This document shows positions 1-64,000 of a DNA stretch of 64,000 nucleotides, one piece after another; position 1 is the first letter of the stretch; every line of letters begins with the position of its first letter. The DNA lies in contig JBBTTC010000004.1 of the NCBI GenBank assembly GCA_038064435.1, forward strand, positions 3,615 to 67,614. Reading direction: 5' to 3'. The translations under genes were made by a program, and so were the position numbers. Source of the DNA: Patescibacteria group bacterium. GTDB lineage: Bacteria > Patescibacteriota > Minisyncoccia > Phycocordibacterales > JACOZG01. Below the pieces are notes generated by a model, which worked only from the letters and a program-made list of their open reading frames with translations, was not told where the DNA came from and ran no database searches.

Positions 1-301
1 TTCTAATGATTTTGATTTGGCAAATGCTAGGTAAATAAAAAGGATTCCTGGTAGTGGTGAAATTAAACTACCGTAGTCGCACACGATGGAACCAAAACAA
101 TCTAGGTACGCACGGATTGACCCGACCGCAAACCATACTAAACCTAATATTAAGAAGCCCCATTTCATACCAAATCGTCACACATTGTAGCATAAAAAGA
201 ACCACCCCTGCCCGTAAAGGCAAGGGTGGTGCTGTTAGTAACCCTAGTATACATGTGTCACGCAAAAAAACAATGGGGTGTGGGTAACTTGAGATTTAGT
301 G

Positions 302-375
302 CGCGGCCAACCGGACTTGAACCGGCAACCTCTCGCGTGACAGGCGAGTGCTCTAACCAGTTGAGCTATGGCCGC
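302..375 (-). tRNA. tRNA-Asp (anticodon GTC)
   Basis: Cloverleaf on minus strand: acceptor GCGGCCA/TGGCCGC, anticodon loop CTGTCAC, T-loop TTCAAGT. Confidence 0.85.
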
Positions 376-472
376 TTTCTTTGGACACAAAATATACTAC
401 TAGCAAATCAATGATAAATCCAGTGGCCGATTTCAGCTTGACTCCATTATACCATTGTATATACTTTGGTAT

Positions 473-751
473 ATGAATACTAAAACGATTCTAAATGTTA
501 AGACAGACAAAAAATTGAAGAAGGCGGCCCAGGAAACGGCCGAGGAGTTGGGCTTGCCCCTAAGTACGGCAGTTAATGCTTTCCTGAAGCAATTTGTCCG
601 AGAAAAGGAAATCCGCCTCTCGGCCGATAAATATCGCCCCACCGCCTATTTGGATAGGATTATTCGCGCGGCAGAAAACGAGTTTGCTCGCGGGCAAACC
701 AATGGCCCATTTACGAACAAAGAACTACTCGCCCACCTCAAGCGTTTGTAG
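473..751 (+). CDS. RelB/DinJ-family antitoxin (ribbon-helix-helix)
   Basis: About 92 aa, resembles DinJ/RelB antitoxins; stop lies 3 nt before the toxin-like ORF; start taken at second Met of ORF 455..751. Confidence 0.6.
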   Translation: MNTKTILNVKTDKKLKKAAQETAEELGLPLSTAVNAFLKQFVREKEIRLSADKYRPTAYLDRIIRAAENEFARGQTNGPFTNKELLAHLKRL

Positions 752-754
752 AAT

Positions 755-1015
755 ATGCGATATTTTTTGGCCAAAAGTTTCGAGAAGGAATTTAAAAAAT
801 TACCAGAAAAAATTAGGGCGCGGGCAATAAAACAGTTACAAATTTTCGTCCACAATCCGATGGATCCTCGCTTGTATAATCATGCTCTGTCTGGGCCGCT
901 AGCCAACCACCGAAGCATTAAGATTACTGGTGACATCCGCGCTCACTATGTATTAGTCGGCGAGGAAATTGTCAGATTCGTGGCCATCGGCCCCCACAGT
1001 AAACTATACAAATAA
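755..1015 (+). CDS. RelE/ParE (YafQ-like) type II toxin
   Basis: 86 aa, RelE/YafQ-like sequence, immediately downstream of the antitoxin. Confidence 0.6.
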   Translation: MRYFLAKSFEKEFKKLPEKIRARAIKQLQIFVHNPMDPRLYNHALSGPLANHRSIKITGDIRAHYVLVGEEIVRFVAIGPHSKLYK

Positions 1016-1057
1016 ATCAACCAGGATTGTGAGGTCACACCTTTCGGAAAGGAACAT

Positions 1058-3004
1058 CTAATTGGGGCCGCAGGAGGAGCCAACGATGGAGCCGGTTATT
1101 TGTTTGGAATAGCCATCACTATCCACACACCAACTTTGATCATCAGCATCTGGCAATGGCGCAGAGACGGCAAAAGCACCGACCTTGCCCAAATTGTTAA
1201 CGGTAGAAACACAAGTGACTTTAGTAGCATCGCCGCCGCCGGCTCGCTGGAGAGAATCATAAATCGACTCGTCAGCAAATAATGTTTGTGCTTTGTTGCT
1301 GCATGGACCCAATGTAAACGGTTTTGTCCCATAACCACCTTTTTCCTCATAGACTAGTTCGGCCTGCGCCCTAATTGACGACAAGTGGGCCTTGGTGCTG
1401 GCTGCGGCTTGCTTGTCTCTGGCCGTATTGAAACCTAGCGCCTCGAGTATTTCGCTAACTGGCTTAGCACTGGCCGGCACTTCAACTATTACCGGCTGAT
1501 TAATGTCCGACAGGGTGGTTTTGAAGAGAAGATTCACCTGCTTGTCTTTGAGCTGGATAGCTGTGTCGGGCGGTACTAATCTGATCCGGTACTCGGACGC
1601 AACAGGAAAACCTTGCCCATCAACCCACAACGAGACAGCAGTATTCTGATCATAATAATCAAAAACCTTAGAAAATTCGCTACTGTTTAGATACTCAATC
1701 AATCCTTGATCGTCAAAACCAGACTGACGATAATCTGCGAGTTCGGGATCCTTGTCAATTTCAGCAACTAGCTTTTTATAAAAAGGCAGAAGTGCGTCTT
1801 TACGAATCTTAAGATCGTATCGGTACAAAGACTGATTATCAACCTTATCTTTATACGGGGGATTCTTGAGCACAAAGAGCCTTTCGCTGTCGGCCAAAGC
1901 CACAACTTTTTTGATCAAATGGACAGACTTTTCCCGGGCGCTTTTAAATTTTTCTTCTATTTCGGGCAATTCCGACACGAGGTCAGATAACTCATCACGC
2001 CCACCAATACTCGACAAGTCATTGGCCGAAACCTTGATCCACTGGCCCTTAACCGCCGAAAGGTCAAAGAAGAAAACGGATGGGAAATTGTTTAGTCTAA
2101 AATAATAATCTGAACCCTTCTTCAGCGCCTCCGCCCCCACCTTGTAAGTTAGATCGCCACCGGTATCACCATCGGCGGCAAAATTAAAACGCCAACTGGA
2201 TGGGGACGACTGGCCCCAATCAGCGGTAGCGCTAATGGCAACAGACCCGCTGATATCCGGTGGGATACGACTCGCGCTCTCGGTGAGTTGTGCCAAGAGT
2301 GGTTTTCCTGGCTCACTGGGTAGATAAAAATAACTATAACTATCTTTGGTAAAAGTAATTTGCTGGCCAGAGACAACCAAGCGTCTGTCTTCATATCCAT
2401 TGTCTTCATAATATCCATATCTTTCCGCGGCGCGACGAATGGTCAAAATCGATTGAGGCAGATCAAATGTCACCTTGAGACTAAAGTTCTTGCCCCCGTC
2501 AGTGACTTGATATTGATATGGCTGATGGGAAACAGGATCCTCAAAGTTGATTTTACGGCGACTGGTGGATAATTTATCTAGTGAAGTTGGATAAGGAGAC
2601 TTTGACTGCGCCAAGGCTGATAAAATGTCCGTAGCGTCTTTTGCCCGTTGAGCATCATTTTTGTACTTTTCCAACTGTTGTGTGTCGTTATATTCAATAG
2701 TAAACGGCTTGGCTCCAGTCTCTCGTACCGTCACATTGAGAGAACCAGATAAGGCATAGGTCAATGAATGAACTTCCGTCAGCTTGTCGGTCAATCCGGT
2801 AAATAAATTCCCCTCGTCGTAGGGTGGTTGGGAAAAAGGTCCAATCTTTTTTGCATAAGCGTAAGCCGCGCCCATAGCACCGAGCAAGATTATGACCAAA
2901 AAAATCAGCGGGATTAAGTGAGACTTTTTAGGCGAAGCTGGTACCACCAGAGTCGGCGGCACTGCTGGAATTGGGGTCACCGGCATAGTTTCCATACTCA
3001 ACAT
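1058..3004 (-). CDS. membrane-anchored hypothetical protein (648 aa) with pilin-like C-terminal Cys-loop motif
   Basis: N-terminal TM helix, large extracytoplasmic region; C-terminus SWCVDSDG...C is shared with the major pilin and ORF 22055..22714. Confidence 0.5.
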   Translation of the reverse strand: MLSMETMPVTPIPAVPPTLVVPASPKKSHLIPLIFLVIILLGAMGAAYAYAKKIGPFSQPPYDEGNLFTGLTDKLTEVHSLTYALSGSLNVTVRETGAKPFTIEYNDTQQLEKYKNDAQRAKDATDILSALAQSKSPYPTSLDKLSTSRRKINFEDPVSHQPYQYQVTDGGKNFSLKVTFDLPQSILTIRRAAERYGYYEDNGYEDRRLVVSGQQITFTKDSYSYFYLPSEPGKPLLAQLTESASRIPPDISGSVAISATADWGQSSPSSWRFNFAADGDTGGDLTYKVGAEALKKGSDYYFRLNNFPSVFFFDLSAVKGQWIKVSANDLSSIGGRDELSDLVSELPEIEEKFKSAREKSVHLIKKVVALADSERLFVLKNPPYKDKVDNQSLYRYDLKIRKDALLPFYKKLVAEIDKDPELADYRQSGFDDQGLIEYLNSSEFSKVFDYYDQNTAVSLWVDGQGFPVASEYRIRLVPPDTAIQLKDKQVNLLFKTTLSDINQPVIVEVPASAKPVSEILEALGFNTARDKQAAASTKAHLSSIRAQAELVYEEKGGYGTKPFTLGPCSNKAQTLFADESIYDSLQRAGGGDATKVTCVSTVNNLGKVGAFAVSAPLPDADDQSWCVDSDGYSKQITGSIVGSSCGPN

Positions 3005-3049
3005 TAATTGTCCTATGGTTGAGTTTAATCAACAAGGGGATAAGTGTGA

Positions 3050-3123
3050 TGCCGGCGGGAGGAATCGAACCTCCGACCTTGGGCTTATGAGTCCCACGCT
3101 CTAGCCAACTGAGCTACACCGGC
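3050..3123 (-). tRNA. tRNA-Met or tRNA-Ile2 (anticodon CAT), elongator type
   Basis: Minus-strand cloverleaf GCCGGTG...CTCATAA...TTCGATT...CGCCGGC. Confidence 0.75.
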
Positions 3124-3130
3124 AAAATCT

Positions 3131-3203
3131 TGTTGCGGGGGCCGGAATTGCACCGGCGCCTAGAGGTTATGAGCCTCTCGAGTTACTGCTTCTCTACCCC
3201 GCG
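3131..3203 (-). tRNA. tRNA-fMet-like (anticodon CAT), initiator-type acceptor
   Basis: CGCGGGG...CTCATAA...CCCCCGCAAC resembles E. coli initiator tRNA including a C1:A72 mismatch; D and T arms are atypical. Confidence 0.6.
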
Positions 3204-3232
3204 CTGAAGCAGATTGTATTCTATCCCGAACG

Positions 3233-3805
3233 TCAAATATAATCAAATTCTCGAAAAACTTTTTCGTAGAGAGCAACAACGCGTTTGGCCTCACGCTCGG
3301 TGACCACCAAATTAACCTCGTGGGCAATGCGGTTGCGAAATTTATGGGCCTCCCAAGCATCGTCAAGAGTTAAAAAATCGCTCCGGTCAACAACCTTGAG
3401 CCGCTCGCCCAAATTCTCGCCAGAGTAACGCAGATTACGCAACAATTGATCCAGTAATTTATCGGCCTCAATAACCGCCAAGACCCAATCGCTCGGCTGA
3501 CGCGAGTCAATGTGGCGGCGCACCTGCTCCCATTGCCGATTGCGAAATTGTTTATCCTTAACACTCGACTCCAAAATATCAACGAAGTCCCTGATCTCGT
3601 TACGCCGCAAACGAAACAGTTTGACGCCCAAAACTAAAATACCAGCAGCAAACACCAGAGTTAAAAAAGATAAAATAATTTTAAACCAAAAAATCTCCCG
3701 CGATAAATCCGGCGTAGCCGCCGGCGCATTGATGAAAAACTCATAAAGTTTGAGGAAGAAAAACTCTAAGTTAATAAAGCCCGGATCGTAATTAGCCGTA
3801 ACCAT
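3233..3805 (-). CDS. hypothetical membrane protein
   Basis: 190-aa ORF with one N-terminal TM segment; no recognised domain. Confidence 0.4.
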   Translation of the reverse strand: MVTANYDPGFINLEFFFLKLYEFFINAPAATPDLSREIFWFKIILSFLTLVFAAGILVLGVKLFRLRRNEIRDFVDILESSVKDKQFRNRQWEQVRRHIDSRQPSDWVLAVIEADKLLDQLLRNLRYSGENLGERLKVVDRSDFLTLDDAWEAHKFRNRIAHEVNLVVTEREAKRVVALYEKVFREFDYI

Positions 3806-3811
3806 AAATCA

Positions 3812-5218
3812 TTAGTAACCCAAGCGCCGGCCGATGGTAAACAACCACTCCTCGGCTCCGGCCGGCGCGATTAATTGCAAACCGAGAGGTAAATTATTAA
3901 CTCGGCCCATGGGTAAAGAAATGGCTGGCACGCCAGCTAAATTGGCTGGCACAGTAAAAATGTCTTCCAAATACATCGCCACCGGATCAGTACTGCGCTC
4001 ACCCGGCCGAAAGGCTGGTCCGGTGGTCGTGGGTGTGGCAATAAAATCTACCTCTTCCAATACACGCTTAGTCTCGGCAGTAATAGCCGCCCGCACGCCC
4101 ACGGCCTTGGCGTAGTACGCCTCATAATAACCGGCCGACAAAACGTAGGTGCCAATCATAATGCGCCGGCGCGGTTCAGAACCAAAACCAGCACCACGGG
4201 TAACGGCATAATCATCCACCAGATCTTCGCCGGCTTGATAATAGCCGTAACGCACGCCATCGTAACGAGCTAAGTTGGTTGAAGCCTCGGCCGGCATGAT
4301 AATGTAGTAAACTGCCAGTGCCTGACGCCAATGTGGCAAATCGACGGTCACAATGTCGGCGTTAGCGTCACGGAGTTTGGCTAGGGCCTGCTCAAACTGC
4401 GCCGCCACCGCCGGATCCAGTCCCGACTCCAAAAAGGCATGCGGCACACCCACCTTTATTTTTTGGGGCAACGGTCGCGGCGGAGGATAATCTTGACTGG
4501 TGGAATCTAGCGGGTCACACCCCGCAATTGCGCCATACAAACTGGCAACACAATCTACTGTTCGTCCCAGCGGTCCAATTTGATCGAGAGACGAACCAAG
4601 TGCCATAAGACCACTGCGCGACACAGCGCCATAGGTTGTTTTAAGACCAATCACCCCACAAAAACTGGCTGGCTGACGAATAGAGCCACCAGTGTCGGAA
4701 CCCAATGCTGCCAAGGCCACACCAGCAGCCACAGCCGCGGCTGAACCGCCCGACGATCCGCCGGCCACCCGTTCGGGATCAAGCGGATTACGCACCCAAC
4801 CGTAGGCCGAATTTTCAGTAGAACTGCCCATAGCAAACTCATCCATGTTGGTTCGGCCAAGCAAGACGGCGCCGGCGCGGCGCAGACGGTCGATTGCCGT
4901 GGCATCATAACTGGCGCGATAGTTTTCTAAAATTCTTGACGCCGCGCCGGCGCTCCGACCTCGAATCAAAATGTTGTCTTTAATTGCCAGTGGGATACCG
5001 AGCAAAGGATTGGGATCATTGTTGGCCCGCAATTTCTCGTCAGCGCTCGCGGCTTGATCCAGAGCATCAGCAAAAACTTCACGATAAATATTTAGGCGCG
5101 GATTTTCTAATTTAGCTCGCTCCCAATAGGCCGAGACTAATTCCGTCGCCGTGTAATCGCCTCGGCGTAGAGCCAAGCCAGCACTGGCAATAGTTAGATG
5201 ATTATGATCGAGTTTCAT
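3812..5218 (-). CDS. gatA: Asp/Glu-tRNA amidotransferase subunit A
   Basis: Amidase signature GGSSGGSAAAVAAG in a 468-aa protein. Confidence 0.95.
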   Translation of the reverse strand: MKLDHNHLTIASAGLALRRGDYTATELVSAYWERAKLENPRLNIYREVFADALDQAASADEKLRANNDPNPLLGIPLAIKDNILIRGRSAGAASRILENYRASYDATAIDRLRRAGAVLLGRTNMDEFAMGSSTENSAYGWVRNPLDPERVAGGSSGGSAAAVAAGVALAALGSDTGGSIRQPASFCGVIGLKTTYGAVSRSGLMALGSSLDQIGPLGRTVDCVASLYGAIAGCDPLDSTSQDYPPPRPLPQKIKVGVPHAFLESGLDPAVAAQFEQALAKLRDANADIVTVDLPHWRQALAVYYIIMPAEASTNLARYDGVRYGYYQAGEDLVDDYAVTRGAGFGSEPRRRIMIGTYVLSAGYYEAYYAKAVGVRAAITAETKRVLEEVDFIATPTTTGPAFRPGERSTDPVAMYLEDIFTVPANLAGVPAISLPMGRVNNLPLGLQLIAPAGAEEWLFTIGRRLGY

Positions 5219-5522
5219 TCTTGATCTTACCGATCAATACTGGTTTAACAGCAATCTGGCCAGCGCGCGAGCGCGGCGCGGCGGCGACGAGTTCCTCGTC
5301 GCCAGCCGCGGCTGGCACCGCCGGGCCGGCCAAGTCATCATCACGCCAAACATTCTTTAGTCGCAAATCGATGCTAGTTCCAGACTCCACGCTGATCGCC
5401 TTGAGTTGATCAACGTAGTCAAGAACAGCGCCGAGATCTTTTTGCCAAGCGACTTTGCCATCGTCAGTTACCCGCAAGCGTGACAATACCACCAACTTTT
5501 TAATGTCATCCGACGAAATCAT
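5202..5522 (-). CDS. gatC: Asp/Glu-tRNA amidotransferase subunit C
   Basis: About 100 aa, GatC-like, overlaps the gatA start. Confidence 0.8.
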   Translation of the reverse strand: MISSDDIKKLVVLSRLRVTDDGKVAWQKDLGAVLDYVDQLKAISVESGTSIDLRLKNVWRDDDLAGPAVPAAAGDEELVAAAPRSRAGQIAVKPVLIGKIKNETRS

Positions 5523-5537
5523 ACGAGCATCTTAGCA

Positions 5538-7556
<2,019 letters not shown>

Positions 7557-7561
7557 TTATT

Positions 7562-8098
7562 CTAATAGTAGTCGTTATAGTCAACCAGCAAACTGCGCTC
7601 GGTGCGTCGCGGATTGCTAGACACGCAACCGCTACCCGAGCCTATATTGTAACCGCTAGCCTCAATCAAGGTATCTGTCTGATCAGGATCCGCTGGTATT
7701 CTCTTGGTAACCTTCACGTCAACACAGGCACCATTATCTAATGCCAAACTGAATTGGGAAACTTGATTGCTAGGATGAGAAATAGTGAATACATTACTCA
7801 AACAAGAAGGGCCGGGGCCGCTGGCAGAAGCAAAAGAATCATTATTATTGCCAATCATAGCGCCAAAAACTTTGGGAGCAGAACCCGGATCAACGTAGGG
7901 ATAAACGTTGTCCCAATAGTGGGCGCACTCCAAACCAGTGAGCGCCGCATAATATGATTTGAGCGACTCGCGGGCTGTGGTGGAGATCAAAATTTGCTTG
8001 TAAGTGATGTTGAAGAGACTCAAACTAACGGTCAAGACAATGCTTACCAACAGTACGGCGTAGAAGAGTACGAATCCTTGGCTAAAATATTTTCTCAT
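7562..8098 (-). CDS. putative minor pilin-like protein (non-canonical N-terminus)
   Basis: N-terminal hydrophobic helix (SQGFVLFYAVLLV) lacking Glu5; last gene of the pseudopilin run. Confidence 0.35.
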   Translation of the reverse strand: MRKYFSQGFVLFYAVLLVSIVLTVSLSLFNITYKQILISTTARESLKSYYAALTGLECAHYWDNVYPYVDPGSAPKVFGAMIGNNNDSFASASGPGPSCLSNVFTISHPSNQVSQFSLALDNGACVDVKVTKRIPADPDQTDTLIEASGYNIGSGSGCVSSNPRRTERSLLVDYNDYY

Positions 8099-8102
8099 TT
8101 CA

Positions 8103-8711
8103 TCAATTGCTGGTCTTAAACAAATTTTGCACTAGGGTAACCGACTGAGATTGACCGCGATCGATCCAGTCAACGGTCGATGTAACTTTAAGCTCCTTGC
8201 CGGCAACAACTTCCTCAATCGTAAGCGTTCGGAAATATAAAAATCCAGACCAATAACCACCGCCGGCCGGATCGCCAAGAAACGACACGCACTCTACAAA
8301 GTCCACCGCTTGATTACAAATTTCATAATTATGATAAATATTATCGCCCAAATAAAGCCTTAGTGCTCTTATGGGATCACTTGGGCTAGGCAAGGGGGCA
8401 ATATTTATTTGCGACCCGCCATTTGCGGTCGTAACATCCACATAACAACCATTAGTAAAACAGGCGTTTAGTTTATTGTCCCAATCCGTGCCAGAACCTA
8501 ACGCTTGATTGAAATTACGTTGATTGATCACCGCCTCGAGAGCCTCTTGAGCCAAATAAGAACCGATAAGATAATTTTGCGCGTATCGCCCATCGCTAAT
8601 GCCGCGTGAGGCCATGGCCAAGGGGCCCAACACGCCAATGACCAAAATGGTGATGGCCACCAGCATCTCGACAAGAGTAAACCCGCGTTTGTGTTTAAAA
8701 AAATGATTCAT
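8103..8711 (-). CDS. type IV prepilin-like minor pilin / pseudopilin
   Basis: Class III signal KRGFTLVEMLVAI. Confidence 0.8.
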   Translation of the reverse strand: MNHFFKHKRGFTLVEMLVAITILVIGVLGPLAMASRGISDGRYAQNYLIGSYLAQEALEAVINQRNFNQALGSGTDWDNKLNACFTNGCYVDVTTANGGSQINIAPLPSPSDPIRALRLYLGDNIYHNYEICNQAVDFVECVSFLGDPAGGGYWSGFLYFRTLTIEEVVAGKELKVTSTVDWIDRGQSQSVTLVQNLFKTSN

Positions 8712-8713
8712 GT

Positions 8714-9325
8714 TTAATCAGAAATGGTGGTTTGCAATGTAAATTCAACCGGGTTACGCGGATCAACCACTCGCGCACTAAGCACCACTGACACCCGCGG
8801 GGCGGCTGGCTCGGTCGTTGGTAAATCAGGATGATCTTGATTACCATCCACATAAAATCGCAAGTCGGTGACTTCAACGCTCGGCAACGTAATTTGATTG
8901 GTTAGTGTATTTAAATTAATCGACCCACCGCTCGTTTCATCTGCAAATTTTATTGAGCCGGGAATTTCGCCGCTGGTGGGACGAAAAGCATAGAGAGCAT
9001 ACTGGCCGCTACTATCTTTAAGCAATAAACCTTCGCCGCCGTTACTGTCATCGCCAAAACCACAATTCTTATTACTAGCAGTGCCAATATTAATAGAGCC
9101 ACTGGCTTGATTAATGCAATGGCGTGTCTCAAAATATTTAATATTGTAAGCCATGTTTTCCAAGACGAAATGCAAATTGTCAGTCACCAATTTAATAGCC
9201 TGCACGCGCCGATTAACACGATTGGCCGTGAGCACCGCCCCAGTGGCTACCAAAGCCACCATCGAGAAAATCGTCACCGCCACCATGATCTCGATTAATG
9301 TAAAGCCGCGTTTGGTCATGAACAA
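8714..9325 (-). CDS. type IV prepilin-like minor pilin / pseudopilin
   Basis: Class III signal KRGFTLIEIMVAV. Confidence 0.8.
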   Translation of the reverse strand: MFMTKRGFTLIEIMVAVTIFSMVALVATGAVLTANRVNRRVQAIKLVTDNLHFVLENMAYNIKYFETRHCINQASGSINIGTASNKNCGFGDDSNGGEGLLLKDSSGQYALYAFRPTSGEIPGSIKFADETSGGSINLNTLTNQITLPSVEVTDLRFYVDGNQDHPDLPTTEPAAPRVSVVLSARVVDPRNPVEFTLQTTISD

Positions 9326-9948
9326 GTATAACCGTTAACCGTACCGGAGAACGGCTCGGCCAAAATTTGACCAGTAGAGACGACCCTAACGATCTGGCAA
9401 CGCTGTTGCTTGTCGCGGAGGGAATTTAAAACAATACCAATCTGGGTATACCCGGCACCCCCACCCAAGGTACCACCAGTGTTGTTGGTAAAAACAGCGT
9501 CAAGCTTGGGGCGGACAAACAAAACATTAAATGCCGACAACGGAGTGGCAAGATCACAACCAGACGAACAGTTGAGTCTAGCCAAAATGTTGACTCCGCC
9601 CGGCAGATTATAAGTTTCTATGCATTCAGTATTGCCGGAACCACAGCCAGAACCAACATCATAATAATTATTTTCAGTGGGTACGAAATCAGCGTACAAA
9701 ATTAAACTATTTGCACCGCCAAAATAAATCCCGTGGGAAGGAAATTTGCCAGCGAAGGACCGAGTGCCGACGCCGTAACTTTGTGCCTGACGAATAGTGA
9801 CGGCAATCTCCTGTGCTACCAACTCCAAAATAGTTTTGTCGCGGAAGCTTGGCAGATCAGCGATCACCACACTAGTGATGACGGTAAAAATACCGAGCAC
9901 CACCAACATCTCAATGAGCGAAAAACCGCGTTTAAAAGAAAAAAACAT
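9316..9948 (-). CDS. type IV prepilin-like minor pilin / pseudopilin
   Basis: Class III signal KRGFSLIEMLVVL. Confidence 0.8.
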   Translation of the reverse strand: MFFSFKRGFSLIEMLVVLGIFTVITSVVIADLPSFRDKTILELVAQEIAVTIRQAQSYGVGTRSFAGKFPSHGIYFGGANSLILYADFVPTENNYYDVGSGCGSGNTECIETYNLPGGVNILARLNCSSGCDLATPLSAFNVLFVRPKLDAVFTNNTGGTLGGGAGYTQIGIVLNSLRDKQQRCQIVRVVSTGQILAEPFSGTVNGYTCS

Positions 9949-10681
9949 TTAGATTGAAAAAAAAGTTGAGGGCAAAACCGAGCGCCAAGAAAGGCGCAAA
10001 CGGCACCTCCGCCTTAATTGTAGAATATCGTCCCACAGCGAGCAATGCCAAGCCCACACCAGCCCCGCTCCAAAACGACCAAACCATGGCACCTAAGGCG
10101 CCCGGCCAACCAAGAAGAAAGCCGAGGGCGAGGGCGAGTTTGGCGTCGCCCAAACCAAGCCAACGGCCGCGCGAACCCGCCCACAACAGAGCAAAAAATC
10201 CGGCCCAGCCAGCGCCGGTGGCCAAATACCACCAGCGATCGGGTTGAACTAGAGCATAAATTAAGGCTAGAGCGATAAGTAAATACACCGGCCCATCGGG
10301 AATAATTTGGTGCCGCCAATCATAGACTACGATCACAACGATCAAACTCATTACCAACCACCAAAGCAACCACCACCAATTAACTCCGGCCGGGCCGGCC
10401 GGAAATTTGCTGGCCACGGCGGCAAAGAGCGCCGCCGTGGCCAGCTCCACCAGCGGGTACTGCCAAGAAATTTTAGCGCGGCAGTAACGGCAACGGCCGC
10501 CCAAAAACAAAAAACTGAAAAGTGGTACCAGATCATACCAGGCGAGTTGCTGGCCGCAGGCCAAGCACAGCGATCGGCCGGCCACCGTGCGCCCGGTATT
10601 AAGTCGGTAAACAACAACATTCAAAAAACTGCCAACAATCAAGCCAAGGATAAACGTAAATACCAAAGTCAATTCCACCAC
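9932..10681 (-). CDS. pilD: prepilin peptidase (A24 family)
   Basis: N-terminal CxxC...CxxC zinc motif and polytopic membrane domain typical of PilD. Confidence 0.85.
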   Translation of the reverse strand: MVELTLVFTFILGLIVGSFLNVVVYRLNTGRTVAGRSLCLACGQQLAWYDLVPLFSFLFLGGRCRYCRAKISWQYPLVELATAALFAAVASKFPAGPAGVNWWWLLWWLVMSLIVVIVVYDWRHQIIPDGPVYLLIALALIYALVQPDRWWYLATGAGWAGFFALLWAGSRGRWLGLGDAKLALALGFLLGWPGALGAMVWSFWSGAGVGLALLAVGRYSTIKAEVPFAPFLALGFALNFFFNLNVFFF

Positions 10682-10713
10682 CCCCTCATTCTATCGCTTG
10701 CCAGCGCTAATCT

Positions 10714-10740
10714 CACTGTCAAGGACGATCCTTGACAGTG
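10714..10740. repeat. REP-like 27-nt palindrome cactgtcaaggacgatccttgacagtg (copy 1)
   Basis: 12-bp perfect stem with 3-nt loop; identical copy at 11438..11464; overlaps the 3' end of the RAYT ORF. Confidence 0.85.
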
Positions 10741-11405
10741 GAATACTCGATCCAATCGGAAACGAATTCCTGAAACTCATGCGCTTGATTAAAGTAATCT
10801 GGAAAATTTTTGTTGCCCGACAAGATTGAATCCGATGGTCGGGGCCTATCTCTATAGTAGGCGTAACTTGAATATTCATATTTATCAAGAAACTGTTGAG
10901 CAAATCTGGCGTCAATTATTATCTTGCTCTCCCAATTATGCGGATCAACTGTTTTCACGGGATTAAGATGAATATACGCAAAAAGATATTTAAGATACTC
11001 GTTATTATCAATATGGCTAGCTTTAAAAGTACCCTCGAACAAACTACCGCTTCGATTCTGCTTTTTATTGAAGTACATCGAGTATCCAGTTAAAAGCTTT
11101 TTCATAAAAATTGTCACACCATTATCGTCTTTTGCCCTTACCAATAAATGAAAATGATTGGGCATTAAACAGTAGGCCCCAATATCAACCATTTTTTCGC
11201 CGAACGATCTTGACCACAGATGGCTAATTGTCAAGGACGATCCTTGCCAGTCGCTGAGATGCACTGTTTGACGAAAATTTGCCACATGAAGCAAAACAAG
11301 AAAGCGAAGGTAGTCGCCATGGCCTAAAAATATTTGCCGACGATCGGTACCGCGATTGTAGAGATGATAATACTGGTCAGTAGCAAAAGCTGTTTTTCTT
11401 TGCAC
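10719..11405 (-). CDS. REP-associated tyrosine transposase (RAYT, IS200/IS605 TnpA-like Y1 HuH)
   Basis: HuH motif YCLMPNHFHLLV and conserved Tyr region; flanked by REP hairpins. Confidence 0.8.
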   Translation of the reverse strand: MQRKTAFATDQYYHLYNRGTDRRQIFLGHGDYLRFLVLLHVANFRQTVHLSDWQGSSLTISHLWSRSFGEKMVDIGAYCLMPNHFHLLVRAKDDNGVTIFMKKLLTGYSMYFNKKQNRSGSLFEGTFKASHIDNNEYLKYLFAYIHLNPVKTVDPHNWESKIIIDARFAQQFLDKYEYSSYAYYRDRPRPSDSILSGNKNFPDYFNQAHEFQEFVSDWIEYSTVKDRP

Positions 11406-11437
11406 AAAATAATTTTAACACCTCCCTATCGATAAGT

Positions 11438-11464
11438 CACTGTCAAGGACGATCCTTGACAGTG
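11438..11464. repeat. REP-like 27-nt palindrome (copy 2, identical)
   Basis: Exact repeat of 10714..10740, upstream of the RAYT gene. Confidence 0.85.
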
Positions 11465-11480
11465 GGCGCAGGAAAACAAA

Positions 11481-11504
11481 AACCCCGTGAGGGGTTTTTG
11501 TGGC
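11481..11504. terminator. bidirectional intrinsic terminator-like hairpin
   Basis: aaaaaccccgtgaggggttttt: GC stem with A- and T-runs on either side. Confidence 0.5.
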
Positions 11505-11554
11505 TGTGTCAGGACAGTGCGCTCGTGTGTCCGAAAGGACGGTCCTTGACAGTC
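11500..11554. repeat. degenerate REP-like elements
   Basis: gtcaggacagtg ... aaggacggtccttgacagtc, partial matches to the REP consensus. Confidence 0.5.
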
Positions 11555-11570
11555 AACGGCTAGGATAGTT

Positions 11571-12047
11571 TTAGGAACAGGAAGCAGCCGCAGCGCCACC
11601 TCCAATGGCCGCACCGGCTTTGGCTACACCAGCACTATTAACACACCATGATGTCGTATCTGGTAGGGTAGCCGAGACGGCCCAAGATGATGCCGCCGTT
11701 CCACCAGCAGCAGCCGTAAGATCACTGGATACACACTGAGCATCAGCATTAGCGTACGCGCCCTCTACGGCCACAATAGCTTGATTGATGTTGGTGTCAG
11801 CAAACAGAGTACTTGCTGTCGCCGCGCAATCGCCCAAATCGAAATCGGTGCCATAGCTTGTATTGTTGTCATAAAAAATCTCGGCTGAAGTCCTGATGCC
11901 AGCCATGTTTCCCTTAATAGCCCCGATGGTGCCTTTCTGGCGTGCTGTGTTCAAACTAGCCAGCACAATACCCGACAGGATGCCGATGATAGCAATAACG
12001 ACCAGAAGCTCGATGAGGGTAAAACCTCGTTTATAATTCTTACTCAT
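11571..12047 (-). CDS. type IV pilin (major pilin candidate)
   Basis: Class III signal KRGFTLIELLVVIAIIGIL; about 158 aa; C-terminal SWCVNS...C loop; sits between pilC and pilD. Confidence 0.8.
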   Translation of the reverse strand: MSKNYKRGFTLIELLVVIAIIGILSGIVLASLNTARQKGTIGAIKGNMAGIRTSAEIFYDNNTSYGTDFDLGDCAATASTLFADTNINQAIVAVEGAYANADAQCVSSDLTAAAGGTAASSWAVSATLPDTTSWCVNSAGVAKAGAAIGGGAAAASCS

Positions 12048-12153
12048 TATTTTCTTGAAAAACTTACTATTATCTACGACCAAATTGTTAATAAATGACG
12101 GCGTTCATTATAAACCCCCGCCCCAAACTGGCCAAGCGACCTGTGGATAACCA

Positions 12154-13359
12154 CTAGATGCCGGAAGCCAAATTGTAGATCGGCATGAGCACCGAGGTGA
12201 GCAACACGCCCACCATGAGGCCCAGAACCACGATCATGGCCGGCTCGATAAGGTCCACCAAGGTGCGGATCTCCTGTTCCACTTCGCGCCGGTAAAAACG
12301 CGACAGAGTGGAAAGTACGAAGCTCAATTTGCCCGATTCTTCGCCCACTTTGATCATCTGGATCATGATGTTAGGAATCTCGTGATATTTGTAGAAAATG
12401 GCTGACATTTGCCCGCCACCCTTGATCGTCTCGCTAGCCTCTTTAAGAATCTCGCGATAAATTTCACTGCCCACCACTTCGGAAGTAATTTCCAGCGCCC
12501 GCACCATGGAGATGCCGCTGGAAAGCATGGTACTCAAATTATCGGCCATGCGTGAGAGATAAATTTTTTGATACAGGCGGCCGACGTAGGGCACGGTGAG
12601 CTTAAAGCGGGCCAAGCTAGACCGACCGCCACCCGTACGCAAGTAACGCTGAAAGAAAAAGGTTAAAATGCCCAGCACGATCAAAAGCGGCGCCCAGTAA
12701 TTAATAAAGAAGTCGCTAACGCCGATGACGATGCGCGTGTAGATTGGTAGAGTCTGCCCCGTCTCGAGCAAAATGACACTCAACTTGGGAATAACTAAAG
12801 TGATCATCAAGATCATCACCACAATAAAGGAAACGATGACAAATAGCGGGTAAATTAGGGCGTTTTTAGCCTTGGACGTGAGTTCGAAAGCCCGCTCTAA
12901 GTAATCGGCCAAATAGGTAAAGTTATCCGACATTTTGCCCGACTCTTCACCAGCCTGAACCATGTGAACATAAAAATCAGAAAAAACTTTGGGGTGCTTG
13001 AGCAGGGCGCCGGAGATGGGCACGCCGCTCTTGATGTCGTCGGTGATCTCGGTGAGAACGTGGCGAAAGTAAGGATTGTCGGTCTCGGCGGCCAGCATGC
13101 GAAAGGTGGCCAAAGCCGAGACCTTGGCCTCAAACATGGTGGCGATCTGCCGCGACACCAAAACAATATCTTTATTTTTTACCTTGTGGCCAAGATGAAA
13201 GTGTTGACCGAGAAAACCAGTTTCGTCTTCAGCGTTAATGTCCACAATCACCAAGCCGCGCGTTTGCAGTGAGGTGATGGCGATGTTGACGTTAGGCGCG
13301 TCAATCGAGCCAGATTGCTGTTTCCCCTCTTTATCAACCGCCTGATAATTAAAAATCAT
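12154..13359 (-). CDS. pilC: type IV pilus platform protein PilC (GspF family)
   Basis: 401 aa, duplicated T2SS-F domain architecture with 3 TM segments. Confidence 0.9.
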   Translation of the reverse strand: MIFNYQAVDKEGKQQSGSIDAPNVNIAITSLQTRGLVIVDINAEDETGFLGQHFHLGHKVKNKDIVLVSRQIATMFEAKVSALATFRMLAAETDNPYFRHVLTEITDDIKSGVPISGALLKHPKVFSDFYVHMVQAGEESGKMSDNFTYLADYLERAFELTSKAKNALIYPLFVIVSFIVVMILMITLVIPKLSVILLETGQTLPIYTRIVIGVSDFFINYWAPLLIVLGILTFFFQRYLRTGGGRSSLARFKLTVPYVGRLYQKIYLSRMADNLSTMLSSGISMVRALEITSEVVGSEIYREILKEASETIKGGGQMSAIFYKYHEIPNIMIQMIKVGEESGKLSFVLSTLSRFYRREVEQEIRTLVDLIEPAMIVVLGLMVGVLLTSVLMPIYNLASGI

Positions 13360-14420
13360 AGCAGGCGATCCAAACTCTTGGGATTAAGCGAGTAGCGGTA
13401 GGCCACTTCGGCCGAGATCTGACTGCTACGCACCAGCTCGGACAAAGAATGATTGAGATCGATCATGCCTTGGTCGGAGCCGGTTTCGATCACCACATCA
13501 ATTTCCGGCGTGCGGCCCTCACGGATCAAGTTGGAAACAGCGTTGTTGTTAACCAAAAGCTCGTAGGCCGGTATTAGGCCGCCAGCGAGACGCGGCACTA
13601 GGCGCTGGGAGAAAATGCCGAGCAAACTGCCGGCTAGCTGAACGCGAATCTGGCGCTGTTGGTTGGGCGGGAAAGAGTCAATGATGCGGTCGATGGTTTG
13701 CGAGGCGCTATTGGTATGCAAGGTAGAAAAAATCAAGTGGCCGGTCTCGGCGGCGGTGACGGCGGTGGCGATGGTGTCGGGCTCGCGCATCTCGCCAATC
13801 ATGGCCACATTCACGTCTTGACGAAACATGGCGCGGAGGGCGGAATGGAAGTCGGCGGTATCAAACTTAACCTCGCGCTGATCAATAATGGAGCGATCGT
13901 TTTGAAAAATGTATTCCACTGGATCTTCGATCGTTACAATATGCTCGGCCCGCTCGGTGTTGATGAGTTGAATCATGGAAGCCAAGGTAGTGGACTTGCC
14001 CTGCCCAACCGGGCCGACTAAAAGGAAAAAGCCCTGCTCGCGACGCGTAAATTCCGTCAAGCGATCGGGCAAATTGAGTTCGGAAATTGATTTGATTTTG
14101 TTGGGAATAAGACGAAAAGAAGCGCCCACCACGCCCTTTTGGTAAAAAGCGTTGCCGCGAAAGCGTAAACCGCCAGCCACGCTGTAAGAAAAGTCGATGT
14201 CTTTCTTTTTGAGAAAGACTTCTCGATTGCCCTCGCTTAACGCCTCGGTAATTAAACCAATGGTGTCGGCCGGGGTGAGCTCGGGTTTTTTTACAATCGG
14301 AATTAAATCGCCCGAGACCCGAATAGTGGGATGGCGACCAACCGTTAAGTGCAGATCAGAGGCACCCTCGCGCGCCACGATCACCACCAAATCTTCTAAC
14401 TCTTTTTTGTAGTCGGTCAT
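13356..14420 (-). CDS. pilT: type IV pilus retraction ATPase PilT
   Basis: 354 aa, Walker A GPVGQGKSTT, PilT-length secretion ATPase. Confidence 0.85.
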   Translation of the reverse strand: MTDYKKELEDLVVIVAREGASDLHLTVGRHPTIRVSGDLIPIVKKPELTPADTIGLITEALSEGNREVFLKKKDIDFSYSVAGGLRFRGNAFYQKGVVGASFRLIPNKIKSISELNLPDRLTEFTRREQGFFLLVGPVGQGKSTTLASMIQLINTERAEHIVTIEDPVEYIFQNDRSIIDQREVKFDTADFHSALRAMFRQDVNVAMIGEMREPDTIATAVTAAETGHLIFSTLHTNSASQTIDRIIDSFPPNQQRQIRVQLAGSLLGIFSQRLVPRLAGGLIPAYELLVNNNAVSNLIREGRTPEIDVVIETGSDQGMIDLNHSLSELVRSSQISAEVAYRYSLNPKSLDRLL

Positions 14421-14836
14421 GATTTAAAAGCTGGCGGTACGGCTCGACCTAATTTTAACTGCTTCTGACCGGCAATCTCTTTGACCTTGGCCACCACCTC
14501 GGACGGCGTGGAGCTGGCCTTAACGATGTAACCGTCCACACCAAGGGTTAACGCTCGTTCAATATCATCCTTCTGTCCCAAATTGGAGAGAACGATGACC
14601 GTGGCGCGTCCCGTTACACCTTTATTGGCCAATTCTTGAATAAGTTGGAAGCCGTCCATGCCGGGCATGATGATGTCGATAAGGCAAATATCGGGCTGGA
14701 GACTGCCCGACACCTTCTCCAACGCTTCAGCGCCACTCATAGCCGACTCGATCGAGTAACCCAACTCCGAAAATTTGAGTGAGTACATATCGATCAAAAA
14801 CTTATCATCATCCACCAGCAAGATTTTTTCAGCCAT
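14417..14836 (-). CDS. single-domain response regulator (CheY/PilH-like receiver)
   Basis: Receiver-domain motifs LLVDDD...IDIIMPGMDG...K. Confidence 0.8.
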   Translation of the reverse strand: MAEKILLVDDDKFLIDMYSLKFSELGYSIESAMSGAEALEKVSGSLQPDICLIDIIMPGMDGFQLIQELANKGVTGRATVIVLSNLGQKDDIERALTLGVDGYIVKASSTPSEVVAKVKEIAGQKQLKLGRAVPPAFKS

Positions 14837-14851
14837 ACTTATATAATTATA

Positions 14852-16423
14852 TTACAGCTTACTCACCTCTTCAAATGGGATCTGCCCGGCAAAAGCCTTG
14901 ATTAGGGCATCCTCCCGCATGGTCAAAAAACCGTTGTGCCGAGCGGCTTTGTGGATGTCTTCTTCGGTGGGTTTAGTAAGCATCATATTTTCCACCTCGG
15001 GCGTGATACGCAAAACCTCAAACGCAGCAATACGGCCGCGCGTACCGCCCGGGCAGGTGGGTGAACGACTGGCGCGATAAACTTGGGCCGGCGGCTGGAG
15101 GCGCCCCTGCGCCTCCTTGGGAACCTCGGCCAAAATACTCTCAACCATGGCCTTAACACCACCCTCCACCGGCACTGCTTCTTTGGAATCGGCACACAAG
15201 AGCGGCACCAAACGTTGACCAATGGCCAGCACCAAGGTGGCAGCAATTAAGTATGGCTCGACACCCATGTCGACCAAACGCGGGATCACGCCGGCGGCAC
15301 TGTTGGTGTGCAAAGTGGCCAACACTAGGTGGCCGGTGAGTGAGGCCTGCACGGCCAAACGCGCCGTTTCTTCGTCGCGAATTTCGCCAACCATGATGAT
15401 GTCGGGGTCTTGACGCAAAATCGAGCGCAAACCGTTGGCAAAAGTATATTCAATCTCGGGCCGAACCTGGGATTGATTAACACCAGCAATGTTGTACTCA
15501 ATTGGATCTTCCAAACTAACAGCATTGTTTTTCTCTTTATCCAGCTCGTGAAGCATGGCATAGAGCGTGGTCGTTTTACCCGAGCCCGTTGGACCAGTGA
15601 CCAAAACTAAACCGTAGGGACGCTTAAGAATCTCGCGGATCACCACTAAATTCTCGTCACTCAAGCCGAGACCCGACATGTTGATAATATTTTTCTCCGG
15701 ATCAAGAATACGGATCACCACCTTCTCGCCAAAGTATGTTGGCAAGGTAGAAACACGGAAATCGATCTTGCGATTATCGATCCGGGCCGAGAAACGTCCG
15801 TCTTGTGGTTTGCGTCGCTCATCCAGTTTCATATTGGTCAAAATTTTGATGCGAGCCACCACCGCCTCATGCACCGAGGTAGGCAAAAACAAACTAGTAA
15901 ATAAAGCCCCATCGACACGAAAACGCACCTTAATATTGTCGGTCGACGGCTCAATGTGGATGTCGGAAGCATTGCCAGAAACAGCGTGTTGTAAAATCAC
16001 GGCCACAATTTTGGTTACCGGCGCCTCTTCCACAATCGTGGAACCAGTTTTAGCCGAGGTGATCTCACTCTTCAGCGCCGTCTCTGATTCTTCAGCCTTG
16101 ATTTCAGCATCCAGATCGCCCAAAGCCTTTGAAACCTGAGTCGTTAATGCCTCATAGCTGTTGATAACACGATTAAAATCGGCTTCAGAAATTAGAAAAA
16201 CCTTAAAAGGTAGCCCGAGACGCGAAGTGATAAACTGCAGAGCGTCACGAGCTTCAATATTGGTAGGCTCCGTCATGCCCACTTCGAGCACACCGTCGGC
16301 CAAACCGATCGGCACAAAACGATAGTAAGCCGCCGAACTACGGGAAATGTACTTTAAAACCTCGGGCGAGATACGCTCGTCCTCACCCAACTGACGACTT
16401 GGTACCTTAAGATCGCTATCCAT
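14852..16423 (-). CDS. pilB: type IV pilus assembly ATPase PilB (GspE family)
   Basis: 523 aa with N-terminal GspE-N domain, Walker A GPTGSGKTTT and tetracysteine motif. Confidence 0.9.
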   Translation of the reverse strand: MDSDLKVPSRQLGEDERISPEVLKYISRSSAAYYRFVPIGLADGVLEVGMTEPTNIEARDALQFITSRLGLPFKVFLISEADFNRVINSYEALTTQVSKALGDLDAEIKAEESETALKSEITSAKTGSTIVEEAPVTKIVAVILQHAVSGNASDIHIEPSTDNIKVRFRVDGALFTSLFLPTSVHEAVVARIKILTNMKLDERRKPQDGRFSARIDNRKIDFRVSTLPTYFGEKVVIRILDPEKNIINMSGLGLSDENLVVIREILKRPYGLVLVTGPTGSGKTTTLYAMLHELDKEKNNAVSLEDPIEYNIAGVNQSQVRPEIEYTFANGLRSILRQDPDIIMVGEIRDEETARLAVQASLTGHLVLATLHTNSAAGVIPRLVDMGVEPYLIAATLVLAIGQRLVPLLCADSKEAVPVEGGVKAMVESILAEVPKEAQGRLQPPAQVYRASRSPTCPGGTRGRIAAFEVLRITPEVENMMLTKPTEEDIHKAARHNGFLTMREDALIKAFAGQIPFEEVSKL

Positions 16424-16818
16424 TAGCGACGATTAGTAGTTGAAGCCGAGCTGCCCGATGTACTAGCCACCGCGGCGGCCTCAACACCGATGGGCAAGAA
16501 AGGATTGGGTCGACCCTTGGGCTGACGCTGAAGAACAACGCTGTGATCTTGGAGTCCGCGCAAAAACAGGGGGGAAGTTAAAAATTCGTCAGTCAGGTTA
16601 ATTCTCTGCATGGCGGCAATGAGACGTAAAAATTGATCATTGGCTTGGGCGGTGTCGGTGAGACCGCCTTCGAGAAAACCGGCCGGCCGCAAACCATCTG
16701 GCTCGGGCGGAGTGGCCTCACCAAACAACCACCAATAACCAGCAAAAATCGCTACCGCCACAAGACCAAAAACTATCACCGCCAAAATTGGTTTTTTTGT
16801 CATCATGTTTTTAGCCAA
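16423..16818 (-). CDS. small membrane protein in pilus assembly operon (PilP-like position)
   Basis: 131 aa, single N-terminal TM; translationally coupled to pilB. Confidence 0.4.
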   Translation of the reverse strand: MAKNMMTKKPILAVIVFGLVAVAIFAGYWWLFGEATPPEPDGLRPAGFLEGGLTDTAQANDQFLRLIAAMQRINLTDEFLTSPLFLRGLQDHSVVLQRQPKGRPNPFLPIGVEAAAVASTSGSSASTTNRR

Positions 16819-17345
16819 TAAGTTTGCAGTTCAACATTGTAAGTTGACGGGCTTTCGTTGGCCGCCGTAAAACCGAGGCTCACCACATCAACCACGCGCA
16901 AGCTGTTGGCCAACTCATTGAGTAGTATCTTAAGCTGATCGTAAGAAGCCGTCACAGCAAAGCTTACGCCGAGCGGCTCGGGCACGGTCACCGTCCGCTC
17001 ATCCGCCACAGCGGACTCCTGCTCGCTAGTGCGAACCGAAATATTTTTAACCACCAAACCAAGGCCACGAGCGATGCTATTGATTTCAATAATTAAACGA
17101 ACGTTGTCGATATGGTCGGGTAAAAGCTTTTTGAGACGAGTTTTTTGGTCTGATGAAATATTGTTATAGTCAGCCAAGAGCGCATCGTAAATTTCTCGCG
17201 ACTGCTTGGCCGTGTCTAAAACTTCCTGCAATTCGTCACGACGAAGCTTAAGGGTGTTAACCTCTTGCATCCATGGATCGGTAAGATAGAAAAAACCGGC
17301 AATCGCCCCGCCAATTAGCAACAATGGTAAAAACAATCTAATCAT
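16803..17345 (-). CDS. PilO-like pilus assembly protein
   Basis: N-terminal TM then coiled-coil, 180 aa, between the PilN-like ORF and pilB. Confidence 0.55.
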   Translation of the reverse strand: MIRLFLPLLLIGGAIAGFFYLTDPWMQEVNTLKLRRDELQEVLDTAKQSREIYDALLADYNNISSDQKTRLKKLLPDHIDNVRLIIEINSIARGLGLVVKNISVRTSEQESAVADERTVTVPEPLGVSFAVTASYDQLKILLNELANSLRVVDVVSLGFTAANESPSTYNVELQTYWLKT

Positions 17346-17974
17346 GGTGTGGAATTATCGAGATAACGTTGGTAGGAAACGAGTTCCGGCGCCAGATCAA
17401 GCGTGAGCTTAAAACCGACTCGACCATTGTCACCCAAAACAAGGTCGGAGAAAACGAATTTGCTGATCTCCCGACCGGCCTCAGCGCCCAGCTCATCCGA
17501 CTGCAAAGCAATACTCTCGTAACCGGCCGCTTTGCCACTTAAAACCACTTGCCCCTCACGATAATTAAAATTATCGTAACTAATAGTCTTTAACGTTTGA
17601 GCTTCAAGTAAATCGAAAACTGGCAAAAGGGTTAGGTGCCCGCCAATCACACTCTTCGCCCCCTGCAACCGATCATAAAAAGACTGGATGTCGGCAATTA
17701 ATTGTTGATCAAGCTCCTGCCGCTGACGTTCTAACTTGGCCTCCAAACCACAATTGATCGTGGTTGAGTCAAGACTAGTTTCGCAAGGACGCTTTATTTC
17801 ACTAGTTAAATAGGAGCGAAAAGCGTAAACACCACCAGCAAACAAAAAACTTACCACAAACACTAACGTGCTTAAAATCATAAACAGACTACGTGGTTCA
17901 TGCCGGCGACTTGGGCCAGTGGCCAAAACCTGTTTGGGTATAAACGAAGTGTTGTCGTGATTATCCATAGCCAA
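17342..17974 (-). CDS. PilN-like pilus assembly protein
   Basis: Short cytoplasmic N-terminus, TM, coiled-coil periplasmic region; follows pilM. Confidence 0.55.
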   Translation of the reverse strand: MAMDNHDNTSFIPKQVLATGPSRRHEPRSLFMILSTLVFVVSFLFAGGVYAFRSYLTSEIKRPCETSLDSTTINCGLEAKLERQRQELDQQLIADIQSFYDRLQGAKSVIGGHLTLLPVFDLLEAQTLKTISYDNFNYREGQVVLSGKAAGYESIALQSDELGAEAGREISKFVFSDLVLGDNGRVGFKLTLDLAPELVSYQRYLDNSTP

Positions 17975-19078
17975 TTATCTTAATTCAGCCAATTGCCGAA
18001 GGGCCAAGCCAGTGGCCACGGCAAAGCCGGGGCCGGTGGATGCCAGAGCTTTTTCCAAAAAGGCCGGGGCCTGGGTTTTGGCAAAAGGGTTGCCCAACTC
18101 CACCGGCGCAGCAAAACTTTTGGCCGCCATCTCGAGCAAACCCTTAAGTAGGGCGCCACCGCCCAACAAAACTATTTTACTCACGGCTCGTTTTTGCTGT
18201 TCTTGATAAAGCATTAAAACTTTATTGGTTTCAGAAAATATATACTCGACGATAGTGTTGACCGTGCTGGAAATGTCACCGCCCTCCAGATGTTCCACCA
18301 GCCCCACTCGCCGCTTGATCTCCTCAGCCTTAGCAAAATCAACTCCGAGGGCCCGAGCGATGCTAAGGGTAATATCCTGCGCTCCCTTACCAATAGTGTG
18401 CGACAGTCGAACAATGCCATAATCCACTACCGTTACCTTGCTGGTGGAGGCACCGATGTCTAAAATAACGGTGACCGTCATTTCGCCAGAAAAGACCGCT
18501 CGCAGGGCACTGAAGGTCTCGATTTCAAAAAACGCTGGCGTTAATCCCTTGGCCTGACTGATGTCGCGATATTGGCTAATCGTCTCTTGGTGAATGGCGG
18601 CGACTAACACCTGCGTCTTTTTTTCTCCACCTTCACTCCTCACGGCCGGTGGCGGAATCACCCACCAATCTAACTCCACTTCCGAGATCGGCACCGGCAC
18701 ATACTTCCGCGCCTCAATCGGAATCACCTTAGTGAGAGTGGCGGCCGGAATATTGCCCGGCAAGGTAACCATAACCAACAAACTAGAGCGCAAGGGTATG
18801 GCCAAGGCGCAACTAGCGGCCGTGACGCTGGCTTCAGTAAAAAGGTCGGTTAATAGTTGGGCCGTCTTCTCATTATTAAGACGTGCCACCTGACTTACGG
18901 CCAGATCGGCATAGGGACCGATCGCCAGTTCACCATAAGTTTCTAACACGGCCTGACCTTTGTCCTTTTTTAGTTGAACCACCTTGACCGACGACGAGCC
19001 AATATCAATACCCACCACTTGGGTTGATTTTTTTTGCCAAAGACCAAAACTAAAAAACTTTTCTAGCGGCCTCACCAT
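17975..19078 (-). CDS. pilM: type IV pilus assembly protein PilM (actin-like ATPase fold)
   Basis: VGIDIGSSSVKVV phosphate-1 motif, 367 aa. Confidence 0.85.
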   Translation of the reverse strand: MVRPLEKFFSFGLWQKKSTQVVGIDIGSSSVKVVQLKKDKGQAVLETYGELAIGPYADLAVSQVARLNNEKTAQLLTDLFTEASVTAASCALAIPLRSSLLVMVTLPGNIPAATLTKVIPIEARKYVPVPISEVELDWWVIPPPAVRSEGGEKKTQVLVAAIHQETISQYRDISQAKGLTPAFFEIETFSALRAVFSGEMTVTVILDIGASTSKVTVVDYGIVRLSHTIGKGAQDITLSIARALGVDFAKAEEIKRRVGLVEHLEGGDISSTVNTIVEYIFSETNKVLMLYQEQQKRAVSKIVLLGGGALLKGLLEMAAKSFAAPVELGNPFAKTQAPAFLEKALASTGPGFAVATGLALRQLAELR

Positions 19079-19125
19079 AACATTATGATAACATACTTAA
19101 TGCTATGGATTGATAGAATTGTAGC

Positions 19126-19788
19126 ATGTGGTTGAGCATGTTTATCCACAGTTTACTAAATTTAATTTTACCGGCTCGATGTTTTGGTTGTGGTTCTGGT
19201 GGTGACTATCTCTGCACGGCCTGTTTGCAAGCCGCACCAACGGCCGAGATTGACGACACTGGCGTTGAAGCACTGTTTGATTATCGACATCCACCTATCC
19301 AGCGCGCCATTTGGGCCTTAAAATACCGCCACGCTAGTTCGATTGCCGATATTTTTGCCGGCGCGCTTGGGGCACGATTACTGGATGAAGTGGCCGACGA
19401 GCGTTGGGTCCGGCCGGGTCGCGGCACGCCGGTGATCATTACCGGCGTGCCGCTCTGGCCAGCGCGTGAGCGCTGGCGCGGCTTTAATCAAGCCGCCGCC
19501 CTAGCCAAAAGTGTAGCCAAAAAATCACCGTTTCCGCTCGAATTCCGCTCTGACATTCTGATTAAAATTAAAAATACTCCGCCGCAGGTTTCGCTCAACA
19601 GCCGAGCGACCCGACAAAAAAATGTCCGCGGCGCTTTTGCCGCTGGGCGGCCGGCGGCGGTTGCCGGCCGCGATATCATCGTCCTCGACGACGTCACCAC
19701 CACCGGCGCCACCCTCACTGAGGCGGGCCGAGCGCTCGGCGCGGTCGGCGTTGGTTCCGTCTTCACCATCGCCGTAGCTCGCGGGTAA
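19126..19788 (+). CDS. comFC: ComF family competence protein (phosphoribosyltransferase domain)
   Basis: N-terminal Cys4 zinc finger plus PRTase motif IIVLDDVTTTGATL. Confidence 0.85.
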   Translation: MWLSMFIHSLLNLILPARCFGCGSGGDYLCTACLQAAPTAEIDDTGVEALFDYRHPPIQRAIWALKYRHASSIADIFAGALGARLLDEVADERWVRPGRGTPVIITGVPLWPARERWRGFNQAAALAKSVAKKSPFPLEFRSDILIKIKNTPPQVSLNSRATRQKNVRGAFAAGRPAAVAGRDIIVLDDVTTTGATLTEAGRALGAVGVGSVFTIAVARG

Positions 19789-19832
19789 AAAATGTGTTAG
19801 GTTGATGATCGTTACAGAGATAATTGAGCAAT

Positions 19833-19919
19833 GGAGAGTTGGCTGAGTGGTCGAAAGCGCCTCACTGCTAACGAGGTAGGGGGTTACTCCCCTCGTGGGT
19901 TCGAATCCCACACTCTCCG
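19833..19919 (+). tRNA. tRNA-Ser (anticodon GCT)
   Basis: GGAGAGT acceptor, long variable arm, anticodon loop CTGCTAA, T-arm GGGTTCGAATCCC. Confidence 0.85.
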
Positions 19920-19925
19920 AACGCA

Positions 19926-19941
19926 GTCCGCGGCGGCGGAC
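19926..19941. repeat. GC-rich hairpin gtccgcggcggcggac (variant of the recurring 16-nt palindrome)
   Basis: Seven nt past the tRNA-Ser 3' end; related copies at 36110, 36491 and 39377. Confidence 0.7.
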
Positions 19942-20111
19942 AAGTGAGGAGAGTGAGCGAGCCAACTGCTTGGCTCGCGTTGGGATTCGAACGGCGGAGT
20001 GCTCGATTTTTATCAAAAAATCGGCACGAGCCGGTGCCCAGACCGATCCGCCTTGGGCGGAGAGAGTCGCGGGCGAATCCTACGCATTTCGCGTCAATTA
20101 AAATACACGCC

Positions 20112-20732
20112 ATGGCAAATCAAATAACACACATAGTTTTGGCAGAGAGAATATCGGATCAACTTTTTAAAAAATTTACTCGACATACATTTCTTGTGGG
20201 GACGGTTTTTCCTGATATTCGATACCTAAAAGTAATCGAGCGCGATAAAACTCATTTTAAAGGATTAACTTTGGAGGATATTTTGAACGAAACCAGTCCT
20301 TTCGTTGCTGGTATGAAATATCACAGTTTGGTCGACGAAGTTCGGGAAAAATACGTGATCGAAAAGAACATTTACCAATTTTTTCCTGCCTCGAAATTTA
20401 TCAAGCACGCCCTTAAAACCTACGAGGATGAGATCTTATACAATAAAGTTTCTGACTGGAGCGAAATCGTAAAATATTTTGACATCATTGCCGACGGAGA
20501 AATAAAACTTGTCGAGCAGTCTGACAAGCTTAAATTGTGGCATTCGGTAATTCAAGAATATTTTAAGGAATCGCCAACCGACAATTCTCGCCGGGGCTTT
20601 GTTCTTGGGATTGGATTTTCTGATGAAATTGCGAGTGAAATAAATGGACTGATTGATAAAATGCGACAAATTCCGGAGGTTCGTGAAATCATCTTAGATT
20701 TATATAATAATTGGGATTCACTCGTACAATGA
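20112..20732 (+). CDS. hypothetical protein (AT-rich island)
   Basis: 207-aa ORF in a low-GC region downstream of tRNA-Ser. Confidence 0.5.
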   Translation: MANQITHIVLAERISDQLFKKFTRHTFLVGTVFPDIRYLKVIERDKTHFKGLTLEDILNETSPFVAGMKYHSLVDEVREKYVIEKNIYQFFPASKFIKHALKTYEDEILYNKVSDWSEIVKYFDIIADGEIKLVEQSDKLKLWHSVIQEYFKESPTDNSRRGFVLGIGFSDEIASEINGLIDKMRQIPEVREIILDLYNNWDSLVQ

Positions 20733-20757
20733 CCAAATCAAATATATACTGCTTGAT

Positions 20758-20994
20758 ATGAATATAGTGACCGGAAAATATCGCCACTACAAGGGCAAGG
20801 AATATGAAGTGGTTGGCGTGGCTAAACACAGCGAAACTCTGGAAGAGCTCGTGGTCTACCGAGCTTTGTATGGCAATCACGATCTGTGGGTCAGGCCGAC
20901 TAAGATGTTTCTGGAATCAGTCGAGGTTGATGGAAAATTGATTCTGCGCTTCCAGTTTGTGGAAAATCGATCTTTCCTCGGCGCACACCAATAA
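20758..20994 (+). CDS. DUF1653-like small protein
   Basis: YRHYKGKEYEVVGVAKHSETLEELVVYRALY...WVRP resembles DUF1653. Confidence 0.55.
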   Translation: MNIVTGKYRHYKGKEYEVVGVAKHSETLEELVVYRALYGNHDLWVRPTKMFLESVEVDGKLILRFQFVENRSFLGAHQ

Positions 20995-21001
20995 AAAAAC
21001 C

Positions 21002-21196
21002 ATGAAAACTCTAAAATGCGACCGATGCGAGCACGAAGAGACGGCAGAAACATTTGAAGAATGGATGAATAAACTCAAGCCGCACTACTTCAAAGACCAT
21101 GCTGATGTGATGAAAGACTCAAGCAAAACCAAAGAAGACATGGAAAAATGGATGACCGAAAACAAGGCGAGATTTGATTCTGTCCCAACATCTTGA
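21002..21196 (+). CDS. hypothetical small protein
   Basis: 64-aa ORF with CxxC pair (CDRCEH), AT-rich. Confidence 0.35.
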   Translation: MKTLKCDRCEHEETAETFEEWMNKLKPHYFKDHADVMKDSSKTKEDMEKWMTENKARFDSVPTS

Positions 21197-21247
21197 ATTT
21201 TCGGACTGGAAACGGTGCTGGCGCGCCTTCACTAAACGACATTTAAC

Positions 21248-21931
21248 ATGACCCAAATTATCTTTAAATACGATCTCGGCAAGGACACAGAAAACTTCAT
21301 CCGTGGAACTCGGGCGAAGAATAGCTCCAAACCAACTAGGCTTCAGGAAGTATACGTCGCTCAAAACGGCACCGATTATGACGAAGTAAAAGTTAAGGAA
21401 TTTTTAGAATCATACGCAAACGAGATTTCTCTCGATCCGAATAAAGCGGTGAAAGAGCTTGAGGAAAGCTGGAAGAAGATAGAAAAAACATTTCTGCAAC
21501 GAATTGAAACCATGTTCAAAATCACTTACCCGACCTCACAAATTACCGCCTACCTCACCACCAACCAGCGTTGCACCTATAACATTCCCGAAAATTATTT
21601 CTTCGTAAATTTCACTGCCAAATCTTCTAACCACATTATCATGCATGAACTATTCCATTTTTATACCTGGTACACACTTCATGATGATCTGGTGGCAGCG
21701 GGAATAGACGAAAATCAATATAACAACATTAAAGAATCGCTTACGATTCTGCTCAACACCGAATTTCTAGAATTGATGAACGGCGCACACGATGAGGGCT
21801 ACCCTCAACACGTCGAGATGCGCGAGAAAGTACAAGAATTATGGAGCAGTTCAAAAAACATCCGGGAAGTTGCTTCCGGTGTGTTTTCCCTCCCCAACCC
21901 CAGCAACTCAAGTTCTTATTCCTCATCGTAG
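21248..21931 (+). CDS. hypothetical protein with HExxH motif (possible zinc-metallopeptidase-like)
   Basis: IIMHELFHFYTW; no other recognised similarity. Confidence 0.4.
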   Translation: MTQIIFKYDLGKDTENFIRGTRAKNSSKPTRLQEVYVAQNGTDYDEVKVKEFLESYANEISLDPNKAVKELEESWKKIEKTFLQRIETMFKITYPTSQITAYLTTNQRCTYNIPENYFFVNFTAKSSNHIIMHELFHFYTWYTLHDDLVAAGIDENQYNNIKESLTILLNTEFLELMNGAHDEGYPQHVEMREKVQELWSSSKNIREVASGVFSLPNPSNSSSYSSS

Positions 21932-22054
21932 GCGTGCTTGAGACCGCCGGCGGAAAAATTACTCTCACGCCCGCCCATCAGACCCCCAAAAACACATACT
22001 CCTACGAAGACCTAAGATTGGTGAAGTTGTTCTTGTCATTGTAAGATAAGACAG

Positions 22055-22714
22055 ATGGATCAAACGATCAACCCACAACCACCACCCAAATCAAAAGTTG
22101 GCTGGAGGTGGCTAGCGCCGGCATTGCTGGTCTTAATTTTTATGTATTTTCTCGTACTCGAAAACTTAGGGTTTTTTGCGAGAAGAGACTACACGACATG
22201 GTTGGATTTTATTACTTGGACACTGGTGATAACTTGGTTTGCCTCCATCGTGGTTTCAATTATTTTGGGCATTATTACTCCTAATAAAAAATATAAATCT
22301 ATATCCTTATTGTTGGCAGTAACAGCGCTGGTTTTGACCTACTATTTGTCTCTGCCGCAAAGTCATCCGAAAAGACCCTCTGGCGCCGGGACAAGAGCAG
22401 CTATGGCTACGGTCCGTTTCGAATCCGAACTTTTTTACGACAATGTTGGCAATAATACTTACGGCCAAGTAACTGCAAATTGCGAGCAACCCAATTCACT
22501 TTTCGATTACGAGCCCATTAGGCAGGCAATCAATGCGGCCGAACAATATTCGAAGAACGAGGCAGTATGCCTATCGACGCCGGAAGCTTATGCCGCCTCA
22601 ATTAAACTGCCAGACAAAAACACATTTTGGTGCATCGACAGTACCGGTTTTGCCGGCGAAACTTTAAGAAACATCACCCGGCCCATCTGTGGGGAAAAAG
22701 TGTCAAATCAGTAA
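22055..22714 (+). CDS. membrane protein with pilin-like C-terminal Cys-loop motif
   Basis: Three N-terminal TM helices; C-terminus FWCIDSTG...C shared with the pilin. Confidence 0.5.
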   Translation: MDQTINPQPPPKSKVGWRWLAPALLVLIFMYFLVLENLGFFARRDYTTWLDFITWTLVITWFASIVVSIILGIITPNKKYKSISLLLAVTALVLTYYLSLPQSHPKRPSGAGTRAAMATVRFESELFYDNVGNNTYGQVTANCEQPNSLFDYEPIRQAINAAEQYSKNEAVCLSTPEAYAASIKLPDKNTFWCIDSTGFAGETLRNITRPICGEKVSNQ

Positions 22715-22721
22715 CCGGTGA

Positions 22722-23381
22722 TCAGACTAAATCTTTTTTCTTGCTCTCAAATTCATCTTTATTAATTTCGCCTTTGGCGTAACGGCTTTTAAGAACTTCA
22801 AGAGCGGAACCGCCCGGCACCTGCCCATGACCCGCTAGCCATTTAACGAGCGAAACAACACCAAAGATCACCAATACCCACCATAAAATCATCAATAGCC
22901 AACCGAGACCACCGGCGCGTGCATGAGCAAAATATCCGGGCCCACCACCGCCCCAGGTCTGCATCATCGGCATCCAACCACCAAAATTGCCCATACCGCC
23001 CAAAGCTGAAGCCGACGGATCACAACCCGACAAACGTTTGCCGAGCGCGATGTGAATCTGCTCCTCTCCCTCCTCACCATGAGCTTGGACCATCATGGCA
23101 TTCATGGCGGCATGCGACTCGCCCATCATCTGCCCCATGTAATATTCGCCCAGCACGCCAAACTGTTCGTCGCCCAAACTCGTGCAGGTAATTTCTTTGG
23201 CCTGCAATTTAGACCACAGTTCCAAGCCTTCTTGTTCCTCACGGGCGGTATGCTCCACAATTTCATCCCAATCAACTGCGACACCCGCGCGGCCGCCACC
23301 CATCATCATCTGCGCTTCAGCGTCATTGATAAAAAACAAAACACTGCCAGCAAACATCATCCCAAAAATAATTTTTTTCAT
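22722..23381 (-). CDS. exported Met/His-rich protein with C-terminal SHOCT domain (candidate copper-binding)
   Basis: Signal peptide; Met-rich stretches MMMGGG, MGQMMGESHAAMNAMMVQAHG, WMPMMQTWGGGG; C-terminal TM plus SHOCT-like LKSRYAKGEINKDEFESKKKDL. Confidence 0.5.
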   Translation of the reverse strand: MKKIIFGMMFAGSVLFFINDAEAQMMMGGGRAGVAVDWDEIVEHTAREEQEGLELWSKLQAKEITCTSLGDEQFGVLGEYYMGQMMGESHAAMNAMMVQAHGEEGEEQIHIALGKRLSGCDPSASALGGMGNFGGWMPMMQTWGGGGPGYFAHARAGGLGWLLMILWWVLVIFGVVSLVKWLAGHGQVPGGSALEVLKSRYAKGEINKDEFESKKKDLV

Positions 23382-23397
23382 GTTTACAATTAAATCG

Positions 23398-23781
23398 CTA
23401 TTTAAACCAATCTCTGGGTGTGCGCGGCCAGCCGCGCACCAAAAGTAGGGCCAGCGGCGCGCCCCAATTAGCCCAACGTTCGACGAAATCCCAAATTGGA
23501 TCAGGCCCGAATGGCCAGCGAACCATTGCAGTCCATAGTCCCCACACCATCATCCAGAGGAGAGCTACACGAACCGGCCTAATGAGAACTAAGAGAGCTA
23601 ACGTTACGTCGATAATGCCAATAAAAAAAAGAATCGTGGTGATTGTATCGGCATTGATAATACCGAATGGATAGAAATACTTAAACCACCCCTCCTTGCC
23701 CTGAAGCGCAAACATACCGTGGCCAATGAACTCGCCAGCCACCGCGATACGCAAAACCCATTCGACAAGTTTTACATTCAT
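23398..23781 (-). CDS. small polytopic membrane protein (DoxX-like)
   Basis: 127 aa with about 4 TM helices. Confidence 0.4.
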   Translation of the reverse strand: MNVKLVEWVLRIAVAGEFIGHGMFALQGKEGWFKYFYPFGIINADTITTILFFIGIIDVTLALLVLIRPVRVALLWMMVWGLWTAMVRWPFGPDPIWDFVERWANWGAPLALLLVRGWPRTPRDWFK

Positions 23782-23839
23782 TAATTATTTTTATTACTAA
23801 ACTATTAATAAACACCGCTCATTTTAATTTTACCACCTT

Positions 23840-25900
23840 TTACAATTCTCGTCTCTTTAATAAAATAGCATTAACCGAAACGATAATCGTGCTGACTGAC
23901 ATCAACACCGCGGCCAAGGCCGGTTCCAGCACAATACCGCGAAAAGCCAAAGCGCCAGCGGCCAGCGGCAGGGCAAAGATGTTGTAGCCAGCCGCCCACC
24001 ACAGATTTTGAATCATTTTGGAATAAGTGAGCTGAGACAATCTAATAATTTTCACAATATCGCGTGGATCATTCCGCACCAAAATGATTCCGGCCGACTC
24101 GATCGCCACATTGGTGCCAGCGCCGATGGCAACACCGAGATCGGCGGCGGCGAGGGCCGGCGCGTCATTAATGCCATCACCCACCATGGCCACCTTCAAG
24201 CCACGACCCTGCAGAGCCTTAACCTTAGCTGATTTTTGCTCTGGCAAAACGCGGGCAAAGTATTCCTCAATACCCAATTCGGCGGCAACCTGTTTGGCCA
24301 CATCTTCAGAATCACCGGTGATCATCGCTGTTTTCACACCCAAACCATGAAGCTGCTCGATGGCTGCCTTGGCCTCCGGACGAATAGTATCGGCCACGCT
24401 GATGGTCCCGATCTTCTGCCCGCCAACTTCCACCACAATATCGGCACCGCCCCGATGACCAACAAAAACGTTTTGGCCATCAACCACCGCTTCGGCGCCA
24501 ATACCGGGAATACGCTTAAAGTTTTGCGCCGACTTAACAATTAACTTTCGATGCTTGGCCTCGGCGACAATGGCTTGAGCAATGGGATGTTCCGAGTGTT
24601 CGTCCACGGCCGCGGCTAGGGCTAAAGATTCGTCCGAGCTAACTCCAGTAACGGCAAATTTACCGGCCGTTAGAGTGCCAGTTTTATCAAACAACACCAT
24701 ATTGACCGTCCGGGCCGCCTCGAGCGCCAAGCGCTGCTTGACCAAAAAACCGTTCCGCGCCGCCTTGGTGGTGGAAATTGATGCCACCAGCGGCACGGCA
24801 AGGCCGAGTGCGTGCGGACAAGCCACCACCAACACCGCCACCAAACGCGCCACGGCAAAACCTACTTCCGCGCCAGCCAACAGCCACGAAACCAAGGTGA
24901 TCACTCCGCCCCCCACCGCCACCACGGTTAAGTAGAGCGCCGCGCGATCCGACAAAATTTGTAAGCGTGATTTAGAAGCCTGCGCCTCGGCCACCAACCG
25001 CATCACTCCAGCCAAAAAAGTTTTCTCACCAATACTATCCACCCGGACTTGCAACGAGCCGTCGCCATTGATCGTACCGGCAATCACCCTATTGCCAGAT
25101 TTCTTAACCACCGGCTTGGATTCACCGGTCACCATTGACTCATTAATGTCCGAGTCACCGCTAATGATCGCGCCGTCGGCGGGAATTTTAGCCCCCGGAC
25201 GCACCACCACCGTATCGCCGGCCAACAATTCCGACAAAGCGATCATTACGGTTTTTTCTCCACGGACGACCTCGGCCGTATCGGGCAATAGTTTCGATAA
25301 TTCTTTTAGCGCGCCCTGCGCGCCAGAAACGGCCCGCATCTCCAACCAGTGACCAAGAAGCATGATCGTGATCAGAGTGGTCAACTCCCAGAACAGCGCC
25401 TCCGCACCGGCAAAAACTGCATAGACGCTCCAGAAGTAGGCGGCGGAGATGGCGATGGCTATTAGGGTCATCATGCCGGGCAGTCGTCCCTTAATTTCCC
25501 GCCACGCTCCAGCCATAAAAACCCAACCGCCATAAAAGAAAACCAGAGAACCCAAAATTAACGGCAAATAATCAGTGCCCGGGAAAGCCGGTGGTGACCA
25601 GAGTCCGCCAGAGGCGGATCCGCCTATGGCGGAAAAAATCATTTGAGTAACATCGGCATACAGCACCACCGGTATCGTCAAAACTAAACTAACCCAGAAT
25701 TTACGCATAAACATGGCGGTGCTGTGACCTGCGTGTTTACTCGTACTGTGCTTAATCGGCACCAAACTCATTCCACATTCCGGGCACATGCCCGGCCGAG
25801 ACTGTTGCACCTCCGGATGCATGGGGCAAGTGTAAACTGTCCCCGCTCTATCTTGGTGCGATTCGTTTTTAATTGGTGTGTGATGACAACAATTGTGCAT
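23840..25900 (-). CDS. heavy-metal (copper) translocating P-type ATPase, CopB-like
   Basis: His/Cys-rich N-terminus, YTCPMHPEV...CPECGM zinc-ribbon metal-binding domain, CPH transduction motif, DKTGTLT phosphorylation site, GDGINDAP hinge. Confidence 0.9.
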   Translation of the reverse strand: MHNCCHHTPIKNESHQDRAGTVYTCPMHPEVQQSRPGMCPECGMSLVPIKHSTSKHAGHSTAMFMRKFWVSLVLTIPVVLYADVTQMIFSAIGGSASGGLWSPPAFPGTDYLPLILGSLVFFYGGWVFMAGAWREIKGRLPGMMTLIAIAISAAYFWSVYAVFAGAEALFWELTTLITIMLLGHWLEMRAVSGAQGALKELSKLLPDTAEVVRGEKTVMIALSELLAGDTVVVRPGAKIPADGAIISGDSDINESMVTGESKPVVKKSGNRVIAGTINGDGSLQVRVDSIGEKTFLAGVMRLVAEAQASKSRLQILSDRAALYLTVVAVGGGVITLVSWLLAGAEVGFAVARLVAVLVVACPHALGLAVPLVASISTTKAARNGFLVKQRLALEAARTVNMVLFDKTGTLTAGKFAVTGVSSDESLALAAAVDEHSEHPIAQAIVAEAKHRKLIVKSAQNFKRIPGIGAEAVVDGQNVFVGHRGGADIVVEVGGQKIGTISVADTIRPEAKAAIEQLHGLGVKTAMITGDSEDVAKQVAAELGIEEYFARVLPEQKSAKVKALQGRGLKVAMVGDGINDAPALAAADLGVAIGAGTNVAIESAGIILVRNDPRDIVKIIRLSQLTYSKMIQNLWWAAGYNIFALPLAAGALAFRGIVLEPALAAVLMSVSTIIVSVNAILLKRREL

Positions 25901-25906
25901 AAGGTT

Positions 25907-26332
25907 TTATTTGAGTTCCCACTTAAATAAACGTTCGGAAACAGCACCAACGTTTTTGATTTTTAATTCCAGATAGTTGGAAGAGTAATCGAGAGATTGG
26001 AATACCAGTACACCCGCCCGATGATGCCCGCCGACTGCTCCCTCCCATCTTATGGGCCGATGCTCCGCGCCTCGGTCATCAGTCAAAGTAGTTACACTGA
26101 CCATATCCTGATCTAGTTCGATCGAATGTGTATCCATCACTACGTTGAACATCCATTCCCGAGAACCGGACGACAACTTTATGGGCGTCACGGCCACAGT
26201 AACACCGGCCCGCTGATCGCTTTTTGTTTCCCATTTTTGCTGTACTTGTTCTGGCAAACGCTCCTCATAAAAAACCAATATCGCCACAAGGAAAGCGGCG
26301 ACCAAGATGATTATGGTCGTTGATTTTTTCAT
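25907..26332 (-). CDS. hypothetical exported protein
   Basis: 141 aa with N-terminal TM/signal; coupled to the ATPase gene. Confidence 0.4.
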   Translation of the reverse strand: MKKSTTIIILVAAFLVAILVFYEERLPEQVQQKWETKSDQRAGVTVAVTPIKLSSGSREWMFNVVMDTHSIELDQDMVSVTTLTDDRGAEHRPIRWEGAVGGHHRAGVLVFQSLDYSSNYLELKIKNVGAVSERLFKWELK

Positions 26333-26772
26333 AGATGCTTTTTGAACTTGATGATTTTATGACCGATAAATACGATCCCCAAAATATTGAAGGCTAAACC
26401 AACCCAAAAGATCTGTAACTGATATTGAGCGACGAAGGAAAGAGCACCGGCCAAACCAAGCAAAGGCACGATATTGGTCAAGTAATGGGCGCAACACGAA
26501 ATCATCGAGAGCGTCGAAGTTGTACCGGTCACGCCCAAAATCTTAGCCGCGCCGGGCCGTCCGACGATCAGACCCCGAAGATAAACATACAAGCCAACCT
26601 GAACACCAAAACCAAAAGCCAAACTGGTGATAAAATACCAGAAATCAGCAAACTGCCCCCAAGTAAAATTCCAACCAGAAACCAAGGTCAACACCGCAAA
26701 ATACAGCCCGAGCAACAGCAAGCTGGCCGATAAACCGTATACTAGTGATTTTTTTACCTCAAACATCCTCAT
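26329..26772 (-). CDS. hypothetical membrane protein
   Basis: 147 aa, 4 TM helices, CCAHY motif. Confidence 0.4.
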   Translation of the reverse strand: MRMFEVKKSLVYGLSASLLLLGLYFAVLTLVSGWNFTWGQFADFWYFITSLAFGFGVQVGLYVYLRGLIVGRPGAAKILGVTGTTSTLSMISCCAHYLTNIVPLLGLAGALSFVAQYQLQIFWVGLAFNILGIVFIGHKIIKFKKHL

Positions 26773-26781
26773 AGTTTTATT

Positions 26782-27558
26782 TTATACCCCACAACTAACT
26801 TGCTCTTGCCGTTCGGATGAAGCCAATGAAGCGGCGATTTTGGCGTAACCCGAAGCGCTGGAATACTGGGCGTCCAAAACTTCACGCGGTTTGACGGCAT
26901 CCCATTCGACACCCTGATTTTTGAAGTAAACAGCAATGGTCCGATAATGATCCGGAAACCAGTAAGTATTAGCGATGAGCGCCATCTGCCACATCTCTTC
27001 TTCGCTCGCACCCTGCGCGGCCATTAATTCTAGCAAGCCCAACATCGCCATACCATGATTGCAGTCAGGGAAATGCGCCGAGTTATTACAGCATGGCCGA
27101 TAAATCCCCCGCGCTAGGCGATCAACGATCGCCTGTTGCTCGGGTGTTAGGGTGACAAATTGATGCTGACTGTAGTGATCCATGGTCGGACCACGAGCCA
27201 AGGTCCAACCGCCGGTCGAGGCAAAATTGCCGGCGCCACCGTAGCGCGCGTCCATCATTTCGCCCGATTCCAATATTGGATTTTTATTCGCCAAACCGAG
27301 CGCCCAAAACAAATTAAGCCACTGGTGAGAATTGGCCGCCGTAATTTCTAGCGGCGCTAATTTTTGATCAGTTAGCCAAGCATCGTATCCGGCTGGCAAT
27401 TTTTCAACGTCAATTACTCCGGACGCCACCAACCGGGCACCCAAGTCACCCCAATGCAACTTCACACTCTCAACCTCTTTTGTCGGTTGTGATTTTGGCA
27501 AACCAATCAGAACAATTAACAGAACTAAAATTGCAATCGTTAAACTATTTTTCATCAC
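26782..27558 (-). CDS. hypothetical exported Cys-rich protein
   Basis: Signal peptide; RPCCNNSAHFPDCNHGM cluster; 258 aa. Confidence 0.45.
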   Translation of the reverse strand: MMKNSLTIAILVLLIVLIGLPKSQPTKEVESVKLHWGDLGARLVASGVIDVEKLPAGYDAWLTDQKLAPLEITAANSHQWLNLFWALGLANKNPILESGEMMDARYGGAGNFASTGGWTLARGPTMDHYSQHQFVTLTPEQQAIVDRLARGIYRPCCNNSAHFPDCNHGMAMLGLLELMAAQGASEEEMWQMALIANTYWFPDHYRTIAVYFKNQGVEWDAVKPREVLDAQYSSASGYAKIAASLASSERQEQVSCGV

Positions 27559-27720
27559 AGCAATGAGCTAATTTTTTTACAATGTCGCCAATCGACCACG
27601 GCTTTCCGTTACCGATCTCATTTAGTATCTGGCGGCGCTTTTCGCATTTCGAACAATGCGGAAGGTGGAGAATTTTTGTAATCTTAGCGATCATGTCGCC
27701 CAACTTGAATTGTTTTTTCA
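27548..27720 (-). CDS. possible small Cys-containing protein (below ORF-track length cutoff)
   Basis: By-eye translation gives MKKQFKLGDMIAKITKILHLPHCSKCEKRRQILNEIGNGKPWSIGDIVKKLAHCCDEK with an upstream RBS; not in the ORF track. Confidence 0.25.
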
Positions 27721-28500
27721 TAACAGAAAAATTAATACCCCAAGAATCACCATGGCTACTCCGCCCCAGAGTCTAAGATTTTTTGTTTCGGATTTTTTCC
27801 AACTCTGCACCTTAGCGATCAGCTCGCGGTTGCTAGCGATGAGTAGAATAATTACCAATGGCAGGACAAAAATTAGATTGTAGAGAAGTAAATAACCAAC
27901 ACCAGTTAGATACGTGCTGTAATCGTGGAGCAAACCGAGCACCATTAAGTAGGGTCCGCCGGTACACGGGAACTCGCACAAGCCTACCAAAGCCCCCAGC
28001 AAAAAAGCCGCCGGCAAGGTAGCACGAGACATCAGGCCGGCCATTTTTTTGTGAGCCACGGACGGGATCCGTAGCTTGACCGGAAAAGACGGGAAGAATT
28101 CATTCACCAGATTAAGGCCGCCGAGCGCCAACAAAAGCGCCGCCCCCACCTTGGCCATAAAATGCGGAGTATTGAAGAGATGCAGAGCTTGGAATAAACC
28201 GAGGCCGATTAACAGATAAACCAGCAATAAGCCCAAAATATAGACGCTACCAATCTTAAGAATACCGGCCCGCGACTTGCCCAAAGATAGCAAAAAGCCG
28301 ACGGTTAAAATCAGAAGGCCAAAGGCGCAGGGATTGATGCTGTCGATCAAGGCCGCCACCGCCACCAAGGGCAAAAGCCATTTCCCGCCCGCGCTTAAGT
28401 TCCACAACGCGGTTGTGCCGATATTACCGGCGCGAAAGAAAATCACTCCGCCAAAGATGATGAGAGCTAGGGCGATTAGAATCGCCAATTTTTTACTCAT
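27718..28500 (-). CDS. ccdA: cytochrome c biogenesis / thiol-disulfide transporter CcdA (DsbD transmembrane family)
   Basis: Conserved Cys in TM1 (INPCAF) and TM4 (FPCTGGPYL). Confidence 0.8.
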   Translation of the reverse strand: MSKKLAILIALALIIFGGVIFFRAGNIGTTALWNLSAGGKWLLPLVAVAALIDSINPCAFGLLILTVGFLLSLGKSRAGILKIGSVYILGLLLVYLLIGLGLFQALHLFNTPHFMAKVGAALLLALGGLNLVNEFFPSFPVKLRIPSVAHKKMAGLMSRATLPAAFLLGALVGLCEFPCTGGPYLMVLGLLHDYSTYLTGVGYLLLYNLIFVLPLVIILLIASNRELIAKVQSWKKSETKNLRLWGGVAMVILGVLIFLL

Positions 28501-28994
28501 TAGGGTGTGACTAGAGCCGAAAAGCCGAGCTCGACTGGCCGGCCGGTGCTATTTTCAATCGTCACCACGCGCTGGATCCGGCCCACGCCGGCCGGCCCGT
28601 GGGCGGCCGGATCAAACACCACTTCAATCAATGCTTCATCGCCGGGCGCCAAATTTTCGTCGATCTTGGGAATGGCGCCATGACCGGGCATACCGTAGGG
28701 GCCAATTTTTTTACCGTCAACAGTAAGTTCGGCCGTGGTGCACATGCAAGAGGTATACATTTTATTAATGGTCACCACAGTCGGGCTGGTATTTTTAATG
28801 CTAAAAACATGCTTAACCATACCAGCGGCCATGGAAATGGTGCCAAAATTGTAATCGGGGTTTTCTTCAACCACCAGAGCCGCGCCACCACTGGCCGCGG
28901 CCGGAACAGTTTTTTGATCAGTGGGACGGGCCAACCAAATCAATCCAGACAAACCGAGAATAACAACGACAATGTAAATAGTTATTTTGTTCAT
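28500..28994 (-). CDS. DUF1573-like exported protein
   Basis: Signal anchor then beta-rich domain with CMC motif. Confidence 0.45.
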   Translation of the reverse strand: MNKITIYIVVVILGLSGLIWLARPTDQKTVPAAASGGAALVVEENPDYNFGTISMAAGMVKHVFSIKNTSPTVVTINKMYTSCMCTTAELTVDGKKIGPYGMPGHGAIPKIDENLAPGDEALIEVVFDPAAHGPAGVGRIQRVVTIENSTGRPVELGFSALVTP

Positions 28995-29093
28995 AGTGAT
29001 TAATGATTAACAAAACAAAAATCCCTCAACCGAGGGATAAGCAGGCTGACGGAGCAAAACGCCATTCGACAAAACGACCCTCACTCCGTCGCC

Positions 29094-29534
29094 CTAAAAA
29101 ACGGTTGGACTAGTTTCGTGCAAAGCCAACCAGCGATTGATTTTGACTCGAGCTGGCGCAACCTCAAGCCCAAATCGTGCCCAAATTCTCGGGGGCGATT
29201 CAGAAAAGACCGTCCAACCAATAATCACCAAAAGAGTGACGAGCAGCAACAGGGCTCCCAAACTAACAGTCCAAAAACTTGAGGCTGGCCCCTTGGCCGC
29301 GCCAAGATGAAAATTAAGAGCAGTTAAAAAACCGCCACTGGCTGGACAATCAGCTAAACTAATTAACTCGGCCAAACAATCATGATTATTCTGGCCAGCC
29401 GCATGACCCATTAATAATGGACTAAAAACCATCAAACCGGCCAAAACAACGATTAACAATATCGCCACACCGTAAGTTAAAAAACTCAGCCGCAACATGA
29501 CGTTCATTTTAACAAAATGTGTGGTAGACTTCAA
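29094..29534 (-). CDS. hypothetical membrane protein
   Basis: 146 aa, two TM helices, Cys pair CLAELISLADC. Confidence 0.35.
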   Translation of the reverse strand: MKSTTHFVKMNVMLRLSFLTYGVAILLIVVLAGLMVFSPLLMGHAAGQNNHDCLAELISLADCPASGGFLTALNFHLGAAKGPASSFWTVSLGALLLLVTLLVIIGWTVFSESPPRIWARFGLEVAPARVKINRWLALHETSPTVF

Positions 29535-29536
29535 GC

Positions 29537-30112
29537 ATGATTAGCTTTTTAAAGAGAAACATATTATTGATGGTCGCCTTTGGTTTGCCAGTGGTATTTA
29601 TTGCGGGAGTAGTTTTGAGTATTTATCTGCCCGGTGTGTCAACGGCTTATGATTTCGTCTACGCGAGCTGTAACAAAAGCTATGGTTATTACGATGATGT
29701 TTGTAGCCGGTATCTAAACAACGCTCATGTTGTAGAAAATGGCAAGCTGGTAAATAAGCCGATTGATCCGACCCAAGACATAAACCGAAACAAAATTCCC
29801 GATGCCAACGAGTTCACGGCGCGCTTTTTCCGTCACGATACAGCTAAAAACGAGAGTCGAGAAATTACTCTGGGCGAGACGCAAATGTTAAATTTCAATC
29901 AGCTTTTGACTTCGCCCGACGGCGTGACGATCAGTAGCCACTCCAGCTATAATTCTGGCTTCTTCCCACTGTTTGACGGACGATCCAGTTATGGCCGATC
30001 ACTAGTCAAGGGCCGCCGCAGTACACGCCTCAATTTAATTAACGGCGTCGATCGCTATTATGATCCGTCCGACTTTCACTTTGTCGGCTGGGTTTTACCA
30101 GGTAGAAACTAA
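29537..30112 (+). CDS. hypothetical membrane-anchored protein
   Basis: 191 aa with N-terminal TM. Confidence 0.4.
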   Translation: MISFLKRNILLMVAFGLPVVFIAGVVLSIYLPGVSTAYDFVYASCNKSYGYYDDVCSRYLNNAHVVENGKLVNKPIDPTQDINRNKIPDANEFTARFFRHDTAKNESREITLGETQMLNFNQLLTSPDGVTISSHSSYNSGFFPLFDGRSSYGRSLVKGRRSTRLNLINGVDRYYDPSDFHFVGWVLPGRN

Positions 30113-30118
30113 AAAATT

Positions 30119-31096
30119 ATGAACAAAGATGAATTATTGCGTGAATTGGCGTTAAAAATTAGCACGGGCGAGATAAATCGCGAGGAGGTTACCCGCAGTC
30201 TCGGCGGGTCCGCCGCGGCGGATCTAGGCGAGCCAGCAACTCCGGCTCCACACATCGGCTTAACCAAGTGGTTTTATTGGTTGGGCGGCATTATCGCCAT
30301 CGTGGGTATTATTCTTTTTGTTGGTCAGTTTTGGGACGATTTAGGTTCAGCGGCGCGCATCATCGTCACTCTCGGTTTTGGTTTAATCTTGGCTGCCACT
30401 GGCTCGATGCTACTAAAACAAAAACCAAACCAAATGATCGGCTCAATCTTCCACACCTTGGGCGGTTTACTGATTCCGGGTGGAACCATGGTGCTGTTGT
30501 ACGAGCTAGATGTAGACTTATCAACTCTCTGGCCAATTACCATTAGTTTTGGCTTGATATTCGTTTTTTACTTGGCATTAGCGGCCGCGCATAAACGTCC
30601 GATTCTAACTTTCTTTGCCGTCGCCAACGGCACAACTTTCGTCTATCTGCTGATAGAATCACTGATCGAGGGCCGCGCCTACGAGCACGAAAATCTTTAT
30701 GCCTATCTCACCATGATCGTGGGTATAACCTACCTCCTGCTGGCCCAACAATTCAGCCGCGGTTGGAATAAGCAACTGGCCGGGCTATTTAATTTCTTCG
30801 GCAGTGCTGGTTTTTTGGCCGCGGCCGGCTCGCGCATCCCTGACTCGGTACCGTGGCAACTAATTTATGTTCTGTTCGTCTTGGCCATGTTGTTTTGGTC
30901 CATTCGAGCTAAGAGTCGAGGAATTTTGGCTGTTAGCACCATCGCCCTACTGGCGTACATTGGTTTTATTACCCAAGAATACTTCGTTGATTCCATCGGG
31001 TGGCCAATCGCTTTGATAATCCTTGGTTTTGTCTTTATTGGTCTTGGCTACGCTTCAATCAATATCAGCAAAAAATACATTCAGGCCGCCAATTGA
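30119..31096 (+). CDS. polytopic membrane protein (DUF2157-like)
   Basis: 325 aa, soluble N-terminal segment then about 8 TM helices. Confidence 0.45.
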   Translation: MNKDELLRELALKISTGEINREEVTRSLGGSAAADLGEPATPAPHIGLTKWFYWLGGIIAIVGIILFVGQFWDDLGSAARIIVTLGFGLILAATGSMLLKQKPNQMIGSIFHTLGGLLIPGGTMVLLYELDVDLSTLWPITISFGLIFVFYLALAAAHKRPILTFFAVANGTTFVYLLIESLIEGRAYEHENLYAYLTMIVGITYLLLAQQFSRGWNKQLAGLFNFFGSAGFLAAAGSRIPDSVPWQLIYVLFVLAMLFWSIRAKSRGILAVSTIALLAYIGFITQEYFVDSIGWPIALIILGFVFIGLGYASINISKKYIQAAN

Positions 31097-31134
31097 TAGC
31101 TCGCTGGTCTCATTGTCGCTTTTACAGATAAGCT

Positions 31135-31644
31135 GTGGTAGCATTGGAAAATATGGAAAATTCAAGAAATGTGGTTATAGGACTTGTGATCTTGCTAGTT
31201 TTAGTAGTTGCTGGCGCCATTTGGCTAGGCCGCGGTGATGAAGCCAACCGGCAAACCGGAGCGGCCAACCAACCCGGCGCTAACGGCCAAGGTGCTAGTG
31301 GTGGTGACGCAACGGTGACTGTCAACGATCAGTTTCCCGGCCAGATTGTTTACTTATCTAACTTGTCCCTACCAACTGGCGGTTGGGTAGTTATTCATGA
31401 AGATGGTGGTGGCGCGCCGGGCGCCGTCGTTGGTCAAAAGTATTTTTCCGCCAGTGATCGCGTAGGTGTGATTAATTTAAATCAAACTACAATTAATGGC
31501 CGCCGCTATTGGGCCATGGTTCATACCGATAACGGTGATGGCATCTTTGATCCGACGGTTGATCTACCGGCGCAAAATGCGGTTGGAGAAAATGTAATGG
31601 TCGGTTTTAACGTCACAACGACTTTGCCGGAAAATAAGGGCTAA
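31135..31644 (+). CDS. hypothetical exported protein
   Basis: Signal anchor, Gly/Asn/Gln-rich linker, beta-rich domain. Confidence 0.4.
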   Translation: MVALENMENSRNVVIGLVILLVLVVAGAIWLGRGDEANRQTGAANQPGANGQGASGGDATVTVNDQFPGQIVYLSNLSLPTGGWVVIHEDGGGAPGAVVGQKYFSASDRVGVINLNQTTINGRRYWAMVHTDNGDGIFDPTVDLPAQNAVGENVMVGFNVTTTLPENKG

Positions 31645-32719
31645 GGGAAGTTCGCCACACATCTCCGCGCCAAGTCCAATCACGATCCATCCCGCCCAAA
31701 AGCCAAACCTGATCCCGCCAAACAATAACTCCGTGATCCTCGCGACCAGCCCAAACGGGCTGGTCGCTAGTTTTTTGCCAGTTAACACCGTCGGCCGTGA
31801 ACCAAACATCATTACCAGTTGTGGGGTAATCTGGCGCCGTCTGCCAACCACCCACCAACCAGAGTTTATCTTGCCAAGCCACTAGGCCCTCCCCGTGCCT
31901 CTCACCCCACGGCGCAATCGCCACTTCCTGTTTCCAGATTAAACCATCGGCCGATGACCACACATCACTCATCGCTCGCTCCTGACCCACCCCAATGCCA
32001 CCAGCTACCCAGAGACGCCCGCGCCACACTTCCATTGCCTGATCGTAGCGCGCCGGCCAAGCCGCGGCTGGCGTTAGTTCGCGCCAACTTATTCCGTCAT
32101 CCGATACCCAAACATCATTAAAAGATCGGCGCTGGTCAAAATTAACTCCGCCAGTCAACACTAATTGATTATTAAAAACACTGACCGTTTGACCTTCGCG
32201 CTCCGGCCACGCGCCCCGGCCAACCCATTGCCACGACACTGCGTCGTCTGAAACCCAAATACCAGTGTGATAACCAGTCACCGAACTCCAACCGCCCATC
32301 AACCATAACTGACCGCGAAATTCAACCACCGACATTGACCGTAATGGCGGCCAAGCGGCGGCCGCAACTTCCTGCCGCCACTCACGACCATCAGCCGTAG
32401 ACCAAATATCGTGATGGTGTGGGAGAGTCCAATAAGCTACTTGGCCGCCGGTCGCGACTGGCGTACCAGTCAAACCACCGGCCAGCCACAATCGATCACG
32501 CCAAGTAAAAACGGCGGCGGCATCACGCGGCCCCCAGGCCGCTGCCGACTCCACTAACTGCCAATTTAGGTTGGGCAATGTCGAGGGCTTGGAGGCGATG
32601 ACGGGCTGACTAATGGCGGCCGGCAAGGACGTTGATTTAGTTATCAGTTTCCCCGTAGCGATTAGGATCAAGCCGAGCACCAAACCAATCAATAGATAAG
32701 TAATTGGAGGCAATTTCAC
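31613..32719 (-). CDS. BNR/Asp-box repeat beta-propeller protein (sialidase-like or glycosidase-like fold)
   Basis: Repeated SxDGxxW units (SDDGISW, SADGLIW, TADGVNW, TADGREW, SDDAVSW) about every 45-50 aa; signal anchor. Confidence 0.6.
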   Translation of the reverse strand: MKLPPITYLLIGLVLGLILIATGKLITKSTSLPAAISQPVIASKPSTLPNLNWQLVESAAAWGPRDAAAVFTWRDRLWLAGGLTGTPVATGGQVAYWTLPHHHDIWSTADGREWRQEVAAAAWPPLRSMSVVEFRGQLWLMGGWSSVTGYHTGIWVSDDAVSWQWVGRGAWPEREGQTVSVFNNQLVLTGGVNFDQRRSFNDVWVSDDGISWRELTPAAAWPARYDQAMEVWRGRLWVAGGIGVGQERAMSDVWSSADGLIWKQEVAIAPWGERHGEGLVAWQDKLWLVGGWQTAPDYPTTGNDVWFTADGVNWQKTSDQPVWAGREDHGVIVWRDQVWLLGGMDRDWTWRGDVWRTSLSPYFPAKSL

Positions 32720-34908
32720 TGGCTCAATCTAACACATTTGCTGAAGTCCAGACAACCACGATAAGCTATAGATCAATGTTACTCAACGAACCACTGATCC
32801 GTCATTTCCGCCTCACCGCGGGGCAAAAGGCTGGACTAAGCAAATTAAGGCTGAACACGGCACGTGATTTACTTTTCCATCTGCCGGCTCACTACGGCAT
32901 CGCCGCCACCGAGAAAAACATCGCCCTACTCATCACTGGCGAACAAGTCTCGATCCACGGATTAGTAATCAAAAGCCAAATAACCAAGGCCTGGCGACGG
33001 CGCATCCCCATGGCCGAGATCGTGATCAGTGACGGCACCGGCCAGATCAAAGCACTCTGGTTTCATCAGGCCTATTTAGCCAAAGTGGCCACCATCGGTG
33101 CCACGGTGCGACTAACAGGTAAAGTAGCCGAGTCACGCGCCGGGGAAAAATATTTAGCTAACCCAACCCTGGAGCTGACAACCGGACTGCCCGAGGCGCC
33201 GGCCACGCTTTTTAACCCCAACTCACCGCCCGATCCCCACCTCCAACCAATTTATCCAGAAACACGTGGGTTGTCGTCCCTCTGGCTCACTCACGCCATC
33301 CGCCGCTTAATGACAGAAATAGATTTGGAGCAAGTCACCGACCCCTTGCCAATCGAGATTTTGCGGCGCTATCACCTACCTAGCCTAAACACTGCTCTTA
33401 TTTGGATCCATCAGCCCAAACGGGAGAGCGATGCTCGAGCGGCGCGCAAACGTTTTTCCTTCCAAGAAATTTTTTTCATTCAACTTGAGCGCCAACGCGC
33501 CAAACTACAATATCAAACCAATCACGCTCATCGTCTCGCCATCGCCCAAGAGCCAATAGATGAGTTCGTCAAAAATTTTCCCTTTAGTCTCACCGCCGGG
33601 CAAAATCAAGCCATCCACCAAATCCTCGAAGATCTACGTTCCGACCAACCAATGCTTCGACTACTGGAGGGAGATGTGGGCTCGGGTAAAACGGCCGTGG
33701 CCGCCACCGCGGCCTACGCGGCCATCGCGACAGGCTGGTCGGTGGCCTACATGGCGCCAACCGAGATTTTGGCCCGTCAACACTTCCAGTCCTTCATGAA
33801 CTATTTTGGCCCCAGCGGGATCAATTTGGGGTTAGTTACATCGGGCGAAGCACGCAAATTCCCATCCAAAATCAATCCGCGCGACTCAACCCATGTTCCT
33901 AAAACCCAACTTCTCAAGTGGGTCGCTGACGGTACCATACCGCTAGTGGTCGGCACACACAGCTTATTGGCTGAAGCAGTTAAATTTAAACGTCTGGCTC
34001 TAGTTATTATCGACGAACAACACCGCTTCGGAGTTAAGCAACGAGCCAAACTGGTTAACAAACCGAGCACGGCGGCACCTCACCTACTCTCGATGACGGC
34101 TACACCCATCCCCCGCACCTTGGCGCTCACCATCTACGGCGACCTCGATTTGTCTGTCCTCGCCGAGTCGCCGCCGGGGCGGCGACGAGCAATTACCACG
34201 ATAGTGGCCGAGGCCGAACGCCCGGCCGTTTACCAAAACATTAAGCTCGAACTGGCCGCCGGGCGCCAGGCCTACGTCATTTGCCCGCGCATCGACGAGG
34301 AAGATGGGGATAATAAGTTAGAATTGAAATCTGCTAAGAGTGAACTACGACGTCTCCAAACCAAAATTTTTCCCGACTTTCGTCTCGGCTTGATTCATGG
34401 CCGACTAAAATTAAAGAATAAGGATGAAGTTATGGCCAACTTTACCGCCGGTCAAATTGATATTTTGGTCTCCACCTCGGTTGTCGAAGTAGGCGTTGAT
34501 GTACCCAACTCTACCATCATAATCATTGAAGGTGCTGAGCGTTTTGGCCTAGCTCAACTGCATCAACTTCGCGGCCGGGTGGAAAGGAGCCAGCATCAAG
34601 CTTACTGTTATTTATTTAGCGAACGCCTGAATGGAAAATCCTTGGCCCGACTACGAGCACTGGAGAAAGCCGAGAGTGGTTTTGCGTTGGCCGAACTGGA
34701 CCTCAAGTTGCGCGGCAGTGGCTCACTTAGCGGCGCCAAGCAATGGGGTCTCTCGGACATTGGTATGGAGGCTATCCAAAATATAAAAATGGTCGAAGCC
34801 GCACAGAAAGAAGCCAAGACCTTACTAACCCTCGATCCGGAACTAAAATCTTATCCCGAACTAGCCAAGCAAGTAGCTAGTGATCAGACCACCCAACATT
34901 GGGAGTAA
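32704..34908 (+). CDS. recG: ATP-dependent DNA helicase RecG
   Basis: 734 aa with wedge domain, helicase motifs GDVGSGKT and DEQHRFG, RecG length. Confidence 0.9.
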   Translation: MEAISLAQSNTFAEVQTTTISYRSMLLNEPLIRHFRLTAGQKAGLSKLRLNTARDLLFHLPAHYGIAATEKNIALLITGEQVSIHGLVIKSQITKAWRRRIPMAEIVISDGTGQIKALWFHQAYLAKVATIGATVRLTGKVAESRAGEKYLANPTLELTTGLPEAPATLFNPNSPPDPHLQPIYPETRGLSSLWLTHAIRRLMTEIDLEQVTDPLPIEILRRYHLPSLNTALIWIHQPKRESDARAARKRFSFQEIFFIQLERQRAKLQYQTNHAHRLAIAQEPIDEFVKNFPFSLTAGQNQAIHQILEDLRSDQPMLRLLEGDVGSGKTAVAATAAYAAIATGWSVAYMAPTEILARQHFQSFMNYFGPSGINLGLVTSGEARKFPSKINPRDSTHVPKTQLLKWVADGTIPLVVGTHSLLAEAVKFKRLALVIIDEQHRFGVKQRAKLVNKPSTAAPHLLSMTATPIPRTLALTIYGDLDLSVLAESPPGRRRAITTIVAEAERPAVYQNIKLELAAGRQAYVICPRIDEEDGDNKLELKSAKSELRRLQTKIFPDFRLGLIHGRLKLKNKDEVMANFTAGQIDILVSTSVVEVGVDVPNSTIIIIEGAERFGLAQLHQLRGRVERSQHQAYCYLFSERLNGKSLARLRALEKAESGFALAELDLKLRGSGSLSGAKQWGLSDIGMEAIQNIKMVEAAQKEAKTLLTLDPELKSYPELAKQVASDQTTQHWE

Positions 34909-36036
34909 CTACTCAATCACAAAACTGGCGTCACTCAAATCACTAAAACCGGGAGTGTTGTAGTAGCAGTAAGCGTGGCACGCGATGTACATCTTGTAAT
35001 TTCCGGGTGTCAACGTGGTGGGAATCGTCCAACTATAATCGCCATCGTTATTTAACATAGTAAAAAGATTAACAACAGCCGCTGGATCATTGCTTGGTAA
35101 ATCCTGATTGAATAAATCGAGGCGGATAAAACTATTGAGATCTGCTCCCGTCCAACGAACCACCTGCGCGGTGCCACGCGGCCAAACCTCACCGCCGTTG
35201 GGCGCAACCACAGTGACGGGTAAACTGGGAATTTGCATGATGAAGGGCTGACCATTAACCCCACAACGTTGGCCATCGGCAGTGTTGCTGTAATAATCAT
35301 CAAGACAAATCCAAATGTTGTAACGCCCTGATCTAGTAACTCGCGTGCCGTCGGCCGCTAAGCCCACCGACCAATCAAAACGTCCATCGTTAGAAGTGGT
35401 AGCGATGTGATGCAGATCGTCCTCGCCTTCGGCCTGAAAAGCTATGGCCACATTGGCACTGGCACTATTGGCATTCCAAAAAATGGCCTGACTAGAATCC
35501 ACAAACCAAAGCTCGCCACCATTGGGAGTGGTCAACGCGATCGTATCGGGAATGGTCATGGTGGTTACCCAAAAATAATTATTGCTGGCATCACAAACCG
35601 TTCCGGCGCAAACCTGCAAATGATAAGCGCCATCGGTAATGTAACTACCGCTGGACAATCTTCCCGCCAACCAAGAATAAGATCCGGAATTAATGACGTT
35701 GCTGGCTATCGTGCGACTGGGACCGTTTTCCACCAATAGCTTGATGGTTACTGCCGTGGCATCAAATCCGTAATTATTCCAACTCACCACATGGCTAGTG
35801 CCACGTAACCAAACCTCTCCCCCGTTCGGAGCAGTTACTCGTGGTAATGACACAGGGGCATAGTCAATCAATTTAGTTTGCCCAATGGCCAGAGATGACT
35901 GGTCTGGACTATGAACCTGCCATAAACGCAATTGCTGGATTAATTGCCCGAACAAATCACTTTCGGCTCGAGCAAAAACTGGAACAAACAAGGTAAATAA
36001 GAGCAACGTCCCGCACAAAATTTTTATTTTTGTCAT
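34909..36036 (-). CDS. exported protein with three PNGGEVW-type repeat domains
   Basis: Signal peptide; three repeats of about 100 aa each with PNGGE[VL]W...V.W; same module in ORF 54795..56267. Confidence 0.5.
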   Translation of the reverse strand: MTKIKILCGTLLLFTLFVPVFARAESDLFGQLIQQLRLWQVHSPDQSSLAIGQTKLIDYAPVSLPRVTAPNGGEVWLRGTSHVVSWNNYGFDATAVTIKLLVENGPSRTIASNVINSGSYSWLAGRLSSGSYITDGAYHLQVCAGTVCDASNNYFWVTTMTIPDTIALTTPNGGELWFVDSSQAIFWNANSASANVAIAFQAEGEDDLHHIATTSNDGRFDWSVGLAADGTRVTRSGRYNIWICLDDYYSNTADGQRCGVNGQPFIMQIPSLPVTVVAPNGGEVWPRGTAQVVRWTGADLNSFIRLDLFNQDLPSNDPAAVVNLFTMLNNDGDYSWTIPTTLTPGNYKMYIACHAYCYYNTPGFSDLSDASFVIE

Positions 36037-36109
36037 GCTAAAATATTATTTTGCCTTTCATCATATCATAATCTATAGTGAAGAGCGAGGCGCGTCAGCA
36101 CGTGTAGCT

Positions 36110-36124
36110 CAGCGGTAGAGTCCG
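36110..36124. repeat. GC palindrome tccgccgcggcgga inside a partial tRNA copy
   Basis: Follows a 25-nt exact copy of the tRNA-Ile 5' end (36088..36112) and precedes ATACACGCC (the anticodon-stem 3' strand). Confidence 0.7.
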
Positions 36125-36156
36125 CCGCGGCGGATACACGCCATTTGCGTTAAAAT

Positions 36157-36399
36157 ATGTTTACGGTATATATTTTACAAAATCAAGTCGGAAAATTGTA
36201 TACTGGCCAAACAAAAAACTTTGAAACAAGGCTAATCGAACATAATGTGACTGGTCATGGCTATACTGCTAAACATCGCCCATGGAAGGTGGTGCTGATG
36301 GAAAAATACCAGAATCGCACCGAAGCGATGAAACGAGAAAAATATCTGAAAACTGGGGCGGGGCGCGACTGGATAAAAAGACAATTATTGCACGTGTAG
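36157..36399 (+). CDS. small GIY-YIG nuclease family protein (UPF0213/YhbQ-like)
   Basis: VYILQNQVGKLYTGQTKNFETRLIEHN fits the GIY-YIG core; stop codon lies inside the tRNA 5' end. Confidence 0.7.
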   Translation: MFTVYILQNQVGKLYTGQTKNFETRLIEHNVTGHGYTAKHRPWKVVLMEKYQNRTEAMKREKYLKTGAGRDWIKRQLLHV

Positions 36400-36461
36400 C
36401 TCAGCGGTAGAGTAGGCGTCTTATACACGCCCGGTCCCTGGTTCGAATCCAGGCACGTGCA
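36390..36461 (+). tRNA. tRNA-Ile (anticodon TAT, predicted to read AUA)
   Basis: Cloverleaf: acceptor GCACGTG/CACGTGC, anticodon stem GGCGT/ACGCC, loop CTTATAC, T-arm CCTGG-TTCGAAT-CCAGG. Confidence 0.7.
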
Positions 36462-36490
36462 TCCTACAAAAAGACCAGTTCGATGGTAGA

Positions 36491-36505
36491 GTCCGCCGCG
36501 GCGGG
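36491..36505. repeat. GC palindrome gtccgccgcggcggg, flanked by a D-arm-like segment and an acceptor-like segment
   Basis: GGTAGAGT-CCGCCGCGGCGG-GCACGTGCA lies 30 nt past the tRNA-Ile 3' end. Confidence 0.7.
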
Positions 36506-36513
36506 CACGTGCA

Positions 36514-38403
36514 CTAGAGAAGAGGTTTTTCGATCACTTCTTTGCGTTTGGGTTTAATGCCATGAGAGACGAGCAGGGCATTGAAGTCTTCGTGATCGAT
36601 TGTTTCCACCTTAATTAATTCCTCCGACAGCGCATCGAGAATCAAACGGTGATTGGTGAGCACCTTCTTGGCCTCGGCCAAAGCCTCGGCCATAATGCGC
36701 GACACTTCTTGATCCACGAGTGCCAACACTGCTTCGGACGAATACTTTTCAGTGATGCCGCCTAAACCGGAGAAGGATTTTTGGCTACCGGCCTCGGTGG
36801 CAATAGGACCAATCTTGTCGCTCATGCCATATTTCGTCACCATATTGCGCGCCACATAGGTGGCCACGGCAATATCGTTGGCCGCGCCAGTAGTAATGTC
36901 GCCAAAAATTATTTGTTCGGCGGCATAGCCGCCGAGCGATACGGCGATCTCATCCAAAAATTCTTTTTTTGATTCCAATTTTTTATCCTCAAACGGCAAC
37001 TTGAGCGTGTAACCGGCGGCATGACCGCGAGAAATAATTGACACCTTGTGCACCGGATCAGAAAAGGGCAAAATCGAAGCGATCAAGGCGTGACCCATTT
37101 CGTGATAAGCCGTGATGCGTTTTTCGCGCTCAGATAAAATATGACTTTTGCGTTCCGGCCCAAGCAAAACTTTTTCGACTGACCGGACTAGGTCATATTG
37201 CGTGATTTGTTTACGATTTTCGCGTGCGGCCAAAATGGCCGCCTCGTTCATTAAATTGGCCAAGTCAGCACCCGAGAAACCGGGAGTGCGCTCAGCGATC
37301 ACCGTTAAATTAACGTCTTCACCCATCGGCTTTTTGTGACCATAAATTTTTAAAATCGCCGCGCGATCTTTAATGTCTGGTTTATCCAGCAATACTCGCC
37401 GATCAAAACGGCCGGGCCGAAGCAGAGCCGAATCGAGCACATCGGGCCGGTTGGTGGCCGCCATAACGATCAACTTCTCATTGGGCTCAAAACCATCCAT
37501 CTCGACCAAAATTTGATTGAGCGTCTGCTCGCGTTCATCGTTACCACCGCCCAAACCCGAACCACGATGCCGGCCGATAGCATCAATTTCGTCAATAAAG
37601 ATGATGGCCGGCGCGGCGCGCTTGGCCAAGCGAAACAGGTCGCGCACTCGGCTAGCGCCGACGCCCACGAACATCTCCACGAACTCGGAGCCAGAAAGAT
37701 AAAAAAACGGTACGCCAGCTTCGCCAGCCACAGCTCGGGCCAACAGAGTTTTGCCGGTGCCGGGCGCACCGGTGAGCAACACGCCCTTAGGAATCTTAGC
37801 GCCGATGTCGAGAAACTTTTTGGGATTTTTAAGAAAATCAACAATTTCCAATAACTCCTCCTTGGCCTCGCGCACACCAGCCACGTCTTTGAAAGTGATC
37901 TTTTGTTTTTTGTCTTTAGGGTCAATCACCCGCGCCTTGGACTGGCCGAAGGAAAAAGCCTGGACACTGGCTCCACGCAACTGGCGCGAGATCAGCCAGA
38001 AAATTAAAAACAAAAACAGCACCGGCAAAATAAATGGCAGGAGATTGAGCAACCAAAAGCTCAAACCGGTTGGATTGCTGATCTCAATGGTCACCTGCCC
38101 CAGCGCCTCGGCCGACACGCCGTAATTGGCGAGGGTATCGGAGAGCGATGTTTCCACCTCCTTTTGCGATCGCTTACTAGTACCATCTTTAAATCCCACG
38201 GTTAGCGCATCACCTCGTACTTCGATTTTTTCCACCTGACCCACTCGCACCGCCGTGGCTAGTTCGGAAATGGTAATGTTGTCAGTCGTCGTTCGATTCT
38301 CGATAATTAACGAGTAAACACCAACTAAAACCATCAAAATTAAGATGGTTGAAACAACCTGCCGTCCGAACTGGTTCATGATTTTACCCCTAGGTTTTTC
38401 CAT
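36514..38403 (-). CDS. ftsH: ATP-dependent zinc metalloprotease FtsH
   Basis: Two TM helices, AAA Walker A GPPGTGKT, second region of homology, HEMGH zinc motif. Confidence 0.95.
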
Positions 38404-38482
38404 TGCCTAAATGCTCTTGTGCCTGATTATACAAAAAAAGTCTGACATGGAAAGAAAAACGAGCTAGAATGCTAACTGTATC

Positions 38483-38935
38483 ATGGTTTATGTGAAGAAT
38501 GACAAAGCTTATTTTGATTACGACCTGCTCGAAAAATTCGAGGCCGGCCTGCAATTGTTGGGCCTGGAGGTAAAGAGTCTCAAGCTTGGTCGAGCCCAAC
38601 TGCCGGGGTCACACGTGATTATCCGTGGCGGCGAAGCCTTTTGGGTGGGCGGCATGATTCATCCCTACCAACCGGCTAACACACCAGATGATTATGATCC
38701 TAGTCGCACGCGCAAGTTGCTGTTAAGTAAAAAAGAAATCGCGCATCTGCAGGTTAAGAGCCAGGCCGAAGGATTGACAATCATACCACTTTCGGTTTAT
38801 AGTAAGGGTCGGCAGATTAAATTAGAAATTGCCCTAGCGCGCGGGCGCAAAAAGTTTGATAAACGACAGGTGTTGAAAAAGCGCGTCGCCGAACGCGACA
38901 TAGATCGGGCGCTTAAGGGTCGCCGAGATTTTTGA
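38483..38935 (+). CDS. smpB: SsrA-binding protein SmpB
   Basis: 150 aa with SmpB-like N-terminus (KAYFDY...LLGLEVKSLK) and basic C-terminal tail. Confidence 0.85.
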   Translation: MVYVKNDKAYFDYDLLEKFEAGLQLLGLEVKSLKLGRAQLPGSHVIIRGGEAFWVGGMIHPYQPANTPDDYDPSRTRKLLLSKKEIAHLQVKSQAEGLTIIPLSVYSKGRQIKLEIALARGRKKFDKRQVLKKRVAERDIDRALKGRRDF

Positions 38936-38947
38936 CAATTGATTTTT

Positions 38948-39322
38948 GGGGATGATCGGCCTCGACATTTAGTGTTGCTGGTTCGGGCAGGTCGAGTTCT
39001 CTGGATACTCGTTAAACACCGGAAAAGCATAAGTGTAAACTTATCGTCTACGGGTAGTCGGGGTGTGGCTTCGCCATATCCTGTTACCCCCTCTTTCGCC
39101 TTAGGCTAAAGAGCATCAGCGCTGGAGACTTCCGATATCTGGACGCTGGTGTTATATCTTCGGGATAGTTGGCGCGACGCCTCGGCGCGCTGGCGAACCA
39201 TAGAGGCACAGATCGGGCGGGTTTTGACTGTTCGGCCCCGCTCGAACTTAATTAAACAGTCTAAGCTTGTAGATCGCACCACTAACCCTATTTGCACCCG
39301 GGTTCGATTCCCGGCATCTCCA
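38948..39322 (+). ncRNA. ssrA: tmRNA (ssrA)
   Basis: 5' GGGGATGATCGGCCTCGAC and 3' GGGTTCGATTCCCGGCATCTCCA pair into a tRNA-like domain; directly downstream of smpB; CCA not encoded; tag frame not resolved. Confidence 0.7.
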
Positions 39323-39338
39323 CTCATTAAAACATTAG

Positions 39339-39368
39339 CGTCCTTCGGGGCGCTTTTGTTTTTTGAGT
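39339..39368 (+). terminator. intrinsic terminator for tmRNA
   Basis: agcgtcc-ttcg-gggcgct hairpin followed by tttgtttttt. Confidence 0.6.
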
Positions 39369-39376
39369 GGAGATGA

Positions 39377-39392
39377 GTCCGCCGCGGCGGAC
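39377..39392. repeat. perfect 16-nt palindrome gtccgccgcggcggac inside an inverted partial copy of the tmRNA 3' end
   Basis: Minus strand reads T-arm-like CGGCGTTCGATTCCCGG, then the palindrome, then acceptor CATCTCCACTC (39369..39412). Confidence 0.7.
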
Positions 39393-39502
39393 GTCCGGGA
39401 ATCGAACGCCGGAGCGAGCGAAGGTGAGCGAGGCGGGGTCACGACCGCCGCGAGTACGCGGCGAGTTGTGACCGATTCCCCCATTCGAGCTAAAATAACC
39501 CC

Positions 39503-39742
39503 ATGGCTGAGAAAATTGTAAAAGTAAAAGTTAATGCCGGTGCGAAAACGGAAAAGTTGGTGGAGATCGAGCCGGATGTATTTAGGATTAGAGTGCAGGA
39601 ACCGCCAGAAAAAGGCCGGGCCAACAACCGCGTGGCCGAACTATTGGCCGCTCACTTTAAAATCCCAAAATCAAGCGTGTGTTTGATCAGCGGCGCCGTT
39701 TACCGCGAAAAAATATTTTCGATTGATTTAATGCCCGGATAA
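39503..39742 (+). CDS. DUF167 (YggU/UPF0235) family protein
   Basis: 79 aa; KVKVNAGAKTEKL...RANNRVAELLAAHFKIPKSSVCLISG resembles YggU. Confidence 0.6.
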   Translation: MAEKIVKVKVNAGAKTEKLVEIEPDVFRIRVQEPPEKGRANNRVAELLAAHFKIPKSSVCLISGAVYREKIFSIDLMPG

Positions 39743-39759
39743 TAAAAAACAAGACAGAA

Positions 39760-40449
39760 CTACCGCAAATTATCAACGTAAACCCCACCGATACCAAGAT
39801 TAGCACCATCTAATCCGATAGCATCAAAACCAGTGAAAGATGGGCCGCCGGTGAATGGTACCCAATCCGTCCATGATCCATTATTCAATTTATACCTAGC
39901 GGTCTTGTCAGCCGAACGCCACTCAATGTTTATCAAATTCCAAGTGTCATCTTCGTAGCTACCGAAGTTAACACGAGTGTCAGTGCGCGCATCGATATAA
40001 TTAACGTTGCCATTTTTATTGAAAGCTACGACGATTCGTGATGGGCCGTCCCAGGATCCCTGATACATTCCCAGTTGAACATTTTCCGAATGGAAACTTA
40101 CATAACTGGCTCGATTTTGAGTTTTTACCCAGAATGATTGCCGGCCGTCCGCCAAAGCTCTCCCCGTATTTTTAGTAATAATACTTTCGCCCATTGAATT
40201 AAAATTGCTCAGGGCTTTTGCACCCTCTTTAAACACAAGCCCCTGCGCCAACCAGCGATTCCCGTTTTCTCGATCGGTCCATCCTCCCTGACCAACAACC
40301 GATCCGTCTAAAAAAGAATTGAAATTCTCACATAACACCGCGCGACATATCTGAGACCAAAAACCTAACCAGGGCTTCGGCCTCGCCTCGACGAAAGTGA
40401 AAAAGGATAGCCCGATCACCAACGACAGTGCCAAATGTAATTTTTTCAT
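39760..40449 (-). CDS. hypothetical exported protein
   Basis: Signal peptide; 229-aa beta-rich protein. Confidence 0.4.
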   Translation of the reverse strand: MKKLHLALSLVIGLSFFTFVEARPKPWLGFWSQICRAVLCENFNSFLDGSVVGQGGWTDRENGNRWLAQGLVFKEGAKALSNFNSMGESIITKNTGRALADGRQSFWVKTQNRASYVSFHSENVQLGMYQGSWDGPSRIVVAFNKNGNVNYIDARTDTRVNFGSYEDDTWNLINIEWRSADKTARYKLNNGSWTDWVPFTGGPSFTGFDAIGLDGANLGIGGVYVDNLR

Positions 40450-40502
40450 ATGTTAAAACACTACATTATGAAATATATTTTGTCCAGCCGACCACGATGA
40501 TT

Positions 40503-40922
40503 CTAGTGGTGCATCCTGCCGCCCCGATCAACATGAGTAATACAAAAAAACTGTCTTTTTTGATAACCAAAAACCCTAAATAGACCCCTCTGCTCTATTC
40601 TAAAATGAAAATAGTACTGTTCGACCAACTTTTCCGGAGTGGTATTTTGCTCATGAATCATATTAAAGCTATCGGTATTTTGCCTTTCGGGCGTTATGCC
40701 ACTTTCTCTCGGAAGATTTGAGAATTGCCCCCAAGTTAGTTTCTCGATATGCCTGAGACGTGCAATAAAATTTTCAGCCTGTACTTTTGTTAAATTCCAA
40801 AATGAATAGTTCTTGTTCAGCGAGCAATCGCAAATCAAAAACAAAATCTTATCCCCCGTGTATCTTAGATCTATTTTGCTGGGCGTGATCACCTCATCCA
40901 TGACCGTATTCACCCGTACCAA
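40503..40922 (-). CDS. hypothetical protein, candidate toxin partner of the Panacea-domain gene
   Basis: 139-aa ORF 3 nt downstream of the Panacea ORF on the same strand in an AT-rich block; no recognisable domain. Confidence 0.4.
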   Translation of the reverse strand: MVRVNTVMDEVITPSKIDLRYTGDKILFLICDCSLNKNYSFWNLTKVQAENFIARLRHIEKLTWGQFSNLPRESGITPERQNTDSFNMIHEQNTTPEKLVEQYYFHFRIEQRGLFRVFGYQKRQFFCITHVDRGGRMHH

Positions 40923-40924
40923 AA

Positions 40925-41401
40925 TTACTTATTCAACAAGGGCGTATAGTATTCACCAATTGCTTTGTTGCTTATCTCTTTGTTGGAAGAATTATATGCT
41001 TCCCTCCAGGGTGTATGCGCGTGGGTGATGTCAACGAGTCGACTGGTCGAATACCCACCAAAAGCTTCCCAGACCCTTTTTAGTGTTTCTTTGTCCTCTT
41101 CAGAAATCGTACTTCTGTCCTCTTCAATAATAATAATGGCCTTGCTGCCATGTTTTTTCAGTTTGTGATAGACATTAGGAACCACTGGGCCAAACTCCCA
41201 GGCCTCAATCGGATCAGCAAAAAGGGGTTTGCCAATTTTTGCGAGAAAATAAACCTGGGCAAAATAAAGTATTTTCTGAAGCTTGAGATTGGTCACCCCC
41301 TCTCTTTCTTTGTTGTCTCCCACAACCTGTTGCGAACCCAGATAAATAAAATATTTCGCTACATCCTCGGCCTTATATAAGTTTTTTGATTGTGTGGCCA
41401 T
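40925..41401 (-). CDS. Panacea-domain (DUF4065, SocA/GepA-like) putative antitoxin
   Basis: KLQKILYFAQVYFLAKIGKPLFADPIEAWEFGPVVPNVYHKL matches the Panacea/DUF4065 core. Confidence 0.6.
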   Translation of the reverse strand: MATQSKNLYKAEDVAKYFIYLGSQQVVGDNKEREGVTNLKLQKILYFAQVYFLAKIGKPLFADPIEAWEFGPVVPNVYHKLKKHGSKAIIIIEEDRSTISEEDKETLKRVWEAFGGYSTSRLVDITHAHTPWREAYNSSNKEISNKAIGEYYTPLLNK

Positions 41402-41468
41402 CGTCGCTTACATTATACACTTTTTATTAAAATTCAATGATCACCTTTCAGAGTTGAATAATATCATC

Positions 41469-41933
41469 ATGCCAACATGGCGACACATCACAAGAATTGC
41501 CCTGGCCGCTCTGGTCGCCTGGTGGTTTTTTAGCTACGTTCTCGTCCCCATCCGCGTTTCAGGCCGGAGCATGGAACCTGCTTATGACAACAGCGACTTT
41601 AATTTTATTAATCGCACGGCCTATTGGCGCAAAAATCCGGCTCGGGGCGACGTGGTGGGCGTATCATTCACTGGGCAACGACTGATGTTACTCAAGCGCA
41701 TTGTGGGTCTGCCGGGCGAGAGTGTGGCCATCATTGATGGCCAGATTGAGATTAACGGGCAAGTGCTAAGCGAACCCTACGTGCAAACAGCGAAGCAACC
41801 GTGGCAAGTGCCAGCCGTGCACCTGTTGGACCAAGAATATTTTGTGGTCGGCGACAATCGCGACACAGCCCAAGCTGACCACGTTTTTGGCACGGTCAAA
41901 GCTGAACGAATGGTGGGTAAAATTTTATGGTAA
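41469..41933 (+). CDS. lepB: signal peptidase I
   Basis: S26 boxes SGRSMEP, LLKRIVGLPGE, VVGDNRDTAQADHVFG. Confidence 0.85.
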   Translation: MPTWRHITRIALAALVAWWFFSYVLVPIRVSGRSMEPAYDNSDFNFINRTAYWRKNPARGDVVGVSFTGQRLMLLKRIVGLPGESVAIIDGQIEINGQVLSEPYVQTAKQPWQVPAVHLLDQEYFVVGDNRDTAQADHVFGTVKAERMVGKILW

Positions 41934-42439
41934 GAAAAAATATGATCGTAATCATTGTTCTGGCTGTGATCATCGTCGCCGGCATTATTTTCTTCTGGTG
42001 GTGGTTTGGCGCCAATCATCAAATTAAAAAATTGCTTAACAGCTTGGAATCAACCATAAGTTTTGATAACCGACCAACCTTAATCGCGACCAGCATCAAA
42101 GCCGAGCGCCTGATTAATTATTTTTCCTCCGACGTGGCGCTCGACATCAAGAGTGATGACGGCCTAGTGGAATTGCATACCACCGACCGCGAAGAGATAA
42201 GAGATTACTTCCTGGCCAGCCTTCAGCGAGTATCGCTGATAAACGTCCGGTTTCTCGACACACAGATTAACGCCAACCGCGGCCGCGCCAGCTTGGAAAC
42301 AACCGCCCGCGTGAGGGTCCTCTCCGATTTTGGCGAAACAAACTTGATCCTCCCCTTGCGTATGGTACTTGAGCACTCATCGGGCGACTGGCAAATCCAA
42401 AGCGTCAGCTCAATTGAAATTATTAAGCGTTACCGCTAA
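41927..42439 (+). CDS. hypothetical membrane-anchored protein
   Basis: 170 aa with N-terminal TM. Confidence 0.4.
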   Translation: MVRKNMIVIIVLAVIIVAGIIFFWWWFGANHQIKKLLNSLESTISFDNRPTLIATSIKAERLINYFSSDVALDIKSDDGLVELHTTDREEIRDYFLASLQRVSLINVRFLDTQINANRGRASLETTARVRVLSDFGETNLILPLRMVLEHSSGDWQIQSVSSIEIIKRYR

Positions 42440-42457
42440 TCGATCCCCAAATATCCC

Positions 42458-42485
42458 TTGACAGGGTATATGGGTATGCTATAAT
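42458..42485 (+). promoter_or_regulatory. consensus sigma70-type promoter (TTGACA, 16-nt spacer, TATAAT)
   Basis: Exact -35 and -10 hexamers read directly. Confidence 0.6.
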
Positions 42486-42546
42486 AAAGACAGTTCTGTA
42501 TCGATCTGTTTAACTATCAGGAGGAGAAGAAAAGGAGGTGGATCAA

Positions 42547-42580
42547 AGGCGCACGGTCGCAAGACACGGCGCCTTTTTCT
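42547..42580 (+). terminator. terminator-like hairpin inside a 5' leader (possible attenuator or small RNA 3' end)
   Basis: aggcgc...gcgcct stem followed by ttttt, about 55 nt downstream of the promoter and 100 nt upstream of the next start. Confidence 0.45.
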
Positions 42581-42682
42581 GTTTCGGCCGAGACTCTGGA
42601 CTTATGGTCGGAGTGTCGCTAGCATTAAATCAGCGTTTAGTTGTTTGAAAACTTAAACATTACTTCTGCACAGGAGACACAG

Positions 42683-43462
42683 ATGAGAATGATCATGGTA
42701 ATGGTGGCGGTCGTGTTGATGGGTGGCTGTGCGAACAAAGTTGACTTCCGCCCGCCAGAGCGGGCGGCGGCGCAAGCAGTAGCCGATCGACCGATCGCCA
42801 CCGAAGTGGTGCCAATCAGCATTCCGCATGACGACACCAAACCGATGTGGGTGGTTGTGGTTGAGCCCTTCGACATGGGCGCCAGTGGCGTTACTTCCGG
42901 CAACGCTCCGGAGACCATTAACCCCGGTGAACAAATTGGTCGCGGCGTGTCGGCCCAGTTGGCCACGGCCCTGCGCCGAGTCGGCAACATTTCCGTCATG
43001 GATCAGAACATCTACGAACGGCGAGTAGCGGCTGGCACCTTCCGGCTCGGCGACAACGAGCGCGGCCCGTACATTATTAAGGGCACGGTCACGGAGTTTG
43101 GCGAGACCAATGATCAAAGCGGCCAAGGCTACAGCACTGGTCCCAATGTGCCGGCTATGTTCATCCCCTACGTCGGCGGCATTGTCTCATATGGCATCGG
43201 CACCGAAGCCAGTGCGGAAACAGAGCGGCGCGGCATGGTGGCCTTTGATCTGCAAATTATCGAGCCCGAAACCGGGCGCTTGCTGACCTCATTTGTAAGC
43301 GAGGGCACATTTGTGAGTGTGGCCAAGAGCACGCGGCAAACCAAGTGGGGCAATACCACCACCAAATCCGACGCGGCGGCCAGCGCCATCGGCCAAGCGC
43401 AACGCGTGGCTCTCAACAAAGCCGTGACTCAAATCCACGCCGAGCTCGCCGCTCGACCGTAA
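42683..43462 (+). CDS. CsgG-family lipoprotein (curli-type secretion channel-like)
   Basis: Lipobox LMGGC; IGRGVSAQLATALRRVGNISVMDQNIYERR and IIKGTVTEFGE resemble CsgG conserved blocks. Confidence 0.55.
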   Translation: MRMIMVMVAVVLMGGCANKVDFRPPERAAAQAVADRPIATEVVPISIPHDDTKPMWVVVVEPFDMGASGVTSGNAPETINPGEQIGRGVSAQLATALRRVGNISVMDQNIYERRVAAGTFRLGDNERGPYIIKGTVTEFGETNDQSGQGYSTGPNVPAMFIPYVGGIVSYGIGTEASAETERRGMVAFDLQIIEPETGRLLTSFVSEGTFVSVAKSTRQTKWGNTTTKSDAAASAIGQAQRVALNKAVTQIHAELAARP

Positions 43463-43488
43463 AAATAGGAGCGCGGTAAGCAAAACTC

Positions 43489-43522
43489 CATCACCCCTCC
43501 GCTGTGGCAGAGGGGTTTTTGT
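43489..43522 (+). terminator. intrinsic terminator
   Basis: cccctccgctgtggcagagggg followed by tttttgttt. Confidence 0.6.
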
Positions 43523-43629
43523 TTCCTCTGTTTGCCCCAACCGGCTAGTTGCTATTGGTAAAATTATATGGAAAGATAAACGCTCAGAAAGACCTAGTTG
43601 TTTAACATAAAAACAGAAGGGAGGCCACG

Positions 43630-44187
43630 ATGGCGAATATGCACATTGAGGTCGTTCGGGCAGTGTTTTGTTGCCGAGGCAAGGTGTTGTTGATCCTAGA
43701 GAACTTTGTTGCTAGCGACGGACTTTACTGGTTGCCGCCGGGCGGCAAAATAAAGGCCGGCGAACAAGCCGCGGACGCGCTTTATCGCGAACTGGAAGAA
43801 AAGCTCGGCCTCAACGAAACCCAGCGTCTCGCATTGGGGATCAGATTCAAAAGATACTGCAGACTCCAAGGTCCGGGTTGGCAACCGAAAGAAATCTTGT
43901 TCGTCCAACACTTTATCTGCGAGTTGAAGGAATTTTTTGATCCTGTTTTACTCGATGGCCAAGTAACTGCCCGCTGGCTTAACGCCGAACCAGCGGGCGG
44001 CAAGATCGGCGACATCACTCGATCATTGCTTGACCACCTAAGGCTCGACGGCTACCTTCGTCCGTCATCCTCTGCCCCCGTCATTCGCCGCGGTCCGCCA
44101 CAGGCGGACAGGCGAATGACGGGGGTTTTTATTTCACCCATGTCCGGGAACATATTCCCAAACCACGGCCGGTGTGATAAGAATTAA
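43630..44187 (+). CDS. NUDIX hydrolase
   Basis: Nudix box GGKIKAGEQAADALYRELEEKLGL. Confidence 0.7.
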   Translation: MANMHIEVVRAVFCCRGKVLLILENFVASDGLYWLPPGGKIKAGEQAADALYRELEEKLGLNETQRLALGIRFKRYCRLQGPGWQPKEILFVQHFICELKEFFDPVLLDGQVTARWLNAEPAGGKIGDITRSLLDHLRLDGYLRPSSSAPVIRRGPPQADRRMTGVFISPMSGNIFPNHGRCDKN

Positions 44188-44226
44188 AGTGGCATTAGAA
44201 CCTTAACAACCGAAAGGGGGTGCGAG

Positions 44227-44907
44227 ATGGATTGTAATCGACTGATGCCCGATGATTTTTTCGAAACGTTTGATTTTGCTGAAGATCGCCCGCGTTGCCT
44301 ACTTCGGCGCGGCCACCGTGGCGAACATCTATCTCGCCTCCTCGAAGGCCACTTCATTAGCTGGCTGTCGGGTCGAAATGGTCACCCCTGGCAGTGGTCG
44401 GAAGTGGTGCCGTCGGCCGCGGCCAAACTAATTTATCGATTGCAGCCAGCAAGCGAGATTAAGAAAAAGATCATTGAATGGCGAGGTGTCATCCGTTGGC
44501 ATCGCGACCAAGTGGGTCATGATCGCTGTTGGCTTGACGACGGACACGTTTATAAAATCGTGCTTGGCCTTGAGACAACACACCCGCCCAGCAAAACGGT
44601 GTGTGAAGATTTATGTACCCAATATCACCACGGTCGGTCGGGGAAAAAATTTATTCGCGGCCAGAATAAGTTAAATGGAAAAAAGCCCGACGATGATTTA
44701 GAGAAAATGAGTCGGCACCGACTTGAACTAGAATGGGCCAAATTACTCAAGGCGGTGACTGCCCACTATCGACTAGGTGACGGCGAACGACTGGCGCGCG
44801 ATGACCAGAAACTATATCGTGTCCTACCAGAAAAAACTCCGGCTGACCAACGCCTGCCGACGGCTAATGAATTCAAACAAGGCTGTCGAGAATTTCTCGG
44901 CTGGTAA
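44227..44907 (+). CDS. hypothetical protein
   Basis: 226 aa, His/Cys-containing (HRGEH, HDRCW, CEDLC), no recognised domain; followed by a hairpin and T-run. Confidence 0.4.
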   Translation: MDCNRLMPDDFFETFDFAEDRPRCLLRRGHRGEHLSRLLEGHFISWLSGRNGHPWQWSEVVPSAAAKLIYRLQPASEIKKKIIEWRGVIRWHRDQVGHDRCWLDDGHVYKIVLGLETTHPPSKTVCEDLCTQYHHGRSGKKFIRGQNKLNGKKPDDDLEKMSRHRLELEWAKLLKAVTAHYRLGDGERLARDDQKLYRVLPEKTPADQRLPTANEFKQGCREFLGW

Positions 44908-44932
44908 CCCCGTTGATTTTTCGGCGGGGTTT

Positions 44933-45145
44933 TTATTTCTTTAATAACCTCCAGCCCGTGACGGCTAAGTAACCAGCAACGAGAAAAGCGGCGGCACTCC
45001 ACCAGAGCGGAATGTCTAAACCAGCCACCATGGCCGGCCAGTTGTTAACAAATCTCCAACCGTGGAGAAGCGCGATTAGGGCAAAAATTGTCGCTGTCAA
45101 ACTAAAATATTTTTTTGTTTCCATATTGTTTATTGTACCATACAC
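44933..45145 (-). CDS. small two-TM membrane protein
   Basis: 70-aa ORF with two hydrophobic helices. Confidence 0.35.
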   Translation of the reverse strand: MYGTINNMETKKYFSLTATIFALIALLHGWRFVNNWPAMVAGLDIPLWWSAAAFLVAGYLAVTGWRLLKK

Positions 45146-45151
45146 ACAAGT

Positions 45152-45180
45152 TTGACTTTAAAGCCCATGTGGATTAATAT
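45152..45180 (+). promoter_or_regulatory. sigma70-like promoter for infC operon (TTGACT, 17-nt spacer, TAATAT)
   Basis: Hexamers read directly, about 25 nt upstream of the infC start. Confidence 0.45.
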
Positions 45181-45204
45181 GACTCAAACTAAGCCCAGGA
45201 AGAA

Positions 45205-45825
45205 TTGAGAGAAAGAATCAATATCAATCATCAAATTAGAGCCGCCGAACTGCGCGTCGTGGACGAAGCGGGGGCTAACCTGGGGGTTTTGTCATTATCG
45301 GCAGCTCTAGCCTTAGCTCTAGAGCAGGGTCAAGATCTGATTGAAATCTCCCCCACGGCCCGACCACCAGTGGCCAAGATAATGGACTACGGCAAATTCC
45401 AGTACCTTAGCAACAAGAAAAACAAGTCTGCCAAAACTAAAACCGCCGCCACCGAAACTAAATCTATCCAGATTAAAATCGGGACGGGTGACCACGACCT
45501 ATCTATTAAGGCCGGCAAGGTCTCGGATTTTCTCAAGGAGGGTCATCGGGTCAAAGTGGAATTGTTTTTATCTGGTCGGGCCAAATATTTTGAAGCCAAG
45601 TTTTTAGAGGAACGGCTGGCTCGCGTCCTCAAGTTTATTACCGAAAATTATCGGGTCGCCGACGGCCCCGTGCGCGGCCCACGCGGACTAAGCGTGATCA
45701 TCGAACGAATCAAGGGACAAAAGGAAACAAATTCTCATGAAAACCAACAAGTCATTTCAGAAGAGGTTAAGGTTAACCCGTCGCGGCAAAGTGCTGGCGC
45801 GCCAACCGGGCAAAAACCACTTTAA
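45205..45825 (+). CDS. infC: translation initiation factor IF-3
   Basis: IF-3 N- and C-domain similarity; non-AUG start (TTG/ATY) is typical for infC; about 30-aa C-terminal extension overlapping rpmI. Confidence 0.8.
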   Translation: MRERININHQIRAAELRVVDEAGANLGVLSLSAALALALEQGQDLIEISPTARPPVAKIMDYGKFQYLSNKKNKSAKTKTAATETKSIQIKIGTGDHDLSIKAGKVSDFLKEGHRVKVELFLSGRAKYFEAKFLEERLARVLKFITENYRVADGPVRGPRGLSVIIERIKGQKETNSHENQQVISEEVKVNPSRQSAGAPTGQKPL

Positions 45826-45919
45826 CGCCAAACAGCGTCGCTCCAAACAGCTCAGCCAAAATCGCTTGGCCGAGTTTAATATTCGTCACAAAACCCTAAG
45901 CAGTTACCTAGCCCATTAA
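45737..45919 (+). CDS. rpmI: 50S ribosomal protein L35
   Basis: MKTNKSFQKRLRLTRRGKVLAR, 60 aa. Confidence 0.8.
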   Translation: MKTNKSFQKRLRLTRRGKVLARQPGKNHFNAKQRRSKQLSQNRLAEFNIRHKTLSSYLAH

Positions 45920-45925
45920 ACTACT

Positions 45926-46285
45926 ATGCCAAGAGTAAAACGTGCCACCATTGCCATTAAACGCCGCCGCAAAATTCTTAAAGCGGCTAAGGGTTATCGC
46001 TTTGGCCGCAGTAAAAAAGAACGCGAAGCGCGCACGGCCCTTTACCACGCCGGTCTCCATGCTTTCGCTCATCGCCGCGATAAAAAGAATGATTTCCGTC
46101 GCCTGTGGCAAATCCAGATCAATGCCGCCGTTCGCCCGCTCGGTCTTAGTTACAGTCGTTTTATTTATTTACTCAAACAAAAAAAGGTCCGTTTGGATCG
46201 AAAGATTCTGGCCGCGTTGGCCCAATCCCAACCGACCGCCTTCGGCGGCCTAGTGCAAATTCTTAAAACACCCGCTGGTCGCTAA
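45926..46285 (+). CDS. rplT: 50S ribosomal protein L20
   Basis: MPRVKRATIAIKRRRKILKAAKGYRFGRSK. Confidence 0.9.
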   Translation: MPRVKRATIAIKRRRKILKAAKGYRFGRSKKEREARTALYHAGLHAFAHRRDKKNDFRRLWQIQINAAVRPLGLSYSRFIYLLKQKKVRLDRKILAALAQSQPTAFGGLVQILKTPAGR

Positions 46286-46841
46286 ATTTGTTTTTGGCCA
46301 CCAATTCCAGCACCCGGGCCACGAGTTTGGCCGGATCAGAATCAAAGATCACCAAATCATTAGGCCGTTGACCCTTATCAATAATGTCTTTAATCAGCTC
46401 GTCAGTCGGCCAATCGCCCTGCAAAACACCAATAGGCTTGTGATCCTCGAATGCCACCGAAAACTCGTTGATCGTCCCCACGCGCCCACAACCAATTAAA
46501 ATCCCGTCTGACGAACGAGTTAATAATAAATTACGCCCCGAATAACCAAAGCCGGTGTAGATAATTAGATCAAGATAATCAACCGGCAGACCGTAATTTT
46601 CCACATGATCCCGTTCGTTGTAGGCCGGTGACAAACCCAGAGAAACACCGCCGGCCTCTTTGGCGCCGATCGTCGCCCAGAGCGGAAAACCAGTAGTGGC
46701 ACCCGTTACCAGTACGGCCCCCTGCTTCACCACTTGTCGCCCCAGTTCCTTGGCAATTTCTAATGCGTTAATACCGCAGTGGCCAGTCTCGGCGGCACCC
46801 GAGACGCACAGCTTAACTTTTCGATGATCATGTTTGCTCAT
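46263..46841 (-). CDS. LOG/TIGR00725-family Rossmann-fold protein
   Basis: VSGAAETGHCG...VLVTGATTG...GYSGRNLLLTR pattern. Confidence 0.6.
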   Translation of the reverse strand: MSKHDHRKVKLCVSGAAETGHCGINALEIAKELGRQVVKQGAVLVTGATTGFPLWATIGAKEAGGVSLGLSPAYNERDHVENYGLPVDYLDLIIYTGFGYSGRNLLLTRSSDGILIGCGRVGTINEFSVAFEDHKPIGVLQGDWPTDELIKDIIDKGQRPNDLVIFDSDPAKLVARVLELVAKNKFSDQRVF

Positions 46842-46861
46842 GAATTGTTAATTATAACAAA

Positions 46862-48223
46862 CTACAAAGTAAATTCCTGACCGGCCACTGGCGCCACAGC
46901 ATCAAGACCAACATAATCACGTAAACGTTGAGTTAGAAACCAAGATGCTTCCGGTTCACCCAGAGCAACAAAGACTTTTTTCAATCCGTCCGGCGCCTGG
47001 CGAATAAAATCCACCAATCCCGGCCCGTCTTTATGCGCCGAGTAGCCGCCAGCCATCACCACTCGCGCGCGCACGTCCACGGTCTCACCGGCAATCGTCA
47101 CGGTCTTAACCCCATCCTGCAGTAATCGACCCAGACTACCGGCGGCCTGGTAACCTACCAGCAATAGCGCACTGTGTGGATCAGATAAGTAGCGTCGTTC
47201 ATGATGCAAAATTCTCCCTCCATTCGACATGCCCGAACCAGCAATAATAATTTTGCGCTGATTGACCAAATTGATAGCCTTAGATTCATCGGTGGTGAGG
47301 GTCATTTTAAGTTGGGGGAAACGAAACAAACTGCCGGGCTGGCCACCATAAAGCAGATCGGGTTTGAGATAATCAGCAAAATATTTCTGGTAAACTGCCG
47401 TGACCTTAATAGCGAGCGGTGAGTCTAAAAAAACCGGCACTAGCGGCACGCGCGAATGAGTCATCATTGCCTTGACTTCGTAGAGCAGCTCCTGCGTGCG
47501 CTCGATGGAAAAGGCCGGGATGAGCAAGGTGCCACCGACATGCATTGTTTCTTCAATAATACGCTCCAGTTTTTCCTGCCGCATTGATGAAACCTCGTGT
47601 TGGCGATTGCCATACACACTTTCTGTTACCACGTAATCAATCGCCGGTAATGACTCAACGTCAGGCAACAGTGGCATAGGCGAATTACCCACATCGCCGG
47701 TAAACATAAACCGTTCGCCATCCGCTGTAATCATGATCATGGCCGAGCCAAGAATGTGACCAGCGTTAAACAGTTCCGCTTTTATGCCGCCAGACAGTTC
47801 CTGAATTTGATGATACGGGAGTACCTGCCACAACTTCATCGTCTCAACGATGTCGGCCTCCTCGTAGAGCGGTTCGGGCTGACGACTTTTATTGCGCGCC
47901 GCCTCTTTGGCCAACACCCCCAAACTGTCATGAAGGCCAAGCTCGGCCAACTCGCGCGTTGGTGCCGTGGAAAAAATTTGCCCGCGGAAACCCTGCCGCA
48001 CCAAACGCGGTATGCGACCAATGTGGTCAAGGTGGGCATGAGTGATAAAAAGGTAATTGACACCAGCCGGCGAGTAAGGAAAGGGAGCAAAATTTTTATC
48101 CTCGGCCACTTGCCGACCCTGGATCAAACCACAATCCACGAGCAAACGGTGGCCGTCATTAGTAGTGAGTAAAAAGTTGGCACCCGTCACACTTCCGGCC
48201 CCACCACAAAAAGCTAGCTTCAT
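46862..48223 (-). CDS. metallo-beta-lactamase fold hydrolase, beta-CASP family (RNA-processing nuclease-like)
   Basis: HAHLDH motif plus beta-CASP-like C-terminal region, 453 aa. Confidence 0.7.
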   Translation of the reverse strand: MKLAFCGGAGSVTGANFLLTTNDGHRLLVDCGLIQGRQVAEDKNFAPFPYSPAGVNYLFITHAHLDHIGRIPRLVRQGFRGQIFSTAPTRELAELGLHDSLGVLAKEAARNKSRQPEPLYEEADIVETMKLWQVLPYHQIQELSGGIKAELFNAGHILGSAMIMITADGERFMFTGDVGNSPMPLLPDVESLPAIDYVVTESVYGNRQHEVSSMRQEKLERIIEETMHVGGTLLIPAFSIERTQELLYEVKAMMTHSRVPLVPVFLDSPLAIKVTAVYQKYFADYLKPDLLYGGQPGSLFRFPQLKMTLTTDESKAINLVNQRKIIIAGSGMSNGGRILHHERRYLSDPHSALLLVGYQAAGSLGRLLQDGVKTVTIAGETVDVRARVVMAGGYSAHKDGPGLVDFIRQAPDGLKKVFVALGEPEASWFLTQRLRDYVGLDAVAPVAGQEFTL

Positions 48224-48246
48224 GTCCTAATTCTAACAGAGAAAAT

Positions 48247-48286
48247 GAAAACCCGTTCGTCAGCCGCGGCTGACGAACGGGTTTTC
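48247..48286. terminator. bidirectional intrinsic terminator
   Basis: aaaacccgttcgtcagc-cgcg-gctgacgaacgggtttt: perfect 13-bp stem with A- and T-runs on either side. Confidence 0.65.
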
Positions 48287-48442
48287 ATTACCGGTTACTT
48301 GGAGGAAAGACTAACTAAAATAAGGTGGGTTCCCGCAAAGACAAGCCACGGCTCGCCCTATTTTAGGATCCCGATTAAAGATCGTTAGGTCCCCCAAATA
48401 ACCTACCCTAATTATACCCCCGCCACACAATCAAGCAAATAA

Positions 48443-48928
48443 TTAATCCACACCCCGCTCATCTTCCGATCCCAAATAGAGGAAATCGGGTTTGCTATAG
48501 CCGTGGATCTCGTCCGCGGTAAAGAAGCGGCGGATCTCGACGACGGCCGTTTCTACCGAGTCCGAGGCATGAACAATATTGGTCTGACCACTCAAAGAAA
48601 AATCGCCACGGATACTACCGGCGTCAGCCTCATAACCCTTGGTTGGTCCGACGATCAGTCGCACGGCCTGCACCGCCTTAATACCCGAAACCACGATTAG
48701 CGCCACCGGCGCCGATTGCATAAATCGCTTCAGCGAACCAAAAAAGGCCTTGTCTTTGTGATGAGCATAGTGATCGTCAAGCGTCACATCGCCCAACCGA
48801 GCCATCTTGAGAGCAATGATTTTTAACCCTTTCTGTTCTAAGCGAGAAATGATCGCCCCGAGCAAGCTGCGCTGAATAGCATCTGGCTTAACAATAATTA
48901 AACTTTGTTCTTCCAAATTTTTAGCCAT
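48443..48928 (-). CDS. ndk: nucleoside diphosphate kinase
   Basis: LIIVKPDAIQRSLLGAIISRLEQKGLKI and the active-site His region. Confidence 0.85.
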   Translation of the reverse strand: MAKNLEEQSLIIVKPDAIQRSLLGAIISRLEQKGLKIIALKMARLGDVTLDDHYAHHKDKAFFGSLKRFMQSAPVALIVVSGIKAVQAVRLIVGPTKGYEADAGSIRGDFSLSGQTNIVHASDSVETAVVEIRRFFTADEIHGYSKPDFLYLGSEDERGVD

Positions 48929-48937
48929 AAAAATATT

Positions 48938-49693
48938 CTAGACTGTTAAAATTTCGCTACCGCGCTCCGTCACTACCGCCGTGTGTTCAAAGTGGGCACT
49001 GCGACTGCCATCGCGAGTGAGATAGGTAAAGCCGTCGGACGACAGCCTAACCGTGCCACCGCCCAAGGTCAACATTGGCTCAATGGCCAAAACCTCACTA
49101 GCGACCACCCGCTCGCCCTCACCCGCCTGACCTATGTTGGGCACGAGCGGTTCTTCGTGCACTTCGCGCCCGACCCCGTGGCCACCCAAGGCCGTCACCA
49201 ATCCCAATTTCTCCACGCGCGCCACGGCCGCTACGGCCGCACCCACATCGCCCAAACGTCCGCCAGCGCGCAAAGCGCCAATACCAGCCAACAAAGCTCG
49301 ACGGGTGATCTCAATGAGCCGTGCGGATTCCTGATCAACTTGCCCCACCGGCACAGTAATGGCCATATCGGTAAACAAACCCTGGTGGCGCAAGCCCAAA
49401 TCTAAACTAACAATATCGCCTTCTACAATTACGCGCCCACCGGGCAATCCATGCACCACTTCATCGTTGACCGATACACACAGGGCAGCAGGAAAGGGCT
49501 GGCGGGCGCCGGCCGGTTGGTAGTTCAAAAAAGCCGGCTCATCACCGCCGGCGGTGATCAAATTACGGGCTAGCGAATCAAGCTCGAGCGTGGTGACTCC
49601 GGGCCTAACGGCCGTGGCCACTTGACGTAAAATAGCAGCTAAACGCGCGCCCCCGGCGCGCAAAATTTTAACCTCGGCCACGCTCGCCCTCAT
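48938..49693 (-). CDS. map: type I methionine aminopeptidase
   Basis: Pita-bread fold metal ligands; 251 aa. Confidence 0.85.
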   Translation of the reverse strand: MRASVAEVKILRAGGARLAAILRQVATAVRPGVTTLELDSLARNLITAGGDEPAFLNYQPAGARQPFPAALCVSVNDEVVHGLPGGRVIVEGDIVSLDLGLRHQGLFTDMAITVPVGQVDQESARLIEITRRALLAGIGALRAGGRLGDVGAAVAAVARVEKLGLVTALGGHGVGREVHEEPLVPNIGQAGEGERVVASEVLAIEPMLTLGGGTVRLSSDGFTYLTRDGSRSAHFEHTAVVTERGSEILTV

Positions 49694-50295
49694 ACCAACC
49701 GAGCAATCTCCGTGGCAATGGCCGCCACTGATTGATCACCAGCAATAGCAGTAAAGCGATAGCGCGGCTGGGAATGATAATAATCAAGTACCGGCACCAC
49801 GTCACGGTCAAACCAATCTAAACGCTTTTCATTGCCGGTGGTGTCACGATCATCAATCCGACCGCGTCCAGCCAAACGTTCAAGCGATACCGCCCGATTA
49901 ACTTCCAGAAAAACTATTTCTCGTTTATTAATACCGTACAAATCAAGGGCCGTATCGAGCGCCTCGGCTTCAATTAACGAACGGGCGGCGCCGTCAAAAA
50001 CCAAGTGTTGGTCGCCACGAAAATTATTAACCAACAAATTACTCCACGCCCAAACGGCCAAAAAACTGGCACTGCGTTCGCCTCGCTCCATGGCGGCCTT
50101 GGCTAGTCGAGCAGTATGATTAGTTTGGTTGACTAGTTCACGCAGAGAATTCCCCGGCTCGATGTATAAAACATTATCTTGACCCAAATGCTCAATTAAC
50201 AACTTGGCTTGAGTGCCCTTGCCAGCGGCCGAGCGACCCATAAAAATAAAGGCGACTGGTTCAGGCACGGAAAAAGATGACCACCGCCACCGCAA
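49690..50295 (-). CDS. adk: adenylate kinase
   Basis: P-loop GRSAAGKGTQ; sits after secY. Confidence 0.8.
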   Translation of the reverse strand: MRWRWSSFSVPEPVAFIFMGRSAAGKGTQAKLLIEHLGQDNVLYIEPGNSLRELVNQTNHTARLAKAAMERGERSASFLAVWAWSNLLVNNFRGDQHLVFDGAARSLIEAEALDTALDLYGINKREIVFLEVNRAVSLERLAGRGRIDDRDTTGNEKRLDWFDRDVVPVLDYYHSQPRYRFTAIAGDQSVAAIATEIARLV

Positions 50296-50455
50296 AAATG
50301 ATCAAGGCAAAAACCATCAAATAACGATTGGCGGCGCGATTATCAGCAATCCGGCCGCCAGATAAACGCACCAACCATCCGGCCAACCCGCCACCAGACG
50401 ACCGGCCGCGGCCACCGTAATATTCTTCATCGGGATTCAAAATAACCTGATTCAT
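50261..50455 (-). CDS. small membrane protein
   Basis: 64 aa, Gly/Arg-rich N-terminus and one TM; between secY and adk. Confidence 0.3.
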   Translation of the reverse strand: MNQVILNPDEEYYGGRGRSSGGGLAGWLVRLSGGRIADNRAANRYLMVFALIIFAVAVVIFFRA

Positions 50456-50472
50456 AGACTTAAGTTTAACAC

Positions 50473-51744
50473 CTAGTACTGGCGCATGGCAATTTGCGCG
50501 TCAATCTGTTTAGACAGCTCCAAAGCCACGGACACCACGATCAAGAGAGCTGTGCCGCCAATCGCCAATGAACCCAGATTGGTAATCGCTCGAATAACAA
50601 GCGGTAACATAGCCACCACGCCGAGAAACAGGGCGCCCACCAAGGTCAAACGATTAACGATCCGATTGAGATACTCGGTAGTCGGCCGGCCCGGACGAAT
50701 ACCGGGTATAAACGCGCCGTTTTTTTGTAAATTTTCCGAAATCGATTGCGGATCAAAGGTGATGGCCGAATAAAAGTAAGTAAAAATTACCACTAAAATA
50801 AAATATAAACCGCCGTAAATCCATTCGTTGTTCAAGCCCCTCAACAAGCCGTCAGACAGAGATTGCACAATATTGTTATCAATACCGGACAACAATCGAA
50901 TAATCAATTGCGGGAAAAGCAAAAGCGACAAAGCAAAGATAATGGGCATTACGCCAGCCTGATTGAGACGAATAGGTAAATAGGTCGACGTGCCGCCATA
51001 AAGCTTCATGCCGCGCATACGTTTAGCATAAGTGACGGGGATCGGGCGCTCGGCCTCGGTCACAATCACCACTAGTGCCACCATCGCTATGGCCACCACC
51101 GCCAAAACTAGATAGGTCGGGACTTGGGCAGGATCAAAGGTGGCAATCGTCTGGCTAACAACGCTAGGAATTCCGGCCAAAATACCGGCAAAAATAAGTA
51201 ATGACACGCCATTACCAATACCGTACTGGCTAATTAGCTCACCCAACCACATGAGCAAAACCGAACCAGCGGCGACCACCAAAACATTTTCCAGCCGATC
51301 AGAAAAACTAAGTGGAAAAAGAACATTCTGACTTTCTAGCAATGCCAACAAACCATAACCCTGCAAAACGGCTAGCGGCACGCTCAAAAAGCGAGCGTAT
51401 TGTGTTAGTTTGCGTCGGCCCGCCTCACCAGCATTTTGATAAATTTCTTTCAACGCCGGAAAGGCCACCGTGAGAAGTTGCATGGCGATCGACGCCGTGA
51501 TGTACGGCCCCACTCCCAACATGACGATAGATAAGTTTGACAGGCCACCGCCGGAAAACAGGTTGAGCAAACCCAAAAATTGATCGCCACTAAAAATCTT
51601 TCCCAGCACCTCGGTATTAACACCGGGAATGGGCACCGAAGCGGCCAAACGAAAAACAACTAACGCTCCGAGCACAAAACTAATCTTTCGCCGCAGAACG
51701 GAATCCTGAAGAATTATTCTGATTTTTGACCACCAGGCTGTCAT
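50473..51744 (-). CDS. secY: preprotein translocase SecY
   Basis: 423 aa, 10-TM SecY architecture, after rplO. Confidence 0.95.
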   Translation of the reverse strand: MTAWWSKIRIILQDSVLRRKISFVLGALVVFRLAASVPIPGVNTEVLGKIFSGDQFLGLLNLFSGGGLSNLSIVMLGVGPYITASIAMQLLTVAFPALKEIYQNAGEAGRRKLTQYARFLSVPLAVLQGYGLLALLESQNVLFPLSFSDRLENVLVVAAGSVLLMWLGELISQYGIGNGVSLLIFAGILAGIPSVVSQTIATFDPAQVPTYLVLAVVAIAMVALVVIVTEAERPIPVTYAKRMRGMKLYGGTSTYLPIRLNQAGVMPIIFALSLLLFPQLIIRLLSGIDNNIVQSLSDGLLRGLNNEWIYGGLYFILVVIFTYFYSAITFDPQSISENLQKNGAFIPGIRPGRPTTEYLNRIVNRLTLVGALFLGVVAMLPLVIRAITNLGSLAIGGTALLIVVSVALELSKQIDAQIAMRQY

Positions 51745-52163
51745 TTAATTTGGCCGCCGGCCGCCTCAATGGCCGACCGAGCGCTAACCGACAGTTGGCA
51801 ACCGCTAACCACAAACTTTTTGCTCACGCGACCCGAGCCCAAAATCTTAACTCGAGCCGGGCCGCGACTAATTAAACCCTTAGCAACTAGGGTGACGGGA
51901 GAAATCTCGGCCCCCGCGTCAAATTGCCTTTCCAGATCATAGAGATTAACCACGGCCGCGGCCAACGTCACGAGTGGCGCGCTGTGACCACGTCGCTTGG
52001 GTAATTTTTTAATAATGTCACGTAGCTCGGGCCGAATGCGGTGGCCAGAACGGGCCTTTTGCCCCTTGGTGCCGCGGCCCGAAGTGGTACCGCGCTTGCC
52101 GCCACGGCCGATAATTTTACGGGACTTGTTGGGGCTCTGCTTTTTTAGTTGGTGTAATTGCAT
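51741..52163 (-). CDS. rplO: 50S ribosomal protein L15
   Basis: GRGGKRGTTSGRGTKGQKARSG. Confidence 0.9.
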   Translation of the reverse strand: MQLHQLKKQSPNKSRKIIGRGGKRGTTSGRGTKGQKARSGHRIRPELRDIIKKLPKRRGHSAPLVTLAAAVVNLYDLERQFDAGAEISPVTLVAKGLISRGPARVKILGSGRVSKKFVVSGCQLSVSARSAIEAAGGQIK

Positions 52164-52606
52164 ATTAATTCCAGGGCGCGCATGGTGGCCCGAGCGTTAT
52201 TTAGTTTATTTTTGCTTTTGGAAAAAAACTTGGCTGAAGCATCGCGCACACCGGCTAGATCAAGAACGATGCGAGCTGAACTACCAGCCACCAAACCGCG
52301 ACCGGGCGCGGGCGCCAAGCGTACACGAGAACTGGCAAACTTGGCCTCGACGTCATAAGGCAAGGACGACCGTTCGGTGAGTTTGAGGCGGAGCATATTT
52401 TTGCGGGCCGACTTAAGCGCCTTGTCCATCGCCAAAGAAATGTCGGCGGCCTTACCCACACCCACCCCCACGCCACCGCGCCGGTCGCCAGCCGCTAGGG
52501 CAACCGAGAAGCTAAACCGCCGCCCACCCTTCACCACCCGTGTGACGCGGCGGATACTCAAAGTCTTTTGCTCCAGATCGCTAGCTTGATTGCTCTTTTC
52601 TCGCAT
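52145..52606 (-). CDS. rpsE: 30S ribosomal protein S5
   Basis: IRRVTRVVKGGRRFSF. Confidence 0.9.
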   Translation of the reverse strand: MREKSNQASDLEQKTLSIRRVTRVVKGGRRFSFSVALAAGDRRGGVGVGVGKAADISLAMDKALKSARKNMLRLKLTERSSLPYDVEAKFASSRVRLAPAPGRGLVAGSSARIVLDLAGVRDASAKFFSKSKNKLNNARATMRALELICNYTN

Positions 52607-52609
52607 AAT

Positions 52610-52960
52610 TTAAAAATTAAGACCGCCGCCGCGGGCACCATCGGCCAAAGATTTAACCCGACCAGCATAGAGGTAGCCGGCGCGGTCAAAAGCGACCTGT
52701 TTGATCTTTAATTTGCCAGCGCGCTCGGCCAAAACAGCACCGACCTTGGCCGCCAACTCCAGTGGCTTACCACCCTTCAATTCCTGATCGCTGGCCGCCG
52801 CCACCGTGCGACCCACATCATCGTTAATGAGTTGAGCATAAATATGTCGCGAAGAACGAAAAACGGCGAGACGCGGCCGCTCGGCCGTGCCCTTAACCTT
52901 GGCGCGCACCCGTTGATGTCGCCGCCGACGCTGATCAATTTGTTGATTAATTCTAGACAT
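52610..52960 (-). CDS. rplR: 50S ribosomal protein L18
   Basis: [18 protein letters not shown]. Confidence 0.9.
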
Positions 52961-52963
52961 ATT

Positions 52964-53512
52964 TTAAGCCACCACCTTCTTGCCCTGTTTGCGCTTAATT
53001 ATCTCCGTATCATAACGGATCCCCTTACCTTTGTAGGGTTCTGGCTTTTTGAGGTCACGTAACTCGGCGGCAAAACGTCCAACCAATTCTTTATCGACCC
53101 CACTTAAGCCAATGGTGTTTTTATCAACCACCGCCCTAATGCCAGTCGGCACCCCAACCGTTACTTGGTGAGAAAAACCAAGATTAAAGACCAAGTTCTC
53201 GCCCGTTAGATTAACTTTATAGCCCACGCCTTCGAGCAACAGCTTTTTCTCAAAACCAGTGTTGACGCCACGCACCATGTTTTTAATGTGCGCCGTGGTG
53301 GTGCCCCAGCGCGCGCCACTCGCCGCCGGTCGGGCCGGCGTAACTCGCACCGTGCCGCCATCGTCGGCCACCGTCACCACCATATCCGCATCAAATCGGC
53401 GCGACAGTTCCCCCTTCGGCCCCTTAATGTTAACAGCACCGTCTGACTGCTTGACCGTCACACCACTGGGAACAACGATTGTTTGTTTGCCAATTCTTGA
53501 CATGATTACCAA
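52964..53512 (-). CDS. rplF: 50S ribosomal protein L6
   Basis: SRIGKQTIVVPSGV, 182 aa. Confidence 0.9.
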   Translation of the reverse strand: MVIMSRIGKQTIVVPSGVTVKQSDGAVNIKGPKGELSRRFDADMVVTVADDGGTVRVTPARPAASGARWGTTTAHIKNMVRGVNTGFEKKLLLEGVGYKVNLTGENLVFNLGFSHQVTVGVPTGIRAVVDKNTIGLSGVDKELVGRFAAELRDLKKPEPYKGKGIRYDTEIIKRKQGKKVVA

Positions 53513-53898
53513 ATTTTAAATAACGCCTCACCACCCACACCGCTCCGCCGCGCCTCATCACCCGTCATTACGCCACGCGGCGTAGACATCACCACCAAAC
53601 CAAGACCGTGTTTGACGGGCCGTAAATCGCGAGCGTGCCAATAGACGCGGCGCGAGGGCTTGGACACACGCTCCAAACCATTGATCTTGCGGCCCTCGCC
53701 GCGCGGTGGCAATTGAATGTCAATTAACTTCCGCGCCCGGCGACCCTTTTTCACCGCCACCTGCAAATAACCAGCTCCCATCAACACCTTAGAAATTTCC
53801 ATCTTGAGCGTAGAATAAGGCACCTCGAGGCCGGCCCGGCCGGCCATAACCGAGTTTTTAAGGCGAGTAACGAAATCAGAGATCGGATCGCTAGTCAT
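53506..53898 (-). CDS. rpsH: 30S ribosomal protein S8
   Basis: DPISDFVTRLKNS. Confidence 0.9.
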   Translation of the reverse strand: MTSDPISDFVTRLKNSVMAGRAGLEVPYSTLKMEISKVLMGAGYLQVAVKKGRRARKLIDIQLPPRGEGRKINGLERVSKPSRRVYWHARDLRPVKHGLGLVVMSTPRGVMTGDEARRSGVGGEALFKIW

Positions 53899-53914
53899 GA
53901 CCAGAAAAATTTAT

Positions 53915-54100
53915 TTACCACGAAGACTTTTTAACGCCCGGCAATTGACCGTCATTGGCCAATTCACGGAAACAAATACGACAGAGTGCAAAATCACGCA
54001 TAAAAGAACGCTTGCGACCGCAACGGAAACAGCGCCGCACCAAGCGGCTCGAAAACTTGGGCGGCTTGGCCGCCCGGGCAATGACCGAAGTCTTAGCCAT
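53915..54100 (-). CDS. rpsZ: 30S ribosomal protein S14 type Z (zinc-binding)
   Basis: 61 aa with CxxC...CxxC. Confidence 0.9.
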
Positions 54101-54171
54101 AAGCCGCTATGCTAGCAGGGTCACGGCCCGAAGTCAATACATTTTGGGCTTTTGTGTTAAAATGTGTCTTG

Positions 54172-54657
54172 ATGGGTAAGTTTAATTTCAAGGACGAGAA
54201 AGACCTTGCGACTGTTAAAGAAAAATCTGAAGCTTTCTATGGAAGTATTAAAAAAGTGCACTGCCCATATTTTGGAGAAAATGTTGTGTTCAATGCCAAA
54301 GGAATAAGACACTTAAAATTCAAGTCGGACGAACGAGCCCGCACCCGAGAAGATCAATATTCGCGGCTCAAGCTTATCCATTTAGCGCCGGAAGTGTTGA
54401 AGCTGTCCCGGACAGTACAAGGTATCTGGCATACGAAACGTTTTGAAATACAAAAAACCCACAGTCGGTGGGAAAAAATTCTTAAGAATGTTTCGTTTTA
54501 TGAATTTCTGGCGGTGCTGGATAGTGTTCGTATAAAAGTTATCGTCAAAGAGGTGGTCGGTGGAGAGAAACATTTTTGGAGCGTCATACCGTTTTGGGGT
54601 ATTGATAAAATTAACGGTAAAAGAATACTGCACGGAAACAAAACTGATCTGGAATAG
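54172..54657 (+). CDS. hypothetical protein, AT-rich gene inserted antisense within the spc ribosomal cluster
   Basis: 161-aa ORF with markedly lower GC than flanks; no recognised domain. Confidence 0.45.
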   Translation: MGKFNFKDEKDLATVKEKSEAFYGSIKKVHCPYFGENVVFNAKGIRHLKFKSDERARTREDQYSRLKLIHLAPEVLKLSRTVQGIWHTKRFEIQKTHSRWEKILKNVSFYEFLAVLDSVRIKVIVKEVVGGEKHFWSVIPFWGIDKINGKRILHGNKTDLE

Positions 54658-54794
54658 ACACTAAAAAATACCGCTCGTTGTGCGGCATTCTTTAGTGGTG
54701 CCTGGCTACAGCTTGGAATAGCCGTGACAGGGCAGGGCCCTCCAAGCACCGCTCCTATTCTAGCAAATCACAAATAAATCTTCAACAGACAAAC

Positions 54795-56267
54795 CTAGAA
54801 CACTGGAGCGGGGCAGGCCGGGAGTTTTTGGCCCAACCAGGGCTCATACACGCCGGCGCCGTTGAAGAGGTCAACCAGTCGCAAATAATCCTGATAGGTC
54901 ACCGTGCCACTGCGATCAATATCGCTTTGGTAGAGAGCAACACTTCCTACGCCATTAATGGCATTAGTAAGAGCACTAATATCCTTAGCATTTACTTCCC
55001 CATTGCCATCCACGTCCCCGGGCAAATATCCAAGACACACGCTGGTCTTGGTTGGCTTATTGGCAATTGAAACGCGTTCGCCCGGCTTTAGTGACCGCGA
55101 CAAGGAAACCTTGAAACTACGATATGGATAAACCGCTCCACTGTAATTCGCTCGAGTGACCACGACTGGATCGATAGCGTTGGAACTTATCACCGAAAAA
55201 GAGTCGGCTGTGATGTTGTACAAATCTGTCGAGTAAGTTAAATCTAAGATGTCATAACTTTCACCCGTTGGAGAACTTCGATCACCTCTTGGCGCAACAA
55301 AACTAGATCCGATCTGGGTACCATCCAGTTTTGATGGCTGGCGAGCATCAACAGAGCCGTTTGCCGGAGCAGATGATATAATAATCGGTCCGGTCAAATC
55401 AGTCCCGACTGTTGGTGGATACGTGGGCACAAGAGCAACATCGGCAGTTGAATCATAAATCTTGAAGTACGAATCACTGCGATCGCAAACTTCGCTACCA
55501 GTAACTGGATCACCTAGGCAAATACTCATTCTATAAACACCGGCAGGCACCTTCGAATCTCGATAACCCGCACCAACTGTCCAAGAAAAACCGCCTCTTT
55601 GATCTGGGGCCAAACCAAGCATGAGCGTGTAGGCCGCGAACGGAACGCCACTATTCTCGTCAGTTATCAAGCTAATATTAACAATCCGGTTTGCCGGAAC
55701 ATTAAAAGCGTTCCAGATTATCCTCTCTTGACTGCCAAGAAACCATCCTTCTCCACCATTGGGCGAAACAACTTTGATCGAAACAGGATTGGGTGGAAGT
55801 AAATTGCAAAGCAGACGATTCATGGCCGTGCGGGTTTGGGGGCCGACGTAGGCGATGTTGCCGGTGGCGCGCTCGAGAATATTATTTTGATCCTGGAACT
55901 TTTCGAGAGCGCGGAGAGTGATGCGGCCAAAAAAGCCGTAAGTGGCACCTTTGGGCAACTCAAACACGCCAGCCTTTTCTAAAGCCTTTTGCATTAAACG
56001 AATCTGGCGACTACCGCCGTAGTCTTCATCACCAAAAAACAGGTCTTGAGTAATGACCGAACACCGCTCGCTGGGAGGATAACCAATGGGATCGGGGACC
56101 GGAACATACGGCTGAGACGGAGTAGTCGGCCGGCTCACCGCCTGACTATTTAACAACATTATTAACTTCTGCAATTCACCGGCGCCAATAGTTTGCGCGC
56201 CAGCATTGGCTGAACCAAAAATTAGACCCACAGCCAAAAGAGCCAGTAAAATATATTTCTTTTTCAT
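54795..56267 (-). CDS. exported protein with PG-binding-1 domain, PNGGEGW repeat module and C-terminal dockerin-like repeats
   Basis: Signal peptide; peptidoglycan-binding helix region (GFFGRITLRALEKFQ); VVSPNGGEGW; dockerin-type DVDGNGEVNAKD / DIDRSGTVTYQD. Confidence 0.55.
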   Translation of the reverse strand: MKKKYILLALLAVGLIFGSANAGAQTIGAGELQKLIMLLNSQAVSRPTTPSQPYVPVPDPIGYPPSERCSVITQDLFFGDEDYGGSRQIRLMQKALEKAGVFELPKGATYGFFGRITLRALEKFQDQNNILERATGNIAYVGPQTRTAMNRLLCNLLPPNPVSIKVVSPNGGEGWFLGSQERIIWNAFNVPANRIVNISLITDENSGVPFAAYTLMLGLAPDQRGGFSWTVGAGYRDSKVPAGVYRMSICLGDPVTGSEVCDRSDSYFKIYDSTADVALVPTYPPTVGTDLTGPIIISSAPANGSVDARQPSKLDGTQIGSSFVAPRGDRSSPTGESYDILDLTYSTDLYNITADSFSVISSNAIDPVVVTRANYSGAVYPYRSFKVSLSRSLKPGERVSIANKPTKTSVCLGYLPGDVDGNGEVNAKDISALTNAINGVGSVALYQSDIDRSGTVTYQDYLRLVDLFNGAGVYEPWLGQKLPACPAPVF

Positions 56268-56281
56268 ATAACAAAATTATA

Positions 56282-56908
56282 TCACTTACCCTTCTTGAAA
56301 GGAAAGCCGATGGAGTGGAAAAAGTCGAGCGCCTCGGCTCGCGACTTGGCTGTGGTAACAATGGTGACAGCCAGCCCAAAAACGTCCTTGAGATCCTCAT
56401 CCGCCGTTTCCGGAAAAACGCTATGTTCGCGAACGCCAATAGTTAAATTTCCCACCTCATCAACACTTTTGTCGTCATAACCGCGAAAGTCCCGGGTACG
56501 CGGGATGGCAATATTAAGCAAACGATCGAGGAAATCATACATGCGCGCGCCACGCAAAGTAACCATATGGCCGATCACCTCGCCCTGCCGCACCTTAAAC
56601 GAGGCGACAGACTTCTTCGAGCCGCGGGGCGCGGCGCGCTGGCCGGTGATCTTGGTTAGCCTGTCAGCCACCAGTTCTTGACGTTTGGCCTCACGGAGCT
56701 TGCCAGTACCAGAACTAACCACCACCTTAACGAGGCGCGGCGCAGCCAGATCATTGGTCACGCCCAATTTAGTTTTAAGGGTCGGCCGAGCTTTAATAAT
56801 TTTGTCTTTGATCGGTATCATATTTAAATAGTCTGACCACAACGCCGACAAACGCGGGTCTTTTTGCCCGCCACTATTTTGGCGGCCAAACGCACGCCGC
56901 GCCGGCAA
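56282..56908 (-). CDS. rplE: 50S ribosomal protein L5
   Basis: L5 similarity; true start probably the internal Met near 56821 (MIPIKDK). Confidence 0.85.
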   Translation of the reverse strand: MPARRAFGRQNSGGQKDPRLSALWSDYLNMIPIKDKIIKARPTLKTKLGVTNDLAAPRLVKVVVSSGTGKLREAKRQELVADRLTKITGQRAAPRGSKKSVASFKVRQGEVIGHMVTLRGARMYDFLDRLLNIAIPRTRDFRGYDDKSVDEVGNLTIGVREHSVFPETADEDLKDVFGLAVTIVTTAKSRAEALDFFHSIGFPFKKGK

Positions 56909-57126
56909 TGACTGCAGTAGAGCATCACATTAGAGCGGTCAATTGGCCGAGCTACTTCCACCACTTCACCCTTTTGGCCGGCGCGGCGCGGCTTTTGCCG
57001 GCGCTTAACCAAACCTACGCCCTCCACCACCAAACGCGCGCCAACCACTTTGGCCACGGCGCCCTCGCGCCCGCGATCCTTACCGGCAATCACCTTAACC
57101 TTATCACCCTTTTTAATCGTCAACAT
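56824..57126 (-). CDS. rplX: 50S ribosomal protein L24 with C-terminal Cys4 extension
   Basis: KKGDKVKVIAGKDRG KOW motif; C-terminal CSHC...CRRC. Confidence 0.85.
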   Translation of the reverse strand: MLTIKKGDKVKVIAGKDRGREGAVAKVVGARLVVEGVGLVKRRQKPRRAGQKGEVVEVARPIDRSNVMLYCSHCRRGVRLAAKIVAGKKTRVCRRCGQTI

Positions 57127-57129
57127 AAT

Positions 57130-57501
57130 TTAAACAATTTCTGGCGCTAGCGAAGCAATTTTTTGATAACCCAGTTCGGCGATCTCGCGCGGAATTGGTC
57201 CAAAAACCCGTCCACCACGAGGCTCGGGCTTGTCTTTTTCCAAAATCACCACCGAGTTATCGTCAAAACGGATGTACGAGCCATCAGGCCGCCGAAAATT
57301 ATTTCTCTGCCGTACCACCAAAGCCCGCACCACTTCTTTTTTCTTAACCGCCTTCTTAGGTTCAGCTGTTTGCACCGACATAATCACCACGTCACCAATT
57401 TGGGCATACCGGCGGCGCGTCCCACCGAGCACTTTAAAAATGCGTCCTAGTTTGGCGCCAGTATTGTCGGCCACTCTAACTATGGTGCGAGGTTGAATCA
57501 T
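57130..57501 (-). CDS. rplN: 50S ribosomal protein L14
   Basis: MIQPRTIVRVADNTGAK. Confidence 0.95.
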   Translation of the reverse strand: MIQPRTIVRVADNTGAKLGRIFKVLGGTRRRYAQIGDVVIMSVQTAEPKKAVKKKEVVRALVVRQRNNFRRPDGSYIRFDDNSVVILEKDKPEPRGGRVFGPIPREIAELGYQKIASLAPEIV

Positions 57502-57758
57502 GATGAAATTTTACTGACCACCACAAAATGCTTATGGCGGGAAAGCGGGCGAACCTCGCGGATTACCACTCTGTCACCCACCTTATACTCATTTTTCTCG
57601 TCATGCGCCTGATAACGCTTAGAGCGCTTCAGAAACTTGCCGTATTTGGGATGTTTAACAAAACGATTAACCCGCACAACTACGGTTTTGTCGGGCTTGT
57701 CCGACACGACCTCACCACGCCAACTGCGTCCACTATTATGTGTAAGTTTATGAGTCAT
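57498..57758 (-). CDS. rpsQ: 30S ribosomal protein S17
   Basis: GEVVSDKPDKTVVVRV...HDE. Confidence 0.9.
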   Translation of the reverse strand: MTHKLTHNSGRSWRGEVVSDKPDKTVVVRVNRFVKHPKYGKFLKRSKRYQAHDEKNEYKVGDRVVIREVRPLSRHKHFVVVSKISS

Positions 57759-57763
57759 ATCAT

Positions 57764-58183
57764 TTAGTGGCGGCTAATCACTTTGGTTTTAAGGGGTAAT
57801 TTGGTACCAGCTTTACGTAGAGTCTCACGGGCCACAGCGTCCTCCAAGCCATCAACCTCAAACAACACCCGACCCGGCCAAACCTCAAACTCATAGCCCT
57901 GCGGGTCGCCCTTGCCCTTACCCATGCCCACCTCGGCAGCTTTAGCCGTGTAGGGCTTATCAGGAAAAATGCGGATCCACAGTTTACCGCCCTTCTTCAT
58001 TTGCCGCACAATGGCCTTGCGCGATGATTCAATTTGATTCGAGCGGATCCGGCCAGCGCTCTGAGCCTTCAGACCGTGCGAACCAAAAGATAAGCTCAAA
58101 CCGCGCGTCTCTAGTCGCGGCTTGTTGGGATTGCGGCGCATCGTGTGCCACTTGCGATATTTAACTTTTTTAGGAAAAAGCAT
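57764..58183 (-). CDS. rplP: 50S ribosomal protein L16
   Basis: MLFPKKVKYRK. Confidence 0.9.
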   Translation of the reverse strand: MLFPKKVKYRKWHTMRRNPNKPRLETRGLSLSFGSHGLKAQSAGRIRSNQIESSRKAIVRQMKKGGKLWIRIFPDKPYTAKAAEVGMGKGKGDPQGYEFEVWPGRVLFEVDGLEDAVARETLRKAGTKLPLKTKVISRH

Positions 58184-58185
58184 GG

Positions 58186-58875
58186 TTAATTTTGAGCGCG
58201 ATCAAAAACTTCCCCCTTATAAATCCAGACCTTAATACCAATCACACCGTAAGACAAGTACGCCTCCTCGCGAGCAAAATCAACGTCGGCCCGCAAGGTT
58301 TGTAGTGGCAATCGACCAATCTTGAGCGTCTCTCGTCGACCAATTTCGGCCCCACCTAAACGGCCCGAGATGTCGATCCGTACTCCCTGCACCTCTTTGT
58401 TGGCCATCACTTTGTCGGCCATTTGCTTCATTATCCGCCGGAAGTGCAAACGTTTTTCCAAACCCTCAGCGATCATGTAGGCTACAATTGCCGCATGGGC
58501 CTCGGGTTGCCGGACTTCTTCGATGTCGAGATGTAATTCGCCCGGCAAAACCAAATTCTGACGCTGGGCCAATTTAACAATTTCTTGCTTGAGCTTGATT
58601 GATCCCTCACCACTCCGGCCAATCACCATACCCGGGCGAGAAGTTTTAACTATAATGCGCCACGAATTTTGCCCGCGCTCTATCTCAATAGCGTTAATAT
58701 AAAAACCACGCAAACGTTTTTTTAAAAACTGGCGAATCAAAACATCGGCTCGTAAAAAACTACGATACTTATCACGCACACCAAACCAGCGCGACCGCCA
58801 ATCACGGATCAAGCCAAGACGATGAGAATAAGGATGGACTTTGTGCGTCATATTATTTAGTCGGCCGTGGGCCAA
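58186..58875 (-). CDS. rpsC: 30S ribosomal protein S3
   Basis: KH domain and S3 C-terminal similarity, 229 aa. Confidence 0.9.
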   Translation of the reverse strand: MAHGRLNNMTHKVHPYSHRLGLIRDWRSRWFGVRDKYRSFLRADVLIRQFLKKRLRGFYINAIEIERGQNSWRIIVKTSRPGMVIGRSGEGSIKLKQEIVKLAQRQNLVLPGELHLDIEEVRQPEAHAAIVAYMIAEGLEKRLHFRRIMKQMADKVMANKEVQGVRIDISGRLGGAEIGRRETLKIGRLPLQTLRADVDFAREEAYLSYGVIGIKVWIYKGEVFDRAQN

Positions 58876-59179
58876 GCTCCACCACCACTCGACTCAAGCG
58901 GCGCCGAAGTGGGAAAGCCCGCCCACGCGCTCCGGGACGAAAGCGCCGCATCACCAGACCCTTATCAACACGAATGTTTTTGACATACAGGTCACCGTCC
59001 ACCGCGGCGGACGCGGCGGCGGCGGCCGACTTGATCGCTGTGGCCAGCGGTCCCGCCGCGCGTTTACCCAAAAACTTCAGTTGAGCTAAAGCTGTGGCCA
59101 CCGACTGACCACGCACCAGATTAGCCACTAGGCGAACCTTGCGTGGCGATTGATGATAACTGGCTAAAGTGGCTTTCAT
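58853..59179 (-). CDS. rplV: 50S ribosomal protein L22
   Basis: SPRKVRLVANLVRG. Confidence 0.9.
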   Translation of the reverse strand: MKATLASYHQSPRKVRLVANLVRGQSVATALAQLKFLGKRAAGPLATAIKSAAAAASAAVDGDLYVKNIRVDKGLVMRRFRPGARGRAFPLRRRLSRVVVELGPRPTK

Positions 59180-59181
59180 GT

Positions 59182-59541
59182 TTATTTACTATCCGCACCA
59201 ACCTTCTTTTCCGCCACCACGTCTTTGGCGGCCTTAGCGGCGGCAATCTCGGCCTCCTTCTTTTTCATCTCCAACTCCTTTTGCATTTTACCGCCATGAC
59301 GTAGGAACTTGCGCGTCGGCGCAAATTCGCCCAAACGATGCCCGACCATCTCTTCCGCCACCAATACCGGCAAGTGAGCTCGGCCATTATGCACGCCAAA
59401 GGTAAAACCAACCATCTCGGGTGTGATCTGGCTAGCGCGCGACCAAGTGTTTAGCACCCCCACTTGATCCGGTTTGCGACCGTGAATCTTTTTTAGCAGT
59501 TTGGGATGAGTAAACGGCCCCTTGTGTAGTGAACGAGTCAT
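59182..59541 (-). CDS. rpsS: 30S ribosomal protein S19 (Lys/Ala-rich C-terminal extension)
   Basis: SLHKGPF...NGRAHLPV; about 30 extra C-terminal residues. Confidence 0.9.
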
Positions 59542-59592
59542 AAATTAGAGTCGGCGCTAATACTAAGTAAACCAGACAATACTGTCAAACCA

Positions 59593-60435
59593 CTAGGCGC
59601 GGCGGCGGCTCTGGCGCCGCGAAACAACAAACACCTGTGAATATTTCTTAACCGGGCGAGTTTTGCGACCACCAGTAACCTTGCCCCACAGGGTCTTGGG
59701 TCGCCGCGTACCACGACCTTGTCGACCCTCACCGCCACCATAGGGATGATCGACCGGATTCATGGCTGAACCACGCACCGTGGGTCTTACACCCAACCAT
59801 CGTGAGCGGCCAGCCTTACCCAATTTAATCAGTTTGTTGCTGTCGTTGGACACGGCACCAATACTGGCCCAAGCATTTTCATTAATTCTTCGCACTTCAG
59901 TTGAAGGCAACTTCACATTAGTGTAACCAGAATCATTTGATAGCACTTCAGCAAAATTGCCCGCTGACCGTACCAGTTTGGCCCCGCCCCGAGGCTGAAT
60001 TTCTATATTATAAACAAAGCTACCAACTGGAATCTTTTTGAGTGGCAAACGATTGCCCGGACGAATATCGGCCGACTCGGCCACCAACACCTTGGAGCCC
60101 GGCGGAAGGTCAGCCGGAGCCAAAACATAGCGCCGCTCACCGTCGGCGTAACACAATCGAGCGATAAAACCCGAGCGATTGGGGTCATATTCCGTGGTCT
60201 CCACTACCGCCGGGATATTAATTTTGTTGTAATACCAGTCAATCGTTCGAAAACGACGCTTGTGGCCACCACCTTTATGGCGAACGGTAATTCGCCCCGC
60301 ACGATTGCGACCAACGCCGCGTTTAAAACCGCTAGTTAAAGACCGAAGCGGCTGCACCCCGGGGGTTAAATGCTCCCGGTAAGGTATGGTGACGGTGTGG
60401 CGTGTAGATGGAGTGCGTGGTCGACGAGTTTTCAT
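59593..60435 (-). CDS. rplB: 50S ribosomal protein L2
   Basis: 280 aa; GGGHKRRFR and C-terminal GRNRAG-like region. Confidence 0.95.
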   Translation of the reverse strand: MKTRRPRTPSTRHTVTIPYREHLTPGVQPLRSLTSGFKRGVGRNRAGRITVRHKGGGHKRRFRTIDWYYNKINIPAVVETTEYDPNRSGFIARLCYADGERRYVLAPADLPPGSKVLVAESADIRPGNRLPLKKIPVGSFVYNIEIQPRGGAKLVRSAGNFAEVLSNDSGYTNVKLPSTEVRRINENAWASIGAVSNDSNKLIKLGKAGRSRWLGVRPTVRGSAMNPVDHPYGGGEGRQGRGTRRPKTLWGKVTGGRKTRPVKKYSQVFVVSRRQSRRRA

Positions 60436-60698
60436 AAATCAATTTTCTGGCCGGCAGGCAAATAAACTAAAGCCTTTTTGAAACCCGGACGCCGGCCCCA
60501 ATGGCCGCGCACTCGACGACGCTTAGAGGGGGCGTTGATGATATTGATTCGGAGCGGCGTTACCGAGTAGGTCTTTTTGACTGTTTTGGCAACATCCGCT
60601 TTGGTGGCCCGCAGACTAACAACAAAAGTATAAACGCCACGCGCCGTTAGCCCGGAAGATTTTTCAGTTTGTCGGGATTTAATAATTAACTCAGTCAT
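60432..60698 (-). CDS. rplW: 50S ribosomal protein L23
   Basis: 88 aa, L23-like. Confidence 0.85.
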   Translation of the reverse strand: MTELIIKSRQTEKSSGLTARGVYTFVVSLRATKADVAKTVKKTYSVTPLRINIINAPSKRRRVRGHWGRRPGFKKALVYLPAGQKIDL

Positions 60699-61432
60699 GA
60701 TAAACGCTTGGTTAAAACCTCCAAACTAGCCAACGGTTCAGTTACCACTAAATATTTATAAGTTATGAGATCACTCGGATTAACCTGACGTGTTTCCTGC
60801 ATGAGAACAGAAGAAAAATTACGAAAACTCTGACGAGTGGCCGTTGCCACCGTGGGCATGGCGATCAGCGCCCGCTTACCGGCCTGATAGTTAATTTTGT
60901 TAAACCCGGTAATCTTGGACCACGCCGACAAATAACCACGGGCCACCTTGGTTTTGGGGGCGGCCAAAGTTAAGTGATCAACAAACAATACTTCCCCATC
61001 GCGCCACTTTTGCGCCAAAAGAGTGCGCACAGCTTCAATCGTCATTTTTTTATTAACCGTCCGAGCATAGTTGCGCTCCTTGGTTGGACCATGAGTCGCG
61101 CCACCACCACGCCAAATGGGCGAACGAATCGAGCCATGACGTGCCCGACCAGTGCCCTTTTGCCGCCACGGCTTTTTGCCCCCGCCAGCCACCTCACCTC
61201 GACCCTTGGTGTGGGCCGTGCCGCGGCGGTGAGAAGTTTTTTCAGCCATAATCACCTGATGTACTAGGTCGGGCTTCCACGGGGCAGAAAAAATCTCCGC
61301 CGGCAGTTTAATCTGCCCAGACTCTTGGCCCTCTTGATTGTAGACTTTAGCTTCCATATTTAATCTCCAGCTTACCGCCACGGCGACCAGGTACAGCGCC
61401 ACGGAGCAAAAGCTCGCCACGCACCGGATCAA
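60695..61432 (-). CDS. rplD: 50S ribosomal protein L4
   Basis: L4 similarity; probable start at the internal Met near 61357. Confidence 0.85.
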   Translation of the reverse strand: MIRCVASFCSVALYLVAVAVSWRLNMEAKVYNQEGQESGQIKLPAEIFSAPWKPDLVHQVIMAEKTSHRRGTAHTKGRGEVAGGGKKPWRQKGTGRARHGSIRSPIWRGGGATHGPTKERNYARTVNKKMTIEAVRTLLAQKWRDGEVLFVDHLTLAAPKTKVARGYLSAWSKITGFNKINYQAGKRALIAMPTVATATRQSFRNFSSVLMQETRQVNPSDLITYKYLVVTEPLASLEVLTKRLS

Positions 61433-61772
61433 CCACCAACACCGTCAAATTGCGCACCGTCACTCGCTGGCCGCCCATGCGGCCGGCCATGCGCATACCT
61501 TTCGGCACGCGAGTGCGTAAACCGCCGCCGATACTACCCGGCTCGCGCTCGGAATGCTTTTGCCCGTGGGTACGCGGACCACCAGCAAAGCCGTGCCGCT
61601 TAACCACGCCCTGAAAACCCTTGCCCTTGGAAATGCCGCGGACGGCCACCGCATCGCCCGGCGCAAACATATCGGCGGCCACTTCGCCACCCACAATCGT
61701 CGCCGTCTCGGCCCGGCCGTCGGTACTAAAGACTCGGGTCATACCCTTTTTTATACCCACAAAGTGCTTCAT
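61347..61772 (-). CDS. rplC: 50S ribosomal protein L3 (shortened form)
   Basis: KKGMTRVF N-terminus and SKGKGFQGVVKRHGF core; only 141 aa. Confidence 0.85.
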   Translation of the reverse strand: MKHFVGIKKGMTRVFSTDGRAETATIVGGEVAADMFAPGDAVAVRGISKGKGFQGVVKRHGFAGGPRTHGQKHSEREPGSIGGGLRTRVPKGMRMAGRMGGQRVTVRNLTVLVVDPVRGELLLRGAVPGRRGGKLEIKYGS

Positions 61773-61773
61773 G

Positions 61774-62121
61774 TTACATCATCTTGACATCAATATTAAC
61801 TGCCGACGGCAAATTAATATTGGTCAATTGCTCAATGATTTTGGCCGAGGGATTGAGAATGTCGATCATGCGTTTGTGTACGCGCATCTCAAACTGCTCC
61901 CGAGCATTCTTGTGCACAAACGAACTACGATTAACTGTGTACTTTTTGATCTCGGTAGGTAGAGGCACCGGACCGCGAATTTGGGCATCGTAACGATTAG
62001 CCGTATCAACAATTTGTTTGATACTAGCGTCGAGAATCTTGTGCTCGTAAGCCGAGACCCGAATACGAATTTTCTGTAAATCGGTCAGGTCTTTGGTCGG
62101 TTTGGCAACCTTCTTGGCCAT
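61774..62121 (-). CDS. rpsJ: 30S ribosomal protein S10
   Basis: IRIRVSAYEHKILD. Confidence 0.95.
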   Translation of the reverse strand: MAKKVAKPTKDLTDLQKIRIRVSAYEHKILDASIKQIVDTANRYDAQIRGPVPLPTEIKKYTVNRSSFVHKNAREQFEMRVHKRMIDILNPSAKIIEQLTNINLPSAVNIDVKMM

Positions 62122-62147
62122 GGTCTCGGTTAATTAAAAACTTCTTA

Positions 62148-63341
62148 TTAAGCAATAATCTTGGTCACCACACCAGCACCAACCGTCTTGCCACCTTCAC
62201 GAATAGCAAAGCGTTGCTTTTCTTCCAGCGCCACTGGCGCCAGCAGTTTAACGGTGAAAGTGATAGTGTCCCCCGGCATCACCATTTTCACATTCTCCGG
62301 TAGGGTCACCTCGCCAGTTACGTCCGTAGTACGGATATAAAACTGCGGCTTGTAGCCGGTGAAAAATGGAGTGTGGCGACCACCTTCCTCTTTCTTCAAA
62401 ATGTAAACCTCGGCAGTGAAGTCGGTGTGCGGCGTCACCGATCCGATCTTGGCCAGCACTTGGCCACGAGTAATGTCTTCCTTCTTGGTGCCACGCAAAA
62501 GAATACCGGCATTGTCACCAGCAATACCCTCATCCAACTGCTTGTTAAACATCTCAATACCGGTCACCGTGGTTTTGCTAGTAGGATGGATACCCACAAT
62601 TTCCACCTCTTCGCCCACCTTAACCTTGCCGCGCTCGACGCGGCCAGTTACCACGGTCCCTCGCCCTTCGATCGAGAAAATGTCTTCGACGGGCATCAAG
62701 AACGGCTTATCAATCTCGCGCACCGGGTCAGGAATATAAGTGTCAAGAGCGTCAGTCAAAGCCAAAACTTTCTTGGCCCATTCATCATCGGCCGTTTTAG
62801 CTTCCAGCGCCTTAAGGCCAGAGCCACGGATCACCGGGGCATTATCACCATCGTACTCGTATTTGCTAAGCAATTCTCGCACTTCGGTTTCCACCAAATC
62901 AATTAGTTCCGGGTCGTCGACCATATCTACTTTGTTGAGAAAAACCACAATCTTGGGTACGCCCACCTGCCGAGCCAAAAGAATGTGTTCGCGCGTTTGT
63001 GGCATCACGCCGTCGGTAGCCGCCACCACGATAATGGCTCCGTCCATCTGCGCGGCGCCGGTGATCATGTTTTTGATGTAATCAGCGTGACCCGGGGCGT
63101 CAATGTGAGCATAGTGCCGCTTGTCAGTCTCATACTCATTGTGCGACAGAGCAATGGTAATGCCGCGCTCGCGCTCTTCGGGCGCGTTATCAATTTCATT
63201 TACCCCCTTGAGCTTAACCTTCTTGCCCGACAAATTAAGCACATTTAAAATAGCGGCGGTCAGGGTAGTTTTGCCATGGTCAACGTGGCCAATGGTGCCA
63301 ACGTTGACGTGTGGTTTGGAACGATCAAATTTCTCTGCCAT
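62148..63341 (-). CDS. tuf: elongation factor Tu
   Basis: [25 protein letters not shown]-binding motifs; 397 aa. Confidence 0.98.
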
Positions 63342-63515
63342 ATTTATTTGAACTAATTTCCTTGACTAATAATTTTTTGACAATAAAAACGACGCCAAAT
63401 GCGTATGGCTAATGCTAACAGAGACCAATAACAGAGTCAAACTGCTGTAATGACTTGCTAAATCGCCACGGCCAGATAAGATAAGAAGTAGATTTACAGT
63501 ACCTTTTACTTGGGA

Positions 63516-64000
63516 GGACGAAGAATGAATATCGGTATTATTGGTTACGGCGTGGTGGGTGGAACCACTGGCCAAGTCTTTGAGCGTGTACATGAAGTCT
63601 GGCCGTATGACAAATACAAAGAACCCTACTGCGCTCGCGAACACCTGCTAACTCTAGCGCGTCAAGCTGAAGTAGTTTTTATCTGTGTGGACACACCGAT
63701 GAAGAGATCGGGGCAGATTGATTGTTCGTCAATCCGCAATTCACTGGATGATCTGGAAGAAGCCTTGCGCGAAATCGGCCGTGACCCAAGCGAAGTGCTG
63801 GTAGTTATTCGCTCAACGGCCGTTTCCGGCACAGCAGAAGGTTTGGCCGAGGACTACCCCTTTCGCATTGCCGTCAATCCCGAATTTTTGACGGAACGTA
63901 ATGCTCTAGCCGACATGCAAAACACCAAGTACGTGGTGATCGGTACAAACGAACCACAGAGTGCCGACACTCTACGTCGCATCTATTTGGCTGTTTTTCC
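63516..64000 (+). CDS. UDP-glucose/GDP-mannose 6-dehydrogenase family protein (N-terminal part, runs off the window)
   Basis: By-eye translation MNIGIIGYGVVGGTTG (Rossmann GxGxxG) ... NPEFLTERNA; RBS GGGAGG upstream; not in the ORF track because there is no in-window stop. Confidence 0.65.

Follow-up and report, generated by a model that had tools for sequence, protein, structure and literature searches.

The closest described systems are the REPtrons, in which a RAYT/TnpAREP gene reportedly lies between flanking REPs (Nunvar 2010; Ton-Hoang 2012; Bertels & Rainey 2011); work on REP/RAYT systems has been confined almost wholly to the Proteobacteria, where the repeats number from dozens to hundreds. 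Among the TnpAY1 proteins, subclass 2.1 (Bertels group 1) has been reported without REP-like sequences nearby, and subclass 2.4 of the Cyanobacteria/Bacteroidetes with REPs in frame inside tnpAREP (Quentin et al. 2018, PMC6006769), and in TIRYT systems or 'TIRtrons' the terminal repeats flank the genes, can be self-complementary and can overlap the gene ends (Di Nocera et al. 2013, PMC3733652). We found no paper in the literature that pairs RAYT, REPIN or 'REP-associated tyrosine transposase' with Patescibacteria or CPR names, and to this extent the earlier note on this DNA was right to call such a system in a CPR-like genome notable, but this does not hold for sequence data, where the family has > 7,900 Patescibacteria homologues (258 clusters at 50% identity, E <= 1e-30). 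The RAYT-like gene analysed here lies in a 64-kb stretch of DNA (the window), in the pilus operon of an ultra-small groundwater bacterium belonging to the Patescibacteria, and the features of the locus are as follows.

11571..12083, minus strand: major pilin gene (N_methyl), the upstream neighbour.
11527..11555, unstranded: pilin-proximal degenerate hairpin copy, with a clear core (AAGGACGGTCCTTGACAGT) at 11535-11553, right after the pilin stop codon.
11476..11501, minus strand: intrinsic-terminator-like hairpin for the pilin transcript, ACAAAAACCCC-tcac-GGGGTTTTTGT then a T-run, with an 11-bp stem.
11437..11465, unstranded: 5' cognate hairpin, with a 12-bp stem and a 3-nt loop, centred 46 nt upstream of the start codon.
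11412..11440, minus strand: promoter-like site, GTGACT-17-TAAAAT with an extended TG (a consensus match only).
11417-11424, minus strand: Shine-Dalgarno sequence GGGAGGTG, within the span of the promoter-like site.
10719..11405, minus strand: RAYT-like HUH/Y1 gene, 228 aa with a GTG start (Pfam, homologue alignment, AF2 and Foldseek).
11225..11253, unstranded: internal in-frame copy, with an identical 18-nt apex and degenerate outer arms, coding for W53-T59.
11148..11156, minus strand: HUH motif codons H84-F85-H86, CATTTTCAT on the minus strand.
10974..10976, minus strand: codon of the predicted catalytic tyrosine Y144 in YIHLNP (class-2 'Y---NP' motif).
10713..10741, unstranded: 3' cognate hairpin, spanning the ORF stop and ending 31 nt before the pilD start codon.
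9932..10681, minus strand: prepilin peptidase gene pilD, the downstream neighbour, starting 37 nt beyond the RAYT-like stop.

The 228-aa HuH Y1 protein with YCLMPNHFHLL that had been read from the DNA earlier is the product of ORF 10719..11405, and it scores 39.2 bits with Pfam Y1_Tnp against a cutoff of 23. In our alignment of homologues H86 is invariant and H84 at least 90% conserved, Y144, H146, L147, N148 and P149 are all invariant, and the NHFH, YIHLNP and YEYSSY motifs are invariant or nearly so. A comparison by eye with PMC6006769 (its text and its Table 1) gives the protein the class-2 signature, i.e. the 'Y---NP' motif as defined there plus a post-core extension with a conserved SS motif, and the subgroup comparison suggested in the earlier note leads to subclass 2.1, which shares NH[YF]H, Y[IV]HLNP, F replacing a conserved W, the SS-containing extension and a size of ~230–240 aa with the family (in the window protein these are NHFH, LFEG and YIHLNP, with a length of 228 aa versus ~238, by motif comparison only). 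The AF2 model of the protein (pLDDT 89) has its C-terminal 75 aa as short helices, and the best PDB match found for it by Foldseek was 4ER8 (E = 2e-6, TM 0.66), with the IS608 and ISDra2 TnpA proteins as second-tier matches (E ~1e-3). 4ER8 is the E. coli TnpAREP (YafM/RayT) bound to a REP hairpin. The structure model was needed for this link, as sequence searches of the PDB gave only a spurious Cas11c match with the single protein and ISDra2 TnpA alone (E = 0.13) with the family profile. No second Pfam domain, including Bac_DnaA_C and HTH_23 or HTH_28-like domains, was found in the protein at E <= 0.1.

The YIHLNP motif, the C-terminal SS extension and the 4ER8 match support a RAYT-like and not an IS200-like protein, and they bear out part of the RAYT/REP assignment made in the earlier note; against it, the stem foot, (T)CACTG... 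in the window, lacks the GT[AG]G tetranucleotide, copies were not seen in high number, and the score with the NCBIfam REP_Tyr_transpos equivalog (NF047646) is 44.4 bits, where the cutoff is 80. It should be noted that the public annotation starts at M72 and gives a product of 157 aa. This gene call is probably truncated: the 228-aa frame is uninterrupted and can be aligned with homologues over its whole length, and some of the 45 invariant columns of the alignment fall within the first 71 aa.

The two identical 27-nt palindromes reported before (CACTGTCAAGGACGATCCTTGACAGTG) are exact at 10714-10740 and 11438-11464, and their identity actually extends to 29/29 nt (10713-10741 and 11437-11465). 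The 5' palindrome is 33 nt upstream of the RAYT-like start codon and the 3' hairpin supplies the TGA stop codon of the ORF (10719-10721); the DNA of each folds into a 12-bp stem and 3-nt loop with a dG of -12.7 kcal/mol (z = -5 to -6.5), and 0/200 shuffles fold as well. The diverged in-frame copy inside the ORF is likewise real, being 86% identical to the flanking hairpin and reading W53-Q-G-S-S-L-T59, a surface loop which the AF2 model places with low confidence between helix A and strand 2, and it is weak as a hairpin with 5–6 bp paired (z = -0.5). The claim of degenerate copies upstream (11500..11554) survives in part: AAGGACGGTCCTTGACAGT is a 95% match to the 19-nt core, and this pilin-proximal remnant is present at the equivalent place in relatives, one of them without the gene, but 11504-11519 is a hairpin fragment at best and the folding of the region is no better than that of shuffles.

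Further copies of the 27-nt palindrome were absent from the 64 kb at up to three mismatches (shuffle expectation 0.00), as were hairpin copies outside the locus across the ~63 kb rest of the window, and a REP population in the window genome is therefore at most putative. There were also no exact matches to the 19-nt core in 185,579 representative genomes, no second copy of the RAYT-like gene in the 64-kb window, no Rfam match in 10400-11800 and no GGGGWSAS motif at the window locus. The earlier note had held that a palindrome confined to this locus, together with an ORF grouping with IS200 TnpA, would make this an ordinary IS element. The palindrome is indeed unique to the locus within the 64 kb and its core absent from the representative genomes, but the ORF does not group with IS200 TnpA.

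The same three-hairpin layout (~-45, ~+170, stop codon) is found again across 80 Paceibacteria homologue loci, most of which have their flanking hairpins immediately outside the start codon and at the stop. Under strict criteria, a hairpin is common to at least two of the three zones in 58/81 loci and an internal cognate copy (at +155..+205) is found in 30/81. The stems are different between loci and matching within a locus, with within-locus arm concordances of 77%, 67% and 72% for the three pairings versus 13% between loci; the apex is common to copies and the outer stems are site-specific. Across the family the AGG-N5-CCT apex is invariant and the stem foot varies between loci, and among the upstream hairpins (53 of them) pairing holds for 91% of cells, compensatory change is seen in 9/12 pairs and AGG/CCT is constant. 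Some genomes have 2–4 paralogues, all in the same hairpin layout, and such same-genome paralogues are 30–63% identical, each with its own hairpin variant. REPIN-like inverted doublets were also found in homologue loci. The internal copy might be taken as a mere conserved protein motif (HLSDWQGxSL in the closest homologues), but this was rejected because in distant loci it changes along with the flanking hairpins of its own locus; far from being a curiosity of the window gene, the in-frame internal copy is conserved in the family.

Cognate hairpins are also found away from the gene, with 18 far copies (> 300 bp from the gene) in 848 kb versus 0.4 expected from non-cognate arms, most of those in other loci being < 2 kb from the gene. 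In metagenome loci there were 63 solo versus 37 gene-linked hairpins, and the density of dispersed cognate hairpins is low at ~1 per 30–50 kb. Many solo copies of the commonest stem variant are short in-frame insertions in housekeeping genes, spanning 12–27 nt and adding 4–9 aa to GatA, KsgA, Dus, RNase R-like, ligase and other gene products. Matches in viral contigs served as a negative control: these contigs do not contain the family gene, and the hairpin pattern occurs in them at chance level except for one unrelated recurrent phage palindrome. The solo hairpins bear the family signature and the chance-level viral matches do not, and we note that some solo matches are due to chance or to the unrelated phage palindrome.

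The family can be compared with described systems on this basis. With REPtrons, the family shares the HUH/Y1 fold, the class-2 Y---NP motif, the best structural match (4ER8), a gene flanked by its own palindromes on both sides, a low gene copy number with divergent paralogues that each have their own repeat variant, repeats in or at the ends of genes and, in relatives, inverted doublets. It differs from them in its invariant AGG-N5-CCT apex and missing GT[AG]G foot, its perfect stems without a bulge, its fixed hairpin positions (~-45, ~+170, stop codon), an observed copy number which is tiny here and not dozens to hundreds, a score under the NCBIfam equivalog cutoff, and its Patescibacteria host. 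In contrast to subclass 2.1, perfect cognate hairpins beside the gene are the rule in this family, and it also lacks the GGGGWSAS TIR motif and the Bac_DnaA_C or HTH C-terminal domain (as detected by Pfam) of subclass 2.1/TIRYT proteins. The likeness to subclass 2.4 is in the cognate palindrome lying inside the transposase ORF, in a peripheral loop and with the frame intact; however, the insert here is upstream of HuH (codons 53–59 vs 84–86) at one conserved position, where those of subclass 2.4 lie between HuH and Y at variable positions, and the motif here is YIHLNP and not YIxNNP. The Rickettsia palindromic elements (RPE) and intragenic REPs are similar short palindromic repeats found in frame in the housekeeping genes of small genomes, adding a few residues to surface loops, but RPEs are ~100–150 bp and have no linkage to a Y1 transposase gene, whereas the inserts here are 12–27 nt and match the hairpins that flank the RAYT-like gene.

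We think it moderately probable that the locus is a REPtron/TIRtron-like module, in which a gene for a predicted class-2 Y1 HUH endonuclease is kept together with four of its own recognition hairpins. The enzyme would bind the hairpin when extruded in single-stranded DNA and would cut and rejoin nearby, and this may copy or convert the apical 17–19 nt between sites, occasionally seeding new copies. Such copying would keep the hairpins around and inside the gene matched to the specificity of its enzyme, and the gene would be a low-copy resident which in this genome lies where transcription would read through between the pilin gene and pilD. Some observations sit less easily with this reading. 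The fixed hairpin positions agree no less well with cis-acting sites of the gene, or with the termini of an element, than with a scattering repeat, and the ~50:50 loop orientation among copies is unexpected and counts against strand-specific recognition of single-stranded DNA.

The fixed positions can also be read as the ends of a compact autonomous IS, a ~750-bp cassette between the 5' and 3' hairpins that would move whole in the manner of IS200 by means of a class-2 Y1 transposase and prefer landing beside pre-existing cognate hairpins, which would explain repeated occupation of the pilin–pilD junction. This we consider rather unlikely. The cassette shares with IS200/IS605 elements (IS200, IS608, ISDra2) its unit size, a Y1 HUH enzyme, hairpins on both sides of the ORF as putative ends of a mobile unit and, by inference, cleavage guided by a hairpin in single-stranded DNA. 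The constancy of the hairpin distances from the start and stop codons in most of the 80 loci, the 2–4 same-layout paralogues of some genomes (whose duplication carried the hairpins along) and the many different contexts of members (69/81 loci without a pilus gene) speak for an autonomous IS, as does the unit size. Compared with IS200/IS605 elements, the motif here is Y---NP and not Y---Q, the protein is ~80 aa longer than the ~150-aa TnpA, there is no tnpB, and the hairpins at both ends are perfect and identical where those elements have imperfect left-end/right-end pairs. Against the autonomous IS, near-identical copy pairs are absent from any genome (the maximum is 63% here, and ~99% is seen between IS200/IS605 copies), solo hairpins are more numerous than gene-linked ones, and published surveys tie the class-2 features to low-copy, non-IS behaviour (PMC6006769).

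Evidence on both sides of the autonomous IS also comes from the pilin–pilD junction, where the gene had been described as inserted and splitting an otherwise contiguous operon. This is misleading, as homologues occupy the same junction in six genus-level relatives (loci L007, L010, L211, L035, L022 and L045) with Pil proteins merely 54–85% identical to those of the window, from which it follows that the site has been occupied for long, or repeatedly, and the RAYT-like gene is not a fresh insertion there. The identity matrices indicate that the divergence of the RAYT-like protein does not track that of the Pil proteins: L007 and L010 have PilB, PilC and PilT that are 84–88% identical and RAYT-like proteins that are 59% identical, and the window shares 71% identity in PilC and 65% in the RAYT-like protein with L007, and 73% and 53% with L211. 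Simple vertical inheritance behind the conserved synteny was rejected because of this incongruence, which is as a mobile cassette would have it. The comparison of pilus loci proposed in the earlier note thus showed the junction occupied in six relatives, and also variation in presence and absence, since the close relatives L207 and L209 are without the gene and L207 retains a hairpin remnant after the pilin gene, both of which again favour movement of the cassette. However, no clean empty site or junction was found among the relatives (the L207 operon is broken there and the L209 gap is filled by other genes), and all nine contigs read that carry this protein, which come from different samples and six of which were examined in detail, have the same arrangement and the window has no second copy. 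In L007, half-hairpins are piled up downstream of the pilin gene. The idea that the gene is functionally connected with type IV pili was set aside, as pilus genes are near only 12/81 homologue loci, several of them orthologous.

An undescribed minimal Y1 element of ultra-small bacteria, a cassette bounded by hairpins and with a third cognate site in its own frame, which would act by 'tip conversion' of the apical 17–19 nt and by homing to cognate hairpins, is in our view unlikely. If true, it would account for concerted evolution of all copies in a locus, for outer stems that are site-specific yet still complementary, for repeated occupation of the pilin–pilD junction by different lineages, and for short palindromes having been seeded in frame in the housekeeping proteins of genomes with almost no intergenic space.

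The expression signals around the gene invite another explanation, namely that it encodes a domesticated DNA- or RNA-binding protein and that the palindromes are operators or RNA stem-loops which control its own synthesis and how far transcripts of the pilin gene extend into pilD and the minor pilin genes, with nothing moving any more. The terminator-like hairpin sits between the pilin-proximal degenerate copy and the 5' hairpin (it was not listed by the consensus scan), the module comes right after the pilin terminator, and the promoter-like site starts within the outer end of the downstream arm of the 5' hairpin. With its start just 37 nt downstream, pilD probably depends on read-through transcription. 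A weak promoter-like match before pilD was also given by the consensus scan (10716..10688). The place of the module after the pilin terminator, the promoter-like site at the 5' hairpin, the short distance to pilD, the conservation of hairpin positions relative to the start and stop codons, a placement kept across several genera, and a loop orientation of ~1:1, as for a symmetric double-stranded operator or an RNA stem, are all consistent with a domesticated binder. We nevertheless find it doubtful: conservation of the catalytic HUH and Y residues is complete or almost complete across the family, most members lie outside pilus operons, no known RNA element was found in Rfam, and regulation of one operon fails to explain the cognate copies that occur far from the gene, in inverted doublets and within unrelated genes. 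A relic in decay, in which the transposase gene is inactive and the leftover repeats have no current function, would fit the 157-aa public annotation and the degenerate internal and pilin-proximal copies, but is very improbable given the full open frame with its end-to-end alignment and 45 invariant columns including the first 71 aa, the 29/29 identity of the flanking hairpins and the confident AF2 model.

As a probable REPtron/TIRtron-like module, the locus belongs to a large Patescibacteria family that represents the REP/RAYT partnership at its minimum, with one gene and a few fixed hairpins, one of them inside the gene. Because its motifs match those of subclass 2.1, the conclusion that this subclass is free of repeats may need revisiting, and since hairpin and protein co-vary over hundreds of loci, the family lends itself as a data set to studies of hairpin reading by Y1 HUH enzymes. 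A 'transposase' annotation in these genomes should not be taken as an active IS, and hairpins inserted in frame in core genes point to a part for such elements in the shaping of proteins where non-coding DNA is scarce.

As described in the earlier note, the gene that separates the major pilin gene from pilD encodes a 228-aa protein carrying YCLMPNHFHLL. It is a minus-strand ORF (10719..11405) with a GTG start, and its product scores above the cutoff for Pfam Y1_Tnp (39.2 bits against 23). Public gene calls for the same ORF (P0001 and the contigs carrying the window's own protein, L001–L006) start at M72 and give a protein of 157 aa. When 25 homologues were aligned end-to-end with the 228-aa product we found 45 invariant columns, including H86, Y144-x-H-L-N-P and S179-S180, and the N-terminal 71 residues were kept in all of them, with R3, Y13, H14, R18, G19 and D31 among the invariant ones. 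As this region is conserved, the 228-aa frame is probably the real one and the deposited annotation 5'-truncated.

Quentin et al. use the Y---NP motif to delimit class 2, on the RAYT side of the family, within which subclass 2.1 (equivalent to Bertels group 1) is characterised by NH[YF]H, F in place of a conserved W, Y[IV]HLNP, a length of ~238 aa and an SS-containing extension (PMC6006769). The window protein has the subclass 2.1 motif combination, an assignment made by motif and not with those authors' models. Searching the PDB by sequence gave nothing informative. A confident AlphaFold model (pLDDT 89, pTM 0.87) had as its best solved match the E. coli TnpAREP protein in complex with a REP hairpin (4ER8; E = 2e-6, TM 0.66 on target), followed by the IS608, ISDra2 and IS200 TnpA proteins (E ~1e-3). 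The REP-associated type proposed in the earlier note is therefore retained at the level of class, motif and fold, but not by the NCBIfam REP-associated tyrosine transposase equivalog, for which the protein scores far below the cutoff (44.4 bits against 80).

More than 7,900 homologues were recovered from 5.8 billion proteins; those with names are nearly all from Patescibacteria (Paceibacteria, Vogelbacteria, Yonathbacteria and others) and are annotated solely as 'transposase'. When representatives at 50% identity were searched exhaustively, 258 clusters matched at E ≤ 1e-30, rising to 5,280 with the threshold set at E ≤ 1e-10. The RAYT-like module, which had been thought remarkable in a CPR-like genome, is thus a typical family member and not an oddity, and our literature search found no paper linking RAYT or REPIN terms to Patescibacteria names.

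The hairpins and related features around the gene are as follows:

10714-10740: 3' hairpin, an exact copy of the 27-nt palindrome CACTGTCAAGGACGATCCTTGACAGTG, including the TGA stop codon of the RAYT-like ORF, with the pilD start codon 37 nt further on
11225-11253: internal third copy, in frame (W53 to T59), with an identical 18-nt apex and degenerate outer arms
11438-11464: 5' hairpin, the second exact copy of the same palindrome
On the pilin side of the 5' hairpin, after the pilin gene: terminator-like stem with a T-run behind it
11535-11553: core of a degenerate fourth copy, after the pilin stop codon

The two flanking palindromes lie exactly where they were first reported and their identity extends to 29 nt; the diverged copy inside the ORF was also recovered, whereas the degenerate copies suggested for 11500..11554 reduce to the one core, the remaining stretch holding no convincing copy. 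As single-stranded DNA the flanking hairpins each fold into a 12-bp stem capped by a 3-nt loop (-12.7 kcal/mol), and none of 200 shuffles folds as well. No further copies of the palindrome at ≤3 mismatches (shuffles give 0.00 matches), and no second family gene, were found elsewhere in the 64 kb. We also note that, within 11412-11446 (-), a sigma-70 -35 consensus, TTGACA, lies in the 5' hairpin's downstream arm, and that the promoter-like site found by scanning uses the adjacent GTGACT as its -35, with a 17-nt spacer and TG-TAAAAT, from which a transcript would start a few bases from the GTG start codon. Separately, the pilD coding region contains a perfect 15-nt inverted repeat at 10409-10445 (GCTGGCCACGGCGGC / GCCGCCGTGGCCAGC, 7 nt apart).

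We scanned by script for hairpins in 80 loci encoding homologues 43–65% identical to the window protein, drawn from one-genome-per-species collections. Most have a perfect hairpin centred 30–60 nt 5' of the start codon, together with a second that falls on the stop codon or slightly beyond it, and about half have a third centred 155–205 nt inside the ORF. The stem differs between loci (TGTCAAGG, CCAAGG, CATAGG, TGGGAGG, GTGAAGG, CAGGAAGG, CCGAGG and others), but within a locus the 7-nt arm is the same (≤1 mismatch) in 77% of upstream/end, 67% of upstream/internal and 72% of internal/end pairs, compared with 13% of pairs from different loci. The 3–5-nt loop likewise has one sequence for all copies in a locus, its two orientations being about equally frequent. 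Among 53 upstream hairpins, 91% of cells pair, a figure biased because the hairpins were selected by their pairing; 9 of the 12 stem positions have changed on both sides, and the apical A-G-G/C-C-T is the sole part that never varies. The constant position and constant apex are unaffected by this selection.

At the internal site the peptide HLSDWQGxSL is common to the closest homologues and could suggest a protein motif, but in more distant loci the internal copy tracks the hairpin of its own locus, and the conserved thing is therefore the DNA palindrome. By alignment and in the AlphaFold model it encodes a lower-confidence loop after helix A and before strand 2, upstream of the HUH motif. Copies within a locus have the inner 6–7 bp and loop in common while their outer stem pairs vary by copy and are still complementary (L046, L032, L011 and L039), which suggests that the apex alone is copied, or that one arm of a palindrome is used to extend or repair the other. 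Some loci have REPIN-like inverted doublets, with two copies a few bases apart; in L022, L078, L015, L024, L065, L074, L077 and L079 these lie next to the gene, 2–8 nt apart, and form composite stems of 18–27 bp.

Dispersal away from the gene is sparse. The window's 19-nt core does not occur in 185,579 representative genomes, and 848 kb of homologue loci contain 18 own-arm copies >300 bp from the gene, where 0.4 would be expected from the arms of other loci (27 far copies with a 6-nt core instead). This is about one far cognate copy per 30–50 kb, the majority <2 kb from the gene. A metagenome scan restricted to the commonest stem variant, TGTCAAGG-N5-CCTTGACA, matched at least 120 stretches; among the matches listed there were 141 hairpins, 37 adjoining a family gene, 63 solo (with no family gene in the fetched DNA) and 41 undecidable near a contig end. 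These solos resemble gene-linked copies: their stems are longer, a closing pair flanks the 3-nt loop, and the set of loops is shared.

In viral contigs the pattern occurred at chance level and without family features, save for one recurrent palindrome, ATATAGTGTCAAGGATATTCCTTGACACTAT, seen in IMG/VR contigs L213, L215, L216, L220 and L222 and in metagenome contigs L106, L157, L175, L185 and L206. It matches the search pattern yet appears to belong to phage and not to the RAYT-like family, and explains five of the metagenome solos listed.

Among the matches listed, 20 of 46 high-confidence solos fall within ORFs of ≥150 aa and 19 are intergenic. The solo-bearing ORFs are real genes (NAD-ligase, GatA, KsgA, RNase HII, Dus-like, RNase R-like, topoisomerase-like, cysteine desulfurase-like and others), and in-frame hairpins of this pattern in housekeeping genes (L088, L102, L105, L111, L118, L126/L196, L133, L154, L160 and L169) translate to xSRxxLDx or CQGxxLT. 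Alignment with homologues from other loci places insertions of 4–9 residues exactly at the hairpin in many of these genes; in the ligase gene the hairpin substitutes for sequence of equal length.

The position of the gene, after the major pilin gene and ahead of pilD, was confirmed in 9/9 contigs from different samples that carry this protein (six examined in detail). The earlier note took this for an insertion that splits the pilus operon, but it is not private to the window: a homologue occupies the same junction in six other loci (L007, L010, L035, L022, L045 and L211) whose PilB, PilC and PilT are 54–85% identical to the window's; it is absent from two equally close relatives, L207, in which the pilin gene is the last of the operon, and L209, which has ~3.5 kb of other genes in the gap. 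L207 is the closest sister of L211 (PilT 90%) and lacks both the RAYT-like gene and an adjacent pilD. Directly after its pilin gene is a hairpin remnant, GCCCTCCGGCAAGGTTTAACCTCCC, with a left arm common to L007, L010 and L211; in L211 and L010 the apex of this remnant is that of the genome's own cognate hairpin, and in the window it is one loop base off. Pilus genes are nearby in only 12/81 loci, several of them orthologous, and we therefore infer no pilus-specific function.

At this junction (window/L001, L007, L010, L211, L207 and L209) RAYT-like identities are out of step with those of PilB, PilC, PilT and PilD. By pairwise identities, which are not a phylogeny, the sisters L007 and L010 have Pil proteins 84–88% and RAYT-like proteins 59% identical, and the window shares 65% RAYT-like and 71% PilC identity with L007 (and nearly the same hairpin) but 53% and 73% with L211. 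This incongruence would reflect either very uneven rates or replacement or exchange of the module at the pilin–pilD site. L007 (9651-9800 and 10046-10072) has two hairpin types, TGTCAAGG and TGGCGAGG, its internal in-frame copy being a chimera with one arm of each, and about six tandem half-hairpin repeats (TTTAGCC[TA]C[CT]GGC[AG]AGG..) 3' of the pilin gene. Other observations include a RAYT-like gene in L049 (1797-2456, within 1178-3340) between a truncated pilD (PilD residues 4-189) and a full one (4-247), so that the neighbouring pilD is partially duplicated around the element. Relatives also have toxin-antitoxin genes within or close to the pilus operon: in L211 (7215-7616) a PemK toxin gene separates pilC from the pilin gene, and ParE/RelB-like genes occur near the source-contig end (L001 20178-20474).

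The main rival reading is that the hairpin-bounded cassette is itself mobile and homes to cognate hairpins, a reading favoured by the fixed hairpin positions at its ends, by the incongruence found at one site and by the hairpin layout shared by paralogues. Against it, near-identical copies are absent, the divergent paralogues each having their own hairpin and reaching at most 63% identity, there is a surplus of solo hairpins, and we saw no polymorphism. A purely regulatory role for the palindromes, whether as operators or as RNA stems, fits the orientation-independence of the copies and their placement ahead of pilD, but leaves copies inside unrelated genes unexplained. The intact, conserved reading frame and the 29/29 identity of the flanking hairpins make a dead relic unlikely.

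Each separate feature of the module has precedent. REPs flank RAYT genes and REP ends can supply stop codons (PMC3733652). Self-complementary terminal repeats surround TIRYT genes, REPs lie in frame inside subclass 2.4 genes, and Rickettsia genes contain in-frame palindromes. The combination differs from known systems: a published survey found no repeats associated with subclass 2.1 (PMC6006769), whose motifs are like those of the window protein, but here associated hairpins are present, and in place of the GTAG foot of REPs the family hairpins have an invariant AGG-N5-CCT apex. Also distinctive are three fixed hairpin sites that stay matched throughout a large family, the very low copy number seen, and Patescibacteria as the host group.

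The best-supported reading is of a REPtron/TIRtron-like module, in which a class-2 Y1 HUH endonuclease gene is kept with its own recognition hairpins. Direct support comes from the fold and motifs, the hairpin set, positional conservation, sequence co-variation, sparse specific cognate copies and divergent paralogues. As established for TnpAREP and IS608-type enzymes, the RAYT-like protein would recognise the hairpin in single-stranded DNA and cut and rejoin beside it. This may copy or convert hairpin apices between sites, now and then making new ones, and such copying would keep the hairpins around and within the RAYT-like gene matched to its protein.

Follow-up and report, generated by a model that had tools for sequence, protein, structure and literature searches.

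Among the organelles by which the ultrasmall, host-dependent Patescibacteria may contact their hosts, type IV pili (T4P) have the best support. In type IVa pilins, such as P. aeruginosa PAK PilA and Neisseria PilE, the head consists of alpha1-C, an alpha-beta loop and a four-stranded sheet, and its C-terminal D-region is a Cys-bracketed loop that opens with an aromatic residue and a Cys. Pilin modules can be joined to unrelated modules by domain shuffling, as in the modular type IV pilins (S. sanguinis PilB and PilC, CofB, GspK; Raynaud et al. 2021), many of which come from candidate phyla (PMC8179133); in these proteins the pilin module is N-terminal, carries a class III signal and polymerises. 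In archaea, FlaF, whose archaellin domain is incomplete and carries no class III signal, is indispensable for the archaellum, and both FlaF and FlaG (ArlF/ArlG) hold a filament-subunit-type domain outside the filament, on an N-terminal helix that stays uncleaved in the membrane (PMC4425475). A limited literature search retrieved no description of pilin-like domains on non-pilin proteins of CPR or Patescibacteria.

We analysed a window of 64,000 nucleotides (the term is used here for the whole stretch) of a Patescibacteria contig originating from Hainich groundwater, well H41. It contains three copies of one pilin head domain in three architectures: a canonical prepilin, a 219-aa derivative with three transmembrane (TM) helices, and a 648-aa anchored protein. 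The resemblance to type IVa pilins extends from the elements of the head to the Cys-bracketed loop at its end, and the window's pilin likewise has a full class III signal and a T4P operon. The head differs from theirs in having two conserved Cys pairs, in matching no Pfam or NCBIfam model, and in being carried by two proteins, of 219 and 648 aa, that have no cleavable class III signal. Modular pilins share with these two proteins the joining of a pilin module to unrelated modules, yet here a lone head sits C-terminally, internally or in tandem on proteins predicted to be unable to polymerise, and these are not modular pilins in the sense above. For a filament subunit turned static membrane protein, FlaF and FlaG might be the closest precedent in concept, as a functional analogy. 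They are archaeal, have the archaellin beta-sandwich fold, belong to the archaellum operon and are needed for assembly, whereas the 648-aa and three-TM (3TM) families are not T4P-linked and combine one or three TM helices with other domains.

The T4P operon (7562..19078, minus strand), recognised through Pfam hits, contains in order pilM, a pilN-like gene, pilO, pilB, a response regulator, pilT, pilC, the pilin gene, a Y1 transposase-like ORF, pilD and three minor pilins, and also includes one degenerate pilin-like ORF. The canonical prepilin (11571..12083, minus strand; PF07963 E 1.7e-10, TIGR02532 E 6.6e-10) has a class III signal with the site KRG↓FTLIE and a hydrophobic alpha1-N continuous with alpha1-C, and is likely the major pilin of the operon. 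Translation probably starts at the ATG at 12047, giving a 158-aa form with the leader MSKNYKRG↓FTLIELL; the database form (P0001) has 158 aa, and a promoter-like TTGGCC-17-TATAAT lies upstream, at 12135-12107. Between pilB and pilT, the response regulator is annotated as a stand-alone receiver gene (14417-14836, minus strand), and the ORF separating the pilin gene from pilD belongs to the IS200-like Y1 transposase family (10719-11405, minus strand; PF01797 E 9e-10). The minor-pilin block ends with a 178-aa ORF (7562-8098, minus strand) whose N-terminus, MRKYFSQGFVLFYAVLL, is hydrophobic and pilin-like; it shows neither a PF07963 match nor Glu5 and, judging from its sequence, may be another non-canonical pilin-like protein.

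Translation of positions 11571-11660 (minus strand) gives DTTSWCVNSAGVAKAGAAIGGGAAAASCS followed by the stop, i.e. the C-terminus of the 170-aa pilin ORF. The first-pass annotation had reported a WC[VI][DN]S-G...C motif at this end and at the C-termini of two membrane proteins, and the translations bear this out. The 648-aa ORF (1058..3004, minus strand) ends in QSWCVDSDGYSKQITGSIVGSSCGPN (WCVDSDG...C type) and the 219-aa ORF (22055..22714, plus strand) in TFWCIDSTGFAGETLRNITRPICGEKVSNQ (WCIDSTG...C type), four residues beyond the end quoted earlier; the two Cys are 22 residues apart in the pilin and 19 in each of the other two. When the window is translated in six frames, the relaxed pattern WC[VILM][DNST][SAT] has exactly three matches, at these same three sites. 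The motif is therefore real, but the similarity is not confined to the last ~27 residues: by BLASTP, pilin residues 44-169 match residues 525-645 of the 648-aa protein (38% identity, E 2e-19), the pilin matches the 219-aa protein at E 2e-12, and the latter two proteins match each other at E 1e-10. These alignments show a shared predicted domain of ~110-125 aa, of which the motif is the C-terminal end. The suggestion that the C-terminal module is pilin-like has thus gained in extent, since its homology covers the whole pilin head, beginning with alpha1-C and ending with the D-region-like Cys loop. It had also been proposed that the two larger proteins lack a prepilin signal; indeed, neither the 219-aa nor the 648-aa protein matches PF07963 or TIGR02532, and a regular-expression scan finds no such motif in either.

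In the pilin, the head covers residues 44-170 of the 170-aa ORF (11574..11954, minus strand; delimited by BLASTP, alignment and profile search), and the flagged WCVNS...C loop (11577..11648, minus strand), located by translation and alignment, holds the second Cys pair in a position like that of the type IVa D-region. An HMM built from the three copies detects no fourth copy in the window. In six-frame ORFs of the window and 88 related loci (~957,000 aa), WC[VI][DN]S occurs 98 times, with all 98 occurrences inside hits of the head-domain HMM and none outside the domain. The pattern is therefore a signature of the domain and not a chance or cytoplasmic motif, which settles the earlier concern that it might be common in unrelated cytoplasmic proteins.

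A profile of the three copies retrieved 1755 relatives from a protein database at E ≤ 1e-3. The best 120 of these 1755 are nearly all PF07963 proteins of 140-180 aa from Patescibacteria (Paceibacteria, Nomura-, Kaiser-, Zambryskibacteria and others), and 112 of the 120 have a G↓FTLIE-type site. In an alignment of 118 sequences the columns R, Y, C, C, C, S and G are invariant, and W, V, D and the last C nearly so; on the strength of this column conservation, WC[VI]DS.G...C is the family signature of a pilin head and is not peculiar to the three proteins. We call the domain the class-1 head, our own label for the head of the type IVa-like pilins of Paceibacteria (Parcubacteria). In it, alpha1-C is followed by an alpha-beta loop and a four-stranded sheet; of its two conserved Cys pairs, the second brackets the WC[VI]DS.G...C loop. 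Four Cys, and not two, are conserved in the alignment of the three copies, consistent with two disulfides. As in a D-region, both Cys of the 19-22-residue loop are invariant or nearly so in the family alignments, and in the AlphaFold2 (AF2) models of the 648-aa and 219-aa proteins the WC...C loop comes after the third and fourth strands of the head.

Searched with the three-sequence profile, the PDB yielded no relative. A full-length family profile did match solved type IVa pilins (9laa PilA, 5kua PilE, and 6xxd/6xxe, Thermus PilA4/PilA5), with alignments reaching the head in 9laa (1-132), 5kua (9-114) and 6xxe (9-117). Foldseek searches of the full-length 648-aa and 219-aa models against the PDB gave no significant hit, PAK pilin 1dzo ranking 50th with E 3.9, so the assignment of a pilin fold stands on homology of sequence and not on a structural match. 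Against BFVD, the 648-aa model likewise gave nothing significant: ssRNA-phage maturation proteins, which bind pili, were its best matches there (top E 4.6e-3, TM 0.08-0.10, rmsd 28 Å), and we treated them as noise. Together with LolA/half-barrel matches, they were disregarded at query-normalised TM-scores of 0.05-0.11.

The 219-aa protein (P0002, NCBI AAB468_01175) is a polytopic pilin derivative with three TM helices (residues 17-37, 46-73 and 83-99 in the AF2 model; 22103..22351, plus strand) and a class-1 head (residues 107-213, by HMM hit and AF2; 22373..22693, plus strand). Its model has a pLDDT of 83 overall and of 94-98 over head residues 111-210, and the head shows helices H111-131 and H153-166 and four strands in the order of secondary structure typical of pilins. 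An alternative start that would turn the ORF into a normal pilin was rejected, as no G↓F site exists anywhere within it. A word-index homologue search with this protein found only itself; when 1.84 billion representatives were scanned exhaustively with phmmer, 236 relatives came up. Among the best 150 of these 236, the layout of three TM helices plus head, in proteins of 199-250 aa, is present in at least 24 clusters at 50% identity, with variants bearing two heads or extra domains.

Several results place this family on the pilin sequence itself. MAFFT sets the pilin GFTLIELL... segment without gaps on residues 79-106 of the 219-aa protein; in the family alignment TM3 leads straight into the pilin alpha1 sequence ...LASLNTAR.KG; and the canonical-pilin HMM (positions 6-18) aligns into TM3 in 20 of 28 members. 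A K/R-rich cytoplasmic loop occupies the position of the leader peptide. Gly-1 is found in none of 20 members and Glu5 in two; the position equivalent to +5 holds two Glu and one Asp among the 20, and we rejected Glu5 as a retained feature of the family. This collinearity of TM3 with alpha1-N, the loop at the leader position and the loss of Gly-1 and Glu5 show the 3TM family to be a pilin derivative in which a two-TM hairpin stands in place of leader and cleavage site, with TM3 as a degenerate alpha1-N. The residues needed for PilD cleavage and filament assembly appear, from these alignments, to be lost in the family. In the window's copy the junction between TM3 and head has diverged to LSLPQSHPKRPSG, with a Pro-rich break, PQSHPKRP, of low pLDDT, and the model shows a helix broken between H83-99 and H111-131.

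A subset of 3TM proteins (e.g. P0146, P0157, P0167, P0182, P0224 and P0253) has an extra Cys in the outside loop between TM1 and TM2 (LDC, LNC or FNC) and another in an insertion of the head (GLFCPA/GLFCRK), a pairing that suggests a possible third disulfide linking loop and head.

The 648-aa protein (P0121; 1058..3004, minus strand; AF2 pLDDT 83.6) is a bitopic surface protein with 21 homologues of 569-752 aa in Parcubacteria (E down to 4e-176), a family in which no Pfam domain is detected. Its single N-terminal TM anchor (residues 30-51; 2852..2917, minus strand), supported by AF2 helix H30-51, hydropathy and motif scan, has no G↓FxxxE site. The model shows one TM helix, a large mixed ectodomain, a low-confidence linker (525-530), taken as a flexible tether, and the class-1 head (residues 525-648; 1061..1432, minus strand; HMM E 1.8e-60), modelled as H529-555 plus four strands at a pLDDT of ~90 and again in pilin-type order. 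Here alpha1-N and alpha1-C are not continuous, the head being preceded by the linker after a 470-aa ectodomain.

The same family contains a second pilin-derived component. Twelve of its 22 members end in a class-1 head, and four (P0130, P0133, P0136 and P0138) carry instead the head of another pilin class, class 2; this alternative domain matches canonical class-2 pilins at E values down to 2e-16. Of the remainder, five are headless and the last has a Cys-rich tail of another kind. Class-2 pilins match PF07963 and, with scores close to the cut-off of 21 bits (19.5-22.6), also PF08334, the T2SSG family of GspG; they stand in tandem with class-1 pilins in T4P loci. The internal segment of the 648-aa protein at residues ~115-186 (2447..2662, minus strand) is related to these T2SSG-like heads: hhalign of the family sub-alignment against class-2 heads gives a probability of 97.6% and E 4.7e-12 over 72 columns, and a jackhmmer search started from the C-terminus of P0136 matches the equivalent internal region of 648-family orthologues. 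In contrast to T2SSG domains, this module lacks alpha1-N, lies inside a large ectodomain and has no direct Pfam hit, the best result on the segment plus alternative C-termini being T2SSG at E 0.11; its homology to class-2 heads is therefore shown through intermediate class-2 pilins. Taken from these comparisons, the 648-aa protein appears to be built with two pilin-derived modules, the C-terminal one exchangeable. The first-pass annotation had described the two membrane proteins as otherwise unrelated to the pilin, and this no longer holds for either, given a 3TM family collinear with the whole pilin, with TM3 as its degenerate alpha1-N, and a second, internal pilin-derived module in the 648-aa protein.

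Class-2 (T2SSG-like) pilins adjoin class-1 pilins in several related T4P loci (L012, L022, L023); no class-2 pilin is present anywhere in the window.

Beyond these two families the class-1 head behaves as a mobile extracytoplasmic module. Among its hits in 80 GTDB species-representative loci, 160 of 168 are canonical pilins, three are 648-like and one has a degenerate signal. Elsewhere it accompanies PG_binding_1, FKBP_C and Ig-like domains, all extracytoplasmic; for instance, P0152 combines two PG_binding_1 domains with a head and FKBP_C. The exhaustive phmmer scan also found heads in tandem pairs, in mid-protein and at the C-terminus, as well as one true modular pilin, P0183. A neighbour-joining tree of 286 heads is unresolved (the largest pure clades hold 4 of 28 and 6 of 24 members) and silent on whether fusion was single or repeated.

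Proteins with two class-1 heads are seen in other genomes (P0155, P0156, P0178, P0181, P0186, P0205, P0249 and P0143). One two-head group is ~500 aa long, with heads at ~70-160 and ~420-520, and P0143 joins three TM helices to two tandem heads.

In the window the 648-aa and 219-aa genes are 4.5 kb and 3 kb from the T4P operon, outside it. Orthologues of the 648-aa gene have housekeeping neighbours and no T4P gene within 10 kb, and in the other loci with flanking sequence available no T4P gene was found within 8-10 kb of either family; the 3TM genes examined adjoin fmt/def, rpiB-like or gatB genes. The nearness to the T4P operon seen in the window is therefore not conserved. The window's 219-aa gene abuts a heavy-metal P-type ATPase cluster (22722-28994, minus strand) with an HMBD-type ATPase (23840-25900), a DsbD/SfLAP-like ORF (27718-28500) and a DUF1573 ORF (28500-28994), all on the minus strand. 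The gene of a distant 3TM member (P0167; L094, 1572-10216) lies directly behind a Cu-ATPase gene, which it overlaps, in company with DsbD_TM, thioredoxin, cupredoxin and HMA genes. A general link of 3TM genes to copper P-type ATPase/DsbD clusters was rejected, as adjacency is seen in only two of nine contexts, these two.

We consider static display of the pilin head to be the best explanation as a whole, with a probability of roughly 0.6. The 219-aa and 648-aa proteins would be inserted by Sec/YidC with the head outside, an orientation suggested by the positive-inside distribution of charges, the conserved Cys pairs and the thiol-disulfide oxidoreductases reported to be enriched in CPR genomes (PMC6744442). 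Since Gly-1, Phe1 and Glu5 are missing, PilD would not cleave them and the pilus motor could not extract them, so that they would stay in the membrane as static displays of the head. The head would be a reusable extracytoplasmic binding module, with anchored copies making short-range surface contact with the targets of the pilus head (host surface or matrix) and complementing long-range capture by the pilus. We place high confidence in the identity of the head and the non-polymerising status of both proteins; that anchored heads provide short-range contact at the cell surface is a tentative proposal, to which we give a little less than even odds. Four observations count against static display: in the window the two genes are no more than 3-4.5 kb away from the T4P cluster, a 3TM subset has Glu or Asp at the position equivalent to +5, full-length models have no significant Foldseek match in the PDB, and the C-terminal head of 648 orthologues switches between the two pilin head classes.

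One alternative, a more specific form of the first-pass proposal, is that the anchored heads are pilus-associated, docking on the pilus base, the pilin pool or the fibre through the head-head or alpha1 contacts of pilins; the 3TM protein could then be an anchor, terminator or stator, and the 648-aa protein a pilus-binding surface receptor. The anchored heads are indeed of the same class as the operon's pilin, TM3 of the 3TM family is collinear with alpha1-N and runs straight into LASLNTAR, 648 orthologues bear one or other of the two head classes whose pilins stand in tandem in T4P loci, in the window neither gene is far from the T4P and comFC cluster, and FlaF provides a precedent (PMC4425475). 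However, Gly-1 is absent and only two of 20 3TM members keep Glu5, the low-pLDDT PQSHPKRP break separates TM3 from alpha1-C in the window's 219-aa protein, T4P genes are missing within 8-10 kb in the other loci with flanking sequence, and five 648-family members are headless. We consider this alternative unlikely. The suggestion in the first-pass annotation that the two larger proteins may be associated with the pilus tip gains no supporting result: both lack Gly-1, Phe1 and Glu5, and the relatives of both families are found among housekeeping genes and not T4P genes. Its other proposal, that they are pilin-interacting adhesins, is possible. The head swap between two pilin classes in 648 orthologues could also mean that the module matches the cell's own pilins and not an external ligand.

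In a more elaborate version, which we judge rather improbable, the secretin-less T4P of Patescibacteria would have dedicated partners in the 3TM proteins and the head-bearing members of the 648 family. The former would be an uncleavable pilin mimic at the pilus base (a terminator/anchor or FlaF-like stator), and the latter a surface receptor on which retracted or neighbouring pili dock by means of a tethered head of the same class as the cell's own pilin. If this were true, pilin heads would serve as a system of self-recognition and link the dynamics of the pilus to the cell surface during episymbiosis.

In another alternative the head would bind the cell's own wall or S-layer and tether the ectodomain in the envelope, with no part in host contact. 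P0152, where the head accompanies a pair of PG_binding_1 domains and an FKBP foldase, points this way, as do the precedent of FlaF, an S-layer binder, and the headless orthologues, which show the head to be accessory to the ectodomain. Against this, the same domain is exposed, as pilin head, on a pilus far from the wall, and we regard envelope binding as improbable, slightly more so than the previous proposal. Far less likely still is that these are decaying pilin paralogues without function, or artefacts of gene calling or assembly. Decay would fit the diverged TM3-head junction of the window's 219-aa protein and the word-index search that found only the query, but both architectures are found in dozens of 50%-identity clusters drawn from many samples, the four Cys are invariant or nearly so, the heads are modelled at a pLDDT of ~90 or above, and an identical protein is present on 14 contigs. 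Chance or convergence of a short motif in unrelated proteins, for which nothing speaks except the shortness of the motif as first described, is practically negligible in view of pairwise E values of 1e-10 to 2e-19 over ~110-125 aa and of the confinement of all 98 occurrences to the head domain.

The shared pilin head domain explains the motif. The same pilin head appears to have been moved repeatedly onto putatively uncleavable membrane anchors and large surface proteins; it exists in tandem copies, and among orthologues it is swapped between classes. This marks out a reusable extracytoplasmic module and two uncharacterised protein families as candidates for the cell-contact surface, and the anchored proteins would be a bacterial counterpart to archaeal FlaF/FlaG, in which a filament subunit has become a static membrane protein. 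Natural heads without alpha1-N, as tethered and presumably soluble-folding domains, are testable constructs.

Some further features accompany these genes. In most 648 orthologues (P0123-P0141) the TM helix is preceded by a Pro-rich linker and, at the very N-terminus, by a ~45-aa cytoplasmic motif, LLDYIR.Q...G.....I...L...GW....I..AF; the motif is missing in the window's 648-aa protein and also opens one 3TM-type protein (P0214). The gene of a DUF2157 membrane protein directly precedes the 648-family gene in two loci and is no more than 7 kb from it in a third (L004 9009-9992, L005 613-1596, L086 15288-16295); the window's DUF2157 gene (30119-31096) is 27 kb from its 648-aa gene. Lastly, two tRNA-Met genes (3048-3203, minus strand) directly precede the 648-aa gene in the same orientation, ARAGORN places a tRNA-Ile gene with anticodon TAT at 36389-36464 (plus strand), and a tmRNA gene (38948-39323) directly follows an ORF taken, by its sequence, as SmpB.

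Follow-up and report, generated by a model that had tools for sequence, protein, structure and literature searches.

The 3′ flanks of the tRNA-Ser and tmRNA genes in the analyzed DNA (a stretch of 64,000 nucleotides, here called the window) each carry a member of a widespread family of structured modules. These modules are about 150 nt long (120–170 nt), lie behind tRNA and tmRNA genes of Parcubacteria, and have apparently not been described so far. On the same strand as the gene, both flanks contain an H position, an antisense T-arm, P3, P4, and a direct repeat of the gene 3′ end. The GC palindrome on which the original prediction was centered is a local variant of one hairpin in this wider family. 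The accompanying proposal that miniature elements copying the ends of tRNAs form a family was borne out, with homologs behind at least 17 tRNA identities and tmRNA on numerous Parcubacteria contigs and with strong covariation. We lean towards the explanation that the two flanks are small, non-coding, structure-dependent insertion modules that home to the 3′ ends of Parcubacteria tRNA and tmRNA genes.

Modules behind the tRNA-Ser and tmRNA genes

The order of elements in a module is X1, linker hairpin, antisense acceptor strand, hairpin H, antisense T-arm, P3, P4, and X2, where X2 is a direct repeat from T-loop position 56/57 to the 3′ end of the gene. All window features described here are on the plus strand. 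The tRNA-Ser(GCT) gene was located at 19832–19920 by ARAGORN and Rfam (tRNA, 58.1 bits), and its X1 begins at T-loop position 57 and extends to the end of the gene. The linker hairpin GTCCGCGGCGGCGGAC (19926–19941), an imperfect copy of the palindrome, is the apical hairpin in the fold, has no T-run after it, and forms the center of the fold-back between X1 and the antisense copy. Downstream of it lie the antisense copy of the acceptor 3′ strand, GGAGAGTG (19948–19955, found by direct reading and as an 8-nt seed), and hairpin H, GCGAGCCAACTGCTTGGCTCGC (19957–19978), with 9 bp and a CUGC loop, which was recognized from metagenome matches and covariation. The antisense copy of the T-loop and T-stem 3′ strand, GTTGGGATTCGAAC (19979–19992), is the 5′ strand of P2 and corresponds to a 12-nt exact inverted match that the CM alignment also places here. 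The core (19992–20074) comprises P3 (about 19992–20033) and P4 (about 20036–20074), as indicated by the MFE fold (z −5.3) and by covariation in helices 4–9. The module closes with X2, GAATCCTACGCATTTCGCG (20075–20093), in which the tRNA-Ser 3′ end is repeated directly but in degenerate form. This X2 provides the P2 3′ strand and was assigned from the CM alignment and the perfect X2 of relatives. The whole module spans 19945–20092 and has a CM score of 138.9 bits.

The tmRNA gene (38948–39325; ARAGORN; Rfam, 114.5 bits) includes X1 at 39306–39325. It is followed by a terminator-like linker hairpin with a T-run (39337–39364, terminator scan). This linker, AAAACATTAGC..GCTTTTGTTTTTT, is kept along with the module in other organisms, at loci L015, L106, and L077, and its hairpin sequence is absent from the tmRNA loci without a module that were compared. 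The antisense copy of the acceptor 3′ strand and trailer, GAGTGGAGATGA (39365–39376), was identified by sequence reading and a seed match. In place of hairpin H stands the perfect palindrome GTCCGCCGCGGCGGAC (39377–39392), which the CM aligns to model positions 13–34. The antisense copy of the T-arm, GTCCGGGAATCGAAC (39393–39407), is the P2 5′ strand, supported by a 17/18 inverted match and the CM. The core (39407–39473; CM and fold) consists of P3 (about 39407–39435) and P4 (about 39437–39473, ending in GTGACC), and X2 repeats the tmRNA 3′ end directly in shortened form (GATTCCC..CCA, 39474–39490; CM and locus comparison). The module folds at −71.7 kcal/mol (z −5.5) on the plus strand and at −57.6 kcal/mol on the minus strand. 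A CM trained on modules of other organisms, with this flank outside the training set, matched 39365–39492 at 50.9 bits (E 7e-14). Both window copies are old, because their X2 is degenerate.

Opposite-strand copies of the genes' own T-arm and acceptor strand had been predicted behind tRNA-Ser and tmRNA, and local alignment against the genes' own 300-nt flanks confirmed an excess of inverted matches (z 3.8 and 4.6, respectively). In the shuffled-alignment test set beforehand, each of the two scores was equaled by only 1 of 200 shuffles. The same alignment revealed no excess of inverted matches over shuffles in the 300-nt flanks of tRNA-Asp and the two tRNA-Met genes. The minus-strand readings given earlier for both loci were correct on re-reading of the sequence, and folding of the gene 3′ end together with its flank yielded −82.7 kcal/mol (z −10.2) for tmRNA and −63.5 kcal/mol (z −8.1) for tRNA-Ser. 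The composite architecture was originally thought to occur four times; its inverted form is present at tRNA-Ser and tmRNA only, and the tRNA-Ile copies of the palindrome lie in a direct patchwork. When the 64 kb were scanned with the CM with filters off, 19945–20092 and 39365–39492 were the only matches, and the tRNA-Ile flanks gave none at E up to 10.

Structure and conservation of the module family

The sequence-conserved hairpin of the family is H (GCGAGCMAACTGCTTKGCTCGC), and not the 16-nt palindrome that had been taken as its hallmark; the palindrome replaces H only in the tmRNA module. Metagenome contigs contain H without mismatch at least 119 times. Of 82 metagenome matches, 57 lie 5–72 nt downstream of a same-strand tRNA or tmRNA gene, with 17 tRNA identities represented. 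The CM found 149 copies, always on the tRNA strand, in 169 fetched loci; 95 of the 149 are behind a tRNA or tmRNA gene and a further 11 are at contig edges, frequencies that are biased because the loci were chosen for having hairpin H.

In a 73-sequence alignment, compensatory (double) changes occur at 37 of 40 base pairs, and paired cells amount to 92.5% compared to 67.2% in shuffles, with pairing inflated because the counts come from a model-fitted alignment. The covariation score was 0.535, as against 0.146 in shuffles and at most 0.082 in slid controls. Helix 1 (H) is 99.8% paired, with one pair swapped from A-U to C-G. GU/UG exceeds AC/CA by 61 to 33 overall and by about 39 to 9 in the internal helices, a bias that the model scoring also favors. 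This ratio, together with the 14 kcal/mol weaker minus-strand fold of the tmRNA module, disfavors the minus-strand gene implied by the earlier reading.

The antisense copy follows the cognate tRNA, unusual T-loops included. Where the acceptor part of X2 has decayed, the antisense copy still complements the real gene (11 informative positions versus 1). X2 matches at 13 or more of 16 positions in 34 of the 57 modules. Att-type direct repeats had been excluded by the original prediction, yet the modules do end in a direct repeat, degenerate in the window and perfect in 21 of 57 relatives. X1 and X2 are 70–200 nt apart without an ORF between them, and X1, linker, and antisense copy together form a long near-perfect palindrome centered on the linker hairpin. 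A terminator-like hairpin with a T-run separates tRNA and module in 29 of 80 linkers, and many members either lack the acceptor-like helix P1 or form it imperfectly. A possible kissing pair between the H and P3 loops (CUGCU with AGCAG or AGUAG) was seen in many members; it is absent from the tRNA-Ser module of the window.

Rfam recognized only tRNA and tmRNA in the window and in 23 loci of relatives. A known Rfam RNA family was ruled out, as scans of the modules were empty both at the gathering thresholds and with E relaxed to 5. A full-text literature search did not find a description of the element.

Copies of the palindrome

Exact copies of the 14-mer GTCCGCCGCGGCGG are located at 30208, 36120, 36491, and 39377, and a copy with one mismatch, the tRNA-Ser linker hairpin, which is itself not fully palindromic, is at 19926. 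Of the four sites given in the original prediction, 19926, 36491, and 39377 were right, and the one placed at 36110 lies 10 nt further on, at 36120. The exact copy at 30208 (30208–30223) had been overlooked. Motif scan and homolog comparison place it in the hypervariable linker of a DUF2157 coding sequence; its net insertion into this gene is unsupported, as DUF2157 homologs are equally long. The distance from the gene end to the palindrome copy is 6 nt at tRNA-Ser, 27 nt at tRNA-Ile (36491), and about 52 nt at tmRNA, so the earlier statement that every copy is within 60 nt of an RNA gene is accurate for these three. It fails for the copy at 36120, 269 nt upstream of tRNA-Ile, yet this copy is within a partial copy of tRNA-Ile. 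Three of the four exact copies are contained in or adjoin tRNA-derived sequence.

With up to two mismatches, a scan of the window found 20 strand matches compared to 0.89 expected, and none of 100 shuffles had as many. Part of the two-mismatch matches are coding sequence or unrelated terminators. Outside this lineage, the 16-mer is an ordinary GC-rich sequence; none of its 76 sites in viral contigs was within 150 nt of a tRNA. A stem of the GTCCGCC/GGCGGAC type is the P4 tip in other module members. In this genome, a hairpin of this type has taken the place of H in the tmRNA module or of the linker hairpin in the tRNA-Ser module.

The tRNA-Ile locus and its GIY-YIG cassette

The palindromes at tRNA-Ile bracket the insertion of a GIY-YIG cassette that duplicated the 5′ part of the tRNA; they do not belong to the inverted architecture. 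A displaced copy of tRNA-Ile positions 1–43 (36098–36142; direct alignment score 52, z 18.6) has the palindrome core (36120–36135) in place of the 5′ side of the anticodon arm. It is followed by an 80-aa GIY-YIG nuclease ORF (36157–36399; Pfam PF01541, E 1.7e-15), whose stop codon falls within the start of the intact tRNA-Ile(TAT) gene (36389–36464; ARAGORN and Rfam). Behind this gene, the sequence at 36478–36513 is a patchwork of a D-arm-like piece, the palindrome core (36491–36504), and the acceptor strand GCACGTGCA. Here, GGTAGAGTCCGCCGCGGCGG is an exact 20-nt direct repeat of 36114–36133 (repeat family D4). Cassettes elsewhere have the same repeat type in their flanks and lie 37–38 nt after modules in L082 and L118/L156. 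The insertion of the cassette with duplication of the tRNA 5′ part is probably an event related to the modules. Most modules have no GIY-YIG gene nearby.

Insertion and distribution of modules

The module is an insertion relative to orthologous module-free tmRNA loci. In the module-free loci L020 and L021, the tmRNA gene runs directly into the trailer TTCGACTC...CTCATGGTAAACC. The trailer of L174, L015, and the window comes after X2 and not after the gene; in the window this sequence is TTCGAGCT, similar to the native TTCGACTC. Occupancy is patchy, with a module at the tmRNA of L015 and L028 and none at L026 and L027, which are from the same candidate phylum as L028. About ten further tmRNA loci are also without a module, and the 50 SmpB-anchored loci (L015–L064) hold just three tRNA or tmRNA genes with one. 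Modules form tandem arrays in L068, L086, L096, and L117, and the near-identical tRNA-Gly genes of L066 and L107 are followed by different core classes. Size polymorphism among strains, which had been suggested as a check, was not found in the Hainich strains, whose modules are identical and without presence/absence polymorphism.

No transposase, integrase, or other enzyme was consistently found beside the modules. Among the 25 Pfam families listed for 115 downstream ORFs, Phage_integrase, HUH, RAYT, TnpA, TnpB, and Y1/Y2 transposase were absent, and rve had only two matches. UPF0102/YraN was considered as a mobilizing nuclease and is probably an artifact of synteny with tRNA-Pro. Carriage by phages was rejected, as 2.9 million viral contigs contained neither a module copy nor hairpin H. 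A retroviral-type primer-binding site does not fit, because the antisense copy complements the gene trailer and not CCA, and reaches T54. A T-loop group I intron is unsupported: neither Intron_gpI nor another Rfam family matched the modules at E up to 5, and the tRNA upstream is intact as it stands. When 12 orphan modules were spliced in silico, no genuine spliced tRNA resulted; the only matches, in L102, involve a tRNA-Met that is already intact upstream.

Possible origin of the modules

In the favored explanation, the module would spread as a selfish unit. It would keep an intact tRNA 3′ end and terminator beside the gene and leave X2 as a redundant second copy of the 3′ end, as tRNA-integrating islands do. 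Selection would maintain the folded top strand, as RNA or single-stranded DNA. The sequence-invariant hairpin H is a putative protein-binding site, and the antisense segments that flank it may pair with the T-arm and acceptor strand of the target and thereby define it. Against this explanation stand the missing enzyme gene beside the modules, the lack of presence/absence polymorphism among the Hainich strains, and the lack of copies in the viral contigs. A bolder version, which we regard as unlikely, makes the module a nucleic-acid-guided mobile element of a new kind or a small catalytic RNA. The two antisense segments beside H would then serve as a programmable guide: by pairing with the T-arm and acceptor strand of a tRNA gene or a tRNA transcript, they would direct insertion to T-loop position 56/57 of essentially any tRNA. 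The P3/P4 core would act as scaffold or carry out the chemistry, and the small GIY-YIG nuclease might take part in this.

A host function is possible, though we consider it doubtful. The module would be a host-beneficial RNA co-transcribed with the tRNA. Its antisense segments would combine with X2 and H into a minihelix that resembles the acceptor/T part of a tRNA, and H would branch off at the point from which the D and anticodon arms of a real tRNA extend. Such a minihelix might be a processing mark for RNase P or RNase Z, might protect the 3′ end or act as a decoy for it, or might be a small RNA whose end resembles that of a tRNA. Consistent with this, the module strand is the tRNA strand in every case, modules sit inside tRNA clusters with spacers of merely 2–3 nt (e.g., L075, L110, and L111), covariation is strong with a GU bias on the tRNA strand, and the plus-strand folds of the window modules have z −5.3 and −5.5. 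Structural conservation this strong fits a host-beneficial function equally well and counts against an insertion element. However, a terminator-like hairpin and T-run intervene in 29 of 80 linkers, that of the window tmRNA included, P1 is often missing or imperfect, and the acceptor part of X2 decays while the antisense copy still fits the real tRNA. The patchy occupancy of orthologous loci, the tandem arrays, and the differing core classes behind the same tRNA also speak against co-transcribed host RNA.

The remaining alternatives derive the modules or palindromes from known processes. Modules could be relics or cis-mobilizable remnants of tyrosine-integrase islands at the T-loop sublocation, with X1 and X2 as attL and attR and the rest as decayed ends. 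An intact gene with a displaced 3′ fragment and a direct repeat from T-loop to gene end is the signature of tDNA islands, as set out in PMC4383910, and tandem accretion was seen here as well. We nevertheless judge this distinctly unlikely, since the modules measure merely 120–170 nt, no integrase lies between the repeats or appears among the 25 neighbor families listed, and compensatory changes indicate selection on structure rather than decay. Moreover, att sites have no antisense copy of the target, and one conserved core is found behind at least 17 different tRNAs, whereas an integrase normally uses a single tRNA gene. Repair scars, left when a GIY-YIG or other nuclease cuts a tRNA gene and fold-back or template-switch repair at the terminator palindrome duplicates sequence, with hairpins as filler, could account for the near-perfect palindromes of X1, linker, and antisense copy centered on the linker hairpin. 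They would also agree with the 18–45 nt duplications that flank GIY-YIG cassettes and with the position of GIY-YIG ORFs in the fetched loci, 10 of 12 of which adjoin a tRNA, tmRNA, or module. Repair is not expected, however, to give many organisms the same 150-nt core, complete with conserved helices and an invariant hairpin, and with most modules lacking a GIY-YIG gene nearby, we hold this origin to be very unlikely. An explanation of the palindrome copies as ordinary intrinsic terminators, or as GC-rich motifs that arose by chance, has almost no credibility, even though the copies are GC-rich hairpins near gene ends and the 16-mer is common in GC-rich viral DNA. The original prediction had already set ordinary terminators aside, and the sequence itself rules them out, because no copy is followed by a T-run; the next bases are AAGTGA (19942), ATACAC (36134), GCACGT (36505), and GTCCGG (39393). 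The real tmRNA terminator is the separate hairpin at 39337–39364, the sole one in the terminator scan, and both the excess of matches over expectation and the link of three of the four exact copies to tRNA-derived sequence argue against chance.

Comparison with known systems

Like Islander-type tDNA islands, the modules target the 3′ part of tRNA and tmRNA genes, leave the gene intact with a displaced 3′ direct repeat, and accrete in tandem. Unlike these islands, they are about 150 nt and non-coding, have no integrase or kb-scale cargo between the repeats, and use one core at 17 or more tRNAs, with an antisense target copy and covarying structure. With MITEs, REP/REPIN, and HUH palindrome elements they share small size, non-autonomy, and abundant hairpins. 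The antisense copy and X2 can be read as the interrupted terminal inverted repeats of a MITE, although these repeats equal target sequence, and modules are tied to tRNA 3′ ends (95 of 149) rather than dispersed as MITEs and REPs are.

The ends of IS608 have a protein-binding hairpin flanked by short target-pairing segments. The module similarly places one conserved hairpin, a candidate protein site, between antisense segments that may pair with the target and are far longer than the known 4-nt guides. Elements of the IS200/IS605 or IS91 type insert next to a fixed tetranucleotide, on its 3′ side, and do not duplicate the target. In the modules, X2 starts directly behind the GTTC tetranucleotide of the T-loop, which resembles the IS200/IS605 type; a duplication is present, with direct repeats of 17–20 nt.

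As in tRNA-like structures (the tmRNA domain, viral TLS, and mascRNA), the pairing of antisense copy and X2 can give a coaxial acceptor/T helix. A hairpin branches from this helix at the 7/49 junction, and its 3′ strand is that of a genuine tRNA. In contrast to these structures, a two-helix domain of 90 nt stands in place of the T-loop, modules often lack the acceptor helix, and there is no Rfam match. The small GIY-YIG gene embedded against tRNA-Ile (36157–36399) recalls SegB of phage T4, which PMC2330249 describes as a free-standing GIY-YIG homing endonuclease gene in a tRNA cluster. The predicted nuclease of the window differs in being an 80-aa catalytic domain without a DNA-binding domain, encoded in a cassette flanked by duplicated tRNA segments.

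Parcubacteria genomes are among the smallest of bacteria, yet a structured appendage of 150 nt follows a considerable fraction of the tRNA and tmRNA genes in them. If selfish, the module would be a tRNA-gene-targeting element without an adjacent enzyme gene that reaches nearly every tRNA identity, raising the question of how the antisense copy is made for each new target; a guide-like mechanism, if true, would be of biotechnological interest. If host-beneficial, it would point to an unknown step in how members of the Candidate Phyla Radiation express or process their tRNAs. In either case, displaced tRNA fragments and long fold-backs can mislead tRNA annotation. Independent assemblies of the Hainich population stop at the tmRNA 3′ end and at the palindromes, and the fold-backs may therefore break assemblies. 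The contig breaks at the tmRNA 3′ end are also the sole hint of heterogeneity in this population.

The palindrome and the setting of the RNA genes

The window has a GC content of 0.498, and no species representative has an SmpB more than 62% identical to that of the window, with the top matches in Parcubacteria/Paceibacterota-type CPR bacteria. ARAGORN and Rfam located tRNA-Ser(GCT) at 19832-19920, tRNA-Ile(TAT), whose anticodon is rare, at 36389-36464, and tmRNA at 38948-39325, together with tRNA-Asp and two tRNA-Met genes. The original prediction placed a 16-nt GC palindrome at four composite loci beside tRNA-Ser, tRNA-Ile (twice) and tmRNA. The motif GTCCGCCGCGGCGG is exact at 36491 and 39377, the copy assigned to 36110 lies, likewise exact, at 36120, that at 19926 carries one mismatch, and an exact copy at 30208, within a DUF2157 gene, was overlooked. 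With up to two mismatches, 20 strand matches were found in the window, compared to 0.89 expected.

The minus-strand readings quoted for the tmRNA and tRNA-Ser flanks are correct. In a shuffle test, inverted matches were in excess downstream of tRNA-Ser (z 3.8) and tmRNA (z 4.6), and the downstream flanks of tRNA-Asp and the two tRNA-Met genes showed no such excess. Because only these two flanks gave an excess and tRNA-Ile is accompanied by a direct copy, the inverted architecture holds for two of the four loci; the pair at tRNA-Ile is of another kind.

The bare 16-mer is unspecific, as none of its 76 sites in GC-rich viral contigs lay within 150 nt of a tRNA. Stems of the GTCCGCC..GGCGGAC type form the tip of core helix P4 in other family members (loci L015 and L068), and in L148 a similar hairpin directly follows X2, the second copy of the 3' end of the gene. 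The palindrome therefore belongs to the interchangeable GC hairpins of a family. The proposed family of miniature elements, which reproduce the ends of tRNAs, holds in spirit but was centred on the wrong motif; with these corrections, the observation is real.

The exact copy of the 14-mer at 30208-30223 sits in the hypervariable linker of a DUF2157 membrane protein and encodes part of GGSAAAADLG; homologues are of equal total length. An unrelated 27-nt palindrome, CACTGTCAAGGACGATCCTTGACAGTG, occurs four times within 850 nt (10713-11553). A perfect 46-nt palindrome between convergent ORFs (48244-48289), with the core GTCAGCCGCGGCTGAC two mismatches from the studied motif, looks like a bidirectional terminator.

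Layout and spread of the module

In a set of 50 loci that were anchored on SmpB and came from other species, the same layout was found 3' of tmRNA in L015 and L028 and of tRNA-Ile in L019. The order is a linker hairpin, an antisense acceptor strand, a GC hairpin (H), an antisense T-arm, ~90 nt of GC-rich spacer and, as X2, the gene 3' end repeated in direct orientation. The hairpin of L028 and L019 is nearly identical to H of the tRNA-Ser module, GCGAGCCAACTGCTTGGCTCGC, at 19957-19978. Scanning of metagenome contigs for CGAGCMAACTGCTTKGCTCG yielded at least 119 stretches, and viral contigs contained no match to H. Of the matches listed, 57 of 82 had H on the downstream side of a tRNA or tmRNA, at a distance of 5-72 nt and always in the strand and orientation of the gene. 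The tRNAs concerned, among the matches listed, were Gly, Val, Lys, Pro, Tyr, Trp, Ser, Cys, Arg, His, Asp, Met, Glu, Leu, Thr and Gln, to which L019 adds Ile. In these same matches the antisense T segment followed the cognate T-loop, odd loops included (TTCAAAT; TGCAAGTCGTG in a tRNA-Met). X2 extends from T-loop position 56/57 to the gene 3' end; among the matches listed, at least 13 of 16 positions agreed in 34 of the 57 modules, and 21 were perfect.

Covariation of the predicted structure

RNAalifold predicted H, P2 (antisense T with X2) and the core helices P3 and P4 on 14 modules, with compensatory change at 26 of 40 pairs. A covariance model was built from this alignment, which included the tRNA-Ser module but not the tmRNA module. 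With filters off, it gave exactly two significant matches in the window, both on the plus strand, at 19945-20092 (tRNA-Ser) and 39365-39492 (tmRNA). The latter, outside the training set, scored 50.9 bits (E 7e-14), with the perfect palindrome 39377-39392 aligned at the position of H. Across 169 other loci the model matched 149 times, 95 of them within 130 nt after a same-strand tRNA or tmRNA and 11 at contig edges.

In a model-fitted alignment of 73 sequences, which by its nature tilts toward pairing and toward G-U, 92.5% of the cells were paired (67.2% in shuffles), both sides had changed at 37 of 40 pairs, the covariation score was 0.535 (0.146 in shuffles and at most 0.082 in slid controls), and GU/UG exceeded AC/CA by 61 to 33 overall and by ~39 to 9 when the internal helices alone were counted. 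Because of this GU/UG excess, and because the tmRNA module folds better on the plus strand (-71.7 kcal/mol) than on the minus strand (-57.6), the structure is probably a property of the tRNA strand, whether this acts as an RNA or as single-stranded DNA of the top strand.

A competing fold-back with the real gene

The antisense copy is also predicted to pair with X1, the 3' end of the real gene, producing an extended fold-back in which the linker hairpin forms the tip and H branches off at the side. Folding the flank together with the gene 3' end, as had been proposed, gave -82.7 kcal/mol for tmRNA (z -10.2) and -63.5 kcal/mol for tRNA-Ser (z -8.1). Among the matches listed, many relatives carry an X1/antisense palindrome that is perfect over 25-30 bp, neutral trailer included. 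Where the acceptor part of X2 had decayed, the antisense acceptor strand still fitted the real tRNA (11 informative positions versus 1, a count biased by the X1-anchored alignment).

The linker centre held a terminator-like hairpin with a T-run in 29 of 80 cases and a GCGAAGC/ACGAAGT mini-hairpin in 14 of 80 (1.1 expected), never both in one linker. The d(GCGAAGC) sequence forms a DNA mini-hairpin of unusual stability, and linkers of this type hint that the structure may exist at the level of DNA.

Insertion, decay and the nature of the module

In the module-free loci L020 and L021, the tmRNA gene runs straight into TTCGACTC...CTCATGGTAAACC; in L174 this trailer is located after X2, and in L015 and the window X2 is succeeded by a recognisable TTCGAC/TTCGAG. 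The window, L015, L106 and L077 all have the linker AAAACATTAGC-hairpin-GCTTTTGTTTTTT along with the module, and empty loci lack it. The distribution is patchy. Only three tRNA/tmRNA genes carry a module among the SmpB-anchored loci; a module is present in L028 but in neither L026 nor L027, which belong to the same candidate phylum. Different core classes follow the near-identical tRNA-Gly genes of L066 and L107, some loci hold tandem arrays, and X2 is degenerate in both window modules. All this is consistent with a spreading and decaying unit.

The evidence best supports an insertion element that is non-coding, depends on its structure and has tRNA and tmRNA genes as targets; the main rival is a host-beneficial RNA co-transcribed with the tRNA. 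The mechanism of the element is inferred, above all how its target-matched antisense copy arises. Islands that integrate into tDNA, as described in PMC4383910, keep the target gene intact and repeat its 3' end directly in a second copy. The module likewise keeps an intact gene and a direct-repeat 3' end, but has neither the integrase nor the cargo of such islands. No integrase or HUH transposase appeared among the families listed for 115 downstream ORFs. UPF0102/YraN nuclease-like genes recur only beside tRNA-Pro with a module (L071, L079, L158, L168, L124); since they are confined to this neighbourhood, they probably reflect conserved synteny rather than cargo. The module is not a terminator, and a group I intron, a class present in Patescibacteria tRNAs (PMC13011429), was not supported by Rfam scan or by in-silico splicing of 12 orphan modules. 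Rfam gave no match to the module in the window or in the loci of relatives, and a literature search that included the hairpin sequence itself found no description of it.

No size polymorphism was seen across the modules, where strains of the Hainich population, from groundwater of that aquifer, are identical. Five independent assemblies of this population stop within 39314-39387, and one at 36488; the ends fall at the tmRNA T-arm or 3' end, the linker terminator and the palindromes, which suggests strain heterogeneity or assembly trouble at fold-backs. The 3' edges of the modules (39468-39496 and 20099-20111) reach a TAAAAT box that precedes the ATG of the following gene by 6-7 nt, and at the tmRNA module a promoter scan paired GTGACC of the module with TAAAAT as a promoter-like site. 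The modules may supply or overlap promoters of short-leader mRNAs.

The tRNA-Ile locus and upstream modules

Upstream of tRNA-Ile, the shuffle test detected a direct copy of the gene's own positions 1-43 (score 52, z 18.6). This displaced copy (36098-36142) consists of positions 1-24, the palindrome core and positions 35-43. It is followed by an ORF for an 80-aa GIY-YIG nuclease (36157-36399; Pfam E 1.7e-15), which overlaps the tRNA start and has its stop codon within the intact tRNA. A patchwork of a D-arm-like piece, the palindrome and an acceptor strand lies after the gene (36478-36513), and GGTAGAGTCCGCCGCGGCGG is an exact direct repeat at this locus, with copies 371 nt apart.

In the fetched loci, 10 of 12 GIY-YIG ORFs were within 220 nt of a tRNA/tmRNA or within 40 nt of a module; some cassettes adjoin tRNA/tmRNA genes and others lie 37-38 nt past modules. 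They are often flanked by direct repeats of 18-45 nt (L106, L082, L118/L156), and in L118/L156 this repeat is made up of the final 13 nt of the module together with X. A second module type, found upstream of tRNAs in L178, L168, L076, L065, L103 and L171, comprises a 19-52 nt copy of the tRNA 5' part, H, a different conserved spacer and the intact tRNA. The window segment 36098-36142 is the analogue of this type.

In L168 (~5290-5480) and on the minus strand of L103 (~250 nt downstream of its module at 317-384), TTTACCCCGTTAGAAAT follows tRNA 5' halves, and 18-nt inverted repeats enclose an entire tRNA within another tRNA-like gene; such tRNAs may be split or contain introns. In the Saccharibacteria loci L048 (6730-6830) and L056 (6580-6690), tRNA-Asn is followed by a partial direct self-copy whose T-loop holds a conserved insertion of ~52 nt, and this arrangement may represent another relative of the phenomenon.
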